This document shows, one piece after another, positions 1-64,000 of a stretch of 64,000 nt of DNA. The translations under genes were made by a program, and so were the position numbers. The notes below the pieces were generated by a model, which was not told where the DNA came from, searched no databases, and saw nothing but the letters and a program-made list of their open reading frames with translations. Position 1 is the first letter of the stretch. Every line of letters begins with the position of its first letter. The stretch is from Marsupella aquatica (lineage: Eukaryota > Plantae > Marchantiophyta). The DNA is taken from positions 15,120,699 to 15,184,698 of the forward strand of contig OZ316894.1 of NCBI GenBank assembly GCA_973895155.1. The letters are read 5' to 3'.

Positions 1-967
1 CCCTCGGCAAGTTACAATGCATGGTCACCCGCAAGAAGTCGATCATCTCTCCTATGTGCGGGTTGGTGCAGGTGTTCCGGAAGAAGCCATTCTTCGTTGA
101 TGGCCCGGGGAACGACCGGAACTCCTTGTCAGGCAAGGTCTTCCTGGTATCAACTTTGGTCTTATTGCCCATCGGCAAGCCAAACACTTCGGCAATCACC
201 TTGGGAGTAAGATAGAAATCCTTCCCATATATCCTCGTGCAATTGGTCTCGGGTTCCCATGACCCCACGAATTCTAATAGGTCTGACTCCGGTACCTCCG
301 GCTTCAGCCATGGTAATCTTACAAAGGCCTCCAAGCCGGATCCGGCCATGAAGCCTTGGTACTTCTTGGTCTGCATGGCCGTAAAGCATGCATCCTCCTC
401 CCGTGCAAAATGTAGTTGCACCTCCACCGGTAGGGTTGCCGCCCAGCCCTTCTAGGTGTCATCCCTGGTTGGAATGGCCTTGATGGGATCGACCTCCTCC
501 TCTTCGGCTTCTCCCTGCCTCCTGCTCTGCTGCTCGGCTGGCTTCTTTGGTGCCGCCGACCTCGTTCTTTTTGCCGGGGTGGCTTCATCGTTGACGGCTC
601 CCTTCCTCTTCATCTCTGCTGCCGTGGAGGTCTCTCCTAGCACCGTTGCCCGGGTCCACCTTTCCGTGCTACCCTTTAATTCCCAGTGTATGTCGTTGCA
701 GTTCTTGATGGCCTCTCGGATGCCGACGACGCTGTCTTTGCAAAACAGAAGATCGTCGAGTTGATTGGAAGTAGGCGTCCACAAGAACTCGTCCTTGATG
801 AGTTCGCCTCCTAAGAAAGCCGTCTTCTGCAGCTCCCACAATCGAGCGAGCTCCTGCCGTTCTCGAGCTGCCCTTTCTGACTCCTCGTCCTCGTAAGTCT
901 TGATGTACTCAGTTGCCCGTTCGAACAGGCATCCCCAGAAATGTGCCGCTTGATTGACGTTGCTCAT
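1..967 (-). pseudogene. LTR-encoded ORF, 3' LTR copy, with a premature TGG>TAG stop at 452-454
   Basis: Same N-terminus (MSNVNQAAHFWG...) as 9300-11828; the stop replaces the Trp in DDTW. Confidence 0.9.
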
Positions 968-1339
968 ACCCTCCTTAGGTTGATCGTCGGTATCTACTCT
1001 CTCCCGAGTGCTTGCCTAAGCAGCTGACAGTAGTTGGCCTCCCGTAGTCGTCTGCCTAGTTCATGCTCGCAAATGAGCCACCATCTCCTGCAAGCGCTCC
1101 TTACCCCTCTCCTCTGCCGGTCCTTCTTCCCGTTGATCCTTCCTAGCCGCCGACGCTTAACGCGCCCTAACCCTAATCGGGTTTTCACCCTCAGCCTTAC
1201 CTCCGGCCTCTGCCTGGGTTCCATGGTTGCCCCTAATTGTTTATATTTTCCTTGTTTTGTCACTATACTAAGGTGTTCCTAGGGTGCCTTCCTGCTTTAC
1301 CCACTTAACCGGCCGAGTGATTCCTGTCTAGGCATCACA
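1..1339 (-). repeat. 3' LTR of family A element (partial)
   Basis: Starts TGTGATGCCTAG at 1339, directly after the PPT. About 4 substitutions relative to the 5' LTR, counted by eye. Confidence 0.95.
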
Positions 1340-4300
1340 TAGCTCCCCACTTAATTGTGAAGCGTCCTCGCGAACAACTTCATCTTCGTCCATATAGTAT
1401 TTCTTGAGGCGGTCATAATGGATGCGAACTGGATATACTTCTCCCGTAATGTTGGCCAATTGCACGGAGCCATTGGGGAACATCATGGTTACTCTAAAGG
1501 GTCCTAACCAGCGAGTGTAAAGCTTTCCTGGAAACCTACTATACCTACTGTCATAAAGTAGCACAAGATCACCGGTATGAATACTAACTACTTTTAACCT
1601 TTTATCATACTGCTGCTTCATGATATTCTGTCTATATTCTACTCTCTCGGCTGAAATCATTCTCGCTTCCTCTAAAGCTTCTAACCTATATTCTCGCTCC
1701 TTTAGGCTCTCCTCCGCTGAGGCTCTTTCCTCAATTGTAACTTGAAATGTCGGTATCTCAAGTTGCATGGGTACCAGGGCTTCTTGTCCAAAGGTTAAGA
1801 AGAAGGGTGTATGACCGGTAGTGGATTTATAGGCCAGATTGTAAGCAAAAACAACAGCAAACAATTTATCATCCCAATCGAGTTTGTTCTGAGCTACTGT
1901 TTTGTTCAATATCTTTCCTATGATTCCGTTTGCTCGTTCTGTCAACCCGTTTGCCTTTGGATGGTAGGGAGTAGTAGGCCTATGTTTAACTAAATACTGC
2001 TCATTTAAACGACTAATTATATCATTCAAAAAATGGGTTCCTCTATCACTAACTAATTCTAGGGGTGCTCCATACCTGGTGAAGATCTGCTCATACATGA
2101 ATCTAGCCGTAGTAATTGCATCATCCTTCGTTGTTGGTCTGGCCTCTACCCATTTAGTTGCATAATCCGTAGCCAGGATTATGTACTTGTTCCGTCGAGG
2201 GTGGGTCAGTGGTTTCAGAGGTCCAATGTAATCAATACCCCACTTCTCGAATGGTGCCAGAGGTAGAATAGGGTGCAGTGGATGCCTGGTGGACGCCCTT
2301 GGTCCTCCCGCTCGTTGACAAGGATCGCATTGTTTGATAAACTGATAGACATCCTTGTGCAAGGTGGGCCACCAGTAACCGGCATTTAATATTTTCTTAG
2401 ACGTGGTTACTGGGGCAAAATGTCCTCCGGCCTCCTCTCCATGCATGGCCCGTAGGACTCGTTTTACCTCTCTCTTTTCCAAACACCTTTGAATCGTGCC
2501 GTTGATTCCATGCTTGTGCAGTATGCCTTTAATGCACTGATACTGTCTGACCTTCCGCACAAAGACTGCGGCTTGCTCTCGGCTTAATCCTGGCTGTAAT
2601 CTGGAAGTGCTGAGAAATTGTAAAATCTCAGGGTACCATGTACCAGCTATTTCCACAACGAATAGCTCCTCGTCGGGGAATCGATCATCGATGCAATCCG
2701 TGGCAGGTTTACCTGTGATCCTTGAAAAGAAGTCGGCATTGGCATGTAACTTTCCCGGCTTGATCCTCAGCTCATAGTCAAACTCCTGTAATAGCAAAAT
2801 CCATCTTGCTACTCTGCCTGTAAGGTCCGGCTTATTGACTAGGTACTTCAAACTTTCATGATCAGTATGAAAGATTACCTTGTACCCTAGTAAATAATGC
2901 CTAAACTTTTTACAAGAATAAATGACTCCTAATGCTTCTCTTTCCGTGGTAGAGTAGTTCCGTTCGGCATCGGCAAGCTGACGGCTTGCGAAGTATATGG
3001 GATGGTCCCTTCCTTTCTCATCCAACTGACTTAGTACTGAGCCAATACAGAAGCCCGAGACATCTACAAAAACATGAAAATCTTTGTTCCAGTCCGGTGC
3101 TATCATGACTGGGGCCTCTACTAACATCTGCTTCAATTCTACCACCGCTGTGACTCGTTCGGGTGTGGGTTCGAAGTCTGCTCCTGCCTTGAGCATATTG
3201 GTTAATGGTAAAGCCAGCTTGGCAAAATCCTTGATGAACCGGCGATAGTAACCAATGCATCCCAAGAAGGATCTTACATCCTTTATGTTCTTAGGTTGCA
3301 TGATATCTAGCCATACTGCTAGCTTACCTTTGTCAATCTCAATGCCCTTCCTTGATACCTTGTGACCTAGTAGCACCCCCTCGGTTACTGCAAAAAAACA
3401 TTTATCTGGGTGTAACTTGAGACCCACCTCCCTACATCTCATGAAGGTTTTCCTGAGGTATTTAGCATGTTTCGATGCCTTCCCGAATACTGCAAAGTCA
3501 TCAATGAAGATTTCCATGAACTTTCTCAAGTAATCATGAAAAATGTTCACCATTAATCGTTGGAACATAGCTGGTGCGTTGCAGAGTCCAAACGGCATAC
3601 GATTGAAGACATAGATCCCCCATTCCGTGATGAAGGCCGTCTTGATTTGGTCTTCCTGCCGAATCCTGATTTGGTTATAACCAGAGTATCCATCCATGAA
3701 TGAATATAGTTCATGACTGGCTACCATGTCTAGTACCATATCAGTAAACGGTAAAGGAAAATGGTCTTTTAATGTTGCTTCATTCAGCTTCCTGTAATCC
3801 TGACAAACCCGGATCTTGGGTTTACCATCGGGTCCAGCTTTCTTGGGAACTATCACAATTGGAGACACCCAGTCTGAATGCAGGACTGGAGTGATGAATC
3901 CAGCTTCCACTAGTTTGTCGATTTCTGTTTTGACCAGCAGGGAGTACTTCGGGTTCATCCTTCGAATTGGTTGTCGAAATGATTTGGCTCCTAACATGAG
4001 ATCAATTCGATGTTCCCCTAGTGTTGGATCTACGCCCTTTAGATCTTGGTGACTCCATGCAAACACATCCTGAAATTCAATCAATAAGTCACTGATCTCT
4101 TTCTCGAGCTCAGGTGCTAGGTTTCTCCCTAAGTTCAGTTCTCTTCCCTCTCCTAAGTCGAGCTTCCGATATTGCCGTGCTTGGATCATATTAATCTGCT
4201 TCTTCAAATTCGGGTCCAGTTCGGCTTCCAGTCTCTCTAATCTCATACCTCCATAAACTGGGATCTCGGCTGGACTAGCCGAGTCGGTCCCTTCCTTGGT

Positions 4301-4594
4301 GTCCATAGATTGTCCCCTTACCGGTCTATTCAGTTTTGAATTAGTGGCCGGCTCCCCTTCCTGCCTTGGCTCTGGATCGTGTCTGTCCATCTCATCCACC
4401 TCTTGCTCCTGCGAGTTAGGCCGCTGTGCTCTCTCGGCTTCTAATAGGGCCTCAATTTGTTCTGCCCTCGTAATCGGCTTGTATGCCGATCCCTTGGTAT
4501 TTAATTTCTTGCCGATGATCGATGGCGTTGTGGACCCCGTCGGCTCTGCCACAACGCCTGCAGAAAATCCACTGTCCCTGCTACTGCTCCCCAC
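1328..4594 (-). CDS. pol: Pol: reverse transcriptase, RNase H, integrase (GPF motif)
   Basis: RVCQDYRKLN, MPFGLCNAPA, FIDD, DVSGFCIGSVL, YSTTEREAL; integrase H-H-C-C zinc finger, WGIDYIGP, SDRG, NGLTER, WLGPFRV. Not in frame with gag-PR. Confidence 0.95.
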   Translation of the reverse strand: MGSSSRDSGFSAGVVAEPTGSTTPSIIGKKLNTKGSAYKPITRAEQIEALLEAERAQRPNSQEQEVDEMDRHDPEPRQEGEPATNSKLNRPVRGQSMDTKEGTDSASPAEIPVYGGMRLERLEAELDPNLKKQINMIQARQYRKLDLGEGRELNLGRNLAPELEKEISDLLIEFQDVFAWSHQDLKGVDPTLGEHRIDLMLGAKSFRQPIRRMNPKYSLLVKTEIDKLVEAGFITPVLHSDWVSPIVIVPKKAGPDGKPKIRVCQDYRKLNEATLKDHFPLPFTDMVLDMVASHELYSFMDGYSGYNQIRIRQEDQIKTAFITEWGIYVFNRMPFGLCNAPAMFQRLMVNIFHDYLRKFMEIFIDDFAVFGKASKHAKYLRKTFMRCREVGLKLHPDKCFFAVTEGVLLGHKVSRKGIEIDKGKLAVWLDIMQPKNIKDVRSFLGCIGYYRRFIKDFAKLALPLTNMLKAGADFEPTPERVTAVVELKQMLVEAPVMIAPDWNKDFHVFVDVSGFCIGSVLSQLDEKGRDHPIYFASRQLADAERNYSTTEREALGVIYSCKKFRHYLLGYKVIFHTDHESLKYLVNKPDLTGRVARWILLLQEFDYELRIKPGKLHANADFFSRITGKPATDCIDDRFPDEELFVVEIAGTWYPEILQFLSTSRLQPGLSREQAAVFVRKVRQYQCIKGILHKHGINGTIQRCLEKREVKRVLRAMHGEEAGGHFAPVTTSKKILNAGYWWPTLHKDVYQFIKQCDPCQRAGGPRASTRHPLHPILPLAPFEKWGIDYIGPLKPLTHPRRNKYIILATDYATKWVEARPTTKDDAITTARFMYEQIFTRYGAPLELVSDRGTHFLNDIISRLNEQYLVKHRPTTPYHPKANGLTERANGIIGKILNKTVAQNKLDWDDKLFAVVFAYNLAYKSTTGHTPFFLTFGQEALVPMQLEIPTFQVTIEERASAEESLKEREYRLEALEEARMISAERVEYRQNIMKQQYDKRLKVVSIHTGDLVLLYDSRYSRFPGKLYTRWLGPFRVTMMFPNGSVQLANITGEVYPVRIHYDRLKKYYMDEDEVVREDASQLSGELCDA
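1340..1353 (-). promoter_or_regulatory. Polypurine tract
   Basis: Minus strand TAAGTGGGGAGCTA immediately upstream of the 3' LTR TG. Confidence 0.75.
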
Positions 4595-4661
4595 TTAGCC
4601 GTTTCATCCAATTGGTCTACATCCTTAACTTCCTCCGGAATTGCAGCTAAAAAGGTGGATT

Positions 4662-7493
4662 CTATTGTAAAGCAGTCCTCGACCTCTTCGTCTTCTTCTT
4701 CCAAGTCACCTTCCGTTGGTTCTTGCCATAATCCGCTGGGGGTACCTCTGGTCCAAAGACACCTTCTTCGGTTAGGTTAGTGAAGCATTCTAACCAACGT
4801 ACTTCATCGGCTGACTCCAGTCCACTATCGTACCCATCTACTTCCCTTATGCTTTTCCTACGGTCATCCTTAGTGTCCCAGGATACCGTGATAGAGGGGG
4901 TCCCGAAAGTGAACTGCTTTTTACCCCAATCTTCTATTACCTCGGCTAGGTACAGCCATGGCCTACCAATCAATAGCCGGAATGACGTAGGATTTACCGG
5001 CTTCATTACTACATAGTTAATGCTAAAGAAGATACCTCCTATCTCTGTCTTGATGCCGGTTAACACTCCCGTCGGAATGACCTGATATCCATTGGCCATG
5101 TTCAACACTCTTCCAGTCATCTCCGGTGTTAGACCCCACCTTCTTGCTGTTGAATCAATCATAATACATACCCCTGATCCTCCATCGATGGGTACCCGTA
5201 GTAATAATTCTCCTTGAATCATTAATGGTAATGCTGGGGCTCCTTGATCTTCTTCTATCATTAGTACGTCGGATCTGGTTGCTACCTTGGGTAATCTCGG
5301 CTTGCCGAGAATAGCCTTCCTTAATTGCTTCCGGAAGTACGGGCTATTTTTCAATAGTTGACCTACTGTTGCCGAGACTCTAGATTCTAGTACATCTTTA
5401 GCCAGGTCATAGGGAACAATCGGCTTCTCTTCTGGTGGTGTTTCCGTCTTGGATTCGGCCAGTTTTGCCACGCTAGTCTCCACAGCTGTTGGGTCTTCCG
5501 AAGCAAACAATGCTTTTGCTCGTTTTACATCCTTGGCAATGGCTTCGGTATTCTCCAGGGTTTCTAATTCTCTTAGTTGTTCCTTAACACTAGCCGTAAC
5601 AGAGGGGTAGAACAACTTAGGATGATCTCGATTGAAGTCGCTATCTTGTGAAGGATTGGTTTCACTGGTGGGCTCATGGCTTACCTGTATTGCCGGAGCC
5701 CTCCCTTCTCCTTCTGTTGATGTTGACGAAGAGTCGATCCTTTCCTCCGTAACCTTCCCTTTATTTTTGGCCAGCCCATCCCACCTTTCCTTCCTTCTGG
5801 TAGATCGAGTAGAGACCCGGTAGCAATCATGATCTAAATCCTCCTCTGAGAAGGTTGATAGGGCTTCGGCCTCATCATCAGATGGTACGAACTCTGCCTC
5901 GGCATCCTCTTGCCATCCTAGTTTGATGTGGTTGATTTGAACTCCTCCGGGGGTAGTACCTGGCGGTAAGATCTTGATCGGCAAAAGCTTATGATTTGCG
6001 GCCAGGCCTGCCAACCAAGTAGGACATTGCCCTAGCATATGACCTTCCTGTCGGCATCCCATACATAGCTGAGCTGGTTGTCCATCACCCTGTTTGCGTG
6101 CATTCGGGCATTCTCTAGCAAAATGGCCAGGTTGACCACAATTATAGCACGCCGCAAATCTTTGCACATTCGGCCTAGGAGGTACTGACGGGTTCTGAAT
6201 AATCCGAGGATACATCTCTCCTGGATTGTTCCTTAATCCTGACCACAGAGATGCAGGTCTGTTGGATAGGTCTCGTGCTCCACTCTCACTGATGCCGAAA
6301 ACACTATCAGCGGCATCTCCCAAAAAGTACTCTACTTCTCCCTGACATGGTCTGATCTCGGCCACATGCCGAACATGATTAGTATTAAGCTTAGGACAAG
6401 CATCTTTATGGTGTCCGGTTTTATAACATAAGGCACACCATACAGAGCTATCCTCCTGTACTACCTTCTTCTTTGGTTTTACCTCTGCAATGATAGCCTT
6501 AAGTTGCTCGGTAAGGGCTACGATGTTATCTGGTGGCTTAGCCTCCATCTTGACTTTCGTCTTCCCTCTCCTTCTGCCCTTCCTTTTCCTAGTTTTTTCT
6601 TCTTCAGAACTAGAAGATGACTCACTCTTGCTACTCCCACTATCCGAGCTTGACCTATCACTTCTAGACTTCTTGGAATGTTTCTTCTTCTTATCTTTTT
6701 TCTTATGGGGTGATCCCTCCTCTGATGAGGAACTCTCAGACTTAAGCTGTTTCTTCCGGCTTGTGATATCTGCATTAATGTATAATTGAATATCCTTAAT
6801 TGCTTCGGCTAAGGTCTCCGGGTTCTCCTTCCTAATTGCAAAACTCATCTTCTGTGGCAAAGCATTCACCAACCATTGAAGTTGCATACCTTCAGATGCA
6901 TTGGTCTTTGTACGTCTTACCAATTTCTGAAAGCGTTGCAAGAACTTCCTGAAGGATTTGTTCTCCTTGAACCGAAGTTGTCCCAACTTCAGTACTGCTA
7001 GTTCTGAAGTTCCAATGGGTCGAAACTCCTTAACAAAGAGTGTTTTGAAGATATCCCAGATGGCTTGATCTTCCACATCTAATGCTCTGTACCAAGGCCT
7101 AGCCTCACCCTTGAACAGGTCGGGAAGAATCTGCATCTTGATGGCCGATTCTCCATTTGCTGCAGCGGTTCCCTCGAAATCATCCAACCATTCGTCCGGA
7201 TCCTCATCTCCTCTCCCATGAAATGCCTTGTAATGTATGCGCGACCGCTGGCTCAATCTGGTCCCTGGCCTCTCGTCTGGCCGTGCCTCTGGTTCCCCCA
7301 TGTCGGTTGGAGACTCACTTCTCCTTACCGACTCTTCTTCTGGTATGTCTTCTTCGACGCCACTTCCAGTTTCGGAGCTACCAGCTCTTTCTGCCCCTCT
7401 CAGTCGCTGTGTATCATGCCACCCGGCGAGCTGCTGCAGTCGAGCTCTCTCCCGTTGAATCACTCTTTCTTCCCTCGGCGTAAGGTCAGTCAT
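4662..7493 (-). CDS. gag: Gag (three CCHC knuckles) plus aspartic protease
   Basis: Capsid-like FHGRGDEDPDEWL; knuckles CALCYKTGHHKDAC, CYNCGQPGHFAREC, CMGCRQEGHMLGQC; protease IDGGSG...LLIGRPWL. Confidence 0.92.
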   Translation of the reverse strand: MTDLTPREERVIQRERARLQQLAGWHDTQRLRGAERAGSSETGSGVEEDIPEEESVRRSESPTDMGEPEARPDERPGTRLSQRSRIHYKAFHGRGDEDPDEWLDDFEGTAAANGESAIKMQILPDLFKGEARPWYRALDVEDQAIWDIFKTLFVKEFRPIGTSELAVLKLGQLRFKENKSFRKFLQRFQKLVRRTKTNASEGMQLQWLVNALPQKMSFAIRKENPETLAEAIKDIQLYINADITSRKKQLKSESSSSEEGSPHKKKDKKKKHSKKSRSDRSSSDSGSSKSESSSSSEEEKTRKRKGRRRGKTKVKMEAKPPDNIVALTEQLKAIIAEVKPKKKVVQEDSSVWCALCYKTGHHKDACPKLNTNHVRHVAEIRPCQGEVEYFLGDAADSVFGISESGARDLSNRPASLWSGLRNNPGEMYPRIIQNPSVPPRPNVQRFAACYNCGQPGHFARECPNARKQGDGQPAQLCMGCRQEGHMLGQCPTWLAGLAANHKLLPIKILPPGTTPGGVQINHIKLGWQEDAEAEFVPSDDEAEALSTFSEEDLDHDCYRVSTRSTRRKERWDGLAKNKGKVTEERIDSSSTSTEGEGRAPAIQVSHEPTSETNPSQDSDFNRDHPKLFYPSVTASVKEQLRELETLENTEAIAKDVKRAKALFASEDPTAVETSVAKLAESKTETPPEEKPIVPYDLAKDVLESRVSATVGQLLKNSPYFRKQLRKAILGKPRLPKVATRSDVLMIEEDQGAPALPLMIQGELLLRVPIDGGSGVCIMIDSTARRWGLTPEMTGRVLNMANGYQVIPTGVLTGIKTEIGGIFFSINYVVMKPVNPTSFRLLIGRPWLYLAEVIEDWGKKQFTFGTPSITVSWDTKDDRRKSIREVDGYDSGLESADEVRWLECFTNLTEEGVFGPEVPPADYGKNQRKVTWKKKTKRSRTALQ

Positions 7494-7539
7494 TACCTAC
7501 GCTTCCGTTCTAACTTCATATCTCACGGCTTAAGAAATG

Positions 7540-7558
7540 CCCCCTCCATCTAGCGCCA
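7540..7558 (-). promoter_or_regulatory. Primer binding site, probably tRNA-Asn
   Basis: Minus strand TGGCGCTAGATGGAGGGG a few nt after the 5' LTR end. It matches the plant tRNA-Asn(GUU) 3' end as I recall it, with one mismatch. Confidence 0.75.
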
Positions 7559-8483
7559 AAAATGTGGTGCGTCCCATGGCTCCCTAACCCCAAGAAACCC
7601 CCCAGCTCAAGCCGATTCCCGCAGGTTTCATGCTTGGCGAGGCCGTTTCCGCGGCTTAGCGGCATGGGACGCTGCTAACCTTCTACTACTACTATTAACA
7701 TTTTACACACATATACTGGACAGATCCTTCATCGGGTCATGAGATACGTAGCCGGCCTAATATAGGCCTTCCCTTGTCTTCCCCTGTCTTCCCCTCCGTC
7801 TTGTTAGGTATGTTTGGATTCCGCCGCCGGAATGATCCCCAATAGGCTTGGTTAAGCCGCTAAGACCTCTCTCAGCTCGACACATCCAACTCTCACTCCC
7901 CTGCTTACTTTCCTTCCTTCTGTTGATGTGGGCACTCTTCACACAAGTTAATGCGACACACAAATAGCAAATTGACTCATTCTGACTGAGTCATACCATG
8001 CACTTGCCATACAAACAGTACATCTCATACACAAGTTCTGCGAACTAAGCCGTGAGGCCAACTCTATTCAGCTCTTAGGCATGAGGAAACATGAATATAC
8101 ACAAGGGTCATTGTATGACTAACCGAGAGCTTCTCGTACTACTTGATCCCAGCCCGGCTGGTGCAAACTAAAAACTTGCTAAAGAAGAGGCCCTGAGCTC
8201 CCCGCTGCCCAGGTACTTATCCTGGTAGTGGATCCGCCATTCTTTGCATCGTAAGCCTAATCTACTTAACAGTAATCTACTTGCCCGAATCTACCTATGT
8301 ACAGCAAGGCAGGAGCACAAGTGTTGCTCCTACCAGTGGGACCGCAATCCCACTAAGCTAAGTGTCAGGGCCGCTCCTGGTTCTGATCCTAATCCTAAAC
8401 GTGGAGATCCGTGCCCGCCCTGCCCACTCACGCCTCCTCCCTCCACGTCCGCCCTCCCTAAAAGGAACGGCACCCTTGCACCG

Positions 8484-11400
8484 TCACGACACCGGTGGTG
8501 GATCCTCAATGGACGCCCCCAATACTTCCTCCTCAGCCACTGCCGTTGGCCCGCCTACTGACAGATTACCTGCCCTTGACCGAGTCAACTCTCCATCGGC
8601 CTGACTGGGTCCACCTTCGGCTTCGGCCTCGACACCGGCCTCGGTAATACCCACGGCTTCGGCTTCAGCCACTCCCACGGCTTCGGCCTCCCCTTCCCCT
8701 AGGGTAGTTGGATCCTTAGCCGTGACCCTGTCTGGGGTCGGTGCTGGGTCTACCTCCTTGATCACCACGGCCTGTGAAGTCGTATTACTCCTTGACCCTG
8801 AAGGTTTCCGCTTCTTCTTCGTTGGTGGCTCGGCAGCTGGTCCCTTCCCCTTCCCACTTACCTCCGGCACTGGTGCAGGTGGCGCGGCTTGTCCTTCGGC
8901 AATTACCACCCCTGGTAACTGGTTTGTCCCAACAGGAGATGGACCTGCTACAGCTAAGCATTTAAATACTGCGGCTTGTTTCTTCAGCCACTCTGTTTGG
9001 TTGTCGGCCCGCCGCTGTAGGTTCTCCATCTTCCTCGTGATTTCCTCCAACTCCTCTTGGGTTTCATCCAGGTCCTTACGTGCCCCCTCCAGCTCGTTTT
9101 TGGCCTCCTCCTGCTCCCTGTGGGCTTCCTCCAATTCCTTCTTCAAGGTAGCCCTCTCCTCCTGGGTTGCTCTTAGCTCCTTGTCGAGCTCTGCAATGAT
9201 GACAGACTCCATCTGGTTCATCTTGGCGTAAGTCTGTTCGAGCATCTCGTCCTTCTCCCTTAGGTCGGCCTTGAAGCTGGCCGTCAGGGACGCAAGCTCC
9301 TACTGCAGCGCCATAATCCCTTGATAGGATTTCCCTAACTCGACCTCCTTCTGCTCAAGGGCTCCGCGGATTTTCTCGAGCTCCCCTTTCAACGCCCATT
9401 CCTTTCTTTGGGTCTCCGCCATGGCCCGGCTGTTGGCTGTTATGTGGGCCTCCTCTGTATTCTTTAGCTCTTGCTTCCACTTTTCCCTTTCTTTGATCGT
9501 GTCGGCCAACTCTTCCTGCGTCTGAGTCAGTTTATCCTTGATATTCTGATTATCAGCCTGCGCGGCGTCCAACTGCCCCTGCATGATGTTCAGCTCATGT
9601 CGTTTAATCCGCAGTTCATCTTGGGCTTTCTTGGCCGCCCTTAGATCTTCAATCTCGGCTTCCATCCTCCTAAGCCGCCGAATGACCTCGTCCTTCTTGC
9701 TTCTCTCTAAAGCCACCGCTTCTTCTAATTGGTGCTTCTCCAACTGCTCCCTATGGAAAAAGGGTCCTACCTCCAACTCCTCTCCAAAGATGCCGAGCGC
9801 AAGTTCCCCACACATCTCACCATACTCCATGGCTCTATTCTTAGCGTAGGTGGAGTAAGTAGAAGTGATCGGCATCGCCCATCGTGGCCTCTGCTCCCAA
9901 GCCGTCCTGCGGATCTCTTCAATCGTGGCTAGAGGTTTGCTTCCTTTTTCGGCTAGCCGCCTGATGTCCTCCGGCCAATCTCCTCCTGGTAAATCCTTTT
10001 CCTTAGCCAGGGCGGCCTCTTCCTCTTGCTTGATTCGCTCCTGAAATTCCTGCACCGTCTGTTTTATGCCGTCGAAGCTCGGGGGAGCAACATCTGGTGG
10101 GGGAGACTCAGGGCTACTCTGCTGGTTGGGGTCCCCTCGCACTACCCTTGGAAGTGTGGGGACAAACCGGCCACAGGTCCTTACTCCTGGAACGTAATGG
10201 TCCGACCCATAGCCGGAATTATCATGGCTGCAGTCCTCCACTGCCTCCTCTACCTCTTGGATTTCCGGCTTCTCCCTCTCCTCTTCCTCGGTAGGAGCTT
10301 CAGGCAATTCTGCCTCAGATTCGGAGCTTGAGGTTCCCACGTACATTCGAACACCTGGCTTGGATTCCGGCCTGATTCTCTCCTTGTCTCCAGCAAAGGG
10401 GTTTTCTCTTGTGAGCCGGTGTAGGCCTACCTCTGTAGTAGTGTCCTGCATTGTTGCCGTTGCCGTTGTTGTTGTTGCCGATGCCGATTTCTTTTCTTTC
10501 TCCAGTAGTTTCAGCAGACTCTGCATGCCTGGTTGCTGCATCGGCAAGTCTTCCTTCCTGGGCCTAAACACCTGCTCGATCGTAGGACTAACAGGTGGTT
10601 GAGGCTTCTCAGCCAACGGCCTCGGCGTTGGAGCTTCCTCGGGTGCCCTTACCTGCAGGGGAAGTACCGGGGCAAAAGTCTGACCTCTGGCATACCGGCA
10701 CAACAGTGGCATGTGATAGCCAAGCCGCGACACGCTCCCCATGCCGATTACCTGCTGCTCCTCCTTTAAGATCTTCTTCAATTGGTTGAGGAGGTACCCG
10801 TTGTAGTCCCGGCTTGGGTCTGGCCTTTCTGCCAGATAGACCTGTGCTTTGCCGATCTTTGCCCTCGGCAAGTTACAATGCATGGTCACCCGCAAGAAGT
10901 CGATCATCTCTCCTATGTGCGGGTTGGTGCAGGTGTTCCGGAAGAAGCCATTCTTCGTTGATGGCCCGGGGAACGACCGGAACTCCTTGTCAGGCAAGGT
11001 CTTCCTGGTATCAACTTTGGTCTTATTGCCCATCGGCAAGCCAAACACTTCGGCAATCACCTTGGGAGTAAGATAGAAATCCTTCCCATATATCCTCGTG
11101 CAATTGGTCTCGGGTTCCCATGACCCCACGAATTCTAATAGGTCTGACTCCGGTACCTCCGGCTTCAGCCATGGTAATCTTACAAAGGCCTCCAAGCCGG
11201 ATCCGGCCATGAAGCCTTGGTACTTCTTGGTCTGCATGGCCGTAAAGCATGCATCCTCCTCCCGTGCAAAATGTAGTTGCACCTCCACCGGTAGGGTTGC
11301 CGCCCAGCCCTTCCAGGTGTCATCCCTGGTTGGAATGGCCTTGATGGGATCGACCTCCTCCTCTTCGGCTTCTCCCTGCCTCCTGCTCTGCTGCTCGGCT

Positions 11401-11828
11401 GGCTTCTTTGGTGCCGCCGACCTCGTTCTTTTTGCCGGGGTGGCTTCATCGTTGACGGCTCCCTTCCTCTTCATCTCTGCTGCCGTGGAGGTCTCTCCTA
11501 GCACCGTTGCCCGGGTCCACCTTTCCGTGCTACCCTTTAATTCCCAGTGTATGTCGTTGCAGTTCTTGATGGCCTCTCGGATGCCGACGACGCTGTCTTT
11601 GCAAAACAGAAGATCGTCGAGTTGATTGGAAGTAGGCGTCCACAGGAACTCGTCCTTGATGAGTTCGCCTCCTAAGAAAGCCGTCTTCTGCAGCTCCCAC
11701 AATCGAGCGAGCTCCTGCCGTTCTCGAGCTGCCCTTTCTGACTCCTCGTCCTCGTAAGTCTTGATGTACTCAGTTGCCCGTTCGAACAGGCATCCCCAGA
11801 AATGTGCCGCTTGATTGACGTTGCTCAT
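8484..11828 (-). CDS. LTR-encoded ~1,114-aa protein: plant retrotransposon extra-ORF-like N-terminal domain plus long coiled coil; one in-frame stop at 9300-9302
   Basis: ORFs 9300-11828 and 8484-9245 share a frame. The intervening TAG is CAG in the copies near 45.5 kb and 52.7 kb. Motif LEAFVRLPW...EFVGSW...LTPKVIAEVFGLP, E/K-rich heptad region, KKKRK basic patch. Confidence 0.85.
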
Positions 11829-12097
11829 ACCCTCCTTAGGTTGATCGTCGGTATCTACTCTCTCCCGAGTGCTTGCCTAAGCAGCTGACAGTAGTTGGCC
11901 TCCCGTAGTCGTCTGCCTAGTTCGTGCTCGCAAATGAGCCACCATCTCCTGCAAGCGCTCCTTACCCCTCTCCTCTGCCGGTCCTTCTTCCCGTTGATCC
12001 TTCCTAGCCGCCGACGCTTAACGCGCCCTAACCCTAATCGGGTTTTCACCCTCAGCCTTACCTCCGGCCTCTGCCCGGGTTCCATGGTTGCCCCTAA

Positions 12098-12110
12098 TTG
12101 TTTATATTTT
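12098..12110 (-). promoter_or_regulatory. Candidate TATA box for the LTR ORF
   Basis: Minus strand AAAATATAAACAA about 90 nt inside the LTR 5' end, conserved in the other copies (e.g. 42393-42405). A telo-box-like TAGGGTTAGGG lies downstream. Confidence 0.4.
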
Positions 12111-12254
12111 CCTTGTTTTGTCACTATACTAAGGTGTTCCTAGGGTGCCTTCCTGCTTTACCCACTTAACCGGCCGAGTGATTCCTGTCTAGGCATCACA
12201 ATTTGGTCTGAATCAAAATTTGCATGACTTTGGTTTTAATCCATTTTTTTCAGT

Positions 12255-15200
12255 GTGCAAGATAATAGGAAAAGGATGTCTCAAAGGTTTTCTAGGGGCG
12301 ATGATGTGACCTTGACAATGGATGGTTACGACATTGGAAATGAGACAATTCAAAAAACAGATCCGCGAGAGAGTGTTCAAAATATTGTGTTGGGAGAGAA
12401 TCGAATTGGGGTTCTCATTGAGAAGGCCTATGGTGAGACCAGGAAGCTCCCTTTTCCAATGCCTAGGGCGGAAAATATTCATGATGCCATTGACTCATGT
12501 GTCATTTGGGATATGTCATGTGCATATCGATCTGCGGATAAGATTACTCAAAAACGCATCAGTATTGGTAGTTGTTCGACTCAAAAAGATAACAACATCC
12601 ATAATTTTGCAAATGTAGAGGAGGATGCTTCGACCACCCTAAGGCCAGGCGATGAGGTTGAAATGTTTATCTCTGGCCACTGTGTGACCTTTGGAGTTGT
12701 TTTCAAGACCGATCCAATGGAGAGATGTCATAACATATTACTCGGTGAGTCTCAGGTTAGTGTAAAAATCACAGATGTGATTCATGGTAGTAAGACTTTA
12801 CCTTACGCACATGGTGGAGCTGCAACAATTGAAGAGGCAAAGGGCTCTTGGGTTCTATGGGATGTGGCTGACGTCCACAATAAAGTATGGAATGTTGATA
12901 TCGATGGGAGCAACAAATCTTCCTCTAAGAAGCAGAAGGACAAGGCAGATTTTGTTTCATAGTCTTGTTCGGCAAACACCACAGACACTAAGCGTGACTA
13001 TTTTCATCGGGCAAACTGGATGTCAGAGTTGGTTGAACTCTACACTGGTTGGATCGAACCAAAATGGTTGCCACTGGAATGATCACTATCCCTCAAGTGA
13101 CGGCGGCAGTTGATGATGAAATTCTTGGTGATGACCATCTTGGGATTGCTCTGAAATATGTCATAGCAGCACAATACTTTCCCAACATCCACAAGGGAGT
13201 AGTGAGTTTGATTCGATGGCGGATTGATTCAACAAAACTAGTGGCAAATGGAAAATTTTTGTCAGACATTTTGGTGGAAGGTTCTGAGAGGATGGACTCA
13301 ATGGATAGGGATGAACTCAATGCGGATGTAAGTGACAGAGGAGTACTGCGTTCAAGGCCCTACAATTTTAACAAAAGGAATCAAGTAGATCCAAATGAAA
13401 AGAAGAGGAGGTTGTTGGAAACCAAGGCAATTTCAAAAACAACAGAGGCATCAATTGATGACGTGAAAAGAGAAAATTGTTGCAAGCAAAAATGTTGTCT
13501 CATTATGCCAAGGGAAAACATCGAAGATATTAGGATGGAATTTCATGGGATGTCAAGCGAGTCAAAAACGTCACATTTTCAACCTCTTTCACTATAGAGA
13601 GGATGATGTTTGTGATAAGGGACACCATGTTCTTAAGGGTATGGTCATATGCAGACATGCATTTGCAATGATCCACGGTTTGTCACACCAAATATTATGA
13701 TTACAAAAGGAGATATATGGAGGGTTGCAAAATTGGGTTCCATGGCAATACTGGCTTGATGAAAACAAGCTAGGGCAAATACCTTACATGCACAAGCTCT
13801 TACTCGAAATGCAAAACCCATGCCTCATATGCCTTATGGAGGGGCACATGGGACAGACTCTATTGAGTACCGTCTTTTGGCGTGTTACAAGAAGCTAGAG
13901 ATTCTGGAAGATGTGAGAACAAAGATGAAGGAAGAAGGGCTTCCTCCTGTCATAGAGAATACTCTCTACAAGATTTGGAGCAACTCATTCGCAAACTTCA
14001 GTTTTCATAAAGATGATGCATTTGCCAAGTGTACTCTTTGTTGTGAATACAAAGACAGTTTGATGCGAGAAAGAAGGAAAAAAGAACGTGTTGAAATTGA
14101 AGAAAAACAAGCGCAACATCTTTGTGAGCAAATATCACGTAGATATGTTTACTACGCTCATCGAGTGATGGCCAAACAACACCCAGGAGAATATCTTTGC
14201 ATTATTCACGACAAGATGGATCAAGCAAAGACATGGATTCCAAAAATGGGTAGTATTCCTAAATCTCTTTCGGGTCATGGAATGCTACTACCTATTGCTC
14301 TTACAGGGATGTTGACTCACGAGAGGGATCCAGGAGTTTATACACACTTTAGTGTCACTGGCCTTTGGGTAGAAGATGCTGATTTCATGGTGACATCCTT
14401 GGCTAAGTGTCTTCGAGACCTTGAAGAGTACAATGGAGACAAGAAAGGTGACATGTTGGATGGCCTTCATTGGGAACCTCAAAGACCTTTCTTTCAAGCC
14501 CTACTTGACTTTGAAGCATTTTTGACGGGTTATTTGGAACCAAAGAATATATCGGTGAATAGGTATGTTGGTTCTGAAGATGGAGCTGAGAGTCGGACTG
14601 AGACCTCCCAAACCGGCAAGATGAGGATGATGGAGAAGACATGCATGGAGAGCAAGGTAGTCCATCGTTCAAGCCCTTGCCAAGGCACCTAACATTGCAG
14701 ATGGATAATTCAGCAAAGGACAACAAAAACCAGACTGTCATGGCATTTTGTAGCGAGCTTGTGAGTAGAGGAGTATTTGAAATTGTTCAAATGTCTTTCC
14801 TAATGGTTGGTCATATGCACGAAGATGTTGATGCACTCTTTTCAAAGGTATCATATCAAAGTGCAGCACAAAGAAGTTGCAACCCTCCTTGCTCTTATGG
14901 CAGAGGTATGGGAATGCGAGAGCATTCATCCAGTTCCCAGATTGATACAAGAAGTTGCATCTTACAAAGAATATCTTCAAACTTTCAAGGTGAAAGATAT
15001 TCAAGGTCACTCAAAACCTGTATCATTTCATTTATGAGAGATAATGTACCAATATTTCAGTATAAGTCCCATGTAAGGCAAGTTTGGGCTCCAGTTGGTG
15101 GAAGGTGGATTTGGGCATTAGATCTAACAACAAATTCTCTTCTTTTACCTAGTGGAGAGCCCTTAGCTAAATCCATTGGAGAGATACACAAAAAATCTGA

Positions 15201-16021
15201 AGAGATTATCCCATTTCTTAACAAGTACCTTGATTTTTTGGGAAGGAGTAAGTTGCACTGATGAGACATCTATAACATATAAGGAAAGATTTCCTCTTGT
15301 GAAATATTGGGAGAGAATTGTGGAGTTGTTGACAAATGGCCTCGCACTAGAAGGGGAGGGAAGTACTCAATTTCCCTTGAAAAACAGATTTTGGCCTAAG
15401 ACTAACCACGACACTGGTTACAAGGTCAACCAGCCGGAACAAAGTGGTCCTCCAAGTGAAGATGAGGAGAATGCAGAGACGACGGCTCTTCAAAATGAGG
15501 TCTTGGAAGAGATGGAAGATCAAGCAGCACCATTTGTTGGATCTCAAGCTGAGAGAGAACAAGGACGATGGATTCCTTTACAAGATATTTGTGAAGGAAA
15601 CTTTGTATTTCTTCGACCCGAGGATGACTGGGAGAATAAAAATGGTGGAGGTCATTTCTGGTTGGTGAGAGCTTTGGGTTTGGTGGACCCAAATCATGAA
15701 GTCCCAACAACATCTTCAACAAACCCTTCTCTGCCTCGACAATACGCTCCAATGTTCCCAGTTGAATGGTGGAGGCCTAAACACTCTAAACTTGATGTGA
15801 TTGAGAGTGCGCGGTATTTAAATTGTTTCATGTCCACTAAGACATGGGAACGAGATCCAGGGTTTGGTGAGAATACTCAACATATATTGGCAGTATGCAA
15901 TTTCTGCAATCTATGGTTTTAAATCTAGAATGAAAGAAGAAAACATGGCGGGCAGAGGTTTGAAGATCCCTCGAAATGTTCTACAAACTGTCCAAAATTA
16001 TCTTCAAAGGATGGACAAGTA
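12255..16021 (+). pseudogene. Frameshifted transposase gene: 2-3 Tnp1/En-Spm-like repeats, Cys cluster, Sola-like catalytic domain
   Basis: GDEVEMF...TDP..RCHNILLG...LPY....TIEEA.GSWVLWD repeats; CCKQKCC; FAKCTLC; IIHDKMDQAKT; LQMDNSAKDNKN; FLMVGHMHEDVDALFS. Splice acceptor tttttcag near 12253. Confidence 0.8.
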
Positions 16022-16063
16022 GACTTAGTTGTTAGAAGCTATAATAATTAAATAGATAGTTAC

Positions 16064-16203
16064 TGTTGTGAGACAAGGTTTTTCATCATAGTAATAGATA
16101 CTTCACTCCATTAAGGTATGGCTTTATATAGCCATTGGGTTACAGCATGTAAGGTTAAAGGTAACCTTATTCTAGGGTTAAAGGTAAACTATGGTTTACA
16201 ACA
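16064..16203 (-). repeat. 3' LTR of Bianca-type element
   Basis: TGTTGT...ACAACA, direct repeat of 24453-24592. Confidence 0.95.
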
Positions 16204-16879
16204 CTCCCCCTTGGTTAGTTTATGGGTGTATAAAGTAACCACATTTTAATTTATTTTTAACCCTAGATTATTTCATTGGTATTCCCATTGATGTAGCCTC
16301 ATTAAAACCTTGTCGCTTTCTTCTCAAGGAAAGAGTACTACCATCATTACATATTGGGATCCAATGGTTCCGTTTTGGATATCCTAATTTTGTTTTGACT
16401 AATATGTTTCCTATGAGTATGGTTATACTGTGTCTATACTATACGACTGAGTTGGGTCTTTCGCTTTCTCCAAGATGAGTTCTTGAGGTCCGTAAGGTCT
16501 TCAGCGTAAGTCGTCGGGGCGGGAGCTTGGCGTATGAGTGGTGATGTCCGATCGAGTCGTCAGGTGCAGCTCGATTCGTTGTGTTGTTCCGTGTCTTTGA
16601 ACATCCGTCCCTCAGGTGAGTCGCCTTTGCACCTTATTGTGGCCTTTGTGGTGGTGGCTTGTTAAGTGTTGGCGATCTGCATCACAGTAACGGTGATGGA
16701 CAAAGAAGGAAAGAAGATGAAGTGAAATGCATGAACGGAGTTGCGAACCTCTAGTATGGGCTGTTTCTGTCGGGTCCGTTCGTCATTAGTTGGATTTTGC
16801 GTGCTGGCATTTGCAATTTATGTGCTTTTTGTTAAGGATTGTATGTCCTGGCTTTCTTGGAGTAATATGGATAGCTTTT

Positions 16880-19800
16880 TCATACCTTTCCAGCGACGTG
16901 GTCTCTATGAGTTCCAGCAGGTAGAGGTTTTGTGAATATATCTGCCATGTTATCCTATGATCGAATCCATTCTACTTGTATGTTCTTGCCTTGCTGTTCT
17001 TGCATAAAGAAGAACTTGGGATCAATATGCTTGGTTCTTTCGGTTTTCATAATGCCGTTGACGATTTGGTCTATGCAGGCTTTGTTATCCTCATAGATTA
17101 TTGTGGGTTTGGTTATCTTCGACTTTCCCGTGCTGGTCCTGATGTGGTTAATGATACTTTGTAACCATAGGGCTTCTCTGCATGCCTCGTATAATGCTAT
17201 GACTTCATAATGATTTGATGATGTGGTTGTCATCGTTTGCTTTGTGCTACGCCAGGATATTGCAGTCGTGCCTTGCAGGAAGACATAGCCAGTTTGAGAT
17301 TTTGAGTCTTGGGGGTCAGATAAGTATCCAGCGTCTGTGTATCCGATGAGGTTGTCGGGGCTGTCTTTTGGGAAGAAAAGACCCAGGTCGGGGGTGCCTT
17401 GGAGGTACCTAAATATCCTTTTGATGCCATTCCAGTGGCGGTGTCCGGGAAACCGTTTGAAGCGGTCTGAAAACTAGTTTTAGTAATATCTTAGGGACTT
17501 ATTTGAACATAAGTTTATATCACTTTCTAAGCACTCTATCTTCCATCAAATCTCATTCGCTAGTTTCAACTAAGGTTCTAACATTTAAACATTTTAAAAG
17601 TCCAAACATGAATTCTTTTAAGAATCTTTAACTTTCAGTTTGTTTTTACCCTAATTTTAACCAATAGTTTCAAAAGTATTGCTAAGTTCAGTCTTTGTTT
17701 TAAAGTCTAATACTCAAACTTTTCTTAAGCTTAGTTCGAATGAAAATCATTTATATAACTTCTTTTCATCCATTCACCTTGAATCAACATCCATTTCATT
17801 TATAAATTCAAGAGTTACAATCAATTTTTATTTATTTTTGGTAAGCCACTCATTTATTTCTTTTTCAGGATTGAAGTTACATTGCCTTTTGGCTGTCTCA
17901 AACTCTAGTTTTTCGGCGTCAATTCAGCTCAGGTCAGTCTCAGTTCATCAGGTCAGTCGTCAATTGTTTCTCCTAGACACTTGTTACAAAGCCTCATTCT
18001 CCGACAAGCCTCCTTTTTGTCTTCATTCCTCTTCTTTGCTTCTTGGGCCTCCTCTTCTAGCCCTCCTTTTTTTCTCGTCTCAATCTTCCAATCCCATAAA
18101 AGAAAGAACTTTCGTCCAACTTCTCCTTCACCATCCATTCTTTCTCCAAAACAGAGCTCCACTTTCCAACTCTACTTTCTATTTTCTAGTCTAAGCTATA
18201 AACAGGAACAATATTCATTTTCTTTCACCTTATGCACAACTTTTTACTTTGGATACTCCTGAACGAGTGCAGATAATTTCCGCTTAGAAGTTTTTAGTTT
18301 CCTCTGTTATTTACGTCCAGCAGTCCAGAATCAACTTCTCTTTTTGTCAGCCTCAAGCTTGATCACAACAATGAACGAATTCTTCAGCCCCGAGCTTCCC
18401 ATTTTTCATCTTTCTTCCACTCCTTTGGACTCTCAAAATCAGCCTCTCGCCTGCTTCAATACTCGCTTCAACAGAATCCTTCTTCATTCTCGACTGCCTA
18501 TTTTCTGACTCTGCACGTCAATCCTTGGTGCATTTTTTTATCTCCATTTTTGCCATAGCCTTGTCTCCAGTACACGTTCCTCCTTCGGATTACTTCTCAT
18601 TAATGTAGTCACAAATTCTCATCCTTCTTCATTTTTCTTTTTCAACGTTTTCATGCCTCTTTGCTTTCATTCCCCTTAGCTCTATTTGCTCCCTTTACTC
18701 CCGCTCGAACCCCACAATACCATCGCCCATCATTTCTTGCCGTTCACAGAATTAATCTTTCCACACCATCGTTCAGCAGCAACGCTCTTAGAATTCATTC
18801 TCGGATCTTTATTACATGGCACTTTCGCTTTGATCTCTAGTCCTCTTTTCCTTCATTGTAGCTTATACCCTATGAATCTTGATACTTTAGTCCTTCATTT
18901 CTTTCGCCTGAAACTAAATTCTTCTTAACAACCTTGACTCTAGCGCCCATGTGCTTTCCTTTGACAGTCCGCCTCGCTTTACCCGAAAAAGAAAAATTTC
19001 CTCAACATAAATCATCATTCCTGCATTTTTAGCTCCTTTCTGCACCTTCACAGTCTGCTAGCTTCGCTCTCTTCACTCATTGTCATTCCATTTCAATCCT
19101 CTACACCCACGATCAGCATCGCTTTTAGAATTTATTCTCGGATCTTAATCTTGTGCTTCTTTTTCTCTGTTCTCTAGTCCTCCCTTGCCTATTCCATAGC
19201 TTTCGACTTCCTTCACGTAAAGTTTCTCTCACCATGAAGAAGCTCTATCTCCTCTCTCCCTGATTCTCAATAATGCACTCGGTTTCTCCCTGTTTTCCTT
19301 CCTCGGACTTCGGCGTCTCCTATCCCTCACCTCAATCTTCCGAAAGGTAAATTCTCATATCCCAATCACCAACCGCAACTCCACTCTCTGTTTCTCAATT
19401 TTAATCATACGCTTTCACCTACAATCATACGCCTTTGCCTTCACCCAAAAATCTCAAAAACTCTACATTCACCATCCACTCACGAACTCCATAGCGCCTT
19501 CGTCTAGTTCACCCAAAGAACGAAAATTCCACAACAACAACAACCTTTCCTTTCGACTGAATCTCCCCCTTTTTCCTCTAAACTTCTGAGCGCACAGATC
19601 ATCCTTCAAAAACTTTTTGCCCTATTCCTCCCGTCCTCCTTATCCCCTCTTCACTTGATCACTTTTTCGACTGCCTCCATTTCGCCCTTCGCCTTCCTCT
19701 TCTCGTTTCCTCATTCCTCTCAACTCTTTCCCGAGAATCCCTCTAACGCCCTCCGCGCCTCCAACTGCCATCTCCAACATGTCCTTATGAATTCGAATAC

Positions 19801-22800
19801 TCCCCAGGCCGCCACATGTCACTTCCACATTAAATGCCTCAAATTCCTTATGCCTAAGCTTCAACTTTCACCCTTTATTCCTCTTTTGTCTGACTCACCT
19901 TCATCTCAAGTTCAGTTTACTCTTTGTTTCTTTCTTTCACAAACAGAGAACTAAATCATTCCGAGCCGGACAAAAGCAAGTCGACTAGATCCAGCACACT
20001 CCACTTCAATTGTCAAACATTTTTCCCGACGACAGCGGATTGTCGGTTGTGAGCTGTGTCTTGCAAGGAGACTAACTGAGAATGAGATATCAGGCCGTGT
20101 GTGATTCGCTAGGTACATTAGCGCTCCCACAGCAGATAGATAGGGTTTTTCCGAGCCTAAGATAGGTTCGTGATCTTGTCTGCGTCTGAACATATCTTTT
20201 GCTGGGTCAAGGGACCGGAGTTCCATTGGTGTGGAGACCGGGTGTGATAGGTGCATGTTGAACTGTTTGATAATCTTTTGTGTGTATGTTGATTGGTAGA
20301 TAAAGGTGCCATTCTGGAGGTGCTCGAATTGTAATCCTAAGCAATATGTTGGTTTGCCCAGGTCTTTCATTTTGAACACTCCTTTCAGAGTTCTGATAGA
20401 CTCTTTGATAATTGTGGGTGTCCCAAACAGGTTCACATCGTCGACGTACAGTGCTAATATAATGAATTCGTCGTTCCTTTGTTTGATAAAGGGACATGGG
20501 GCAATATTGTTGTTGGTGAATCCAAGGTTGATCATCTCTGTTTTAAACTTCTTGTACCATATTCGTCCGCTCTGTTTAAGGCCATTTATGGAGCGTAATA
20601 CATTTACGGCTAATGTCGGTTTGTCAGATCCTGTATTTCCACGGGTTTTCTTATGCTTGTCTTGTGTATGTCCACTGTGCATAAGGAGCATTTTAACCGT
20701 TTCATCAGGTATGATCTGTCGTATACCCGACTTGATATCTGGGCTCAGGTTCTGGGACGTCTCCCCCTGAGTATAGTGTTTCACTCTCTGGATCAATTCT
20801 TGAGGTGCTTTCATGTAAATGTCTGTGTCCAGAGTGCCATAAAGGTACTCAGTTACCATGTCCATTAAATTGTTGATAAGTTTATGTTGTATGGAGAAAA
20901 TAATAAGGTATCTGTATGTGATTGTGTCCATGACGGGTGAATATGTGAGGTCTTAATCCCTGCCTGGTATTTGTGTATACCCTTTGGCTACTAGTCTTGC
21001 TCTGTATCTTATTACTTCTCCTTTTGCATTTTGTTTTCTAATGAATGTGAATTGGGATTCTGTGTAGTTGTTACCTGGTGGTGCCGGTATAAGTGGTCCA
21101 AAGACCTGTCTTTTGATAAGGGCGTCCATCTCCATGTTGATGGCCTCTTGCCATTTCGGCCAATCTGTTCTTTGTTGAGCTTCTTTCATAGTAAGTGGGT
21201 CTGGTGTATCACTTTCTATTTCTTGTGCTATATGATATACAAACTTTTCGTTTATTTCTGTGGTCTGTCGTTGGTATATCTGGCCAGTGTTTTGATATTT
21301 GATCGAGATTTCTTCATTATCGTGGCTTTGGGAGTTTGTTGGTGCTGAGTGTATGATACTTAATGTTGTGACAGGATTCGTAGCCGGGGTTCTTTTCTGT
21401 CGTGAATGGTTGTCTTTTGCTCCTGGGGGTCTTCCCCGTTTTGCTCTCGGTGCTGTTTCAGAAGCGGGGGTCTCGAAGGTCTGCACTCATGCAGGTACAT
21501 TGGCTGCTTCTACATGTGACCTGGTCACGATCGTTGCATCATTGAATGAGTCTGGAATTTTCTCTAGCATCTCATTGAGGTGGATGATTCGTCTGACTTC
21601 TTCATCTGCTCTTTTGGTTCTTGGGTCTTGGTGGATGAGGTTTAGATTATTCCAATTGAGGTTCTGTTGGATCTGGTTGTATAATGTTGCGTCTGTTGAT
21701 AGTGTTGGGAATTTGTCTTCATAGAAGTGGCAGTCTTGGTGTCGAGCTTTGAATAGATTTGATGTGGTAGGTTCAAGGTATCGGATAATGGATGTGGAAT
21801 CAAATCCTACATATATGTTGGGGTGTCGTTGGGGGCCAATTTTTGTCCTTTTAGGTCCTAAGGTTGGGACCATAACTTTGCATCCGAATATTCGTAAGTG
21901 TGATAAATCCGGTGGCGTTCCTAATGCCAAATGATATGGGGTCTTTGAGTTATATGCAGACGGTCTATATTTGAGTAGTGTTGATGCATGTAGGATAGCA
22001 TGTCCCCAGGCGGATAGTGGTAAGTTTGAGTGCATTAACATTGGTCTTGCAACCATTTGTAGTCGTTTAATAACCGATTCGGCTATGCCATTTTGGAAGT
22101 GTACATGTGGGACTGAGTACTGGGTATCGATTCCAGCTGCCCAGCAGAAGTCATCGAAGGCTTTCGAAGTGAATTCTCCTACTCCATCGACTCTTAGTAT
22201 GCGTGTGGGGTGCTCAAGGAACTGAGCTCTTAATTTTAAAATGTGGGCCAATATTCTTGCAAAGACCAAGTTGCGTGTTGAGAGTAGGGAGATCTGTGAC
22301 CATTTAGTTGAAGAGTCAATGAGTACTAGGAAGTACTTGAATGGGCCACTAGGAGGGTCAATAGGGCCGCATATATCCGCATTGAGTTGTACTAAGAAGT
22401 TGGGGATTTTATATTCGGTTTTTGGGATCGATGGGCGTGTTATCATTTTGCCTTGCGAGCAGGCCATACATTGTGTCTTCCTGGCATTGGGTTTGGCCAT
22501 CTTGGGGATTCCTGTGGAGTCTCTGATAATTCTGCTGTACATGTTAGTTCCAGGGTGACCGAGTCTGCAAAGCCAGGTATGTGTTATGTCAGATGTGTTT
22601 TGTTCGATGTGGTATGCTTGGATAGGAGCTGCATATAGGCCAGGTGGTATTAAGGGTAATATCTCCAAAATTTGTGGTATGCCTTCCTTGTCTTGGAGTA
22701 TTTGTAGGGTTTCGGTTTCACCTTGTTTTTCTGTTCTCAATTGATATTGATTAGCGCGTATGTCTTGGAAGCTGATCAGGTTTCGTGTAGCTGTTGGGGC

Positions 22801-24026
22801 ATATATTGCAGCTGCTATATATATTTTGGTTCCTCCTGGGAGTAGAATTGTTGCTTTGCCTTTGCCTTCTTCAATTTGGTTGGGTCCGGCGATTGTAGTC
22901 AGTGTTCTCGAGGATGGGGTGATATATTCAAAGTATTTATTATGTTTCAGTATCGTATGTGAGGTTCCGCTGTCGATGATGCCTATATTGGGGTCATTAA
23001 ATGGTGGGTGCTGCAGGTTTGGTGTGGTTGTATGTGTTTCTATTTGAACTTCATTTTCTTTGAATGCTGCGATGTCCTCTTCAATTTCCATGCAGTTGCC
23101 TTGTGGAGTGTGTCTCGTTTGGTTTCTTTCATTAGTATATCGTTGTGCCTCCTGGTCAGATGCTTTGCAGTCTTTCCTAATGTGGCCTATCTTGCCGCAT
23201 CTATAACATAGTTTTTGATGGTTGCTTGTGGTCTTGTTTTGGAGGTTTCGCCATCTGCCCCTGCCTGAGTTTGGTCCGCGTTTCCATGTGTTGCGAGGTG
23301 GTAGGAACATACGACTGCTCAACGGGTGGTATCTTCCTTGTCCCCTGAATTTTCCTCTTCCTCCCCTATATGGTGTTCGGCCTCCATTGTTTCTTCGTCT
23401 GTCATCGTTATAGCTGCCGTAATTTGCTTCTGGCCGATGGGGTGGTGGATCAGATCCTGCTAGTCTTTTTCTTGCATTATGAAGTGCTACGATTTGTTGT
23501 TTCTCTTCCACTAATAAGTGGGCTATAAGGTCCGAATAAGTCATAAAATTCATATTTTGGTATTGGGTTCCCAATGCTATGTTGGCTTCTGGGAATGTTG
23601 ACAATGTTTTGTCAATTCGGTTGTTATCGTTTACTGGGTGGCCACACATTTCAAGTTGAGATGTAATTCTAAATAATGCGCTGTTATAGTTTGCGATTGA
23701 TGTGTGGTCCATGACTCGCAGGTTATGCCAGTCCCTTCGTGCTTCGGGGAGCCATATTTCTCTCATATGATCAAATCTTGATTTGAGTTGGTCCCATAGC
23801 TTTCATGGGTTTACCTCATTCATATATTCATTCTTCAGTTGTGGTGATAGGTGTTGTCTCAACAGGAATGCAGCTTTAGCTTTCTGTTTCAGAGTTAGAT
23901 TTGCATCTGTATATAGTGTGTCGTCCAACTCTTGGGATGCAAAATATGGACATCTGTTATCCATGTCAAATAATTTGAACCATCGACTTTTAGTGCCGGC
24001 CAGAGCAGTTTCTCGACTATATTCAT
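16880..24026 (-). pseudogene. Copia gag-pol with stops, frameshifts and a 2.6-kb insertion in RT
   Basis: DGSNYLTW, CYRCGKIGH, IIDSGTSHTI, ADICGP, QNGIAES, YRARLVAKG, GLKQSGR, YVDD, IYEDNKACI, TKHIDPKFF. Confidence 0.9.
17442..20034. mobile_element. 2593-bp non-coding insertion with TG...CA ends and 4-bp TSD GCGG (solo LTR or Ginger-like element)
   Basis: Splits the copia RT at SQPTIR/HWNGIK. Ends TGTCCGGGAAA and TTTTCCCGACGACA form an imperfect inverted repeat. Pyrimidine-rich plus strand. Confidence 0.8.
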
Positions 24027-24437
24027 CGTCGATTATATATTGGAGGTCGACTTGATGTCTTCTATAATTGTAATATTTTGCACATTGTTAGTTGCGGATC
24101 GGAATTTGATTTAATTTTGTCTCTGTCTTGTCTCAATCGTGTTTGATCTTGGCATTCACTTCGGATTTCTATTGGGTCTTTGATGTGCGAAAGAAAGGGA
24201 TAAAAGAAATGGATACTACGCGTCTAAGAGATTGACTACTATGAGTAGGTAAAAAAAAATTCTGGAATCTGCTCGGTGGGTCAAGATTGGGTGGGATTTT
24301 TGGAAGGTGATCAGGGGCTATGGCGAGTAAAAAAAATGGTTGGGGCAGTTATTTTTGAAAAAAGTGAACCATGAAATGATATTATCCTCGTTGAAACATC
24401 GAGGCATGTATTCTATATTTTTGGTGTGTAGAGCATA

Positions 24438-24452
24438 CTCGTGCTGATAACG
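24438..24452 (-). promoter_or_regulatory. Bianca-type PBS (internal tRNAi-Met half)
   Basis: CGTTATCAGCACGAG directly after the 5' LTR. Confidence 0.85.
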
Positions 24453-24592
24453 TGTTGTGAGACAAGGTTTTTCATCATAGTAATAGATACTTCACTCCAT
24501 TTAGGTATGGCTTTATATAGCCATTGGGTTACATCATGTAAGGTTAAAGGTAACCTTATTCTAGGGTTAAGGGTAAACTATGGTTTACAACA
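24453..24592 (-). repeat. 5' LTR of Bianca-type element
   Basis: Direct repeat of 16064-16203. Confidence 0.95.
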
Positions 24593-26537
24593 GTTACTAG
24601 TTTTTATGGAACTAAGATAGTCACTCTTCAAACATAGTAATTTACGTACTAGTTATTTACTATTCTAATAGTTTTAATGTGATACTATCTCCTCATTTTC
24701 TAAATTTTTGATCATTATGAATGAAGGGAGGCAAGGCCGCAGAAGGGAGGCGAGGCAAGGAGGGGCGAGTGAGGCAGGCAGCCTTGTAGGGGTGTCGGGG
24801 CCAGGAGGGCGCGAAGCCTTATGCGGAGGTGAGGCGATGATGGCGGGGCATAATGAGTGCCCGGAAGGGAGGAATTGCGCGGGCCTGCCCCTGTTGGCCT
24901 CATTAAACGATCGGATGGATACAAAAAGTCAGATGCTTGTATCTGACAGTTCAATTTCATTCTCGCTGATATTCAAATTCATAACGGGATGATGGACGAA
25001 AGTGGCCAACTGGGCGGCATTGCCTATTATAGTGTTAGATAAGTGAAAAATGGTATTATGAGAGTAGTTTTGAGCCAATGAAGAGTTTGTTGTCCTACAT
25101 GGCTAAATTCTATTGGTGTTCCTTTTTCCAATGAAGTTGAGTTTGACAAAAATGGACCAATGACAAAGAAGTTTTTGCATTTCTTACTATATTTAGTAAC
25201 AGGAAAATAAAGTGAGTTGGCGGGATTATTTGTCAATCATTGACGTTATCAACGGTAATTCGGGTCTAATGGTTGTGATGATGAAGTGACTTTCATTTGT
25301 TGCATATTTGGCTTAGTCTTAGCCATTTATTTATCATTTGATTGTCATGGGGCTTATTTTGGAGATAGAAAGTTATTATCTAACATTTCACTAACTCTAG
25401 AGATTTCCAAAACATTCATTTCAAAAATCCAAAAAGGTGATCTGAAATTTCCAAAACTCAAAATTGAAGTTTCCAAAAGCATACTTTTAAATTTCCAAAA
25501 CCTAGTCCATTGGATGAATTACGAAAGGCAATGAAAAAAGGACTCCTTCAAATGAATGACTGAAATTACATCTTTATAATAAATGGGACACTAACGGTGG
25601 TGCCGTACATATAATTTGATATCCCTTCATGGGCCTTCATTGTTGGGTTTTTTGCTAACTACAACATTGTCTTCCGCTAAAGTAACTACAAAGTTGAATC
25701 TCAACCTTGGCCAACACATATTTGACTAGACAGCTACACTAATCATATCAAGAATATATGTGAACTAACAAATGAAGGATAGCTTCGTCACAGACACCCA
25801 TTTCTCCTCCTTCCTAAACTTTGTCCATCTTCCAAAATCCCTGCCAAAGCCTCCCCTCTCCCCTCCACGTTCCGCCATAATCCAATTGTGTCCACCTTCA
25901 AGCCGAAACGACTCCTATTCTCCTCTCCTCTGCTACTGGGCCAAACCGAAAGGAATGATTCCAGGGTTGCGCATTGCCCTTTACCCTTCCCTCCCAATGG
26001 GGCTAATTCTAATCTATATGAAACATATTCACTAAATTCTATCCGTAATATGAACTACTATGTCCTACCTACTCTTTACTCTTGAGTTGATTCTACAGAA
26101 TTTTGTCGTTTGTCTGTGAACTTCGTTGACTACTTTCACAAACTCCCTAAAATTTGTGGCAAATAGCCCATGCGCAACTCCTAGGCCTTTTGCGCATTGA
26201 TTAGTTTCATGCTCAGTGAAGTCTTCCTTACGAGACATCCACAATATGATCTCTATGTGCCGAGGAGTAAGTTCTGAAGTTGTCAGTTGGAGAACATCAT
26301 ATTTGCGCACTGGCCATGACGCAAAAAGTGAGTTAGATTCCCCAAACCCTTGGAGTTGAGTGTATATCTGTTGATACTGTTTTTGGTCTTTAGCCAAATT
26401 CAGACTGGACCATTTTGGAGTGTTTTGCCACAAATACACACGCACATCTCTTGCCAAGGCTAACTCCTACAACACTGGTTGAAGTTTGTTGCTTATAAAT
26501 GTATCTGCAAGGAAACCATTATTATTGTCGTTGAAGC

Positions 26538-27225
26538 TGTCACGCCGAAAGCTTCATCCTTACACAAATTTTAGCTTGGATGGGCATAATCTTCATTAGT
26601 TTTGAGAGTTCGGGCAAGGAGGGATGTGCAAACTGAACCTTACTCCCGTAATCTAGCGCTAAGTGCGCCTAGTCCTACTAACATAAATATCATGGGTATA
26701 GTTTTTGTTCCACAGCCGGAATGTACCTTAAGTCGATAGCTGGATTGACCCCGGCTTAAGGACTTCTCAGCCTTTGTGCTGTCCGCCTCCGATGATACGG
26801 GTATCCAACCCGGGCTTGCAACCACTATCCGCAGCCAACACCCCGTGCCCAGCTCGGATAATGCGTTCGGCCAAGCATTCTCTACCCGTATACGAGATTC
26901 ATACATGCAACTGAATTCACAATAATTCAATCTTGGTTTACACAAAGGAAATAGTGGGAAAAGACTTTACTTCAAAATCCATCATACACATATACACGGT
27001 TGACTCAACATCTCTTGAGTGAACAGGCCCAACGGCAGACAGGCGTACACTACAACGGAGCCTGGCTTCGCACTTGCCCAACGAGCTTAGTCATACCCTC
27101 CCTCCTTGATGCTCTTTTACTCACAAAGGTCAGGAATCCCCCACATCCTGCGAATACCCGGTTCTGAAACTAAAATCCCCCTGCCTCTATTGGGGGGTGC
27201 ACTAAATACTAAGAGCCGGGGACGC
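26538..27225 (-). mobile_element. 3' part of a family B LTR
   Basis: Diverged reverse complement of 29540-30215; terminus TGTCACG at 26538. Confidence 0.75.
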
Positions 27226-27234
27226 CACAGTAGG

Positions 27235-27427
27235 GAACACAATTAGGGTTAGGGCGTGCTAAGTGCCGGTAGCTAGGGGTAACCAACGGGAAGGAAGACC
27301 AGGCAAGGGGGGGTAAGGACCGATCGCAAGGAATGGCAGCTCATTTGCAAGCATGAACTAAGTAGACAATTATGTGAAGCCAACTACTATTAGCTGCTTA
27401 GGCAAGCACTCTGGGTGGGAGCAGATA
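27235..27427 (+). mobile_element. Fragment of family A LTR 5' region
   Basis: Matches ~42467-42657 (TTAGGGTTAGGGC..TAAGTGCCGG...GCAGATACC). Confidence 0.8.
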
Positions 27428-27470
27428 CCCTAAACCCTAAAACCCTAAACCCTAAACCCTAAACCCTAAA
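27428..27470 (+). repeat. Interstitial plant telomeric repeat (CCCTAAA)6
   Basis: Six units, one of them CCCTAAAA, at a junction between TE fragments. Confidence 0.95.
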
Positions 27471-27700
27471 CTCCGTCTACAAGAACCATCTTGATGGTAC
27501 AATTATTAATTTCGATCGAGATGTCCAGCGCTCCAAGGTCCTCGCATATCATGTTGCAGTCCGCGATCCCAACTCGGGGTAGTCTCCTCCTTCGGCGACC
27601 CATGAGCAACTCCCTTAGTTGCCGTCTGTACTGTGGGTTGTTCTGCAGCAGTTGCCCCACCGTCGCTGTAACCGGGCAACTCTTCACGTCTCGAAGACTC
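27471..27700 (-). pseudogene. Gypsy gag-protease fragment
   Basis: VTATVGQLLQNNPQYRRQLR...VLVDG is homologous to VSATVGQLLKNSPYFRKQLR...VPIDGG in 4662-7493. Confidence 0.8.
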
Positions 27701-30215
27701 AGGGATTCGAGCACCTCGCCTCCCTCCCCTGGAACACTTGCAGGTACTACGGGGAGGACATGACGGAGTTCATCAGGAACTATGACGACGCGCATCAACA
27801 TACTCGGCTGCGGGGAAGGAGTATGTCCCTCACGGAAGAATGGCTCAGGATGATCTTCGGGTTACCCAAAGGTGACCATCGAGTCGAATCACGGGCTCCC
27901 GGGGGCAAGGGAGCCAAGTACCAATCTTCAAGTTTTCCCTCAGAGGGAGCAGTGGACAACGGGTTCGTGATGAAGACCTGCCTCATCCCCGAGATAGCTG
28001 AGCGACTGGAGTTCCAGAGGTACGCCCTCCACATGATGGAACCCCGGGGGGAGATCTCCGCCGCCCAGGTTATCCAGGTCAAGAACTATCGACCTAGGAG
28101 GTGGGCGTCGTACTTCACTAAGAAATTCCATGAAGAGATGGAGCGGCGAAGGAAGACGCTGTACATTGGCGGGAAGGCTTATTTCGCTAGCCACATCGAG
28201 ATCATTCTTGAGTGGTACGCCCGGTTTGATCAACGAACCCTTCCCCATGTCAACGTTACAAAGCTGGTCCCAGCTAGGTGGGTTTTCCCGGCCTTGGAGA
28301 GACGGCCCCAACCCGAGGCCCGAAGTCCAGCGGACATGCCAGCTTCACCCACCCCACCTCCACAAGTAGCTGTAGTCGTAACCAAGGAGGTACCGGATGG
28401 GTCGGGTGTCGCAACCGTTGATGCGATCCAACAGGCCGGGCTAAGTACAGAAGTCGGTACGGCGGAGGTCTTACCCGAGCTCGGTTCTCCCAAAGACCCA
28501 CCGGTGGCTATTCCGGAGAACCGGACATTGCTATAGGAGGACGCTCCAGCCCCTTCCAACGTTACGTCCCCAGGGCTGGACGTCACTGCCCCGGCCCCCA
28601 CGCGTGTTGACGTCTGCCCGTGCCCAACTCCGGACAGGCACAACCTGGACCACCCGGAACTCTTCGTACCGGGTACATTTCTGAACGGGCTTCTGGGAGA
28701 TTTCTCTCATTAGATTGCCCGGGATACCGGGGAGTTCATGGCCCGGAAGGTAGCCTGTTTCTTCAATCAGGAGTTGGTTGCCGCAATAAAGGCAGGTCGG
28801 GCCCAGTCAGAGGCCCTTCAGAGGATAGAGCGGTACCGGGTGGAGTCCGTGTACCTAAAGAATGAAGTTGCAGCTCAAGAGGCTAAGCTTCGGCAACTAC
28901 GACCCAAGGTTGTAGCCGCCGATGAGTTGTTAGCAAAGGCGCACGCTCTTATCGCCCTAGCCAAACAGGCCGAGATTACACGACTCCGGAACCAGATTGA
29001 CAGTTTGAAGAATCAAACTGTCACCTGGCAGAAAGACCTGGAGGAGGCCAAGGAACGGGCCCAACGGGACACGGCGGAGATAGCCACGCTGCAGGCCGAG
29101 GTGGCGCGGCTCCAAACCAAGGCCGAGAAGCAGGACCAGCTTGCGGGTAAACTGACAAGTGACGCCCAGCAGTTGGAGGAGGCTTGTCAGGAGGCAGCAG
29201 AGGAGACGGACGCGGCGAGGCGAGAGAACGAATCTCTGCTGGACCAGGTCCAGCTCCTCAAGGCGGACAATGACAGGCTTCGAAGGCAGCGGGATGGCCG
29301 CTCCCATTCAGGCGGCTCTGGCAAGCGTGCCAGGCATTAGCGGCGGAGTAGGAATAGATTAGGATTAGGACTAGCTTAGTCAGGCTCTTGGGATAGGCAC
29401 CTGCCTTCGGTACAGCATTGCTGCCATGCTGTCCAGCCTGCTTAGATTAGGATCTTCTAATAAGACACAGCCGTTTCCGGCCTGACTGTCAGCTTAGTTA
29501 AGACCTTAGTCAGTGAATCTTCGGCGAGAGGACACCCCGTCCCTCGGCCCTTAGTATTTAGTGCACCCCTCGGTAGAGGCAGGGGGGGTTTTTAGTTGCA
29601 GAGGTGGGCGTCCGCGGTATGTGCTGGGAGTCCCGACCTCTGGGAATGAAAGAGTACCAAGGGGAGGGGGTAGGACTAAGCTCGTCGGGCGAGTGCGGAG
29701 CCGGGCTCCATTGTAGTGTGCACCCTCGGCCTTGAACCTGTTCATTCCGGGGCTGTCGGGCTCCCTTTGTAGTAAAATCCTTTCCCATCATTTTCCTTCA
29801 TGTAAATCGAGATTGTATGCATGTGCGCGTGTATGTGTGTGGGTTTCTCGTATATGGGTGGCAGTGCCAGGCCGAACGCACTACCCAAGACGTGCACAGG
29901 GTGCAGCCTGCGGGTAAGTGGTTGCGAGCACGGGTTAAGGACCTGTATCATCGAATCCGGATCAAAGGCGGATAGCACGAAGGCTTAGAAGCCCTTAAGC
30001 CGGGGTCGATCCTGCTATCGACTAAGGTACGTTCCAGCGGCGGAACACAAACCATACCTAGGAGGTGTCCGTATTTAGCAGTATGCGCACTTAGCGCTAG
30101 TTTACGAGAATAAGGTGCATTACGTGCTTCCCTTCCTGCCCGAACCCTCAAATTTATGAGGGATGTGCCCGTCTAAGCTGAAGTCTGAGTTAAGGCCGCA
30201 GCCAATGACGTGACA
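27700..30215 (+). mobile_element. Family B LTR-like unit 1 (5' truncated) with decayed extra ORF ending at 29340
   Basis: ORF GFEHLASLPW...EFIRNYD...LTEEWLRMIFGLP plus coiled coil resembles the family A LTR ORF; the unit ends GACGTGACA. Confidence 0.75.
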
Positions 30216-32718
30216 AGCACCTTGCCTCTCTCCCCTGGAACACCTACATATACTACGGGAAGGACATGACGGAGTTTGTCAAGAATTATGATGACGTCCA
30301 TCAGCATACTTGGCTACGGGGGAGGAATATGTCCCTCACAGAGGAGCGGCTTAGGATGATCTTTGGGCTACCCGAGGATGATCACCGAGTCAAATCATGG
30401 GCTCCCAGGGGCAAGGGAGCCAAGTACCAATCCTTGAGTTTTCCCTCCGAGAGGTCAATGGACAACGGGTTCGTGATGAGGACCTGCCTCATCCCCGAGA
30501 TAGCTGAGCGGCTAGAGTTCCAGAGATACGCCCTCCAGATGATGGAACCCCAGGGCGAGATCTCTGCTGCCCAGGTTATCCAAGTCGAGAACTAACGACC
30601 TAGGAAGTGGGCTTCGTACTTCGCTAAGAAGTTCCATGAAGAGATGGAGCGGCAAAGGAAGTCACTATACATCGGCGGGAAGGCGTATTTTGCAAGCCAC
30701 ATCGAGATCATTCTCGAGTGGTATGCCCAATTTGATCAACGAACCCTTCACCGGGTCAACGTAACTAAGTTGGTCCCGACTAAGTAGATCTTCCCGACCT
30801 TGGAGAGATGGCCTCAACCCGAGGCCCAAAGTCTGGCGGCAACACAGGCCTCACCCATCCAACCTCCACATGTAGCGATAGCCGTGGCCAAAGAAGTACC
30901 GGAAGAGGCAGTGATCGCAACCTTAGATGCGATCAACCAGGCCGGGCCTGGTGCAGAAGTTGGGGCGGTGGAGGCCTTGCCCGAGCCCAAGGGTCCAGAA
31001 GACCCATCAGTGGCTATTCCAGAGGACAGCCCAATGGTGGAGGAGGACACTCCAGCCCCTTCCAACACTACATCCCCAAGGCTAGATATCACTACCCCGG
31101 CTCCCACGCGAAACGTCTGCCCGTGCCCAACTCCAAACGAGCATAACCTGGACCACCCGGAACTCTTCGTACCGGATACATTTCTAAATGGGCTTTTGGG
31201 AGATTTCTCCCAACAGATAGCCCGGGATACCGGGGAGTTCATGGCTCGGAAGGTAGCCTACTTCTTCAATCAGGAGTTGGTTACCGCAGTAAAGGCAGGT
31301 CCGGCTCAGTCGGAGGCCCTTCAACGGATAGAGCGGTACCGGGTTGAGTCCGTGTACCTAAAGGATGAAGTTGCAGCTCAAGAGGCTGAGCTTTTGCAAC
31401 TACAACCCAAGGTTGCAGCCGCCGATGAGTTGTTAGCAAATGCGCATGCCCTTACCGCCTTAGCCAAACAGCCCAAAGCCGGGAAGGAGGCCGAGATTGC
31501 ACGGCTCCGGATCCAGGTTGACAGTTTGAAGAACCAAACTGTCATCTGGCAGAAAGACCTAGAGGAGGCCGAAGAGCAAGCCCAACATGACACTACGAAG
31601 ATTGCCACCCTACAGGCCAAAGTGGCACGGCTTCAAGCCAAAGCCAAGAAACAGACCCAGGTGGTGGACTAGCTGACGAGCAACGCCCAGCAACTAGAAG
31701 AGGCATGCCAGGAGGCAGCTGAGGAGACGGACGCGGCAAAGCAAGAAAACAAATCTCTGTTGGACCAAGTCCTGCTCCTCAAGGCGGACAACGACTCCCA
31801 CTCGAACGGCTCTGGCAAGCGCACCAGACATTAGCGGAGGGTTAGGCTTAGAATAGACTTAGGAGTAGCTAAAACAGGCTGGTAGGACAAGTGCCGGCCA
31901 GAAGATAAAGGCGCTGACACATTAGCCAGCCTATGTAGAATAGGTTAGACTAATAGGACAAGCAGGCACCAGCTTAGCAAGGATATAAGTTAGCGTAGAT
32001 TCGGGCACGAGGCCAGGCCAGTCCTCAGCCCTTAGTATTTAGCGGCCCCCCAGTAGAGGTTAGGGGAGGGGGATTTTAGACTCAGAGGTTGGCCATTCAC
32101 CAGTACGCACGTGGAGTCCCGAACTTGGTGAAGTACCGGAGTGCCAAGGGGAGGGTATACAACTAAGCTTGCTGGGCGAGTGCGGAGCCGGGCTCCGTTG
32201 TAGTGTATACTCCTCGGCCTTGGGCCCGTTCGTTCACGAGGTGTCGGGTCAACCAATCGTAAAGTGTATGATCATAAATGAATGAAATCCTTTCTCCTTA
32301 ATTCCTTCATGTAAATCGAGATTTCTGTTATGTATGAATGCATGTATGAGTCTTGTGTGCAAGAATCAACGTCGGGCCAAACACGTTATGCCAACCGTGC
32401 ACGGGGTGCCGAATACGGGTACGGGGTTGCGAGCCCGGGTTGAGCCCTTGTACTAATGGATCCGGATCAAAGGCGGTAACACGAAGGCTTAGAAGTCCGT
32501 GAGCCGGGGTCGACCCAGTGTCGACTAAGGTACGTTCCGGCGGCGGAACACAAACTATACCTAGGAGGTGTTTGTACATAACAGTAAGCACACTTAGCGC
32601 TAGTTTACGTGAGTTAGGAGCATTTGGTGCGTCCCTCCCTGCCCGAACCCTCATATTTATGAAGGATATGTCTGTCTAAGCCAAAGCCCGGGTTAAGGCC
32701 TAGGCTGACGACGTGAGA
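30216..32718 (+). mobile_element. Family B LTR-like unit 2 (diverged, in tandem) with decayed ORF ending at ~31834
   Basis: Colinear with unit 1; ends GACGTGAGA. Confidence 0.75.
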
Positions 32719-32799
32719 AGTACCAGGTTGATGCTCTGGCAGTTCCTAGAGCCGTAGCAACTTGCATACCACAAGCGCTTGATAGTTTCACACATCTAT

Positions 32800-33678
32800 A
32801 GACCTCCTTGCAGCACTTAGGATTGGAGCGCTTGCTCAGGATTCCTTGGAATGTCGAGCTTGACTCCTACCTGCACGATTTCGTAAAAGGGACAATTATC
32901 CCTATTGAATTTCGACAAACCATACGAGCTTGACCAAGCTTGTGGACAGTTGAACAGATCTCCTGCGCCTTTGGATGTCCATCAGAGGGAGGCATTGTAT
33001 TCCAAGAAGAAGGATATATCCACCCCTTACTTCTCAGGAATTCAAAATCTCAAGAATTGATGGAATTTGACACAATGCACATGTCCTGAACTAAGAATTC
33101 TTTTGGAATTCTTAGTACCCATTCTCCATCCGAAAAAGCCAACTATCTGCCCTGTGGCCTTGGCTAACACTATTTCAGCTGCTCACAGTGGAGCTATAAA
33201 AGTAAATTGGGCCCTACTCCTGTTTAATGTTATGAAGGATCAAGTAAGGAGCTTGAAAGTAGGGAGGACCACTTACTTACAGAATTATCTCTCTCAGCTT
33301 TATTATGCCCATGCTTGCTTGCATTTTGAGGAGAGAACAGAAAGGGGGTTACTTCTGATCGAGATGGGCATTGAGGAAGAAATTGATGTGGAAGAACCAG
33401 TGGATGCCATTCCCCTAAATTCCAATGATGAGGATATTGATATGGATATAGAAAATGCATTTGTGGGAGGTCTTGAAGCTTTGCTTGAATACAACTTGGA
33501 GCTTGTCCAACATCCTCTGAATAACCAGGTGTACTCAAGAGAAGTCAACATGGGAGAACAACCTGTAGCTGAAGAAGATGAAGAGGATGAAGACCTCTTT
33601 GAGCAACAAGAGGATATTACGGAACCAACTATTGCTGTTAGCCTAAGGACCAGCTCGTCCACTCCTTCGAAAGCATAA
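32800..33678 (+). pseudogene. Third retrotransposon extra-ORF-type protein (decayed)
   Basis: LGLERLLRIPW...TIRA*PSLWTVEQI..AFG.P...LEFLVPILHPKKPT...VNWALLL...YLSQLY, followed by an acidic tract. Confidence 0.6.
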
Positions 33679-34880
33679 TCGAATCAGCAACTTATTGATA
33701 AGTTGATATCTCTTCTCAGTTGCAGTGATGATGGACTCTATGATGTTGTTAATGATTTAAGAATGGAAGCTGTCAGTTTGAGGTCACCATTCCCTGACCA
33801 ATTAAGTCCTATCAGGATGACCTCTTCCCCAGGAGAATCAGCACCAATGGAATTTGTGACTCTCACCCCTGCCACCCAACAGGCCCCTCTCTTAGAATCA
33901 AGTGAACCTGTTCCAGTGACAGAAAGTATCAGTTGTGTAGCTATTGTGGATGATTTGCTAGAGATACTGTAGTATGAACCTCGACAGATAGTGTCTGTGG
34001 TTAGCAACTTAATTCAACAGTGCCCAATTGCTAGCATGTCTTACAGTCTTGATTCCAATTATGAACCTACAAAAGGACCCACCTACACCCGGACTCAGTA
34101 TGAGCAACCTTTTGTTAGGGAGGATCTTCCTGAAGACTTTGATCCACCCTCAGATGGTGAAACTTATAGATCTTATGATAATTCTCTTGAGTCATCCCCA
34201 AGGCAAGGATTTGAAGATGTTGAAGCTGCATTGTCTGGGGGGAAAATGTGGTTCTTGAGGAAGCACCGGGCCTATGGCTGCTAGTGTCAAGAGAGAACTT
34301 AAGTTAAGATCATGATTACTATTCTAGACTGGGTAGCAGACACCACAATGAATGGTTCTGTGGATGAAAGCACAACATCATAACCCTTTTCTCCATACCT
34401 TTGACTATTGCCTCATTGGCAACTACCTTGGGTCGAGTTACAAAATGAATATCTCCCAACGAGAAAGAAACGGGAGGTTCATCGGAGGGAGGTTTGTTGA
34501 GATCCATCTCAATACAAGATAAAAATTGTGCAAGCCCAATCTTGCCCATAAACTACATAAGGGTATACAATCGGCTCTATTGAATTTAATACCGCGGTTG
34601 CAAATGCTTCTCCAAAGTAAAAAGTCATATGTTGACGCATGATCTCTTTTTGGAGTACATGAATTCTAATAAGGAAAGGATTAGGGAGAGGAAGAACAGG
34701 TACTGGTCTAGGCATTATCGTACTATCAAATATTCTATCTAACTAATATTCATTCTAATGACAAGATATAGAATCATTCAATAAAAAGATCATTCATTTC
34801 AAACAAATACTGTGCATTGAGTTAACTCTAAGTATATACATGCAGATGTTCATCTTAATAAGTTTATCTTCTTTTGAATG

Positions 34881-35150
34881 AAAACACTATCTGAAGGTCC
34901 AACGCGTACAAATTATCACTGACTGAGCTAAGCTCTAAGCCAGCGTGCATGCTACGTCTACTTCATAAGGGTTTCACCCAAAAGGAGCATATGATGTTAA
35001 GGTATTGTTGAGCACTTTGCATCTCTTTAGGACTTAATAACCATCTCCTATCAAATGATAACACTTGAAGGTCCAACTCATACAAAATATCTCTGGCCGA
35101 GCCGAACCTCTAAGCAAGCGTGTATGAGTGGGTCTACTTCATAAGGGTTA
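34881..35150. repeat. Imperfect direct repeat pair, period ~175 bp
   Basis: GAAGGTCCAAC...CTACTTCATAAGGGTT occurs at ~34893-34975 and ~35068-35150. Confidence 0.7.
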
Positions 35151-35365
35151 TATTCATAGAGGAGGTCATCAAATCCAATGGATTCTTAAGGCTTCACAAA
35201 TCAGTTGATGAAAAATGGGGAGTGAGGGGAGAGAGCCCCTCTCCTCTTTATTTATAGTGCTCACACCTCAAGCACATGGATCAAGCATGGCACATGGATG
35301 GAAGCCATGTGTCACACATCCAAGGCAAGTAAGTGTGCTAGTACTATAGTTACGTGAGTGGAGCA

Positions 35366-35838
35366 ACTATAGATCGTACACTGTAGCATGCACACTATAG
35401 CATGCATATTGTAGATCGTACACTGTAGCATGCACACTGTAGGTCTTGCACTATAGCATGCACACTGTAGATCATACACTGTAGCATGCATACTGTAGAC
35501 CGTGTACTGTAGCATGCACTCTGTAGACCATACACTGTAGCATGCACACTATAGACCGTACACTATAACATACACACTGTAGATTGTACACTATAACATG
35601 CACACTGTAGATCGTACATTGTAGCATGTATACTGTAGATCGTACACTGTAGCATGCACACTGTAGGTCTTGCACTGTAGCATGCACACTGTAGATCGTA
35701 TACTGTATCATGCATACTGTAGACCGTGTACTATAGCATGCACTCTGTAGACCGTACAAGGTAGTATGCACACTGTAGATTGTACACTATAGCATGCACA
35801 CTGTAGGTCGTGCACTGTAGCATGCACACTATAGACTG
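35366..35838. repeat. Minisatellite with 28-bp (2x14) unit CACTGTAGATCGTACACTGTAGCATGCA
   Basis: About 17 degenerate tandem units visible. Confidence 0.92.
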
Positions 35839-35944
35839 CATATAATACGAGAATTCAAACTACTATCCTATACTAAGTTATAATTAGGAGGAACTTACTA
35901 AATAAAGAATCCCCACGACAGCGTTACGGTCGAACCCAAATTTA

Positions 35945-36601
35945 GTGACAGTGGTCACCTTGTCTATCCAAACCCCCAGGAATGCTACTATTGAAAGGTA
36001 CCCCAGACATCCTGAGTCACAAGTGCACAAATATGTCACCACTTGCAAAATAATGCAGGCCAACAGACCACCAGTTGGAGAATTTTGGAGATACTACTAT
36101 CTGAAGAAGACTGAAGCAAGCTACATTTTTGATCTTAGGTGTCTTGGTACTTCCAAAGTGGAGATGGCACAATTTGACAAGTTCTGGACTAACTCTATCT
36201 ACTTCCGACCCATACTGGCTATGATGCTGCTACAAGGTGATGTGGAAGTGGAGGATCCTGATTTAGTCTTGACATATTTTGGGAACTTTGCAGCTTATGC
36301 TCTGGATTTTATAATCTCTTTCCTTATGCAGAGTAAGAAGTCTACTTCTCTTCAGAATGATTACATTCCACAAAAGCCCAAGGTTGTCCTCGTTTCGACC
36401 AGTACCTTAGCTGATAAACAGAGGATATGGAATAATGTTACCTCTCAAACTCTTACAGAATTCAACCGATACTTCAAGGATGTCATTTGGAGACTTTGTC
36501 CTTTCTATTCTAGGATGATGAGAACTGAAGATTTCTTATTCCATTACCCTCAAGTTTATGCTGCTACCTGCAATCACTATGATGTAATTGGAATTTACTG
36601 A
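35945..36601 (+). CDS. Hypothetical protein (218 aa), probably TE-borne
   Basis: Open frame with globular-like composition; no motif recognised. Confidence 0.35.
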   Translation: MTVVTLSIQTPRNATIERYPRHPESQVHKYVTTCKIMQANRPPVGEFWRYYYLKKTEASYIFDLRCLGTSKVEMAQFDKFWTNSIYFRPILAMMLLQGDVEVEDPDLVLTYFGNFAAYALDFIISFLMQSKKSTSLQNDYIPQKPKVVLVSTSTLADKQRIWNNVTSQTLTEFNRYFKDVIWRLCPFYSRMMRTEDFLFHYPQVYAATCNHYDVIGIY

Positions 36602-37084
36602 GAAGCACTTTGTATAGATTCATATTACTTAATGAGGAAAATGCCTCTGATGTATCTTGAGCGACAATTGAGATGCTTGCCCTATTCTTGAGGATCACCA
36701 CGTCAAGCTGAGCTCATGGAGGTTACACAGTCAGGGACTGTTACATTTGTGAAGCTTATCGAACCACATGACATTCAGCAACAAGACTAAGGCAGAGTCT
36801 AAGTGTTTCTAGTTAGTTTTAGGAGTAGTGCATCTTGTCTGATTTTTATAAATGTGTTCTAGAGCTTTAAAAGCTGTCATACTTCTTTAGCATATAGTTC
36901 TGTACTTAGGAAAGCCTGTTGGCAAAATCTCAGAGTTTTTTGACTTATATTTAGGAAGTTAAAAATAGTTGAATTTGCTAAGTTTTTAAGTGTACCGCAA
37001 TTACGAGTTACGAGTTACAACTTAAGCTTTTACGAGTTTACTAGTTTACGAGTTTACGGTTCTTACTTAGTGGTAATTGTAACG

Positions 37085-39952
37085 TGCGAGCCCTATGGAC
37101 CTAGAGAGCCCTATGGACCTAGAGAGCCCTGAAAGATTTTCCAAACCTATTCTCCTTTCCCTATCCACCGCAAAGATATATCTTCCAAGTTGCTGAGGGG
37201 GCAGACCAAACAATGCATACAAATATTTCACCAAGATTTGAGATGCCATCCTAACCCCCTCATAAAACTTGCAAGCAATGAATACATGATATTCATTCTC
37301 TATACTAGAGCTATCACATAGTTGACAAACCCTCTTTTTCCTGTCAATATCCTTCCATCTCCCTTGTTCTACTTCAAGGTGGTGTGAGCTTTACCATTAC
37401 CATTACCAGCTTAGTCTATACTGAGCAATAAGTTGTCTAAGTTGTACTGAGATAGTGCTAGATAAGTATTCTTGTTCTTGATATTTCTTCATGGGGTTCA
37501 CATCTCTCATGTAGTATTGCTGCCGTGGGCTAGGTTCATGCCAAAGTTTGTGCAAAGCCTTTTGCTCTTAGCTTGGTTGGGTGTGTTGGCCATTCATGTT
37601 CAGGAAAATCCCAAGCATCGGCCCACCTGCACACATCTGCATACCACCCTTTAGCTGAAGATGAGCGCAAGGCATGAAAAGGAAATCTGTTTTCCTCCAA
37701 CTCTTTTACACGCATGATGTATTTGAGTGTGTGGAAGAGTGCCTCCACCTCCAAAGGAAACAAGCCTGCCTCTGCAAGTGTAAGTGCATATGGGGTTTGT
37801 GACTTGATCCCAAGCTCCATCTCAAGAAATAGCTTTTGCAGCCCCTCAATCTGTTGCCACCCAGATTTAGACACACCTGCTCCCCAAATTGGTGCTCCAT
37901 AAAGAATGACTGGTTTCACCAAAGCTCCAAAGAGATGTTTCCTTAACCTCCAAGTGTGTAGACCAGCTCTTTTGCATTTGTTCATGAATGCATAAAAAGC
38001 TCTGTACCCATTGGCAGCCCTAGATTTTACACATGAGGCCCAACTCAAGTTTTGAGAGAACTCCACCCCAAGGTATTTGTAGGTCCTCACAAATTCCACC
38101 AGATTCCCTTGGAAGTAGAGCTCTGGATTTTGTTGTGTGCCAATGCCCAAACACTTGGTCTTCTTGAGGTTGACTACCAACCCTGTTGCTTGACAAAACT
38201 CCTCCAAGGCATTGAGATGTCTTTGCAAAGCTTCTTGAGCATGAGCAAGTAGGACCACATCATCTGCAAATATAAGAAGTTGGAGGACAAACCTACCCAA
38301 TTGAGTGCCAACTCCACCATGCTCCTCCAAAATGTTGTGTAGTTGATCAATGAAGATGCCAAAGAGAGTTGGTGAGAGAGGACAACCTTGGATCACCCCA
38401 AGAGTGCTCCAGATTTCTTCAGAGGTTTCCTTTGAAAGTTTGATGCGCACTTCTTGGTACAATTTAGAAACAGCCAACCTGAGCTCTTCAGGCACTTCCA
38501 ACTCCACCATCCTATCCCAAAGCTTGGATCGGGAAACTTTGTCAAAGGCCTTGGAGAAGTCCACAAACAAGCAAAATAATGGTTTATGTGGAGATTTGGC
38601 CTTTTCACACAACACCCTCAAGCGGAGAATGTGATCCATAGTGCTGAATTCTCTCCTAAAACCTGCTTGTGAAGGTGCCCTTTTCATCTCACTCTCCAAC
38701 CAAGAGCTTAATCTGGCTTCAAGTAGTCCTCCCAAAACTTTAGCAAAAGTATTGCCTACCATGATGGTTCTGTAGTTGTGCACATCGTCCTTGTTGCCTG
38801 CCTTGAAGATAGGCACCACTCTTCTGGTCATCCAAGCTTTAGGTAAACCTAAAGCCATTGCTTGATTCAGCTCATGCACCAAGTTTGTTAGTAAAGAGGG
38901 TCCTCCCCACAAAAGAAGCTCCAAGTTCAGGCCCAACAGATCTTTAGCTTTCCCATGTTGCATGTGGGAAAGATGCACCTTCACCTCCCTCTCTGTAAAC
39001 TGAATGGTGTCCCCAAGGGGCAAAGGCATGCCACTAGCATCTGGAAAGAAATACAAGGATGTGACATAGGTTACCAGGTCCTGGTGATCCAAGGGGGGAG
39101 TAGTCTTGCCTGATTGCATTCTCTCCCAAAAACGCTTTGGATGTTTGATAAACTCCTCACATAGTGATTGTTGATGACTCTTCAAGAAGCACCTCTTCTT
39201 GTGTTTGATGAAGTTCTTGTACATAGTGAATGCCAAAAGTCTCTTTTCCCCTGAATGTGATCTTGCTTGCATCCTTGCTCTAGCACAATCCTCGTCAAAC
39301 CAAGCCTTCATGTTTTGCTTTCTAGGGGGTTTGGTGGAGAAAGTAGAGGCTGCTGCTTGTGCTATGACTTCTGAGAGCTCAATCTGATCATCCAAGGTAT
39401 GGAGAAGATGGTCAAAGTTGGCTTTGAAGATGACTTCTCTATCAGGGTCTAGAAACAGAGGTTTGGGTACTGGCTTTCTATGCACTTTGTTTGGGATTGT
39501 GGTCAGGTCAAGATGGAACAACAAAGGCAAGTGTGAAGACTCTGGTTGTTGATCAAGTATTTGAAAGTCAACCACTCTAGTGGCAGAGGTAGGTGAGGCA
39601 AGAAGGTAATCAATGGTACTACATCCTTGTTTAGATCTAAAAGTGTAACCAGATGATTGGTGAAATCTCTCAAGCCCATTCAATATTCTTAGATTACAAG
39701 AAGCTCCCAAATGCAAAAAGTGACGTGTCATGTCATTTGTTCTGGTGTCAAGAGCCTCTCTCACCCAAGGTATCTCTTCACTACATGATGACCAAGGTAA
39801 AGTTCCTAAGTCCTCACTTTCAGTAAATTGTTCATTAGATACCCTAGCATTAAAGTCCCCCACTATCCATGTCTCCCCTAGTTGTGATATATCATGAATG
39901 ACTTGGATTAACCTATGAAATGGATAATGTGCATCAGCAATTCCCATCTTAA
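37085..39952 (-). mobile_element. Non-LTR retrotransposon (LINE; APE endonuclease + RT + C-terminal CCHC; RTE-X-like), truncated at both ends
   Basis: IVGDFNAR, STIDYLL, SSHLPL, QAGFR, FVDFSKAFD, GVIQGCPLSPTLF, FADD, YKYLGV. A shifted frame gives YRLS/SHHLEVEQGRW...CQLC...EYHVFIAC. Confidence 0.92.
37392..37407 (+). repeat. Tail-only (CATTAC)n insertion with 5-bp TSD AGCTT
   Basis: AGCTT-TACCATTACCATTACC-AGCTT; removing it restores RLSSHH in the LINE ORF. Confidence 0.85.
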
Positions 39953-39962
39953 ACTTTAGCAT
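37536..39962 (-). CDS. LINE ORF2 (EN-RT), main open segment
   Basis: 808-aa ORF with EN and RT motifs; continues after a frameshift to about 37090. Confidence 0.9.
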   Translation of the reverse strand: MLKFKMGIADAHYPFHRLIQVIHDISQLGETWIVGDFNARVSNEQFTESEDLGTLPWSSCSEEIPWVREALDTRTNDMTRHFLHLGASCNLRILNGLERFHQSSGYTFRSKQGCSTIDYLLASPTSATRVVDFQILDQQPESSHLPLLFHLDLTTIPNKVHRKPVPKPLFLDPDREVIFKANFDHLLHTLDDQIELSEVIAQAAASTFSTKPPRKQNMKAWFDEDCARARMQARSHSGEKRLLAFTMYKNFIKHKKRCFLKSHQQSLCEEFIKHPKRFWERMQSGKTTPPLDHQDLVTYVTSLYFFPDASGMPLPLGDTIQFTEREVKVHLSHMQHGKAKDLLGLNLELLLWGGPSLLTNLVHELNQAMALGLPKAWMTRRVVPIFKAGNKDDVHNYRTIMVGNTFAKVLGGLLEARLSSWLESEMKRAPSQAGFRREFSTMDHILRLRVLCEKAKSPHKPLFCLFVDFSKAFDKVSRSKLWDRMVELEVPEELRLAVSKLYQEVRIKLSKETSEEIWSTLGVIQGCPLSPTLFGIFIDQLHNILEEHGGVGTQLGRFVLQLLIFADDVVLLAHAQEALQRHLNALEEFCQATGLVVNLKKTKCLGIGTQQNPELYFQGNLVEFVRTYKYLGVEFSQNLSWASCVKSRAANGYRAFYAFMNKCKRAGLHTWRLRKHLFGALVKPVILYGAPIWGAGVSKSGWQQIEGLQKLFLEMELGIKSQTPYALTLAEAGLFPLEVEALFHTLKYIMRVKELEENRFPFHALRSSSAKGWYADVCRWADAWDFPEHEWPTHPTKLRAKGFAQTLA

Positions 39963-40245
39963 GCACGATCTGTTACGTCTCCAGTTTCGCGATTCTCAGC
40001 TCGGGGCGAAATTTCACTTTGAGTTGGAAGGGCAATCGGCTACGGTTTAAGCTCAGACTTTGCTAGAGCATTGGAAATAGCAAGAATGTATCATTGGCAA
40101 AGTTAGAGCTGCAACCGACATCGTTTGGTATGCACTTTAGCATGCGCGATCTGCTACGTCTCCAGTTTCGCGATTCTGAGCTCGGGGCGAAATTTCACTT
40201 CGAGTTGGAAGGGAAATCGGCTGCGGTTTGAGCTCAGATTTTGAG
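39953..40245. repeat. Tandem repeat, 181-bp period (~1.6 units)
   Basis: ACTTTAGCATGC.CGATCTG.TACGTCTCCAGTTTCGCG at 39953 and 40134. Confidence 0.85.
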
Positions 40246-40319
40246 GCTTGATACCAGAGTTGTACATTACAGAGTCCAAATTAGCTCCTGCAGAAGCAGA
40301 GGCTGGCGGATTTGAGGCA

Positions 40320-41843
40320 ATGGAGAAAGTTGTTCTTGGTGTAGCTGCCATTGTCGACCGGAGTAGATCAAGGAGACCTTGGAAGGTGCCGATGAAGGAC
40401 ACGTCCAAAGATGGATCAGTCTTGTATGGGAAGCAAAGTAAGTATTTTTCTCCTCTTTTTTTCATACCTCAGTCGGAGTAATTTTGTCTCAGTCACCTGT
40501 CTGACATTAACATGTTTTTTAGAGAAGAGAAAGGCTGCAGCATCCAGGAGTTTGAAGAGTGGGGCGGATGATGGAGAAGAACCCAAGTCTCTTGATGTTG
40601 AGGCCACAACAAAATCTGCTGTGGACCTGGGTTCAATCAAGCGTTTAAAGAGGAAGCGTAATGTCCAAATTCTCTCCGACTCGAATGAGGAGGAAGCATG
40701 CGTCGCTCAAGGAGTAGCACAAATGTGTGGTCTTAAGAAGGACGGTGAGAGGCATTTCTTGGCAAAAAGCAATCTCATGGAAACTGCAAACTCAATTAGC
40801 CAGAGGAAAGTAAGGCCTCCCTGGATGGGCAATGCGGATCAGTGGTTGTCTGGAATGAGAAAATCGAGCGAACACCCAAACCTAGTGATGATCAACGAAA
40901 AACATTACACTGGAATTGGTGCTCACTTGGGTTTCATTTTCCTTCCCACAGGTCATCGAACAAGTGTCACAGACCGGGAGGTCCCGAAGTGGAATGTTTG
41001 GAGTGAGAAATTACCATATTATTTCTTTGGAGTCATGCGTCCGATGCTTGCCGATGATGGTTATGTCGCAGTTCTTCACAGCTCTGACTATAACCATATG
41101 AGACAAAAATTATGTCGTCGAGCAGAAGAACAAATTCAAACATGTCCGGCAGTATTTGGTTTTGCTTTCATCTCCTTTGTATCAGGCAGATATGGACATC
41201 GAGGTAAGATATCCATGATATTTTACGTGCAGTTTTTGCTAGCGAGCTCGCTAACCAAAAGTACCCATTTCTGACATATTCTTGTTTTCAATTCAGGTAG
41301 TTACTCTCATTATGGATGTCTTCTGCAAGGTGGAATTCTCGGCAAAAGTCCCAAAACATACAGGATATGTTCCAATGACTTCCTCGGAGGATGCCCGCCA
41401 TAAATTGATGTTGAGTGTTTGCTACCCAAAAACTGATCCCAGTCCCAGGGCGGCTTTCGCAGGTTCCAATAGATTGTCAGTTGGGTTCATGCAAGCCATA
41501 ATGGAGATCCTTACTTTGCCAAAGGACATTGTCATTGACTGGACTGTTGGAGATGGAAGTGCTTTTGCCGTTGGGGAATACGCTGGGTAAACCCTAAACC
41601 CTAAACCCTAAATTACCATTACCATTACCATTTGTTGTGGGTGTTGAAGATCAAGACATTCTTCATTTGTGTGCGCAAAAACTTTGGCAAATGTGTTGGA
41701 TAGACATGCCCAGAAGTTGAAAGGGGCCGCATATCCGAAGAACGATGATCCCAATGATGAAGGATCGGATGATGAGTTCACGATCCCAGGAGATGATCAA
41801 GGAGGACCTTCAGACGAGAAGGATGAATTCGACCTGGAGTAAA
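40320..41843 (+). pseudogene. Spliced gene encoding a degenerate N4C/N6A (beta-class) DNA methyltransferase-like protein; disrupted
   Basis: Phase-consistent introns 40438-40522 and 41204-41296. AHLGFIFLPTG (motif IV position), FFGVMRPMLADDGYVAVLH, MEILTLPKDIVIDWTVGDGSAFAVGEYAG..FVVGVE (motif I-like). Frameshift near 41105; repeat insertion at 41588-41630. Confidence 0.6.
41588..41630 (+). repeat. Composite insertion (TAAACCC)3 TAAA (TTACCA)3
   Basis: Read directly from the sequence; interrupts a reading frame. Confidence 0.95.
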
Positions 41844-42302
41844 GCACTTGGCCTTTGATGTAGAATTCCCTTTTTGGTGTTTTTCTTTTATTTGTAGAAT
41901 TTTTGGATGTGTAGTATTGATCCGATGCTAGTGATTTCTTCAATGATAGGCGTTTGGATTGGTTTTTGGAGGAGAGATTCCATCTTCGGAAAGAAATCGA
42001 GGATCATTTTCTTGTGACCCCTGAAAAGGGATTTGCGCTTCCTTGATATGCTGAAAAGACTGCAAAGGAGGTTGATGAAGCGCCCGCTGTTTTGACTTGG
42101 GAGGGGAAAGGTCTGCGGTCAGTGAGGGGTGCTCGGAAAGCCCTTTACTGCCCTCAGTTCATAGATGATGGGGCTGGTACTGTAGCACAGTATGTTGACA
42201 ATTTGGCTGAGGAGACTGATAGGGAGTCGAGTAGTGTGGTGCGTCCCATGGCTCCCTAAACCCCAGAAACCCCCCTTCACAAGCCGATTCCCGCAGGTTT
42301 CG

Positions 42303-45300
42303 TGTGATGCCTAGCCAGGAACCACTGGGCTAGTTTAAGGGGAAAAGGGAAGTGTACCCTAGAAACACCTTAGTATAGTTACATAAATAAGGAAAATATA
42401 AACAATTAAGGGTGACTATGGAACCCGAGCCGAGGCCGGAAGTAAGGACGCCAGGGGAGAGAATACGATTAGGGTTAGGGCACGCTAAGTGCCGGCGGCT
42501 AGGGGTAACCAACGGGAGGGAGAACCTTAGGAGGAGAGGGGTAAGGACCGCTCGCGAGGAGTAGTGGCTCATTTGCAAGCACGCACTAGGCAGGCGACTA
42601 TGGGCGGCCAACTACTGTCAACTGCTTAGGCAAGCGCTCAGGGTGGGAACAGATACCGACTATCAACTCGAGAAGGGTATGAGCAATGTCAATCAAGCGG
42701 CACATTTTTGGGGATGCCTGTTTGAACGGGCAACTGAGTACATTGGGACTTACGAGGACGAAGAATCGGAGAGAGCAGCTCGGGAACGGCAGGAGCTCGC
42801 CCGATTGTGGGAGCTACAGAAAGCTGCTTTCTTAGGAGGGGAACTCATCAAGGCTGAATTCCTATGGACGCCTACTGGCAACGAGCTAGACGACCTGCTG
42901 TTTTGCGAAGATAGAGTCGTCAGCATCCGAGAAGCCATCAAACGCTACAACAACATACACTGGGAGTTGAAGGGTAGCACGGAGGGGTGGACAAAGGCAA
43001 CTGTGCTAGGAGAGACATCCACGGGAGCAAAGATGAAGAGGAAGGGGAACAACAATGAAGAGGCCACCCCGGCAAAAAGAACGAGGTCGGTGGCACCAAA
43101 GAAGCCAGCAGAACAGCAGAGCAGGAGGCAGAGAGAAGCCGAGGAGGAGGAGGTCAACCCCATCAATGCCATTCCAACAAACGATGACACCTGGAAAGGC
43201 TGGGCGGCGACCCTACCGGAGGAAGTGCAATTACACTTTGCACGAGAGGAGGATGCATGCTTTACAGCTATGCAGACCAAGAAGTACCAAGGCTTCATGG
43301 CCGGATCTGGCTTGGAAGCCTTCGTAAGATTACCATGGCTGAAGCCGGAGGTGCCGGACTCAGACTTGTTAGAATTTGTGGGATCATGGGAGTCCGAGAC
43401 CAATTCCACAAGGGTGTATGGGAAGGAATTCTATCTCACTCCCCGGGTGATTGCTGAAGTGTTTGGCTTGCCGATGGGTAATAAGACCAAGGTTGATACC
43501 AGGAAGACCCTACCTGACAAGGAGTTTCGGTCGTTCCCAGGACCATCAACAACTTGGAAGATATATCTTTGCGGTGGATAGGGAAAGGAGAATAGGTTTG
43601 GAAAATCTTTCAGGGCTCTCTAGGTCCATAGGGCTCTCTAGGTCCATAGTTTCTTTGAGGACATAGTTGTCCTCTTCTGAGCAATCTCTTTTGGTTGCTC
43701 TTTTCTTTGATTGCATTGTACTTTACTTTTTGTGGCAGCTCCTTTGACTTTCATGGTCCCAGAGCTTATAATACATTACCATTACCATTACCAAAGAATG
43801 GCTTCTTCCGGAACACCTGCACCAACCCGCACATCGGAGAGATGATCGATTTCTTGCGGGTAACCATGCACTGTAACTTGTCGAGGGCAGAGATCGGCAA
43901 GGCTCAGGTCTACCTGGCAGAAAGGCCAGACCCAAGCCAGGATTACAACGGGTACCTCCTCAACCAACTGAAGAAAATCTTGAAGGAGGAACAGCAGGTG
44001 ATTGGCGTGGGAAGCGTGTCCCGGCTTGGCTATCACATGCCGCTGTTGTGCCGGTATGCCAGAAGTCAAATCTTTGCCCCAGTACTTCCCCTATCGGCAA
44101 GAGCACCGGAGGAGGTCCCGGAGCAGACGCCGGCAATAGAGAAACCCAACCCGCCCGACAGTCCTACAATCGAGCAGGTGTTTAGGCCAAGGACGGAGGA
44201 CTTGCCGATGCAGCAACCAGGCATGCAGAATCTGCTGAAATTACTGGAGAAGGAAAAGAGAACGGCAATGGCAACGGCAACGACACCAATGCAGGACACT
44301 GCTCCAGAGGTGGGCCTAAGCCGACTTACAAGGGAAAACCCCTTTACTGGGGTCAAGGAGAGAAGGAGGTCGGAACACGAGCCGGGAGTCCGGATGTATG
44401 TCGGAGCCTCAAGTCCCGAAGCCGAGGAGAAGCAGGCCGTAGCTCCCGGCCACGACAAGGAGAACAAGAGATCAACACGGAAGCCGGAGGAGGAACCAAG
44501 ACCGGTGAGAGGTGAAGCCGTGTTCACAACAAAACCAGGAGAACAGCGGGAGAAGCCGGTAGTCCAAGCCGAGGAGGAGGCGGTAGAGGACTACAGCAAT
44601 GATGACTCCGGCTACGGGTCGGATCATCATGTTCCAGGAGTAAGGACCTGTGGCCGGTTCATGCCCACGCTCCCAAGAGTAGTTCGAGGAGACCCAAGCC
44701 AGCAGAGCAGCCCCGAGTCTCCCCCACCAGATGTCGCTCCCCCGAGCTTTGACGGCATAAAACAAACGGCGCAGGAATTTCAGGAGCGAATCAGGGAGGA
44801 AGAGGAGAGAGCCCTGACTAGGGAAAAGGATTTACCAGGAGGAGAATGGCCAGAGGACATCAGGCGGCTTGCAGAAAAACAAAGCATCCCTCCAGCCACA
44901 ATAGAAGAGATCCGCAAGGCGGCTTGGGAGCACAGGCCGCGGTGGATGATGCCGATGACTTCTACTTCCTCCACCTATGCTAAAAATAGAGCCATGGAGT
45001 ATGGGGAAATGTGTGGAGAGCTGGCGCTCAGCATCTTTGGGGAAGAGTTGGAGCAAGGACCCTTTTTCCAGAGGGAGATGTTGGAGAAGCGCCAATTAGA
45101 AGAAGCGGTGGCTTTGGAAAGAACCAAGAAGGACGAGGTCATCCGTCGGCTCAGGGCAAGGGAAGCCGAAATCAAAGACCTGAGGGCGGCCAAGAAAGCC
45201 CAAGATGAGCTACGGATTAAGCGGCATGAGCTAAATATCATGCAGGGCCAATTGGATACCGCACAGTCTGATAATCGGATTATCGAGAATAAATTGACTC

Positions 45301-47264
45301 GAACCCAAGAAGAGTTGGCCGATGCGATCAAGGAGCGGGAGAAGTGGAAGCGAGAGCTGAGGGATGCAGAGGAGGCCCACATAACAGCCAACAACCGGGC
45401 CAGGGCGGAGACCCAAAGAAGGGAAAGGGCATTGAAGGGGGAGCTCGAGGTTATCCGCGAAGCCCTTGAGAAGAAGGAGGCCGAGTTGGGGAAATCCTAT
45501 CAAGGGATTATTGCGCTGCAGCAGGAGCTTGCGTCCCTGGCGGCCAGCTTCAAGGCCGACCTGCGTGAGAAGGACAATATGCTCGATCAGACTTATGCCA
45601 AGATGAACCAGATGGAGTCTGTCATCATTGTAGAGCTCGACAAGGAGTTAAGAGCGACCCGGGAGGAGAGAGCTGCGTTTAAACAGGAATTGGAGGAAGC
45701 CCAAAAGGAGCTGGAGGAGGCCGCAAGGACTTGGATGAAGTGCAGGAAGAGTTGGAGGAAAGCACGCGGAAGCTAGAGAACTTACAACGACGAGCCGACA
45801 ACCAAACGGAGCGGCTGAAGAAACAAACCGCAGTATTTAAGTGCTTGGCTTCATCAGGGCCAACTCAAATTGAGGCCACTAAGTTACCAAGAGTGGTACT
45901 GGCCGAAGGACAAGCCGCGCCATTTGCACTAGTGCCGGAAGTAAGTGGGAAGGGGAAGGGGCCAGTTGCCGAACCAGAAAAGAAGAAGAAGCGGAAACCT
46001 TCAGGGTCAGGGAGTAATACGGCTCCACAGGCCGTGGTGACCAAGGAGGTAAACCCAGCACCGACCTCAGGCAGGGTTACGGTAGAGGATCCAACTACCC
46101 TAGAAGAAGGGGATGACAAAGCCGAGGCCAGGATACTCGGTAATGAAGCCGAGGTACCCAATCCGCCACTTGAGTGTGCAAGGGAGGCCGTAGCCGAGGC
46201 TGATGTTGAAGCCGATGCCGTTGCCGGGGGTGGACCCAGTCAGGCCGATGGAGAGTTGACTCAGTCAAGGGCAGGTAATCTGTCAGAGAACGAACCTACG
46301 GCAGTGGCTGAGGTGGAAGCGTTGGGGGCGTCCACTGAGGAACAGCCACCGCTGCCATGACGGTGGTGGAGGGCCGCTCCTTTCAAGGAGGGCGGACGTG
46401 GAGGGAGGAGGCGTGAGTGGGCAGGGCGGGCTCAGATCTCTAAGTTTAGGATTAGGATCAGGACCACGAGGCGGCCCTGACACTTAGCTTAGTGGGATTG
46501 CGGTTCCACTGGTAAGAGCAACACTTGTACTCCTGCCTCGCTGTACATAGGTAGATTCAGTTAGGTAGATTAAGCTTATGCTGCAAGGAATTAGGCGGAT
46601 CCACTACCAGGATAAGTACCTGGGCAGCGGGGAGCTCAGGGCCTCTTCTTTAGCAAGTTTTTAGTTGCACCAGCCGGGCTGGGATCAAGTAGTAAGAGAA
46701 GCTCTCGGTTAGTCATACAGTGACCCTTGTGTATATTCATGTTTCCTCATGCCTAAGAGCTGAATAGAGTTGGCCTCACGGCTTAGTTCGCAGAGCTTGT
46801 GTATGAGATGTACTGTTTGTATGGCAAGTGCATGGTATGACTCAGTCAGAAGGAGTCATTTTGCTATTTGTGTGTCGCATTAACTTGTGTGAAGAGTGCC
46901 CACATCAACTAATAGAGGAAGGAAAGTAAGCAAGAGAGTGAGAGTTGGATGTGTCGAGCTGAGAGAGGTCTTAGCGGCTTAACCAAGCCTATTGGGGATC
47001 ATTCCGGCGGCGGAATCCAAATATACCTAACAAGACGGAGGGGAAGACAAGGGAAGGCCTAGATTAAGCCGGCTACGTATCTCATGACCCGATGAAGGAT
47101 CTGTCCAGTATATGTGTGTAAAATGTTAATAGTAGTAGTAGAAGGAGGTTAGCAGCGTCCCATGCCACTAAGCCGCGGAAACGGCCTCGCCAAGCGCAAA
47201 ACCCGCGGGAATCAGCTTGTGAAGGGGGGTTTCTGGGGTTTAGGGAGCCATGGGACGCACCACA
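42303..47264 (+). mobile_element. Family A LTR (inner, inverted) with decayed ORF 42679-46360 and a PBS remnant
   Basis: TGTGATGCC...CACCACA followed by TTTGGC; colinear with the reverse complement of 7563-12200. Confidence 0.92.
43551..43792 (+). mobile_element. 5'-truncated LINE 3' end with (CATTAC)3 tail
   Basis: The first ~100 nt are the reverse complement of ~37092-37190. Absent from other LTR copies (GGACCATCAAC/AAAGAATGG). Confidence 0.9.
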
Positions 47265-50200
47265 TTTGGCCCTGCATGATATTTAGCTCATGCCGCTTAA
47301 TCCGTAGCTCATCTTGGGCTTTATTGGCTGCCCTCAGGTCTTTGATTTCGGCTTCCCTTGCCCTAAGCCGACGGATGACCTCGTCCTTCTTGCTTCTTTC
47401 CAAAGCCACTGCTTCTTCTAATTGGCGCTTCTCCAACATCTCCCTCTGAAAAAAGGGTCCTTGCTCCAACTCCTCCCCAAAGATGCTGAGTGCCAGCTCT
47501 CCACACATTTCCCTGTACTCCATGGCTCTATCCTTAGCATAGGTGGAGTAACTAGAAGTCATCGGCATCAACCACCGCGGCCTATGCTCCCAAGCCGTCT
47601 TGTGGATTTCTTCTACGGTGGCAAGAGGGTTGCTTTGTTTTTCTGCAAGCCGCCTGATGTCCTCTAGCCATTCTCCTCCTGGTAAATCCTTTTCCCTAGC
47701 CAGGGCTGCCTCCTCTTCCTCCCTGATTCGCTCCTGCGCGGTTTGTTTTATGCCGTCAAAGCTCGGGGGAGCGACATCTGGTGGGGGAGACTCGGGGCTG
47801 CTCTACTGGCTTGGGTCTCCTCGAACTACTCTTGGGAGCGTGGGGATGAACCGGCCACAGGTCCTTACTCCTGGAACATGATGATCCGACCCGTAGCCGG
47901 AGTCATCATTGTTGTAGTCCTCTACCGCCTCCTCCTCGGCTTGGACTACCGACTTCTCCCGCTGTTCTCCTGGTTTTGTCGTAAACACGGCTTCACCTCT
48001 CACCGGTCTTGGTTCCTCCTCCGGCTTCCGTGTTGATCTCTTGTTCTCCTTGTCGTGGCCGGGAGCTACGGCCTACTTTTCCTCGGCTTCGGGACTTGAG
48101 GCTCCTACATACATCCGGACTCCCGGCTCGTGTTCCGGCCTCCCTCTCTCCTTGACCCTAGTAAAGGGGTTTTCCCTTGTAAGCCGGCTTAGGCCTACCG
48201 CTGGAGCAGTGTCCTGCATTGGTGCCGTTGTCGTTGCCGTTGCCGGAACTGGTCTCCTTTCCTTCTCCAGCAATTTCAGCAGATTCTGCATGCCTGGTTG
48301 CTGCATCGGCAAGTCTTCTTCCCTTGGTCTAAACACCTGCTCGATCGTCGGACTGTCGGGCTGGTTGGGCTTCTTTGGTGCCGGCCTCTGCTCCGGGACC
48401 TCCTCCGGTGCTCTTGCCGATAGGGGAAGTACTGGGGCAAAGATTTGACTTCTGGCATACCGGCACAACAGCGGCATGTGATAGCCAAGCCGGGACACGC
48501 TTCCCACGCCGATCACCTGCTGTTCCTCCTTCAAGATTTTCTTCAGTTGGTTGAGGAGGTACCCGTTATAATCCCGGCTTGGGTCTGGCCTTTCTGCCAG
48601 GTAGACCTGAGCCTTGCCGATCTCTGCCCTCGGCAAGTTACAGTGCATGGTCACCCGCAAGAAATTGATCATCTCTCCGATGTGCGGGTTGGTGCAGGTG
48701 TTCCAGAAGAAGCCATTCTTTGTTGATGGTCCTGGGAACGACCGAAACTCCTTGTCAGGTAAGGTCTTCCTGGTATCAACCTTGGTCTTATTACCCATCG
48801 GCAAGCCAAACACTTCAGCAATCACCCGGGGAGTGAGATAGAAATCCTTCCCATACACCCTCGTGGAATTGGTCTCGGGTTCCCATGATCCCACGAATTC
48901 TAACAAGTCTGAGTCCGGCACCTCCGGCTTCAACCATGGTAATCTTACAAAGGCTTCCAAGCCGGATCCGGCCATGAAGCCTTGGTACTTCTTGGTCTGC
49001 ATGGCTGTAAAGCATGCATCCTCCTCCCGTGCAAAGTGTAATTGCACTTCCTCCGGTAGGGTTGCCGCCCAGCCTTTCCAGGTGTCATCGTTTGTTGGAA
49101 TGGCATTGATGGGGTCGACCTCCTCCTCCTCGGCTTCTCTCTGCCTCCTGCTCTGCTGTTCTGCTGGCTTCTTTGGTGCCGCCGACCTCGTTCTTTTTGC
49201 CGGGGTGGCCTCTTCGTTGTTGTTCCCCTTCCTCTTCATCTCGGCTGCCGTGGATGTCTCTCCTAGCACGGTTGCCTTTGTCCACCCCTCCGTGCTACCC
49301 TTCAACTCCCAGTGTATGTCGTTGCAGCGTTTGATGGCTTCTCGGATGCCGACGACTCTGTCTTCACAAAACAGCAGGTCGTCTAGCTCGTTGCCAGTAG
49401 GCGTCCACAGGAATTCAACCTTGATGAGTTCTCCTCCTAAGAAGGCAGCTTTCTGCAGCTCCCACAATCGGGCGAGCTCCTGCCGTTCTCAAGCTGCTCT
49501 CTCCGATTCTTCGTCCTCGTAAGTCCCAATGTACTTAGTTGCCCGTTCGAACAGGCATCCCCAAAAATGTGCCGCTTGATTGACGTTGCTCATACCCTTC
49601 TCGAGTTGATAGTCGGTATCTGTTCCCACCCTGAGCGCTTGCCTAAGCAGTTGACAGTAGTTGGCCGCCCGTAGTCGCCTGCTCAGTTCGTGCTTGCAAA
49701 TGAGCTACTATTCCTCGCGAGCGGTCCTTACCCCTCTCCTCCTCTGGTTCTCCCTCCCGTTGGTTACCCCTAGTCGCCGGCACTTAGCGTGCCCTAACCC
49801 TAATCATGTTCTCTCCCTTGGCGTCCTTACTTCCGGCCTTGGCTCGGGTTCCATAGTCACCCTTAATTGTTTATATTTTCCTTATTTATGTAACTATACT
49901 AAGGTGTTTCTAGGGTACACTTCCCTTTTCCCCTTAAACTAGCCCAGTGATTCCTGGCTAGGCATCACAAGTAGCAATCCTAGTAATTCCTCAGATGATT
50001 TGGAATCGGAGGATTCTCAATGACTCATGGTCAATTTCAGATGCAATCTCATTCCAGGAGATATTTGTCATACCGAAGCTTTATTAAAGATGGATTTTGA
50101 AAGGTTTTTTGACCTGGTTTTGTTGACAGTAATGATGCCTTTTCATTTAGTTCAGTGTGGTGAAGATCTCAATTTTTTTGTTTGTGAATATTTGAGTATC

Positions 50201-51984
50201 TGCATTTCCCTTTTTCATAACTGTTTCACAATATATATCAACAATCTTACTTGGGAATCCGCCTTAACTACCCTGAAGTTACGCACAAACTTTCCTCGCT
50301 AGCCTGTTGTCCTTGCTAGCAAAACTCCTGTTTGCTCGCACAATAGAATACCTCCTTACTTAGCCATTTTCCGGCACTTCACTTACTGAATGGCCATTTT
50401 AACTTTTTGAAGAGTATGAAGAGACATGTCTCTTTGACCTTATGACCTCTCACTCTGTAGATTTTTACTATAAGACCCCTCCACTACTAGTGTAGTTTAT
50501 GGTTAAGTTGAGCATTTTTGCCTCTTCCTTGTGTTAAACCCATTGATCATGAATCTATGAGTTCAAGATCAGGTTTAACAACAAGAGAGTCTTACCTCCT
50601 TCTTGTGTTTGCACCTCTGTTTATAAACACAGGAAGTAAAATCTATTTGTGCAAAATCTTTGGATGTTGTAATGACAAATTCCTCTTTGGTGACTCATTG
50701 CAATTTCCTAAGTTCTTGAAGTTAACTCATTGAGTTTAAGTCTTATTGAAATTGATGGATTTTCTTTCATGTTGCTTAGTACCATCTAAATGTTGAAGTA
50801 GTCACCCTTTTAGATCTTGTCTGAGTACCACTTAGAAAGAAAAGACAAGACGTGTTGACGGCACTTTAAAAGAGTACTCTAGTAAGACATTAGATCTGAA
50901 AAGTAATATGGATTTGAATCCTTAAGTCTTTTCATTTTGACTTATGTCTAAGGAGAAACCTTGGTCAATTCCAGACTCCCTTAGCATACTTTAAGATATT
51001 TTCCCTTGTGTTTTGTTAATCATTCCCTTTTTATTAATTTATGGTTATACAATGTTGAGTTACCATTAAAAACTACTCACCGCTGTGGAGCAATCTTCAA
51101 AATCCCTTAGTAAAGTAATCAAACTTGATTACTATGTGTGGAAAACATCTTAAGTTTATTATTGTTGTTTAAACCTATCAAACCAACCCCATCTTGTTCT
51201 TTACGAGAACGAATACCGAGTTTGAAGACCTTTAAATGTATTTTTGGTTCTTCATAGCAAACTACATCCCTAGTGATGGCTGTCTTCTCACAGTTAACCT
51301 GTGCTACCTTGGCCACCAACTTTGCGTATCTTTGTTTGTAGGTGGCTTTATCGGGGCAAGAGTACCAGTAAGTCTCAGAGAACTTAGCACCTACCTTGCC
51401 AAACAAGGTCCAAAATCCCAAAGCTATAAGGATCATACTAACCCTTGCAATCTGGTTTGTCGAGTCCGCATCCCCGCCCAACAGTTTTGCTCGCTGGTGG
51501 AGGCCTTTCTTGCCCTGACTAAATCTTGCCACAATCTGCAAACCTTCAATTATTTCTTGTAAAAGTTAGCTCGATCCGAGCAAAATGCGAGAGTGAGTGG
51601 CAGCGTCCGCGAATTCCAAAAAGTATGAATGAGCAAATGGGCCGCGGCGCCATCAACTCAACTCTTATGGAGGTGCCAAGGTGAGCTCAAGCGTGAGAAG
51701 GCGAGGTCGTTTTAGTCATCAATAATGGCTTGAAGTTGGGTGTCTCGGTCCAAGCATGATCTCCTAACAGATTTTTACTCCGCCGCCGCCACCATACCTT
51801 GGCCGATCATAATAACTTCCTTCCCTTAATTTGTAATCATTCAGTCAACTAACCTACTCCTAATCTATTCATAATGGCAAAGACGGCTATTCATACTACT
51901 CTACGCTACGGCTACGGTCCTAATGACCGTATAAGTTCTAATCTAGGACTTCCGTCCTGTTTAGTAACACGTTACCCATGTCAC

Positions 51985-54437
51985 ACAAGGAGAAGGATTT
52001 ACCTGGAGGAGAATGGCTAGAGGACATCCGGCGGCTTGCAGAAAGACAAAGCAACCCACCAATCACGATAGAAGAGATCCGAAAGGCGGCTTGGGAACAA
52101 AGGCCACGGTGGGTGATGCCGATGACTACTACTCACTCCACCTATGCGCAAGAAAGAGCCATGGAGTACGGGGAGATGTGTGGGGAACTTGCGCTCAGCA
52201 TCTTTGGGGAGGAGTTGGAGCAAGGATCCTTTTTCCAGAGGGAGATGTTGGAAAAAAGCCGATTGGAAGAAGCGGTGGCTTTGGAGAGGAGGAAGAAGGA
52301 CGAGTTCATCCGACGGCTTAGGGAGAAGGAAGCCAAGACAGAAGACCTAAAGGCGGCCAAGAAAGCCCAAGATGAGCTGCGGATTAAGCGGCATGAGCTA
52401 AACATCATGCAGGGGCAACTGGATACCGCTCAGTCTGATAATCAGATTATCAAGGATAAACTGACTCAGACCCAAGGAGAGTTGGCCGACGCGGTCAAGG
52501 AAAAGGAGAAGTGGAAGCGGGAGCTGAAGGATGCAGAGGAGGCCCACATAGCAACCAACAATCGGGCCATGGTGGAGACACGGAGGAAGGAGAGGGCGCT
52601 GAAGGGGGAGCTCAAGGATCTTCGCGGAGCCCTTGAGCAAAAGGAGGCCGAGTTAGGGAGATCCTATCAAGGGATTATTGTGCTGCAGCAGGAGCTTGCA
52701 TCCCTAATGGCCAGCTTCAAGGCCAACCTACGTGAGAAGGACGACCAGCTCGATCAGACTTATGCCAAGATGAACCAGATCGAGTCTGAGGTCGTAACGG
52801 AGCTTGATAAGGATCTGAGAGCAACCGAAGAAGAGAGGGCTACCTTAAGGAAGGAATTGGAGGAAGCCTAGAAGGAGCTGGAGGAGGCGTGCAAGGACCT
52901 GGACAAAACATAGGAGGAGTTGGAGGAAAGCACGAGGAAGATGGAGAACTTACAACGGCGGGCCGACAACCAAACGGAGCGGCTGAAGAAACAAGCCGCA
53001 GTATTTAAATGCTTGGCTTCATCAGTTCAAACTCCAATTGTGGCAACAAAGTTTCCAGGGGTAGTACTGGCCGAGGGACAAGCCACGACACTCGCACCGG
53101 TGCCGAAGGTAAGTGGCAAGGGGAAGGGACCAGTTGCCGAACCAGGGAAGAAGAAGAAGCGGAAACCTTCTGGGTCAGGGAGCAATGCGGCTTCTCAAGC
53201 CACCGTGACCAAGGAAGAGAACACGGCACCAGCCTCAGGCAGGGTCATGGCACAGGATTCAACTGTCCTAGAAGGCGGGGATGGCAAGGCCAAGGCCGGG
53301 ACAATCATTGATGAAGCCGGGGTACCGGATCCACCACTAGAGCAGGTCGGGGAGGCTGTAGTCAGATCTGAGGCCGTAGCCAAAGCTGAGGCCAAAGCCG
53401 AGGGTGGACCCGGTTAGGCCGCAAGAGAGTTGACTCGGTCTGGGGCAGGTAATCTATCAAAGGACGGACCTACGGCAGTGGTTGCGGAGGAAGCGTTGGG
53501 GGCGTCCATTGAGGATCAGCCACCGCTACCATGACGGTGGTGGAGGGCCGCTCCTTTTAAGGAGGGCGGATGTGGAGGGAGGAGGCGTGAGTGGGAAAGG
53601 CGGGCGCAAATCTCTAAGTTTAGAAATTAGGATCAGGACCAAGAGGCGGCCCTGACACTTAGATTAGTGGGATTGCGGATCCACTGGTAAGAGCAACACT
53701 TGTGCTCCTGCCTTGTTGTACATAGGTAGATTATAGTTAGGATAGATTAGGGTTACGCTGCAAGGAATTAGGCGGATCCACTGCCAGGATAAGTACCTGG
53801 ATAGCGAGGAGTGGGTTTAAACCCTTCTTCTTTAGCAAGTTTTTAGTGCACCAATAGGGCTGGGATCAAGTAGTAAAAGAAGCTCTCGATTAGTTATACA
53901 GTGACCCTTGTGTATATTCATGTTTCCTCATGCCTAAGAGCTGAATAGAGTTGGCCTCATGGCTTAGTTCGCAAATCTTGTGTATGAGAAGTACTGTTTG
54001 TATGGCAAGTGCATGGTATAACTCAGTCAGAAGGAGTCATTTTGCTATTTGTGTGTTGCATTAACTTGTTTGAAGATTGCCCACATCAACCAAGAGAGAA
54101 GGGAAGTAAGCAAGGTAGTAAGAGTTGGATGTGTCAAGCTGAGAGAGGTCTTAGCGGCTAACCCAAGCCAATTGGGGATCATTCCAACGGCGGAATCCAA
54201 ACATACCTAAAGGAAGACCAGGAGAGGAAGAGAAGGGAAGGCATAGAATAGGCCGGCTACTTATCTCATGACCCGATGAAGGATCTGTCCAGTATATGTG
54301 TGTAAAATGTTAGTAGAAGAGTTTAGCAGCGTCCCATGCCGCTAAGCCGTGGAACCGGCCTCGCCAAGAGCAAAACCTACGGGAATCAGCTTGTGCAGGG
54401 GGTTTCTTGGGTTTAGGGAGCGATGGGACGCACCACA
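51985..54437 (+). mobile_element. Family A LTR, 5' truncated and more diverged, with the decayed 3' half of the ORF
   Basis: ORFs 51978-52871 and 52920-53417 match the LTR protein; ends GGGACGCACCACA. Confidence 0.9.
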
Positions 54438-54599
54438 CATGACTTCTGGGAGATGTTTAGATTTAACCTGATGCTCTACACAAGGCTTGCCTAGCCATCA
54501 AACCACGTTGTATTTCTTGCTGATGAACTGTATTCCTTAATCATTCTACACGAGCCTCGTGTTGAGGGATACTGATGTGCATGTTTTATTTTGGCAAAC

Positions 54600-56960
54600 C
54601 AGGTCAAAACCTATCGTTGTTGCTCTTTTCTTGCCGGTGAATAATTCCCGTCTTGTGTCCACACGACAGTCGTGTCGAGTTACTGTCAACCTTGAATTGG
54701 TCTAGAATATGTTTTCCCCTAGGAATCGAGTTCATCTCTTCTTGAACGATGAACCGGTTGCGGGTGGGACGGTTTTTAGCATTACTCCTTGGGACTCTTG
54801 CCACAACATTCTGATTGGGGACCATAGAATCAGTGTTTCTGCTGAGGATGCAGTCTTCCACCTTGCTGAGTTACCTTATCCAAACGCAGGGGCGGACCTG
54901 GTGGGTGAAAGCTTAAATTCAGTAATTCTGTGGGATCGGTCCAGCGTGAGGCTTGCGGAAAGCAAATTTCCAGTTTATCTAAATGAAAACCAAGAGGGCC
55001 CGGTTTATCCAAATGACAACCAAGAGGATTGTCCTCTAGAGCGGGAAGCAGGTTTTGGGGAGCAAGATGCCACAAGAGACACTGTCCATAGTCAGGTTAG
55101 TGTTCTCATTAGCAAGGATCTGAGCGATCAAAGTAGGTGGTTCAAGAAGTTTGCTTTGCTTTGCTTTACGAAGACGATGATGAGACACTATTGGCTCAAG
55201 GGTGTATCACCAATCCTCACCCTCAAGCATTGATTAACAATGAGAGAGTTGGAGATGATTATGTCGGGATCAATATTCTCACACTGGCTATGGACAATAA
55301 CATCTAAAAGATGAGGTCCCTTATTTTGTTGAGGGAACGCCTTGCACAATCAAATGGCCTTTGAGGAGAACTCGGATTGAGCTTGGAATGCAATTGTTAA
55401 GCAATCTATTGGATCAAAACAAATTCCTCAATCCCGAGCAAGCAATTGTATCATACATTAAACCAAAGCAAGGCTATAATAATCAACATCGCAACCCGCA
55501 GGATCCTGAGGACAAGGAAAGGAAGAAGATTCATAGAAGGTGTAACAGAAAGAAGACTCACTCCTGAATCTATTGATGCTCTCTTCCAGGTTGAGTGCTG
55601 CACAAAGAATTGTTGTAGGAGGCAACAAGGGGAAGTGGTCAATCAGATTAGAGATGAGTTTTATGGTCTCTCTCAAGCCGATCAACAGACATACGTTTTG
55701 AACCATCTACACGGGAGGGATAGGAAACTATCGTTGCCTGGATGATTATTTTTTGTTGGACTCGTGTCTTAAAGAAGGGTTTTGGACCATCCATGGTTTC
55801 TTGAGAGGAACCTTCTATTCAATCTATAGTCACTATAGGAATGGGGCAAAGGTTGGCGTTCATGGCAACAAAGGATCAATGAAAACAAAAGACTACACCA
55901 GGCCCGTGACCAAAAGGGGTTTGGTCACAAAAGCTGAACTTTCTATATATGTTATGATCACATGTTCATAGTCACCAACTAGTGAGTATTATACACTTCC
56001 CTTTTATCCATCCCCTTCATTTATCTTAAGTGTTTCCAAAGATTAAAAGAAAATATAAATTCTCAGTATGATTCTTTCGAAAGAAAAACTCACCCTTGTT
56101 CAAAGATGCTGTACATAAGTAGGTAACCCTTTTCCCAATGAAGAAACAAAAAGGATTCAATAGCAATAAACATTCTCTAGAAAGAAACAAAACATTAAAT
56201 GCTCTCTCTCATCTCCTTTTGTCTCATGCTGTAGTATATGTACACATGTACAATACTATGGGGAAAATACTTTATTCTCCTCAATGATAAAGTCATCATG
56301 CCAAGAAATGAGGCCTAGTTACAAAAGACAAAGTATAGCAGACCAATGTATTGGAACCAAAGTATTGGAACCAAACCAAAGTATTTTGGGGCCATTTTTG
56401 GGCCCCCATCACATCTATTGAACTAAAGTTCAGCCAATCATGCTGTTTGTGGAGTCTATTTGAACTGTATTCCAAAAATGTGCAGAGCCTATGCCTCATC
56501 TCCATAAAATTGGAGAGTCTGGAAAGCAAGAGGTTGTGTATAGGGTTCCCATAAGCTACGAAAGGAAAGATGTTTATGAAGAGGCTTGCAAGCTTAACAA
56601 GAATCTTGGAGCTTCTTCTCCAGTCATCGCTACGTTCTACAAGATACTGGAGAAAATGTTTCCCAATTTTTAGTTTTTGGATCAAAGCAATTTTGCAAAA
56701 TGCGATCTACTACAATCAAAGATACTCTTCGAGGCGAGAAGAGACAAGATGTTGTTATTGAAATCAAGGCCAAAATAGAACGCCACATGCTGGAACAACA
56801 GTCCCGGAGAAGCATGTATTATGCTGCCAAACTGGCAGCAGATCAAGAGCCAGAGAAGTATCTGTCGGTGATTCATGACAAAATAGATCAAGCCAAAACA
56901 GGAATACCAAAAATGACTTCAACTCTTAAAAGTCAAGGGGGTAAATCAATTATGTTACCA
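54600..56960 (+). pseudogene. Second decayed Tnp1-repeat / Sola-like transposase gene
   Basis: SCHNILIGD...LPYP...VILWD; CCTKNCC; VGVHGNKG; EPMPH; FAKCDL; VIHDKIDQAKT; colinear with 12255-14300. Confidence 0.8.
55901..56435. mobile_element. Uncharacterised AT-rich insertion in the transposase (MITE-like)
   Basis: Breaks colinearity between KTKDYT and ...EPMPH. Hairpin GTGACCAAA-AGGGG-TTTGGTCAC. GCTGAACTTT inverted near both ends. Confidence 0.4.
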
Positions 56961-59371
56961 AGTTGTCAAAACCTTCAAAGTATCTCCCAAAACTATTTTT
57001 AACTCCTTAACCTAATCTCCAAAAGTGCTGAAAGTTTTCCAGTTCCTTCTACTACGTATAATCTCCACTCTTGAAAATTTTCAGACTTTTTTAGACTAAT
57101 CTAAGTCTACCAATAAAATACTTAAAGATACCAATTTAGTATAAAGTTGCAAAAACAAAAAACTATTCTAAGTGTCAAAGAACCAAAGTGTTAATATGCG
57201 AAACAAAAATGACCCTAACTTCCTAACGACATGTCCATTTTGCCTGACATTTTTTTGGGTAGATTTCTCTATCTAAAATTTATCTAATCGTCAAAAATTC
57301 ATAGTTTTTCATGACCTACAAAGATTTGATTAAAATATTGCAAAAGGCTACTCTACCTTAAAACTTTCACTATGAACTTCTCACTCAATCTTCTAGGTTC
57401 AAAGTTGACCAAGGCCTAAAGCCTTCAACTACAGTGAAATTATACACAAAGAGGTAACTATAAGTCTTAATAAGCTCAAAATTAACTAACAGCCCTATGT
57501 GACACCTTTAAGGGGGCGCACATTATAACAGTTCTTCCGTCTTTCTTGACCTCAAACTTCTTGCATTTCAATGCATCATTTATATTGTGTACCTAAAGGC
57601 TATCCCAATATAAACCTTGCATACACAAGTGGGATAGACTTTAAATAAGGTCACAACATGAATAATCTATTTCATCAACAATTAATTTGAAACCAATCCA
57701 TACTCCATCCATACTCCATTGCAAACTTGTTTTGAGAGATGTAACATGTGACGGAGGGGAATTGAACCCCTAATTGAGAAAAAATCTCAAGTTGCAAATC
57801 CTTCACCAACATATTGGACGCCAGGTACATGATAGATGCTTGTGGGTGATCCAAAATATATTGTCAAAGTATTGGAACCAAACCAAAGTATTTTGGGGCC
57901 ATTTTTGGGCCCCCATCACATCTATTGAACTAAAGTTCAGCCAATCATGCTGTTTGTGGAGTCTATTTGAACTGTATTCCAAAAATGTGCAGAGCCTATG
58001 CCTCATCTCCATAAAATTGGAGAGTCTGGAAAGCAAGAGGTTGTGTATAGGGTTCCCATAAGCTACGAAAGGAAAGATGTTTATGAAGAGGCTTGCAAGC
58101 TTAACAAGAATCTTGGAGCTTCTTCTCCAGTCATCGCTACGTTCTACAAGATACTGGAGAAAATGTTTCCCAATTTTTAGTTTTTGGATCAAAGCAATTT
58201 TGCAAAATGCGATCTACTACAATCAAAGATACTCTTCGAGGCGAGAAGAGACAAGATGTTGTTATTGAAATCAAGGCCAAAATAGAACGCCACATGCTGG
58301 AACAACAGTCCCGGAGAAGCATGTATTATGCTGCCAAACTGGCAGCAGATCAAGAGCCAGAGAAGTATCTGTCGGTGATTCATGACAAAATAGATCAAGC
58401 CAAAACAGGAATACCAAAAATGACTTCAACTCTTAAAAGTCAAGGGGGTAAATCAATTATGTTACCAAGTTGTCAAAACCTTCAAAGTATCTCCCAAAAC
58501 TATTTTTAACTCCTTAACCTAATCTCCAAAAGTGCTGAAAGTTTTCCAGTTCCTTCTACTACGTATAATCTCCACTCTTGAAAATTTTCAGACTTTTTTA
58601 GACTAATCTAAGTCTACCAATAAAATACTTAAAGATACCAATTTAGTATAAAGTTGCAAAAACAAAAAACTATTCTAAGTGTCAAAGAACCAAAGTGTTA
58701 ATATGCGAAACAAAAATGACCCTAACTTCCTAACGACATGTCCATTTTGCCTGACATTTTTTTGGGTAGATTTCTCTATCTAAAATTTATCTAATCGTCA
58801 AAAATTCATAGTTTTTCATGACCTACAAAGATTTGATTAAAATATTGCAAAAGGCTACTCTACCTTAAAACTTTCACTATGAACTTCTCACTCAATCTTC
58901 TAGGTTCAAAGTTGACCAAGGCCTAAAGCCTTCAACTACAGTGAAATTATACACAAAGAGGTAACTATAAGTCTTAATAAGCTCAAAATTAACTAACAGC
59001 CCTATGTGACACCTTTAAGGGGGCGCACATTATAACAGTTCTTCCGTCTTTCTTGACCTCAAACTTCTTGCATTTCAATGCATCATTTATATTGTGTACC
59101 TAAAGGCTATCCCAATATAAACCTTGCATACACAAGTGGGATAGACTTTAAATAAGGTCACAACATGAATAATCTATTTCATCAACAATTAATTTGAAAC
59201 CAATCCATACTCCATCCATACTCCATTGCAAACTTGTTTTGAGAGATGTAACATGTGACGGAGGGGAATTGAACCCCTAATTGAGAAAAAATCTCAAGTT
59301 GCAAATCCTTCACCAACATATTGGACGCCAGGTACACGATAGATGCTTGTGGGTGATCCAAAATATATTGT
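56358..59371 (+). repeat. Near-identical tandem duplication, 1507-bp unit
   Basis: 56358-57864 repeated at 57865-59371; CAAA microhomology at the junction; ORF track duplicated at offset 1507. Confidence 0.95.
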
Positions 59372-61217
59372 CAAACCAGAATCATGAGAATAAGCGGTTT
59401 TCCAAGGTCAACAAATTTGAAAGATCAGCGGTTTTCCAAGTTGCTCTCACTGAACCAAAATCTTGAAGCTCGACCTAAGCCTTCCCCATTGGAACAAAGT
59501 CATCCCAAAGTGCCAATGGATCCCTTAATCAAACCAAAAACCAATGAGAGAAGGGTAGATGTCAATCAATGTTTCCTTAGCCTAAGCTAAAAGAGACAGA
59601 TTACTGAAAAGTGCAATCCAAAAAAGTGTTCTCCCTAAAAAGTGCAATTCAAAAAGATGCAATCATCTGGAAAAAGGTTGTTGTGCCCCATAGGATCAAT
59701 GATCTGCATGTTACCAAAATTTGGCTCCAACAATTCTACTCGGTCCCCCTTTGTTTGACCCAAAGCCCAAATCACCATTGTTGAATTCCTCTACCGCATC
59801 ATGGAGATTTGTTATGATGACCTGCGTTGCAAGTTGAATCTTAAGATCATTAATGATTTTGTCCTTCTCCTCAAGTTGTGCCACTTCATTGGATTGACCT
59901 TCTTTTTTAGCACGTTATTTTGTTAGCTTATTGATTTCTTCCATCTTGTCATATAATTGAACCTTATACATTAACACTTTGGAATTGGTCGCCGACTTGA
60001 TGTGATTCTTTTCAAGTGATTTCATCTTCAAATTAGCTTGTTGCAATTTTGACTTATACTTTTCAATTGAGCCAGATTCACAAAGCTCAACTACATACTT
60101 TGTGCGAGATTCTTCTCAATGATCTCAACAACATCCGCTTCCAAGCTCTTGCATACGTTGTGCAGGTTGAACCTATCCCTGTTCGCATCATAAACATCGA
60201 TGTTGCTTGCATGTGGAGTTCTACTTCCAACGCCTGAATGGTTTGGTCTTTTGGTGTTGGTGGACTCCACATTGGTTGGTGTGGTTGCACGATCAGGCAT
60301 AGAGAATCAAGAAAGTACAGCCAATTTTGCCTTCTCATGTGTATGAACCCGTTGCATGTCATCTATCTTTCTTTTTGATCATTCTTTCTTTTTCTATACA
60401 TTGAAAAATCCTTTGCAGTAGTTGTATTCCTGTTTGTCGCAATCACAAGCACTAATGGATGCACCAAATGAATCATCTTGCCAACACTATTTTCCCAACG
60501 GTAATGCACCTTCCACTTTAGAATGAATTCAACAATCAAACATCGGAAAAAAGAAAGATAAACATAACTCATTTTTTATTGGGCTTTGTGTGGAGAAATC
60601 TCTCAATATTGTTGTTGCCAATGCAATTTAACACCTGCATGTGTTACCTTGGACATGGTAAATTTTTCTTGCCCCATGATCTTTGCCCAAATATCCGGAT
60701 CATGAAAAAGCATTGGCCAGAACTCTTTCTTGGATATCAATATCTCCAATTCCTTTGCATTGATAGGCCATTTGTCATGAGGAGGTCTGACATTTGGCAT
60801 TGATATACTCCATTCATCATTGACACCCTAATCCTTTGATCTTGTTGTGCTTTGCAAAGGTGCTCCGCCAACCTTGGGCTTAACCTCATAGTCACTACCA
60901 GTCTTTATGTGGTTACCTAACACACTACTATGAAGGTCTTCTTCCTCACAATAGGATCCTTGACCATCTTGCATGATAGACTGTTGTGTCGTGAACTCAT
61001 TTTCTTCCTCATCAGAATCCAATTCCCATCGTACCATGTTTGCGAGATGTACAAACAGTCTGCAACATTTGGCAATGTAGAAACATATTTAGCACAAATT
61101 TGAACATCCACGACAAAGTTTGGTAGAACAATATAAACAAATTATAAAACATTGTAATTTACATACAATGAATGAACATGTGATCGTTCATGTGACCATT
61201 AGAGAACACACATCTTT

Positions 61218-62283
61218 CTAATCTCTAAGATAAGTACTTTTGTGCAAATGTAGTGCGCATTCTGGAAACATCCGAACTATCTTCAAACTCCAAAAAGCAA
61301 AATCCATTCTTTTCTTTGCATCTGTGGCCATCATGTCACAAATGATGACATCCAATTTGGGTCTATGCACTGTTGCACTCCAACCCCTACCCAAAACTTG
61401 TGACCCCTTAGACATTCCATCCCAATTCTCTTGCAATAATCTCTCAAAAACATTTCCCAAAGCATATATATCCGTAGCTTGGCTAAACTCTACAGGGATA
61501 GGCTGAACAAGCTCTGGAGCCAGTTGTGGAAATTATTTTTGGTATGCAATTGCTTTTTCTTCCGTTGTGGGCCACACCCAATTTGCTGCTAATTTGCATT
61601 GTGATTTATGCTTTGACAAGCCAAAATCACATAATCCGACATATACTTTGATAGCCACATTGTTCTTGTGATCAAAATGAAAAAGGATATTTCCAAAGTG
61701 AAGATCACAATGAAATCAATCGTGTTCATGCAAGTATTGCAGGGTCTCTAGCAAAGCCAAGGCAATTTCCAAATGATTTTCCAACAAGAGTTTCTTTTCA
61801 GAAATGAGGTTGAAATCAAGGTTTGGTATAGCATGTGCTTTCCCTTTGCTCTTTGACCATATGCTGCACTTATCTATAAAGCTTCCCAAATCACCTTCAT
61901 TGTAGTGATTGTAAACAAGTTTTGGTAGATCCTCTTGTGGGTTTGACTATCAAAAATCTTAGGAACCACGTGCGATCCAAAATACGTATTTTTGATAGAA
62001 ATTAACTAAATTTTTTTTAAGTGCAGGAGGCAAAAAAAGGTATTATAAACTCATGTTTATAGAATATTCTTTAATATATACCTTTTATAAAGTAAAATAG
62101 GTTATTAATATTAAAATTAAAAAATATTATTTGAATATTTTATTTATAAAAAAAGTCTATTTATATTAGGCTAGGATCGCACGTGGTACCCCAAAATATA
62201 CACTTAGTTAACCCTCCGAGCAGATCCTCAATAATCAACGCTAGAGCTCCAACAATTCCCTTATGATTCAATCCTCCCATAAG
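61218..62283 (-). pseudogene. Protein kinase domain pseudogene, with an intron containing the MITE and the 5' part cut by the copia element
   Basis: LNHKGIV, KLVYNHYNEGDL, FHCDLHFGNIL, LCDFGLS, QLAPEL, SQATDIYALG, DAKKR in canonical order, with stops. Confidence 0.8.
61962..62190. mobile_element. MITE (17-bp TIR, very AT-rich interior)
   Basis: GGAACCACGTGCGATCC ... GGATCGCACGTGGTACC (1 mismatch). Confidence 0.8.
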
Positions 62284-64000
62284 TGTTATAACCCATAATA
62301 TGACTTAACCCTAGTATAGGATAGGTTAACATTAACCCAACCATGTTAACCCTTCTGGACTATATAAGTCCTTGGCATAATGGAAGTGAGTGGGGATTAT
62401 TGACTACTATCATCTTGTGTATTCATAACACGTTATCAGCGCGACTTGCTCAATTACATTTTTTTTTACATGTGCTCCCTCCCCAAAATCTGACAACTAA
62501 ATAGATCGAGGTCCACACAAAGAAAACAACACAATGTTGTGTGTTTTTTGCTCTAATGGAGAGAATAACCGCCTAACTACCTCCCGAGAATAGAAAAAAC
62601 AAGCTTATGATCGAAGAACAAAGAACTGGCTATAGAGCGTCGAGCCTAATCACGAGCGAAGATTCTCAACCTTGAACGAAGGAGACAACGCGACGAGACG
62701 CGAAAAACAAAATAAAAGACATTGGCGAAAACTGAAAACTTTGAGGACCGCACACAAGGACATACGAACGAACTCCATCGGGGACAATTTGGATGCGATC
62801 CAAGGGGCAGATGAGTCCCGTGCCTTGAGCGAAAGGATCGCTATCGTTTCTCTTTCTTTTGGTTAACTTGATCCATCACAACAGCCGATCGATCGGGCGG
62901 GACAAGGCGAAAGTCATAGGCATTTGATACAAAGGAACACCATATATTTATAAGGCCCAAAATCAGGCGAAATAGACATGGCAACATTGGAGAAGTTACA
63001 TTTCCCAGCCCTACTAGTAGACGGCAGCAACTACTTGACATGGGCCGTAGATGCGGAAACATACTTCGCATCGTTGGAGCTTGAAGATACATTAATCACA
63101 GACCAAAATCTGACTCTACAACAGAAGGCCAAGGCCGTGTTCCTTTTGCGCCAGCACTTGGTTCCCTCACTAAAATCCCAATACATGAACGAAGTCAATC
63201 CACGACTCCTGTGGGACAAGTTAAAGGCCCGATTCGACCATATGCGCGAAATATGGCTTCCTGAGGCTCGCCGCGATTGGTACAACCTACGAGTGATGGA
63301 TCATACTTCCATTGCTAACTACAACAGCGCTCTATTTAAAATTACCTCTCAACTAGAACTCTGCGGCCATCCAGTCCCAGACGCAGATAAGATCGACAAG
63401 ACACTGAGTACATTCCCCGAATCAAACATTGCACTCGGTACACAGTACCGAAATATGCAATTCACCACATATTCAGATCTTATCGCACATTTACTTGTAG
63501 AAGAGAAGCAACAGGTGGTCGCCATGCAAAACGCCCGAAAAAGACCTGCGGGAACAGAACCACCACCACACAAACCAGAGATAAATTACTATCAGCGAGA
63601 TAACATGGGACGAGGCCGACCAAGAGGCAGAGGCGGATACCAAGGCAGAGGTAGAAACCAATCCTACAGAGGTCGAGGATATCGACAATCATACAACACA
63701 AGAGGCAGGGGAGTAGGCGGCAGAGGCAGGATGAGTGATAATGCATCGGACAACACCAAAGATGACAGGATGTGCTACCGATGCGGAAAAATAGGACACC
63801 TGAAGAAAAATTGTTGGGCATCGGACCAAATAGCCAGGAAACATACAGAATCAAGAGCTAGACTCAAACAAAACCCAGCAGGGAACTACATGGAGCTAGA
63901 AGAAGCAATAGCCACCTACAAAGACCCCGAACAACCTCATGAAGTGGAGACCCACATAGTAACTCCAGCAAGAGGACCCTACACACTACAAGACCCCAAT
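62284..64000 (+). mobile_element. Second Bianca-type Ty1/copia element (5' part)
   Basis: 147-bp LTR TGTTAT...ATAACA (62284-62430), PBS CGTTATCAGCGCG, gag similar to that of the 16-24 kb element. Confidence 0.9.
62978..64000 (+). CDS. gag: Copia Gag, open to the window end
   Basis: MATLEKLHFPALLVDGSNYLTW...REIWLPEARRDW...CYRCGKIGH; missing from the ORF track, presumably because no stop falls in the window. Confidence 0.88.
   Translation, partial: MATLEKLHFPALLVDGSNYLTWAVDAETYFASLELEDTLITDQNLTLQQKAKAVFLLRQHLVPSLKSQYMNEVNPRLLWDKLKARFDHMREIWLPEARRDWYNLRVMDHTSIANYNSALFKITSQLELCGHPVPDADKIDKTLSTFPESNIALGTQYRNMQFTTYSDLIAHLLVEEKQQVVAMQNARKRPAGTEPPPHKPEINYYQRDNMGRGRPRGRGGYQGRGRNQSYRGRGYRQSYNTRGRGVGGRGRMSDNASDNTKDDRMCYRCGKIGHLKKNCWASDQIARKHTESRARLKQNPAGNYMELEEAIATYKDPEQPHEVETHIVTPARGPYTLQDPN

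What the first reader, a model, noticed from the sequence alone, without database searches (positions are those of the whole stretch)
7563..12200. Giant LTRs that carry a complete ~1,114-aa protein gene, so solo LTRs act as mobile gene cassettes
Seen: the LTR, bounded by TG...CA, PBS, PPT and a TSD-flanked solo copy at 42235-49969, is 4638 bp. About 72% of it is one sense-strand ORF (11828-8484), with a TATA-like box upstream. Five copies occur in this window, and the diverged copies largely keep the frame, including across many indels. Established: plant Athila/Tat/Ogre extra ORFs normally lie in the internal region; LTR-resident genes are known mainly from retroviruses (MMTV sag, HIV nef overlapping U3). 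Inference: each provirus carries two copies and every solo LTR keeps a promoter plus gene. The protein (extra-ORF-like domain, long coiled coil, KKKRK patch, no obvious TM helix) could be a nuclear anti-silencing or targeting factor acting in trans. Either U3 is ~4 kb with its own promoter, or the strong-stop cDNA is ~4.5 kb.
Basis: partly seen in the sequence, partly recalled or inferred. Interest (0 to 1): 0.85.

Follow-up and report, generated by a model that had tools for sequence, protein, structure and literature searches.

The report
Retrotransposon LTRs carrying a VANC-like gene
A jumping gene, likely from a liverwort, has 4.6-kb terminal repeats that each carry a conserved 1,114-codon gene in a normally non-coding part, and the protein is predicted to fold like a known transposon anti-silencing factor, so it would likely help the element escape being switched off.

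Summary
Mostly confirmed. A young Athila-like Ty3/Gypsy element has a 4,638-bp LTR (TG...CA, PBS, pre-LTR purine module, a second whole LTR, TSD-bounded ends); 72% of it is one sense gene. Corrections: this copy has a premature stop at codon 843, none of the five window copies is open end to end, and the 'solo' at 42235-49969 is a nested composite. The stop is private (96-99.5% of contig depth in four runs reads otherwise), and the gene is under purifying selection (dN/dS 0.18-0.35; 0.07-0.08 in residues 171-390). New here: that domain models confidently (pLDDT 88) and its only clear structural match is the DNA-bound anti-silencing protein VANC21 (Z 8.8, next 2.1). In 5 of 6 informative metagenome relatives an ORF also starts 500-770 bp inside the LTR; the sixth, outside that clade, has it in the internal region like Athila. 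So an Athila-type extra ORF likely moved into the LTR, probably U3, with its own promoter. Function, U3 versus R, and expression from solo LTRs are untested; solo LTRs are not mobile. Ten literature searches found no description.

The parts
7563..12200 (-). 5' LTR of the main element (copy A), 4,638 bp, TG...CA with an imperfect terminal inverted repeat
   Evidence: both ends shared with copies B and C
12101..12106 (-). TATA-like box 278 bp upstream of the ORF; unchanged in copies A, B and C while its surroundings differ by 17-22%
12026..12037 (-). Telo-box-like TTAGGGTTAGGG in the 5' non-coding part of the LTR, kept in A, B and C (the telo-box label is recalled)
8484..11828 (-). LTR-resident gene, 1,114 codons; premature stop at codon 843 (9302-9300) private to this copy
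10659..11336 (-). Globular domain (about residues 165-390), Transposase_32/ATHILA-ORF-like, predicted VANC21-like fold, dN/dS 0.07-0.08
8979..9758 (-). Long charged helical region (about residues 691-950), inferred coiled coil; dN/dS 0.08-0.25
   Evidence: (only sub-threshold coiled-coil Pfam hits)
8805..8819 (-). KKKRK basic patch, candidate nuclear localisation signal (inferred)
7563..8483 (-). 3' non-coding 921 bp of the LTR, strongly conserved (5-10% divergence against dS of about 0.4); inferred to hold the genomic promoter, R and U5; predicted hairpin over the LTR end
7541..7558 (-). Primer binding site starting TGGCGC, 4 nt after the LTR (tRNA-Asn assignment is recalled, not tested)
4662..7493 (-). 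gag-protease ORF, 943 aa
1328..4594 (-). pol frame (RT, RNase H with intact catalytic motifs, integrase; no extra RNase H or chromodomain hit); ends 12 nt inside the 3' LTR
1340..1375 (-). Conserved pre-LTR module ending in the polypurine tract; the same module is found in six metagenome relatives
1..1339 (-). Start of the 3' LTR (cut by the window edge) with the first 322 codons of the gene; stop at codon 172
42303..47267 (+). Copy B: whole LTR (4,965 bp) of a diverged subfamily, nested in C; gene broken by a 242-bp insertion and a 22-bp deletion
47268..49969 (-). Copy C, 5' part (LTR positions 1-2626); right TSD AGTAG at 49970-49974; three stops
42235..42302 (-). Copy C, last 68 bp of the LTR; left TSD AGTAG at 42230-42234
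51987..54437 (+). Copy D: 3' half of an LTR (from codon 609 to the CA end)
27220..32718 (+). Second, distant family: two head-to-tail pieces (to 30215 and 32718) with a homologous ORF (24% identity), a coiled-coil-like part and about 880 non-coding bp to an LTR-like end; LTR start not seen

Best explanation
This is an Athila-like Ty3/Gypsy retrotransposon, likely of a liverwort, whose 4.6-kb LTRs each contain a gene under purifying selection; the gene likely lies in U3 under its own promoter, and its product is predicted to be a VANC-fold DNA-binding protein that would likely bind short motifs in the element and counter its silencing. Shown: the LTR boundaries, the gene's position, selection on it, and the same order (purine module, TG, 500-770 bp, ORF) in five relatives. 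Inferred origin: the sense extra ORF that Athila-type elements carry between pol and the polypurine tract came to lie downstream of that tract together with its own TATA promoter, so reverse transcription now copies it into both LTRs. Inferred expression: an upstream TATA near the LTR start drives the gene's mRNA, while the conserved last 0.9 kb holds the genomic promoter, R and U5. Inferred protein action: the globular domain reads DNA, the coiled coil oligomerises it, and the basic patch takes it to the nucleus. Solo LTRs inherit the gene but decay like other copies.
For: LTR extent. Joints of other LTR positions to exactly 7563 and 1339 in contigs (table 5). Summed contig depth over 7813-10850 is 3.4 times (X1) and 3.6 times (X2) that over 1303-7378 (my arithmetic; the tool warns this is no copy number). 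Selection: dN/dS 0.23 (A-B, CI 0.19-0.28), 0.18 (A-C) and 0.35 (A-D); 0.07-0.08 in residues 171-390; shifted sense frames give 0.84-1.61. Stop at codon 843 is private in 4 of 4 runs. Fold: model pLDDT 87.9, pTM 0.84. VANC21-DNA complex 9LNK at Z 8.8, rmsd 4.1, 207 residues aligned, next hit Z 2.1 among 48,161 chains. Foldseek 9LNJ has TM 0.47, against at most 0.15 for the other listed rows. Family link: ESM Atlas neighbours are Transposase_32 and ATHILA clusters at 0.89-0.90; the domain profile hits the L005 ORF at E 2.5e-10, and that ORF hits Transposase_32 at E 2.5e-4 over 160 of 177 positions. Clade pattern: 5 of 6 loci with the module have it directly after pol with an ORF inside the LTR; L005 has it after the ORF. 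L005 lies outside the clade (100/99; AU p 0.0003 and 0.0002 against nesting it). L002/L003/L009 ORFs match the domain alignment at 96.4% probability, E 1.3e-9. A TATA-like word lies 106-311 bp before the ORF in A and all six relatives (in L003 only AATAAA), and L001 has a second one 151 bp before its LTR end. Motif build-up as in VANDALs: TCCGGA 27 times against 1.1 expected in L001 LTR non-coding DNA, and likewise in L002, L003 and L006. VANC targets are accumulated short motifs in non-coding DNA (PMC5735166, passages).
Against: The VANC21 match is middling: Z 8.8, 9% identity, Foldseek E 1.7. The tool notes that Z under about 8-13 can reflect a common arrangement and that a fold shows no function. 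The same fold is shared with the host silencing factor MAIN (PMC13547354, passages), so its direction of action is not fixed, and the ATHILA ORF has no assigned function (10.64898/2026.03.20.713144, passages). The window protein itself has no Pfam hit; only 1 of 58 alignment members hit Transposase_32, weakly (E 0.006). Motif build-up in the window's own LTR is modest: TTAGG 13 against 3.6 expected, background tiles 0-7, and the motif is better conserved than its flanks in only 1 of 3 comparisons. TCCGGA is also common in the relatives' coding DNA (4-8 per kb). Copy A has no clear second TATA box near its LTR end, so a long R is not excluded. No relative's whole LTR is on one contig; their ORF position rests on the module plus TG, and on matching inverted ends in 2 of 5. 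L005 also has a weaker purine run followed by TGT between pol and its ORF. With the shallow 4-row alignment the profile match to the relatives' ORFs was only 29%.
Confidence: 0.55

Rival explanations
1. Same LTR-resident gene, but inside a very long R. The single promoter is the TATA near the LTR start; RNAs ending at the 5' LTR's poly(A) site are the gene's mRNA, read-through gives the genomic RNA, and minus-strand strong-stop DNA is about 4.5 kb.
For: The only clean TATA box in copy A lies at LTR position 95. TG-rich stretches that resemble plant 3'-end signals lie 380-490 bp after the ORF stop (the reading is recalled knowledge). L001 has AATAAA 1,361 bp before its LTR end.
Against: L005, whose ORF is internal, has the same kind of TATA word 106 bp before the ORF, so this promoter type need not be the LTR promoter. 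L001 has a second TATA box 151 bp before the PBS. The last 0.9 kb is far more conserved than the region around the upstream TATA. gag would sit behind a 3.3-kb ORF.
Confidence: 0.25
2. The gene is real and LTR-resident, but the protein is not an anti-silencing factor. It is a chromatin or integration tether, a transcriptional regulator of the LTR, or a structural partner of the particle, using the old MAIN/PMD/ATHILA-type fold plus a coiled coil for another job.
For: The fold is shared by host MAIN and by VANC; ATHILA-domain proteins are predicted to oligomerise through coiled coils and have no assigned function. Four of the five LTR copies or fragments considered sit in or next to other LTR copies, which fits targeting. 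Motif enrichment in the window's LTR is weak.
Against: The one solved match is the DNA-bound part of VANC21, and relatives show strong short-motif build-up. Nested insertion is common in repeat-rich plant DNA without a dedicated factor (established knowledge).
Confidence: 0.35
3. One reading: solo LTRs are kept as working gene cassettes that supply the protein in trans.
For: The LTR holds a promoter-like region, the whole frame and 0.9 kb downstream. LTR depth exceeds twice the internal depth, so LTR-only copies appear to be common.
Against: All five window copies carry separate disabling lesions, including both LTRs of a provirus whose LTRs differ by only 0.3%. Selection measured between subfamilies is explained by the active lineage alone.
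Confidence: 0.2
4. Artefact of boundary calling: short LTRs with an internal ORF in a tandem array, or an assembly duplication.
For: The 3' LTR is cut at 1,339 bp by the window edge, and the 'solo' copy is a composite.
Against: No direct repeat over 20 bp inside the 4,638 bp. B is a whole diverged LTR from TG to CA. C carries both ends inside one TSD. The PBS follows the end and the purine module precedes the start. Relatives have the same order.
Confidence: 0.03

Closest known systems
Athila lineage Ty3/Gypsy elements and their ATHILA ORF-1 (PF03078) / Transposase_32 (PF20167) extra ORF
   Same: [quoted passage not shown]
   Different: In Athila the ORF lies between pol and the 3' LTR (PMC7264820, section read). 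Here it lies after the polypurine tract, so it is in both LTRs, and the 6.2-kb internal region is nearly all gag-pol. The RT groups with liverwort sequences, apart from the angiosperm proteins.
VANC21 of the VANDAL21 Mutator-like DNA transposon (PDB 9LNK/9LNJ), and the related host protein MAIN
   Same: Predicted fold over about 207 residues; globular domain plus coiled coil; short motifs accumulate in the non-coding DNA of relatives.
   Different: 9% identity; encoded by a retrotransposon LTR rather than a DNA transposon. PMC13547354 calls VANC dicot-specific, whereas this is a non-seed-plant lineage. No binding or demethylation has been shown here.
Retroviral genes in U3 (MMTV sag, HIV nef, foamy virus bel region) - recalled, not from a call
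   Same: A protein-coding frame inside the LTR, duplicated at each round of reverse transcription.
   Different: Those frames are under about 1.1 kb, mostly start upstream of or at the U3 edge and rely on spliced or internal-promoter RNAs (recalled). Here a 3.3-kb frame, its upstream region and 0.9 kb downstream all lie in the LTR, and there is no sequence relation.
Ogre/Tat elements with about 5-kb LTRs; Retand/Grande elements with antisense TRP28 ORFs
   Same: LTRs up to about 5 kb are known in non-chromoviruses. Grande gene23 has its own promoter and a nuclear product.
   Different: These have a second RNase H, and their extra ORFs are described as internal, often antisense; the long LTRs are not described as coding in the passages read.
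Tat Z1/Z2 'zero' elements of liverworts; Phygy and Selgy
   Same: Bryophyte non-chromoviruses without a second RNase H; Phygy and Selgy have an internal region almost filled by the polyprotein.
   Different: Tat elements have a degraded native RNase H core, whereas the catalytic motifs are intact here. Phygy and Selgy have 4-bp TSDs, tRNA-Trp/Ala PBS and no extra ORF.

Membership tests
Ty3/Gypsy LTR retrotransposon | gag, protease, RT, RNase H, integrase in that order between LTRs, with PBS and PPT | tested here: met
Athila lineage | No additional RNase H and no chromodomain | tested here: met
   Pfam scan of pol shows neither; native RNase H motifs intact
Athila lineage | 5-bp TSD and tRNA-Asp/Asn PBS | tested here: inconclusive
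   5-bp TSD on copy C. The PBS shares TGGCGC with the Athila PBS and relatives L001/L002 match TGGCGCCGTTGCC with one mismatch, but the tRNA for the window's PBS is recalled, not tested
Athila lineage | RT-RH clusters with reference Athila elements | tested here: inconclusive
   No REXdb references were available. The element groups with Calypogeia, Riccia and unnamed sequences, apart from angiosperm hits
Athila lineage | Extra ORF in the internal region between pol and PPT | tested here: not met
   The ORF lies downstream of the PPT, inside the LTR. It is therefore filed as Athila-like, not as Athila
Tat/Ogre/Retand | Additional RNase H, degraded native RNase H | tested here: not met
   definitions
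Phygy / Selgy | 4-bp TSD, tRNA-Trp or tRNA-Ala PBS, no extra ORF | tested here: not met
   5-bp TSD and an extra ORF; no Phygy reference was in the tree
Transposase_32 (PF20167) / ATHILA (PF03078) domain | Pfam profile score above the gathering cut-off | tested here: not met
   No hit for the window protein. The link is indirect: Atlas 0.89-0.90 and L005 ORF at E 2.5e-4, below the cut-off
VANC anti-silencing factors | VANC21-type fold | tested here: met
   Z 8.8, rmsd 4.1, 207 aligned, next Z 2.1; predicted model; middling score
VANC anti-silencing factors | Sequence family membership (encoded by VANDAL/MuDR elements) | tested here: not met
   Encoded in a retrotransposon LTR; no sequence hit in PDB chains, which include VANC21 entries of the period, at E up to 1
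VANC anti-silencing factors | Accumulated short target motifs in the element's non-coding DNA | tested here: inconclusive
   Strong in L001, L002, L003 and L006, different words in L009, modest in the window's LTR
VANC anti-silencing factors | Sequence-specific DNA binding and loss of methylation in trans | not testable with these tools
   needs EMSA/ChIP and methylomes
U3-encoded accessory gene (sag/nef type layout) | ORF lies upstream of the genomic RNA's start site (in U3) | not testable with these tools
   no RNA run was listed; only sequence hints

The most novel reading that the evidence does not exclude
A clade of bryophyte Gypsy elements has built a self-contained anti-silencing unit into its LTR: promoter, a VANC-fold DNA-binding gene and arrays of that protein's target motifs. 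Every provirus carries two such units, and young solo LTRs keep supplying the factor in trans, so deleting an element by LTR-LTR recombination does not remove its counter-defence. This would extend VANC-type anti-silencing from dicot DNA transposons to retrotransposons and give the long-unexplained ATHILA ORF a function.
Probability: 0.25. Interest if true: 0.88.

Novelty: new variant of a known kind. Interest (0 to 1): 0.72.

Why it matters
Plant LTRs are treated as non-coding, and reviews place extra ORFs in the internal region. A 3.3-kb selected gene inside the LTR, shared by relatives with only 59-65% RT identity, shows that reverse transcription tolerates and keeps such cargo, and that solo LTRs can carry whole genes; homologues are annotated as unnamed host proteins in Calypogeia fissa. 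The predicted likeness to VANC21 offers a concrete, testable function for the ATHILA/Transposase_32 class of extra ORFs, an open question in the papers read. The motif-rich relatives name candidate binding words such as TCCGGA.

Tried and rejected
No whole genome was held, so genome-wide copy counts, the rest of the 3' LTR and the main element's TSD could not be checked. A word-index protein search with residues 1-400 found nothing among 6,067 candidates of 463-1,474 aa; the full HMMER scan with a 4-row profile then found 56 proteins. Pfam gave no hit for residues 1-842 and only sub-threshold coiled-coil hits for the rest. PDB sequence search: 0 hits. Viral fold library: nothing at E <= 0.001. 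Atlas search of residues 1-125: no usable hit. Single-sequence model of the L005 domain failed (pLDDT 35) and was not used. The extra-ORF alignment was too variable for a locus scan, so RT was used instead. Viral contigs: no relative. No RNA holder was listed; this says nothing on expression. Of 14 metagenome loci, 7 end inside gag-pol and 1 (L014) is a broken distant copy without the module; these 8 were left out of the architecture count. L013, L014 and 13 other rows were left out of the second tree; the AU test groups were named after seeing the first tree. Idea that family 2 has a short 690-bp solo LTR at 26538-27229: rejected, because the apparent TG start is the junction with a family-1-like fragment and there is no TSD. 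Idea that a drop in divergence marks the U3/R border by template switching: not usable, because all three pairs drop together after the ORF stop, which fits constraint. The antisense frame that shares third positions with the ORF also gives a low dN/dS (0.21-0.43); this is expected from the overlap and no long ORF is listed there. Papers not held: the VANC21 structure paper and Sasaki 2022; they may already link this fold to retrotransposon ORFs. Supplements of the bioRxiv preprint were not seen, and Neumann's per-element table was not among the passages seen.


Full report
Observation. The minus strand holds a Ty3/Gypsy element: a repeat from 12200 to 7563, a PBS-like TGGCGC 4 nt after its CA end, gag-protease (7493-4662), pol (RT, RNase H, integrase; to 1328) and a second copy of the repeat from 1339 to the window edge. 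The two copies differ at 4 of 1,339 sites, so the insertion is young. The repeat is 4,638 bp and the frame 11828-8484 fills 72% of it. Because the 3' copy is cut, the LTR's full length needed other proof. Copy B (42303-47267) aligns from the first to the last base. Copy C has both ends inside the TSD AGTAG. The LTR has no internal direct repeat over 20 bp. Contigs of two public runs join other LTR positions to exactly 7563 or 1339, and their summed depth over the ORF part is about 3.4 and 3.6 times that over gag-pol (my arithmetic; the tool warns that depth is no copy number). The short-LTR rival is rejected.

Corrections. The gene is not open here: there is a stop at codon 843, and the 3' LTR copy has a different stop at codon 172. 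B has a 242-bp insertion and a 22-bp deletion, C has three stops and lacks LTR positions 2627-4570, and D is only the 3' half. The stop at 843 is private: 96, 98, 99 and 99.5% of contig depth in 4 of 4 runs reads another letter there (two studies). The 'solo LTR' at 42235-49969 is C interrupted by B; B has no clean TSD and is followed by TTTGGC, which may be the start of a PBS.

Selection. Pairwise dN/dS against A is 0.23 (B, CI 0.19-0.28), 0.18 (C) and 0.35 (D); 0.07-0.08 for residues 171-390, 0.08-0.25 for 691-950 and 0.57-0.78 for the tail. Shifted sense frames give 0.84-1.61. In the ORF 14 of 16 indel events keep the frame, against 6 of 32 multiples of three in non-coding LTR DNA (my count; B and C are about 96% alike and share events). 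The 921 bp after the stop differ by only 5-10%, less than synonymous sites (dS about 0.4) and less than the 5' non-coding part (17-18%), so they are dense in cis elements.

Host and lineage. The closest named RT relatives are from the liverwort Calypogeia fissa (68-70%), then Riccia (54-60%). Of the 12 extra-ORF homologues looked up, the 4 with an organism name are all C. fissa 'unnamed protein product'. The host is therefore likely a liverwort; it is not named by any search. There is no second RNase H or chromodomain and the RNase H motifs are intact. With a 5-bp TSD and a TGGCGC PBS this is Athila-like by the table in PMC6317226 (supplement 3, read whole), and it is not Tat, Phygy or Selgy. 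No reference set was on hand to place it formally.

Relatives. An RT scan of metagenome contigs gave 14 loci (hosts unknown). Six carry a conserved module of about 36 nt that ends in a purine run and TG, the same as before the window's 3' LTR. In five (L001, L002, L003, L006, L009; RT 59-65%) it follows pol directly and an ORF starts 660, 514, 574, 500 and 769 bp after the TG. In L001 and L002 that TG start is the inverted repeat of the 5' LTR end, which is followed by an Athila-type PBS. L001's LTR must exceed 2.26 kb. The L002/L003/L009 ORFs match the window's domain alignment (96.4%, E 1.3e-9; only 29% with the 4-row alignment); the L001 and L006 ORFs are cut after 69 and 63 codons and were not scored. 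In the sixth locus, L005 (RT 55%), a homologous ORF (E 2.5e-10; Transposase_32 E 2.5e-4) lies before the module, as in Athila, though a weaker purine run also precedes it. Rooted on angiosperm proteins, the window, Calypogeia and the five loci form a clade (100/99) that excludes L005 (AU p 0.0003 and 0.0002; groups named after the first tree). The LTR position is thus likely derived. The state in Riccia and Calypogeia is unknown because their DNA could not be fetched.

Protein. Residues 160-400, modelled with 58 sequences, gave pLDDT 87.9. Against 48,161 solved chains the one match above Z 5 is VANC21 bound to DNA (9LNK, Z 8.8, rmsd 4.1, 207 aligned, 9% identity; next 2.1). Foldseek gives the sister entry TM 0.47 at a non-significant E of 1.7. 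The Atlas places the domain near Transposase_32 and ATHILA clusters (0.89-0.90). VANC proteins bind short motifs that build up in the element's non-coding DNA and remove methylation in trans (PMC5735166, passages). VANC is structurally like host MAIN, and VANC and ATHILA-domain proteins are predicted to oligomerise by coiled coils (PMC13547354, passages). Relatives show such motif build-up: TCCGGA 27 against 1.1 expected in L001's LTR non-coding DNA, 16 against 0.8 in L003, 9 against 0.3 in L006, 7 against 0.4 in L002. It is also frequent in their coding DNA and nearly absent from L005. In the window's LTR the signal is modest (TTAGG 13 against 3.6; 23 background tiles 0-7).

Mechanism. Shown: position, selection, clade pattern. 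Inferred: the ORF and its promoter came to lie after the PPT, so plus-strand synthesis and the strand transfers copy them into both LTRs. A TATA-like word lies 106-311 bp before the ORF in all seven elements (only AATAAA in L003), including L005 where the ORF is internal; L001 has a second TATA 151 bp before its PBS. This favours a gene with its own promoter in U3 and the genomic promoter, R and U5 in the last 0.9 kb. Copy A lacks a clear second TATA, so a long R is not excluded. My odds: LTR-resident selected gene about 0.93; U3 about 0.65; DNA-binding nuclear factor about 0.75; anti-silencing specifically about 0.5; useful expression from solo LTRs about 0.2.

Novelty. PMC7264820 (section 3, parts 1-2 of 3) places extra ORFs in the internal region. 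[quoted passage not shown] Passages of PMC11963269, PMC12885004, PMC10508981, PMC13468544 and 10.64898/2026.03.20.713144 did not mention a gene inside LTRs; the last says the ATHILA ORF has no assigned function. Ten full-text searches (listings only unless named above) found no description of this layout in plants. Subscription papers, the VANC21 structure paper and Steinbauerova 2011 were not seen. Retroviral U3 genes (sag, nef) are recalled precedent. Unchecked notes of this scan report genes in LTRs of fungal and other Gypsy families, so the layout may recur; they are leads only.

Verdict. A real, selected gene inside giant LTRs, shared across a clade, with a predicted VANC-like fold: a new variant of a known kind, interest 0.72. 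The phrase 'mobile gene cassettes' is not supported.

Noticed in passing
window 27220-30215 and 30216-32718 (+), 26538-27224 (-): A second, distant family with a homologous ORF (24% identity) and about 880 non-coding bp to an LTR-like end. It shares a hairpin-like motif (TTCCGGCGGCGGAA) with the main family's LTR 3' part. Upstream lies a 210-bp piece 78-81% like the main LTR's 5' region, joined through (AAACCCT)n telomere-type repeats at about 27430-27470.
   Followed up: partly
L001, L002, L003, L006, L009 (whole loci): TCCGGA is enriched throughout these elements, 4-8 per kb even in gag-pol and up to 16-18 per kb in LTR non-coding DNA, and is nearly absent from L005 and the window element. 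L009's LTR is instead rich in ACGGAA and ACGCGT.
   Followed up: partly
window 1328-1375 (-): The pol frame runs through the purine module and ends 12 nt inside the 3' LTR; the internal region (6,223 bp) is almost all coding. Many RT relatives sit on contigs of about 6.0-6.3 kb, which fits the same compact internal region.
   Followed up: partly
window about 43550-43790 and 37093-37199: The 242-bp insertion in copy B shares 107 bp (98%) with the region just past the end of the LINE-like ORF at 37536-39962 and ends in short tandem repeats; it may be a 3' LINE fragment.
   Followed up: no
window 56358-59375: Near-perfect tandem duplication of 1.5 kb (99.9% over 1,511 bp); very recent or an assembly artefact.
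   Followed up: no
window 12276-15261 (+): Broken ORFs with a DUF7869 hit (E 1.7e-26) flank the 5' LTR; the main element seems to have inserted into another transposon.
   Followed up: no
window 19951-24592 (-) and 62978-64000 (+): Two Ty1/Copia-type elements. A 140-bp direct repeat (98%) at 16064-16203 and 24453-24592 may be the short LTRs of the first.
   Followed up: no
L005:3367-3410: A second purine run followed by TGT lies between pol and the ORF of the element whose main module is downstream; it could be a stepping stone to the LTR-resident layout.
   Followed up: no
L001:180-677 and L003:5440-5843: Tandem repeats of about 250-280 bp (74-81% alike) in the non-coding DNA after the ORF or in the LTR's 3' part, reminiscent of the motif-bearing tandem repeats of VANDAL elements.
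   Followed up: no
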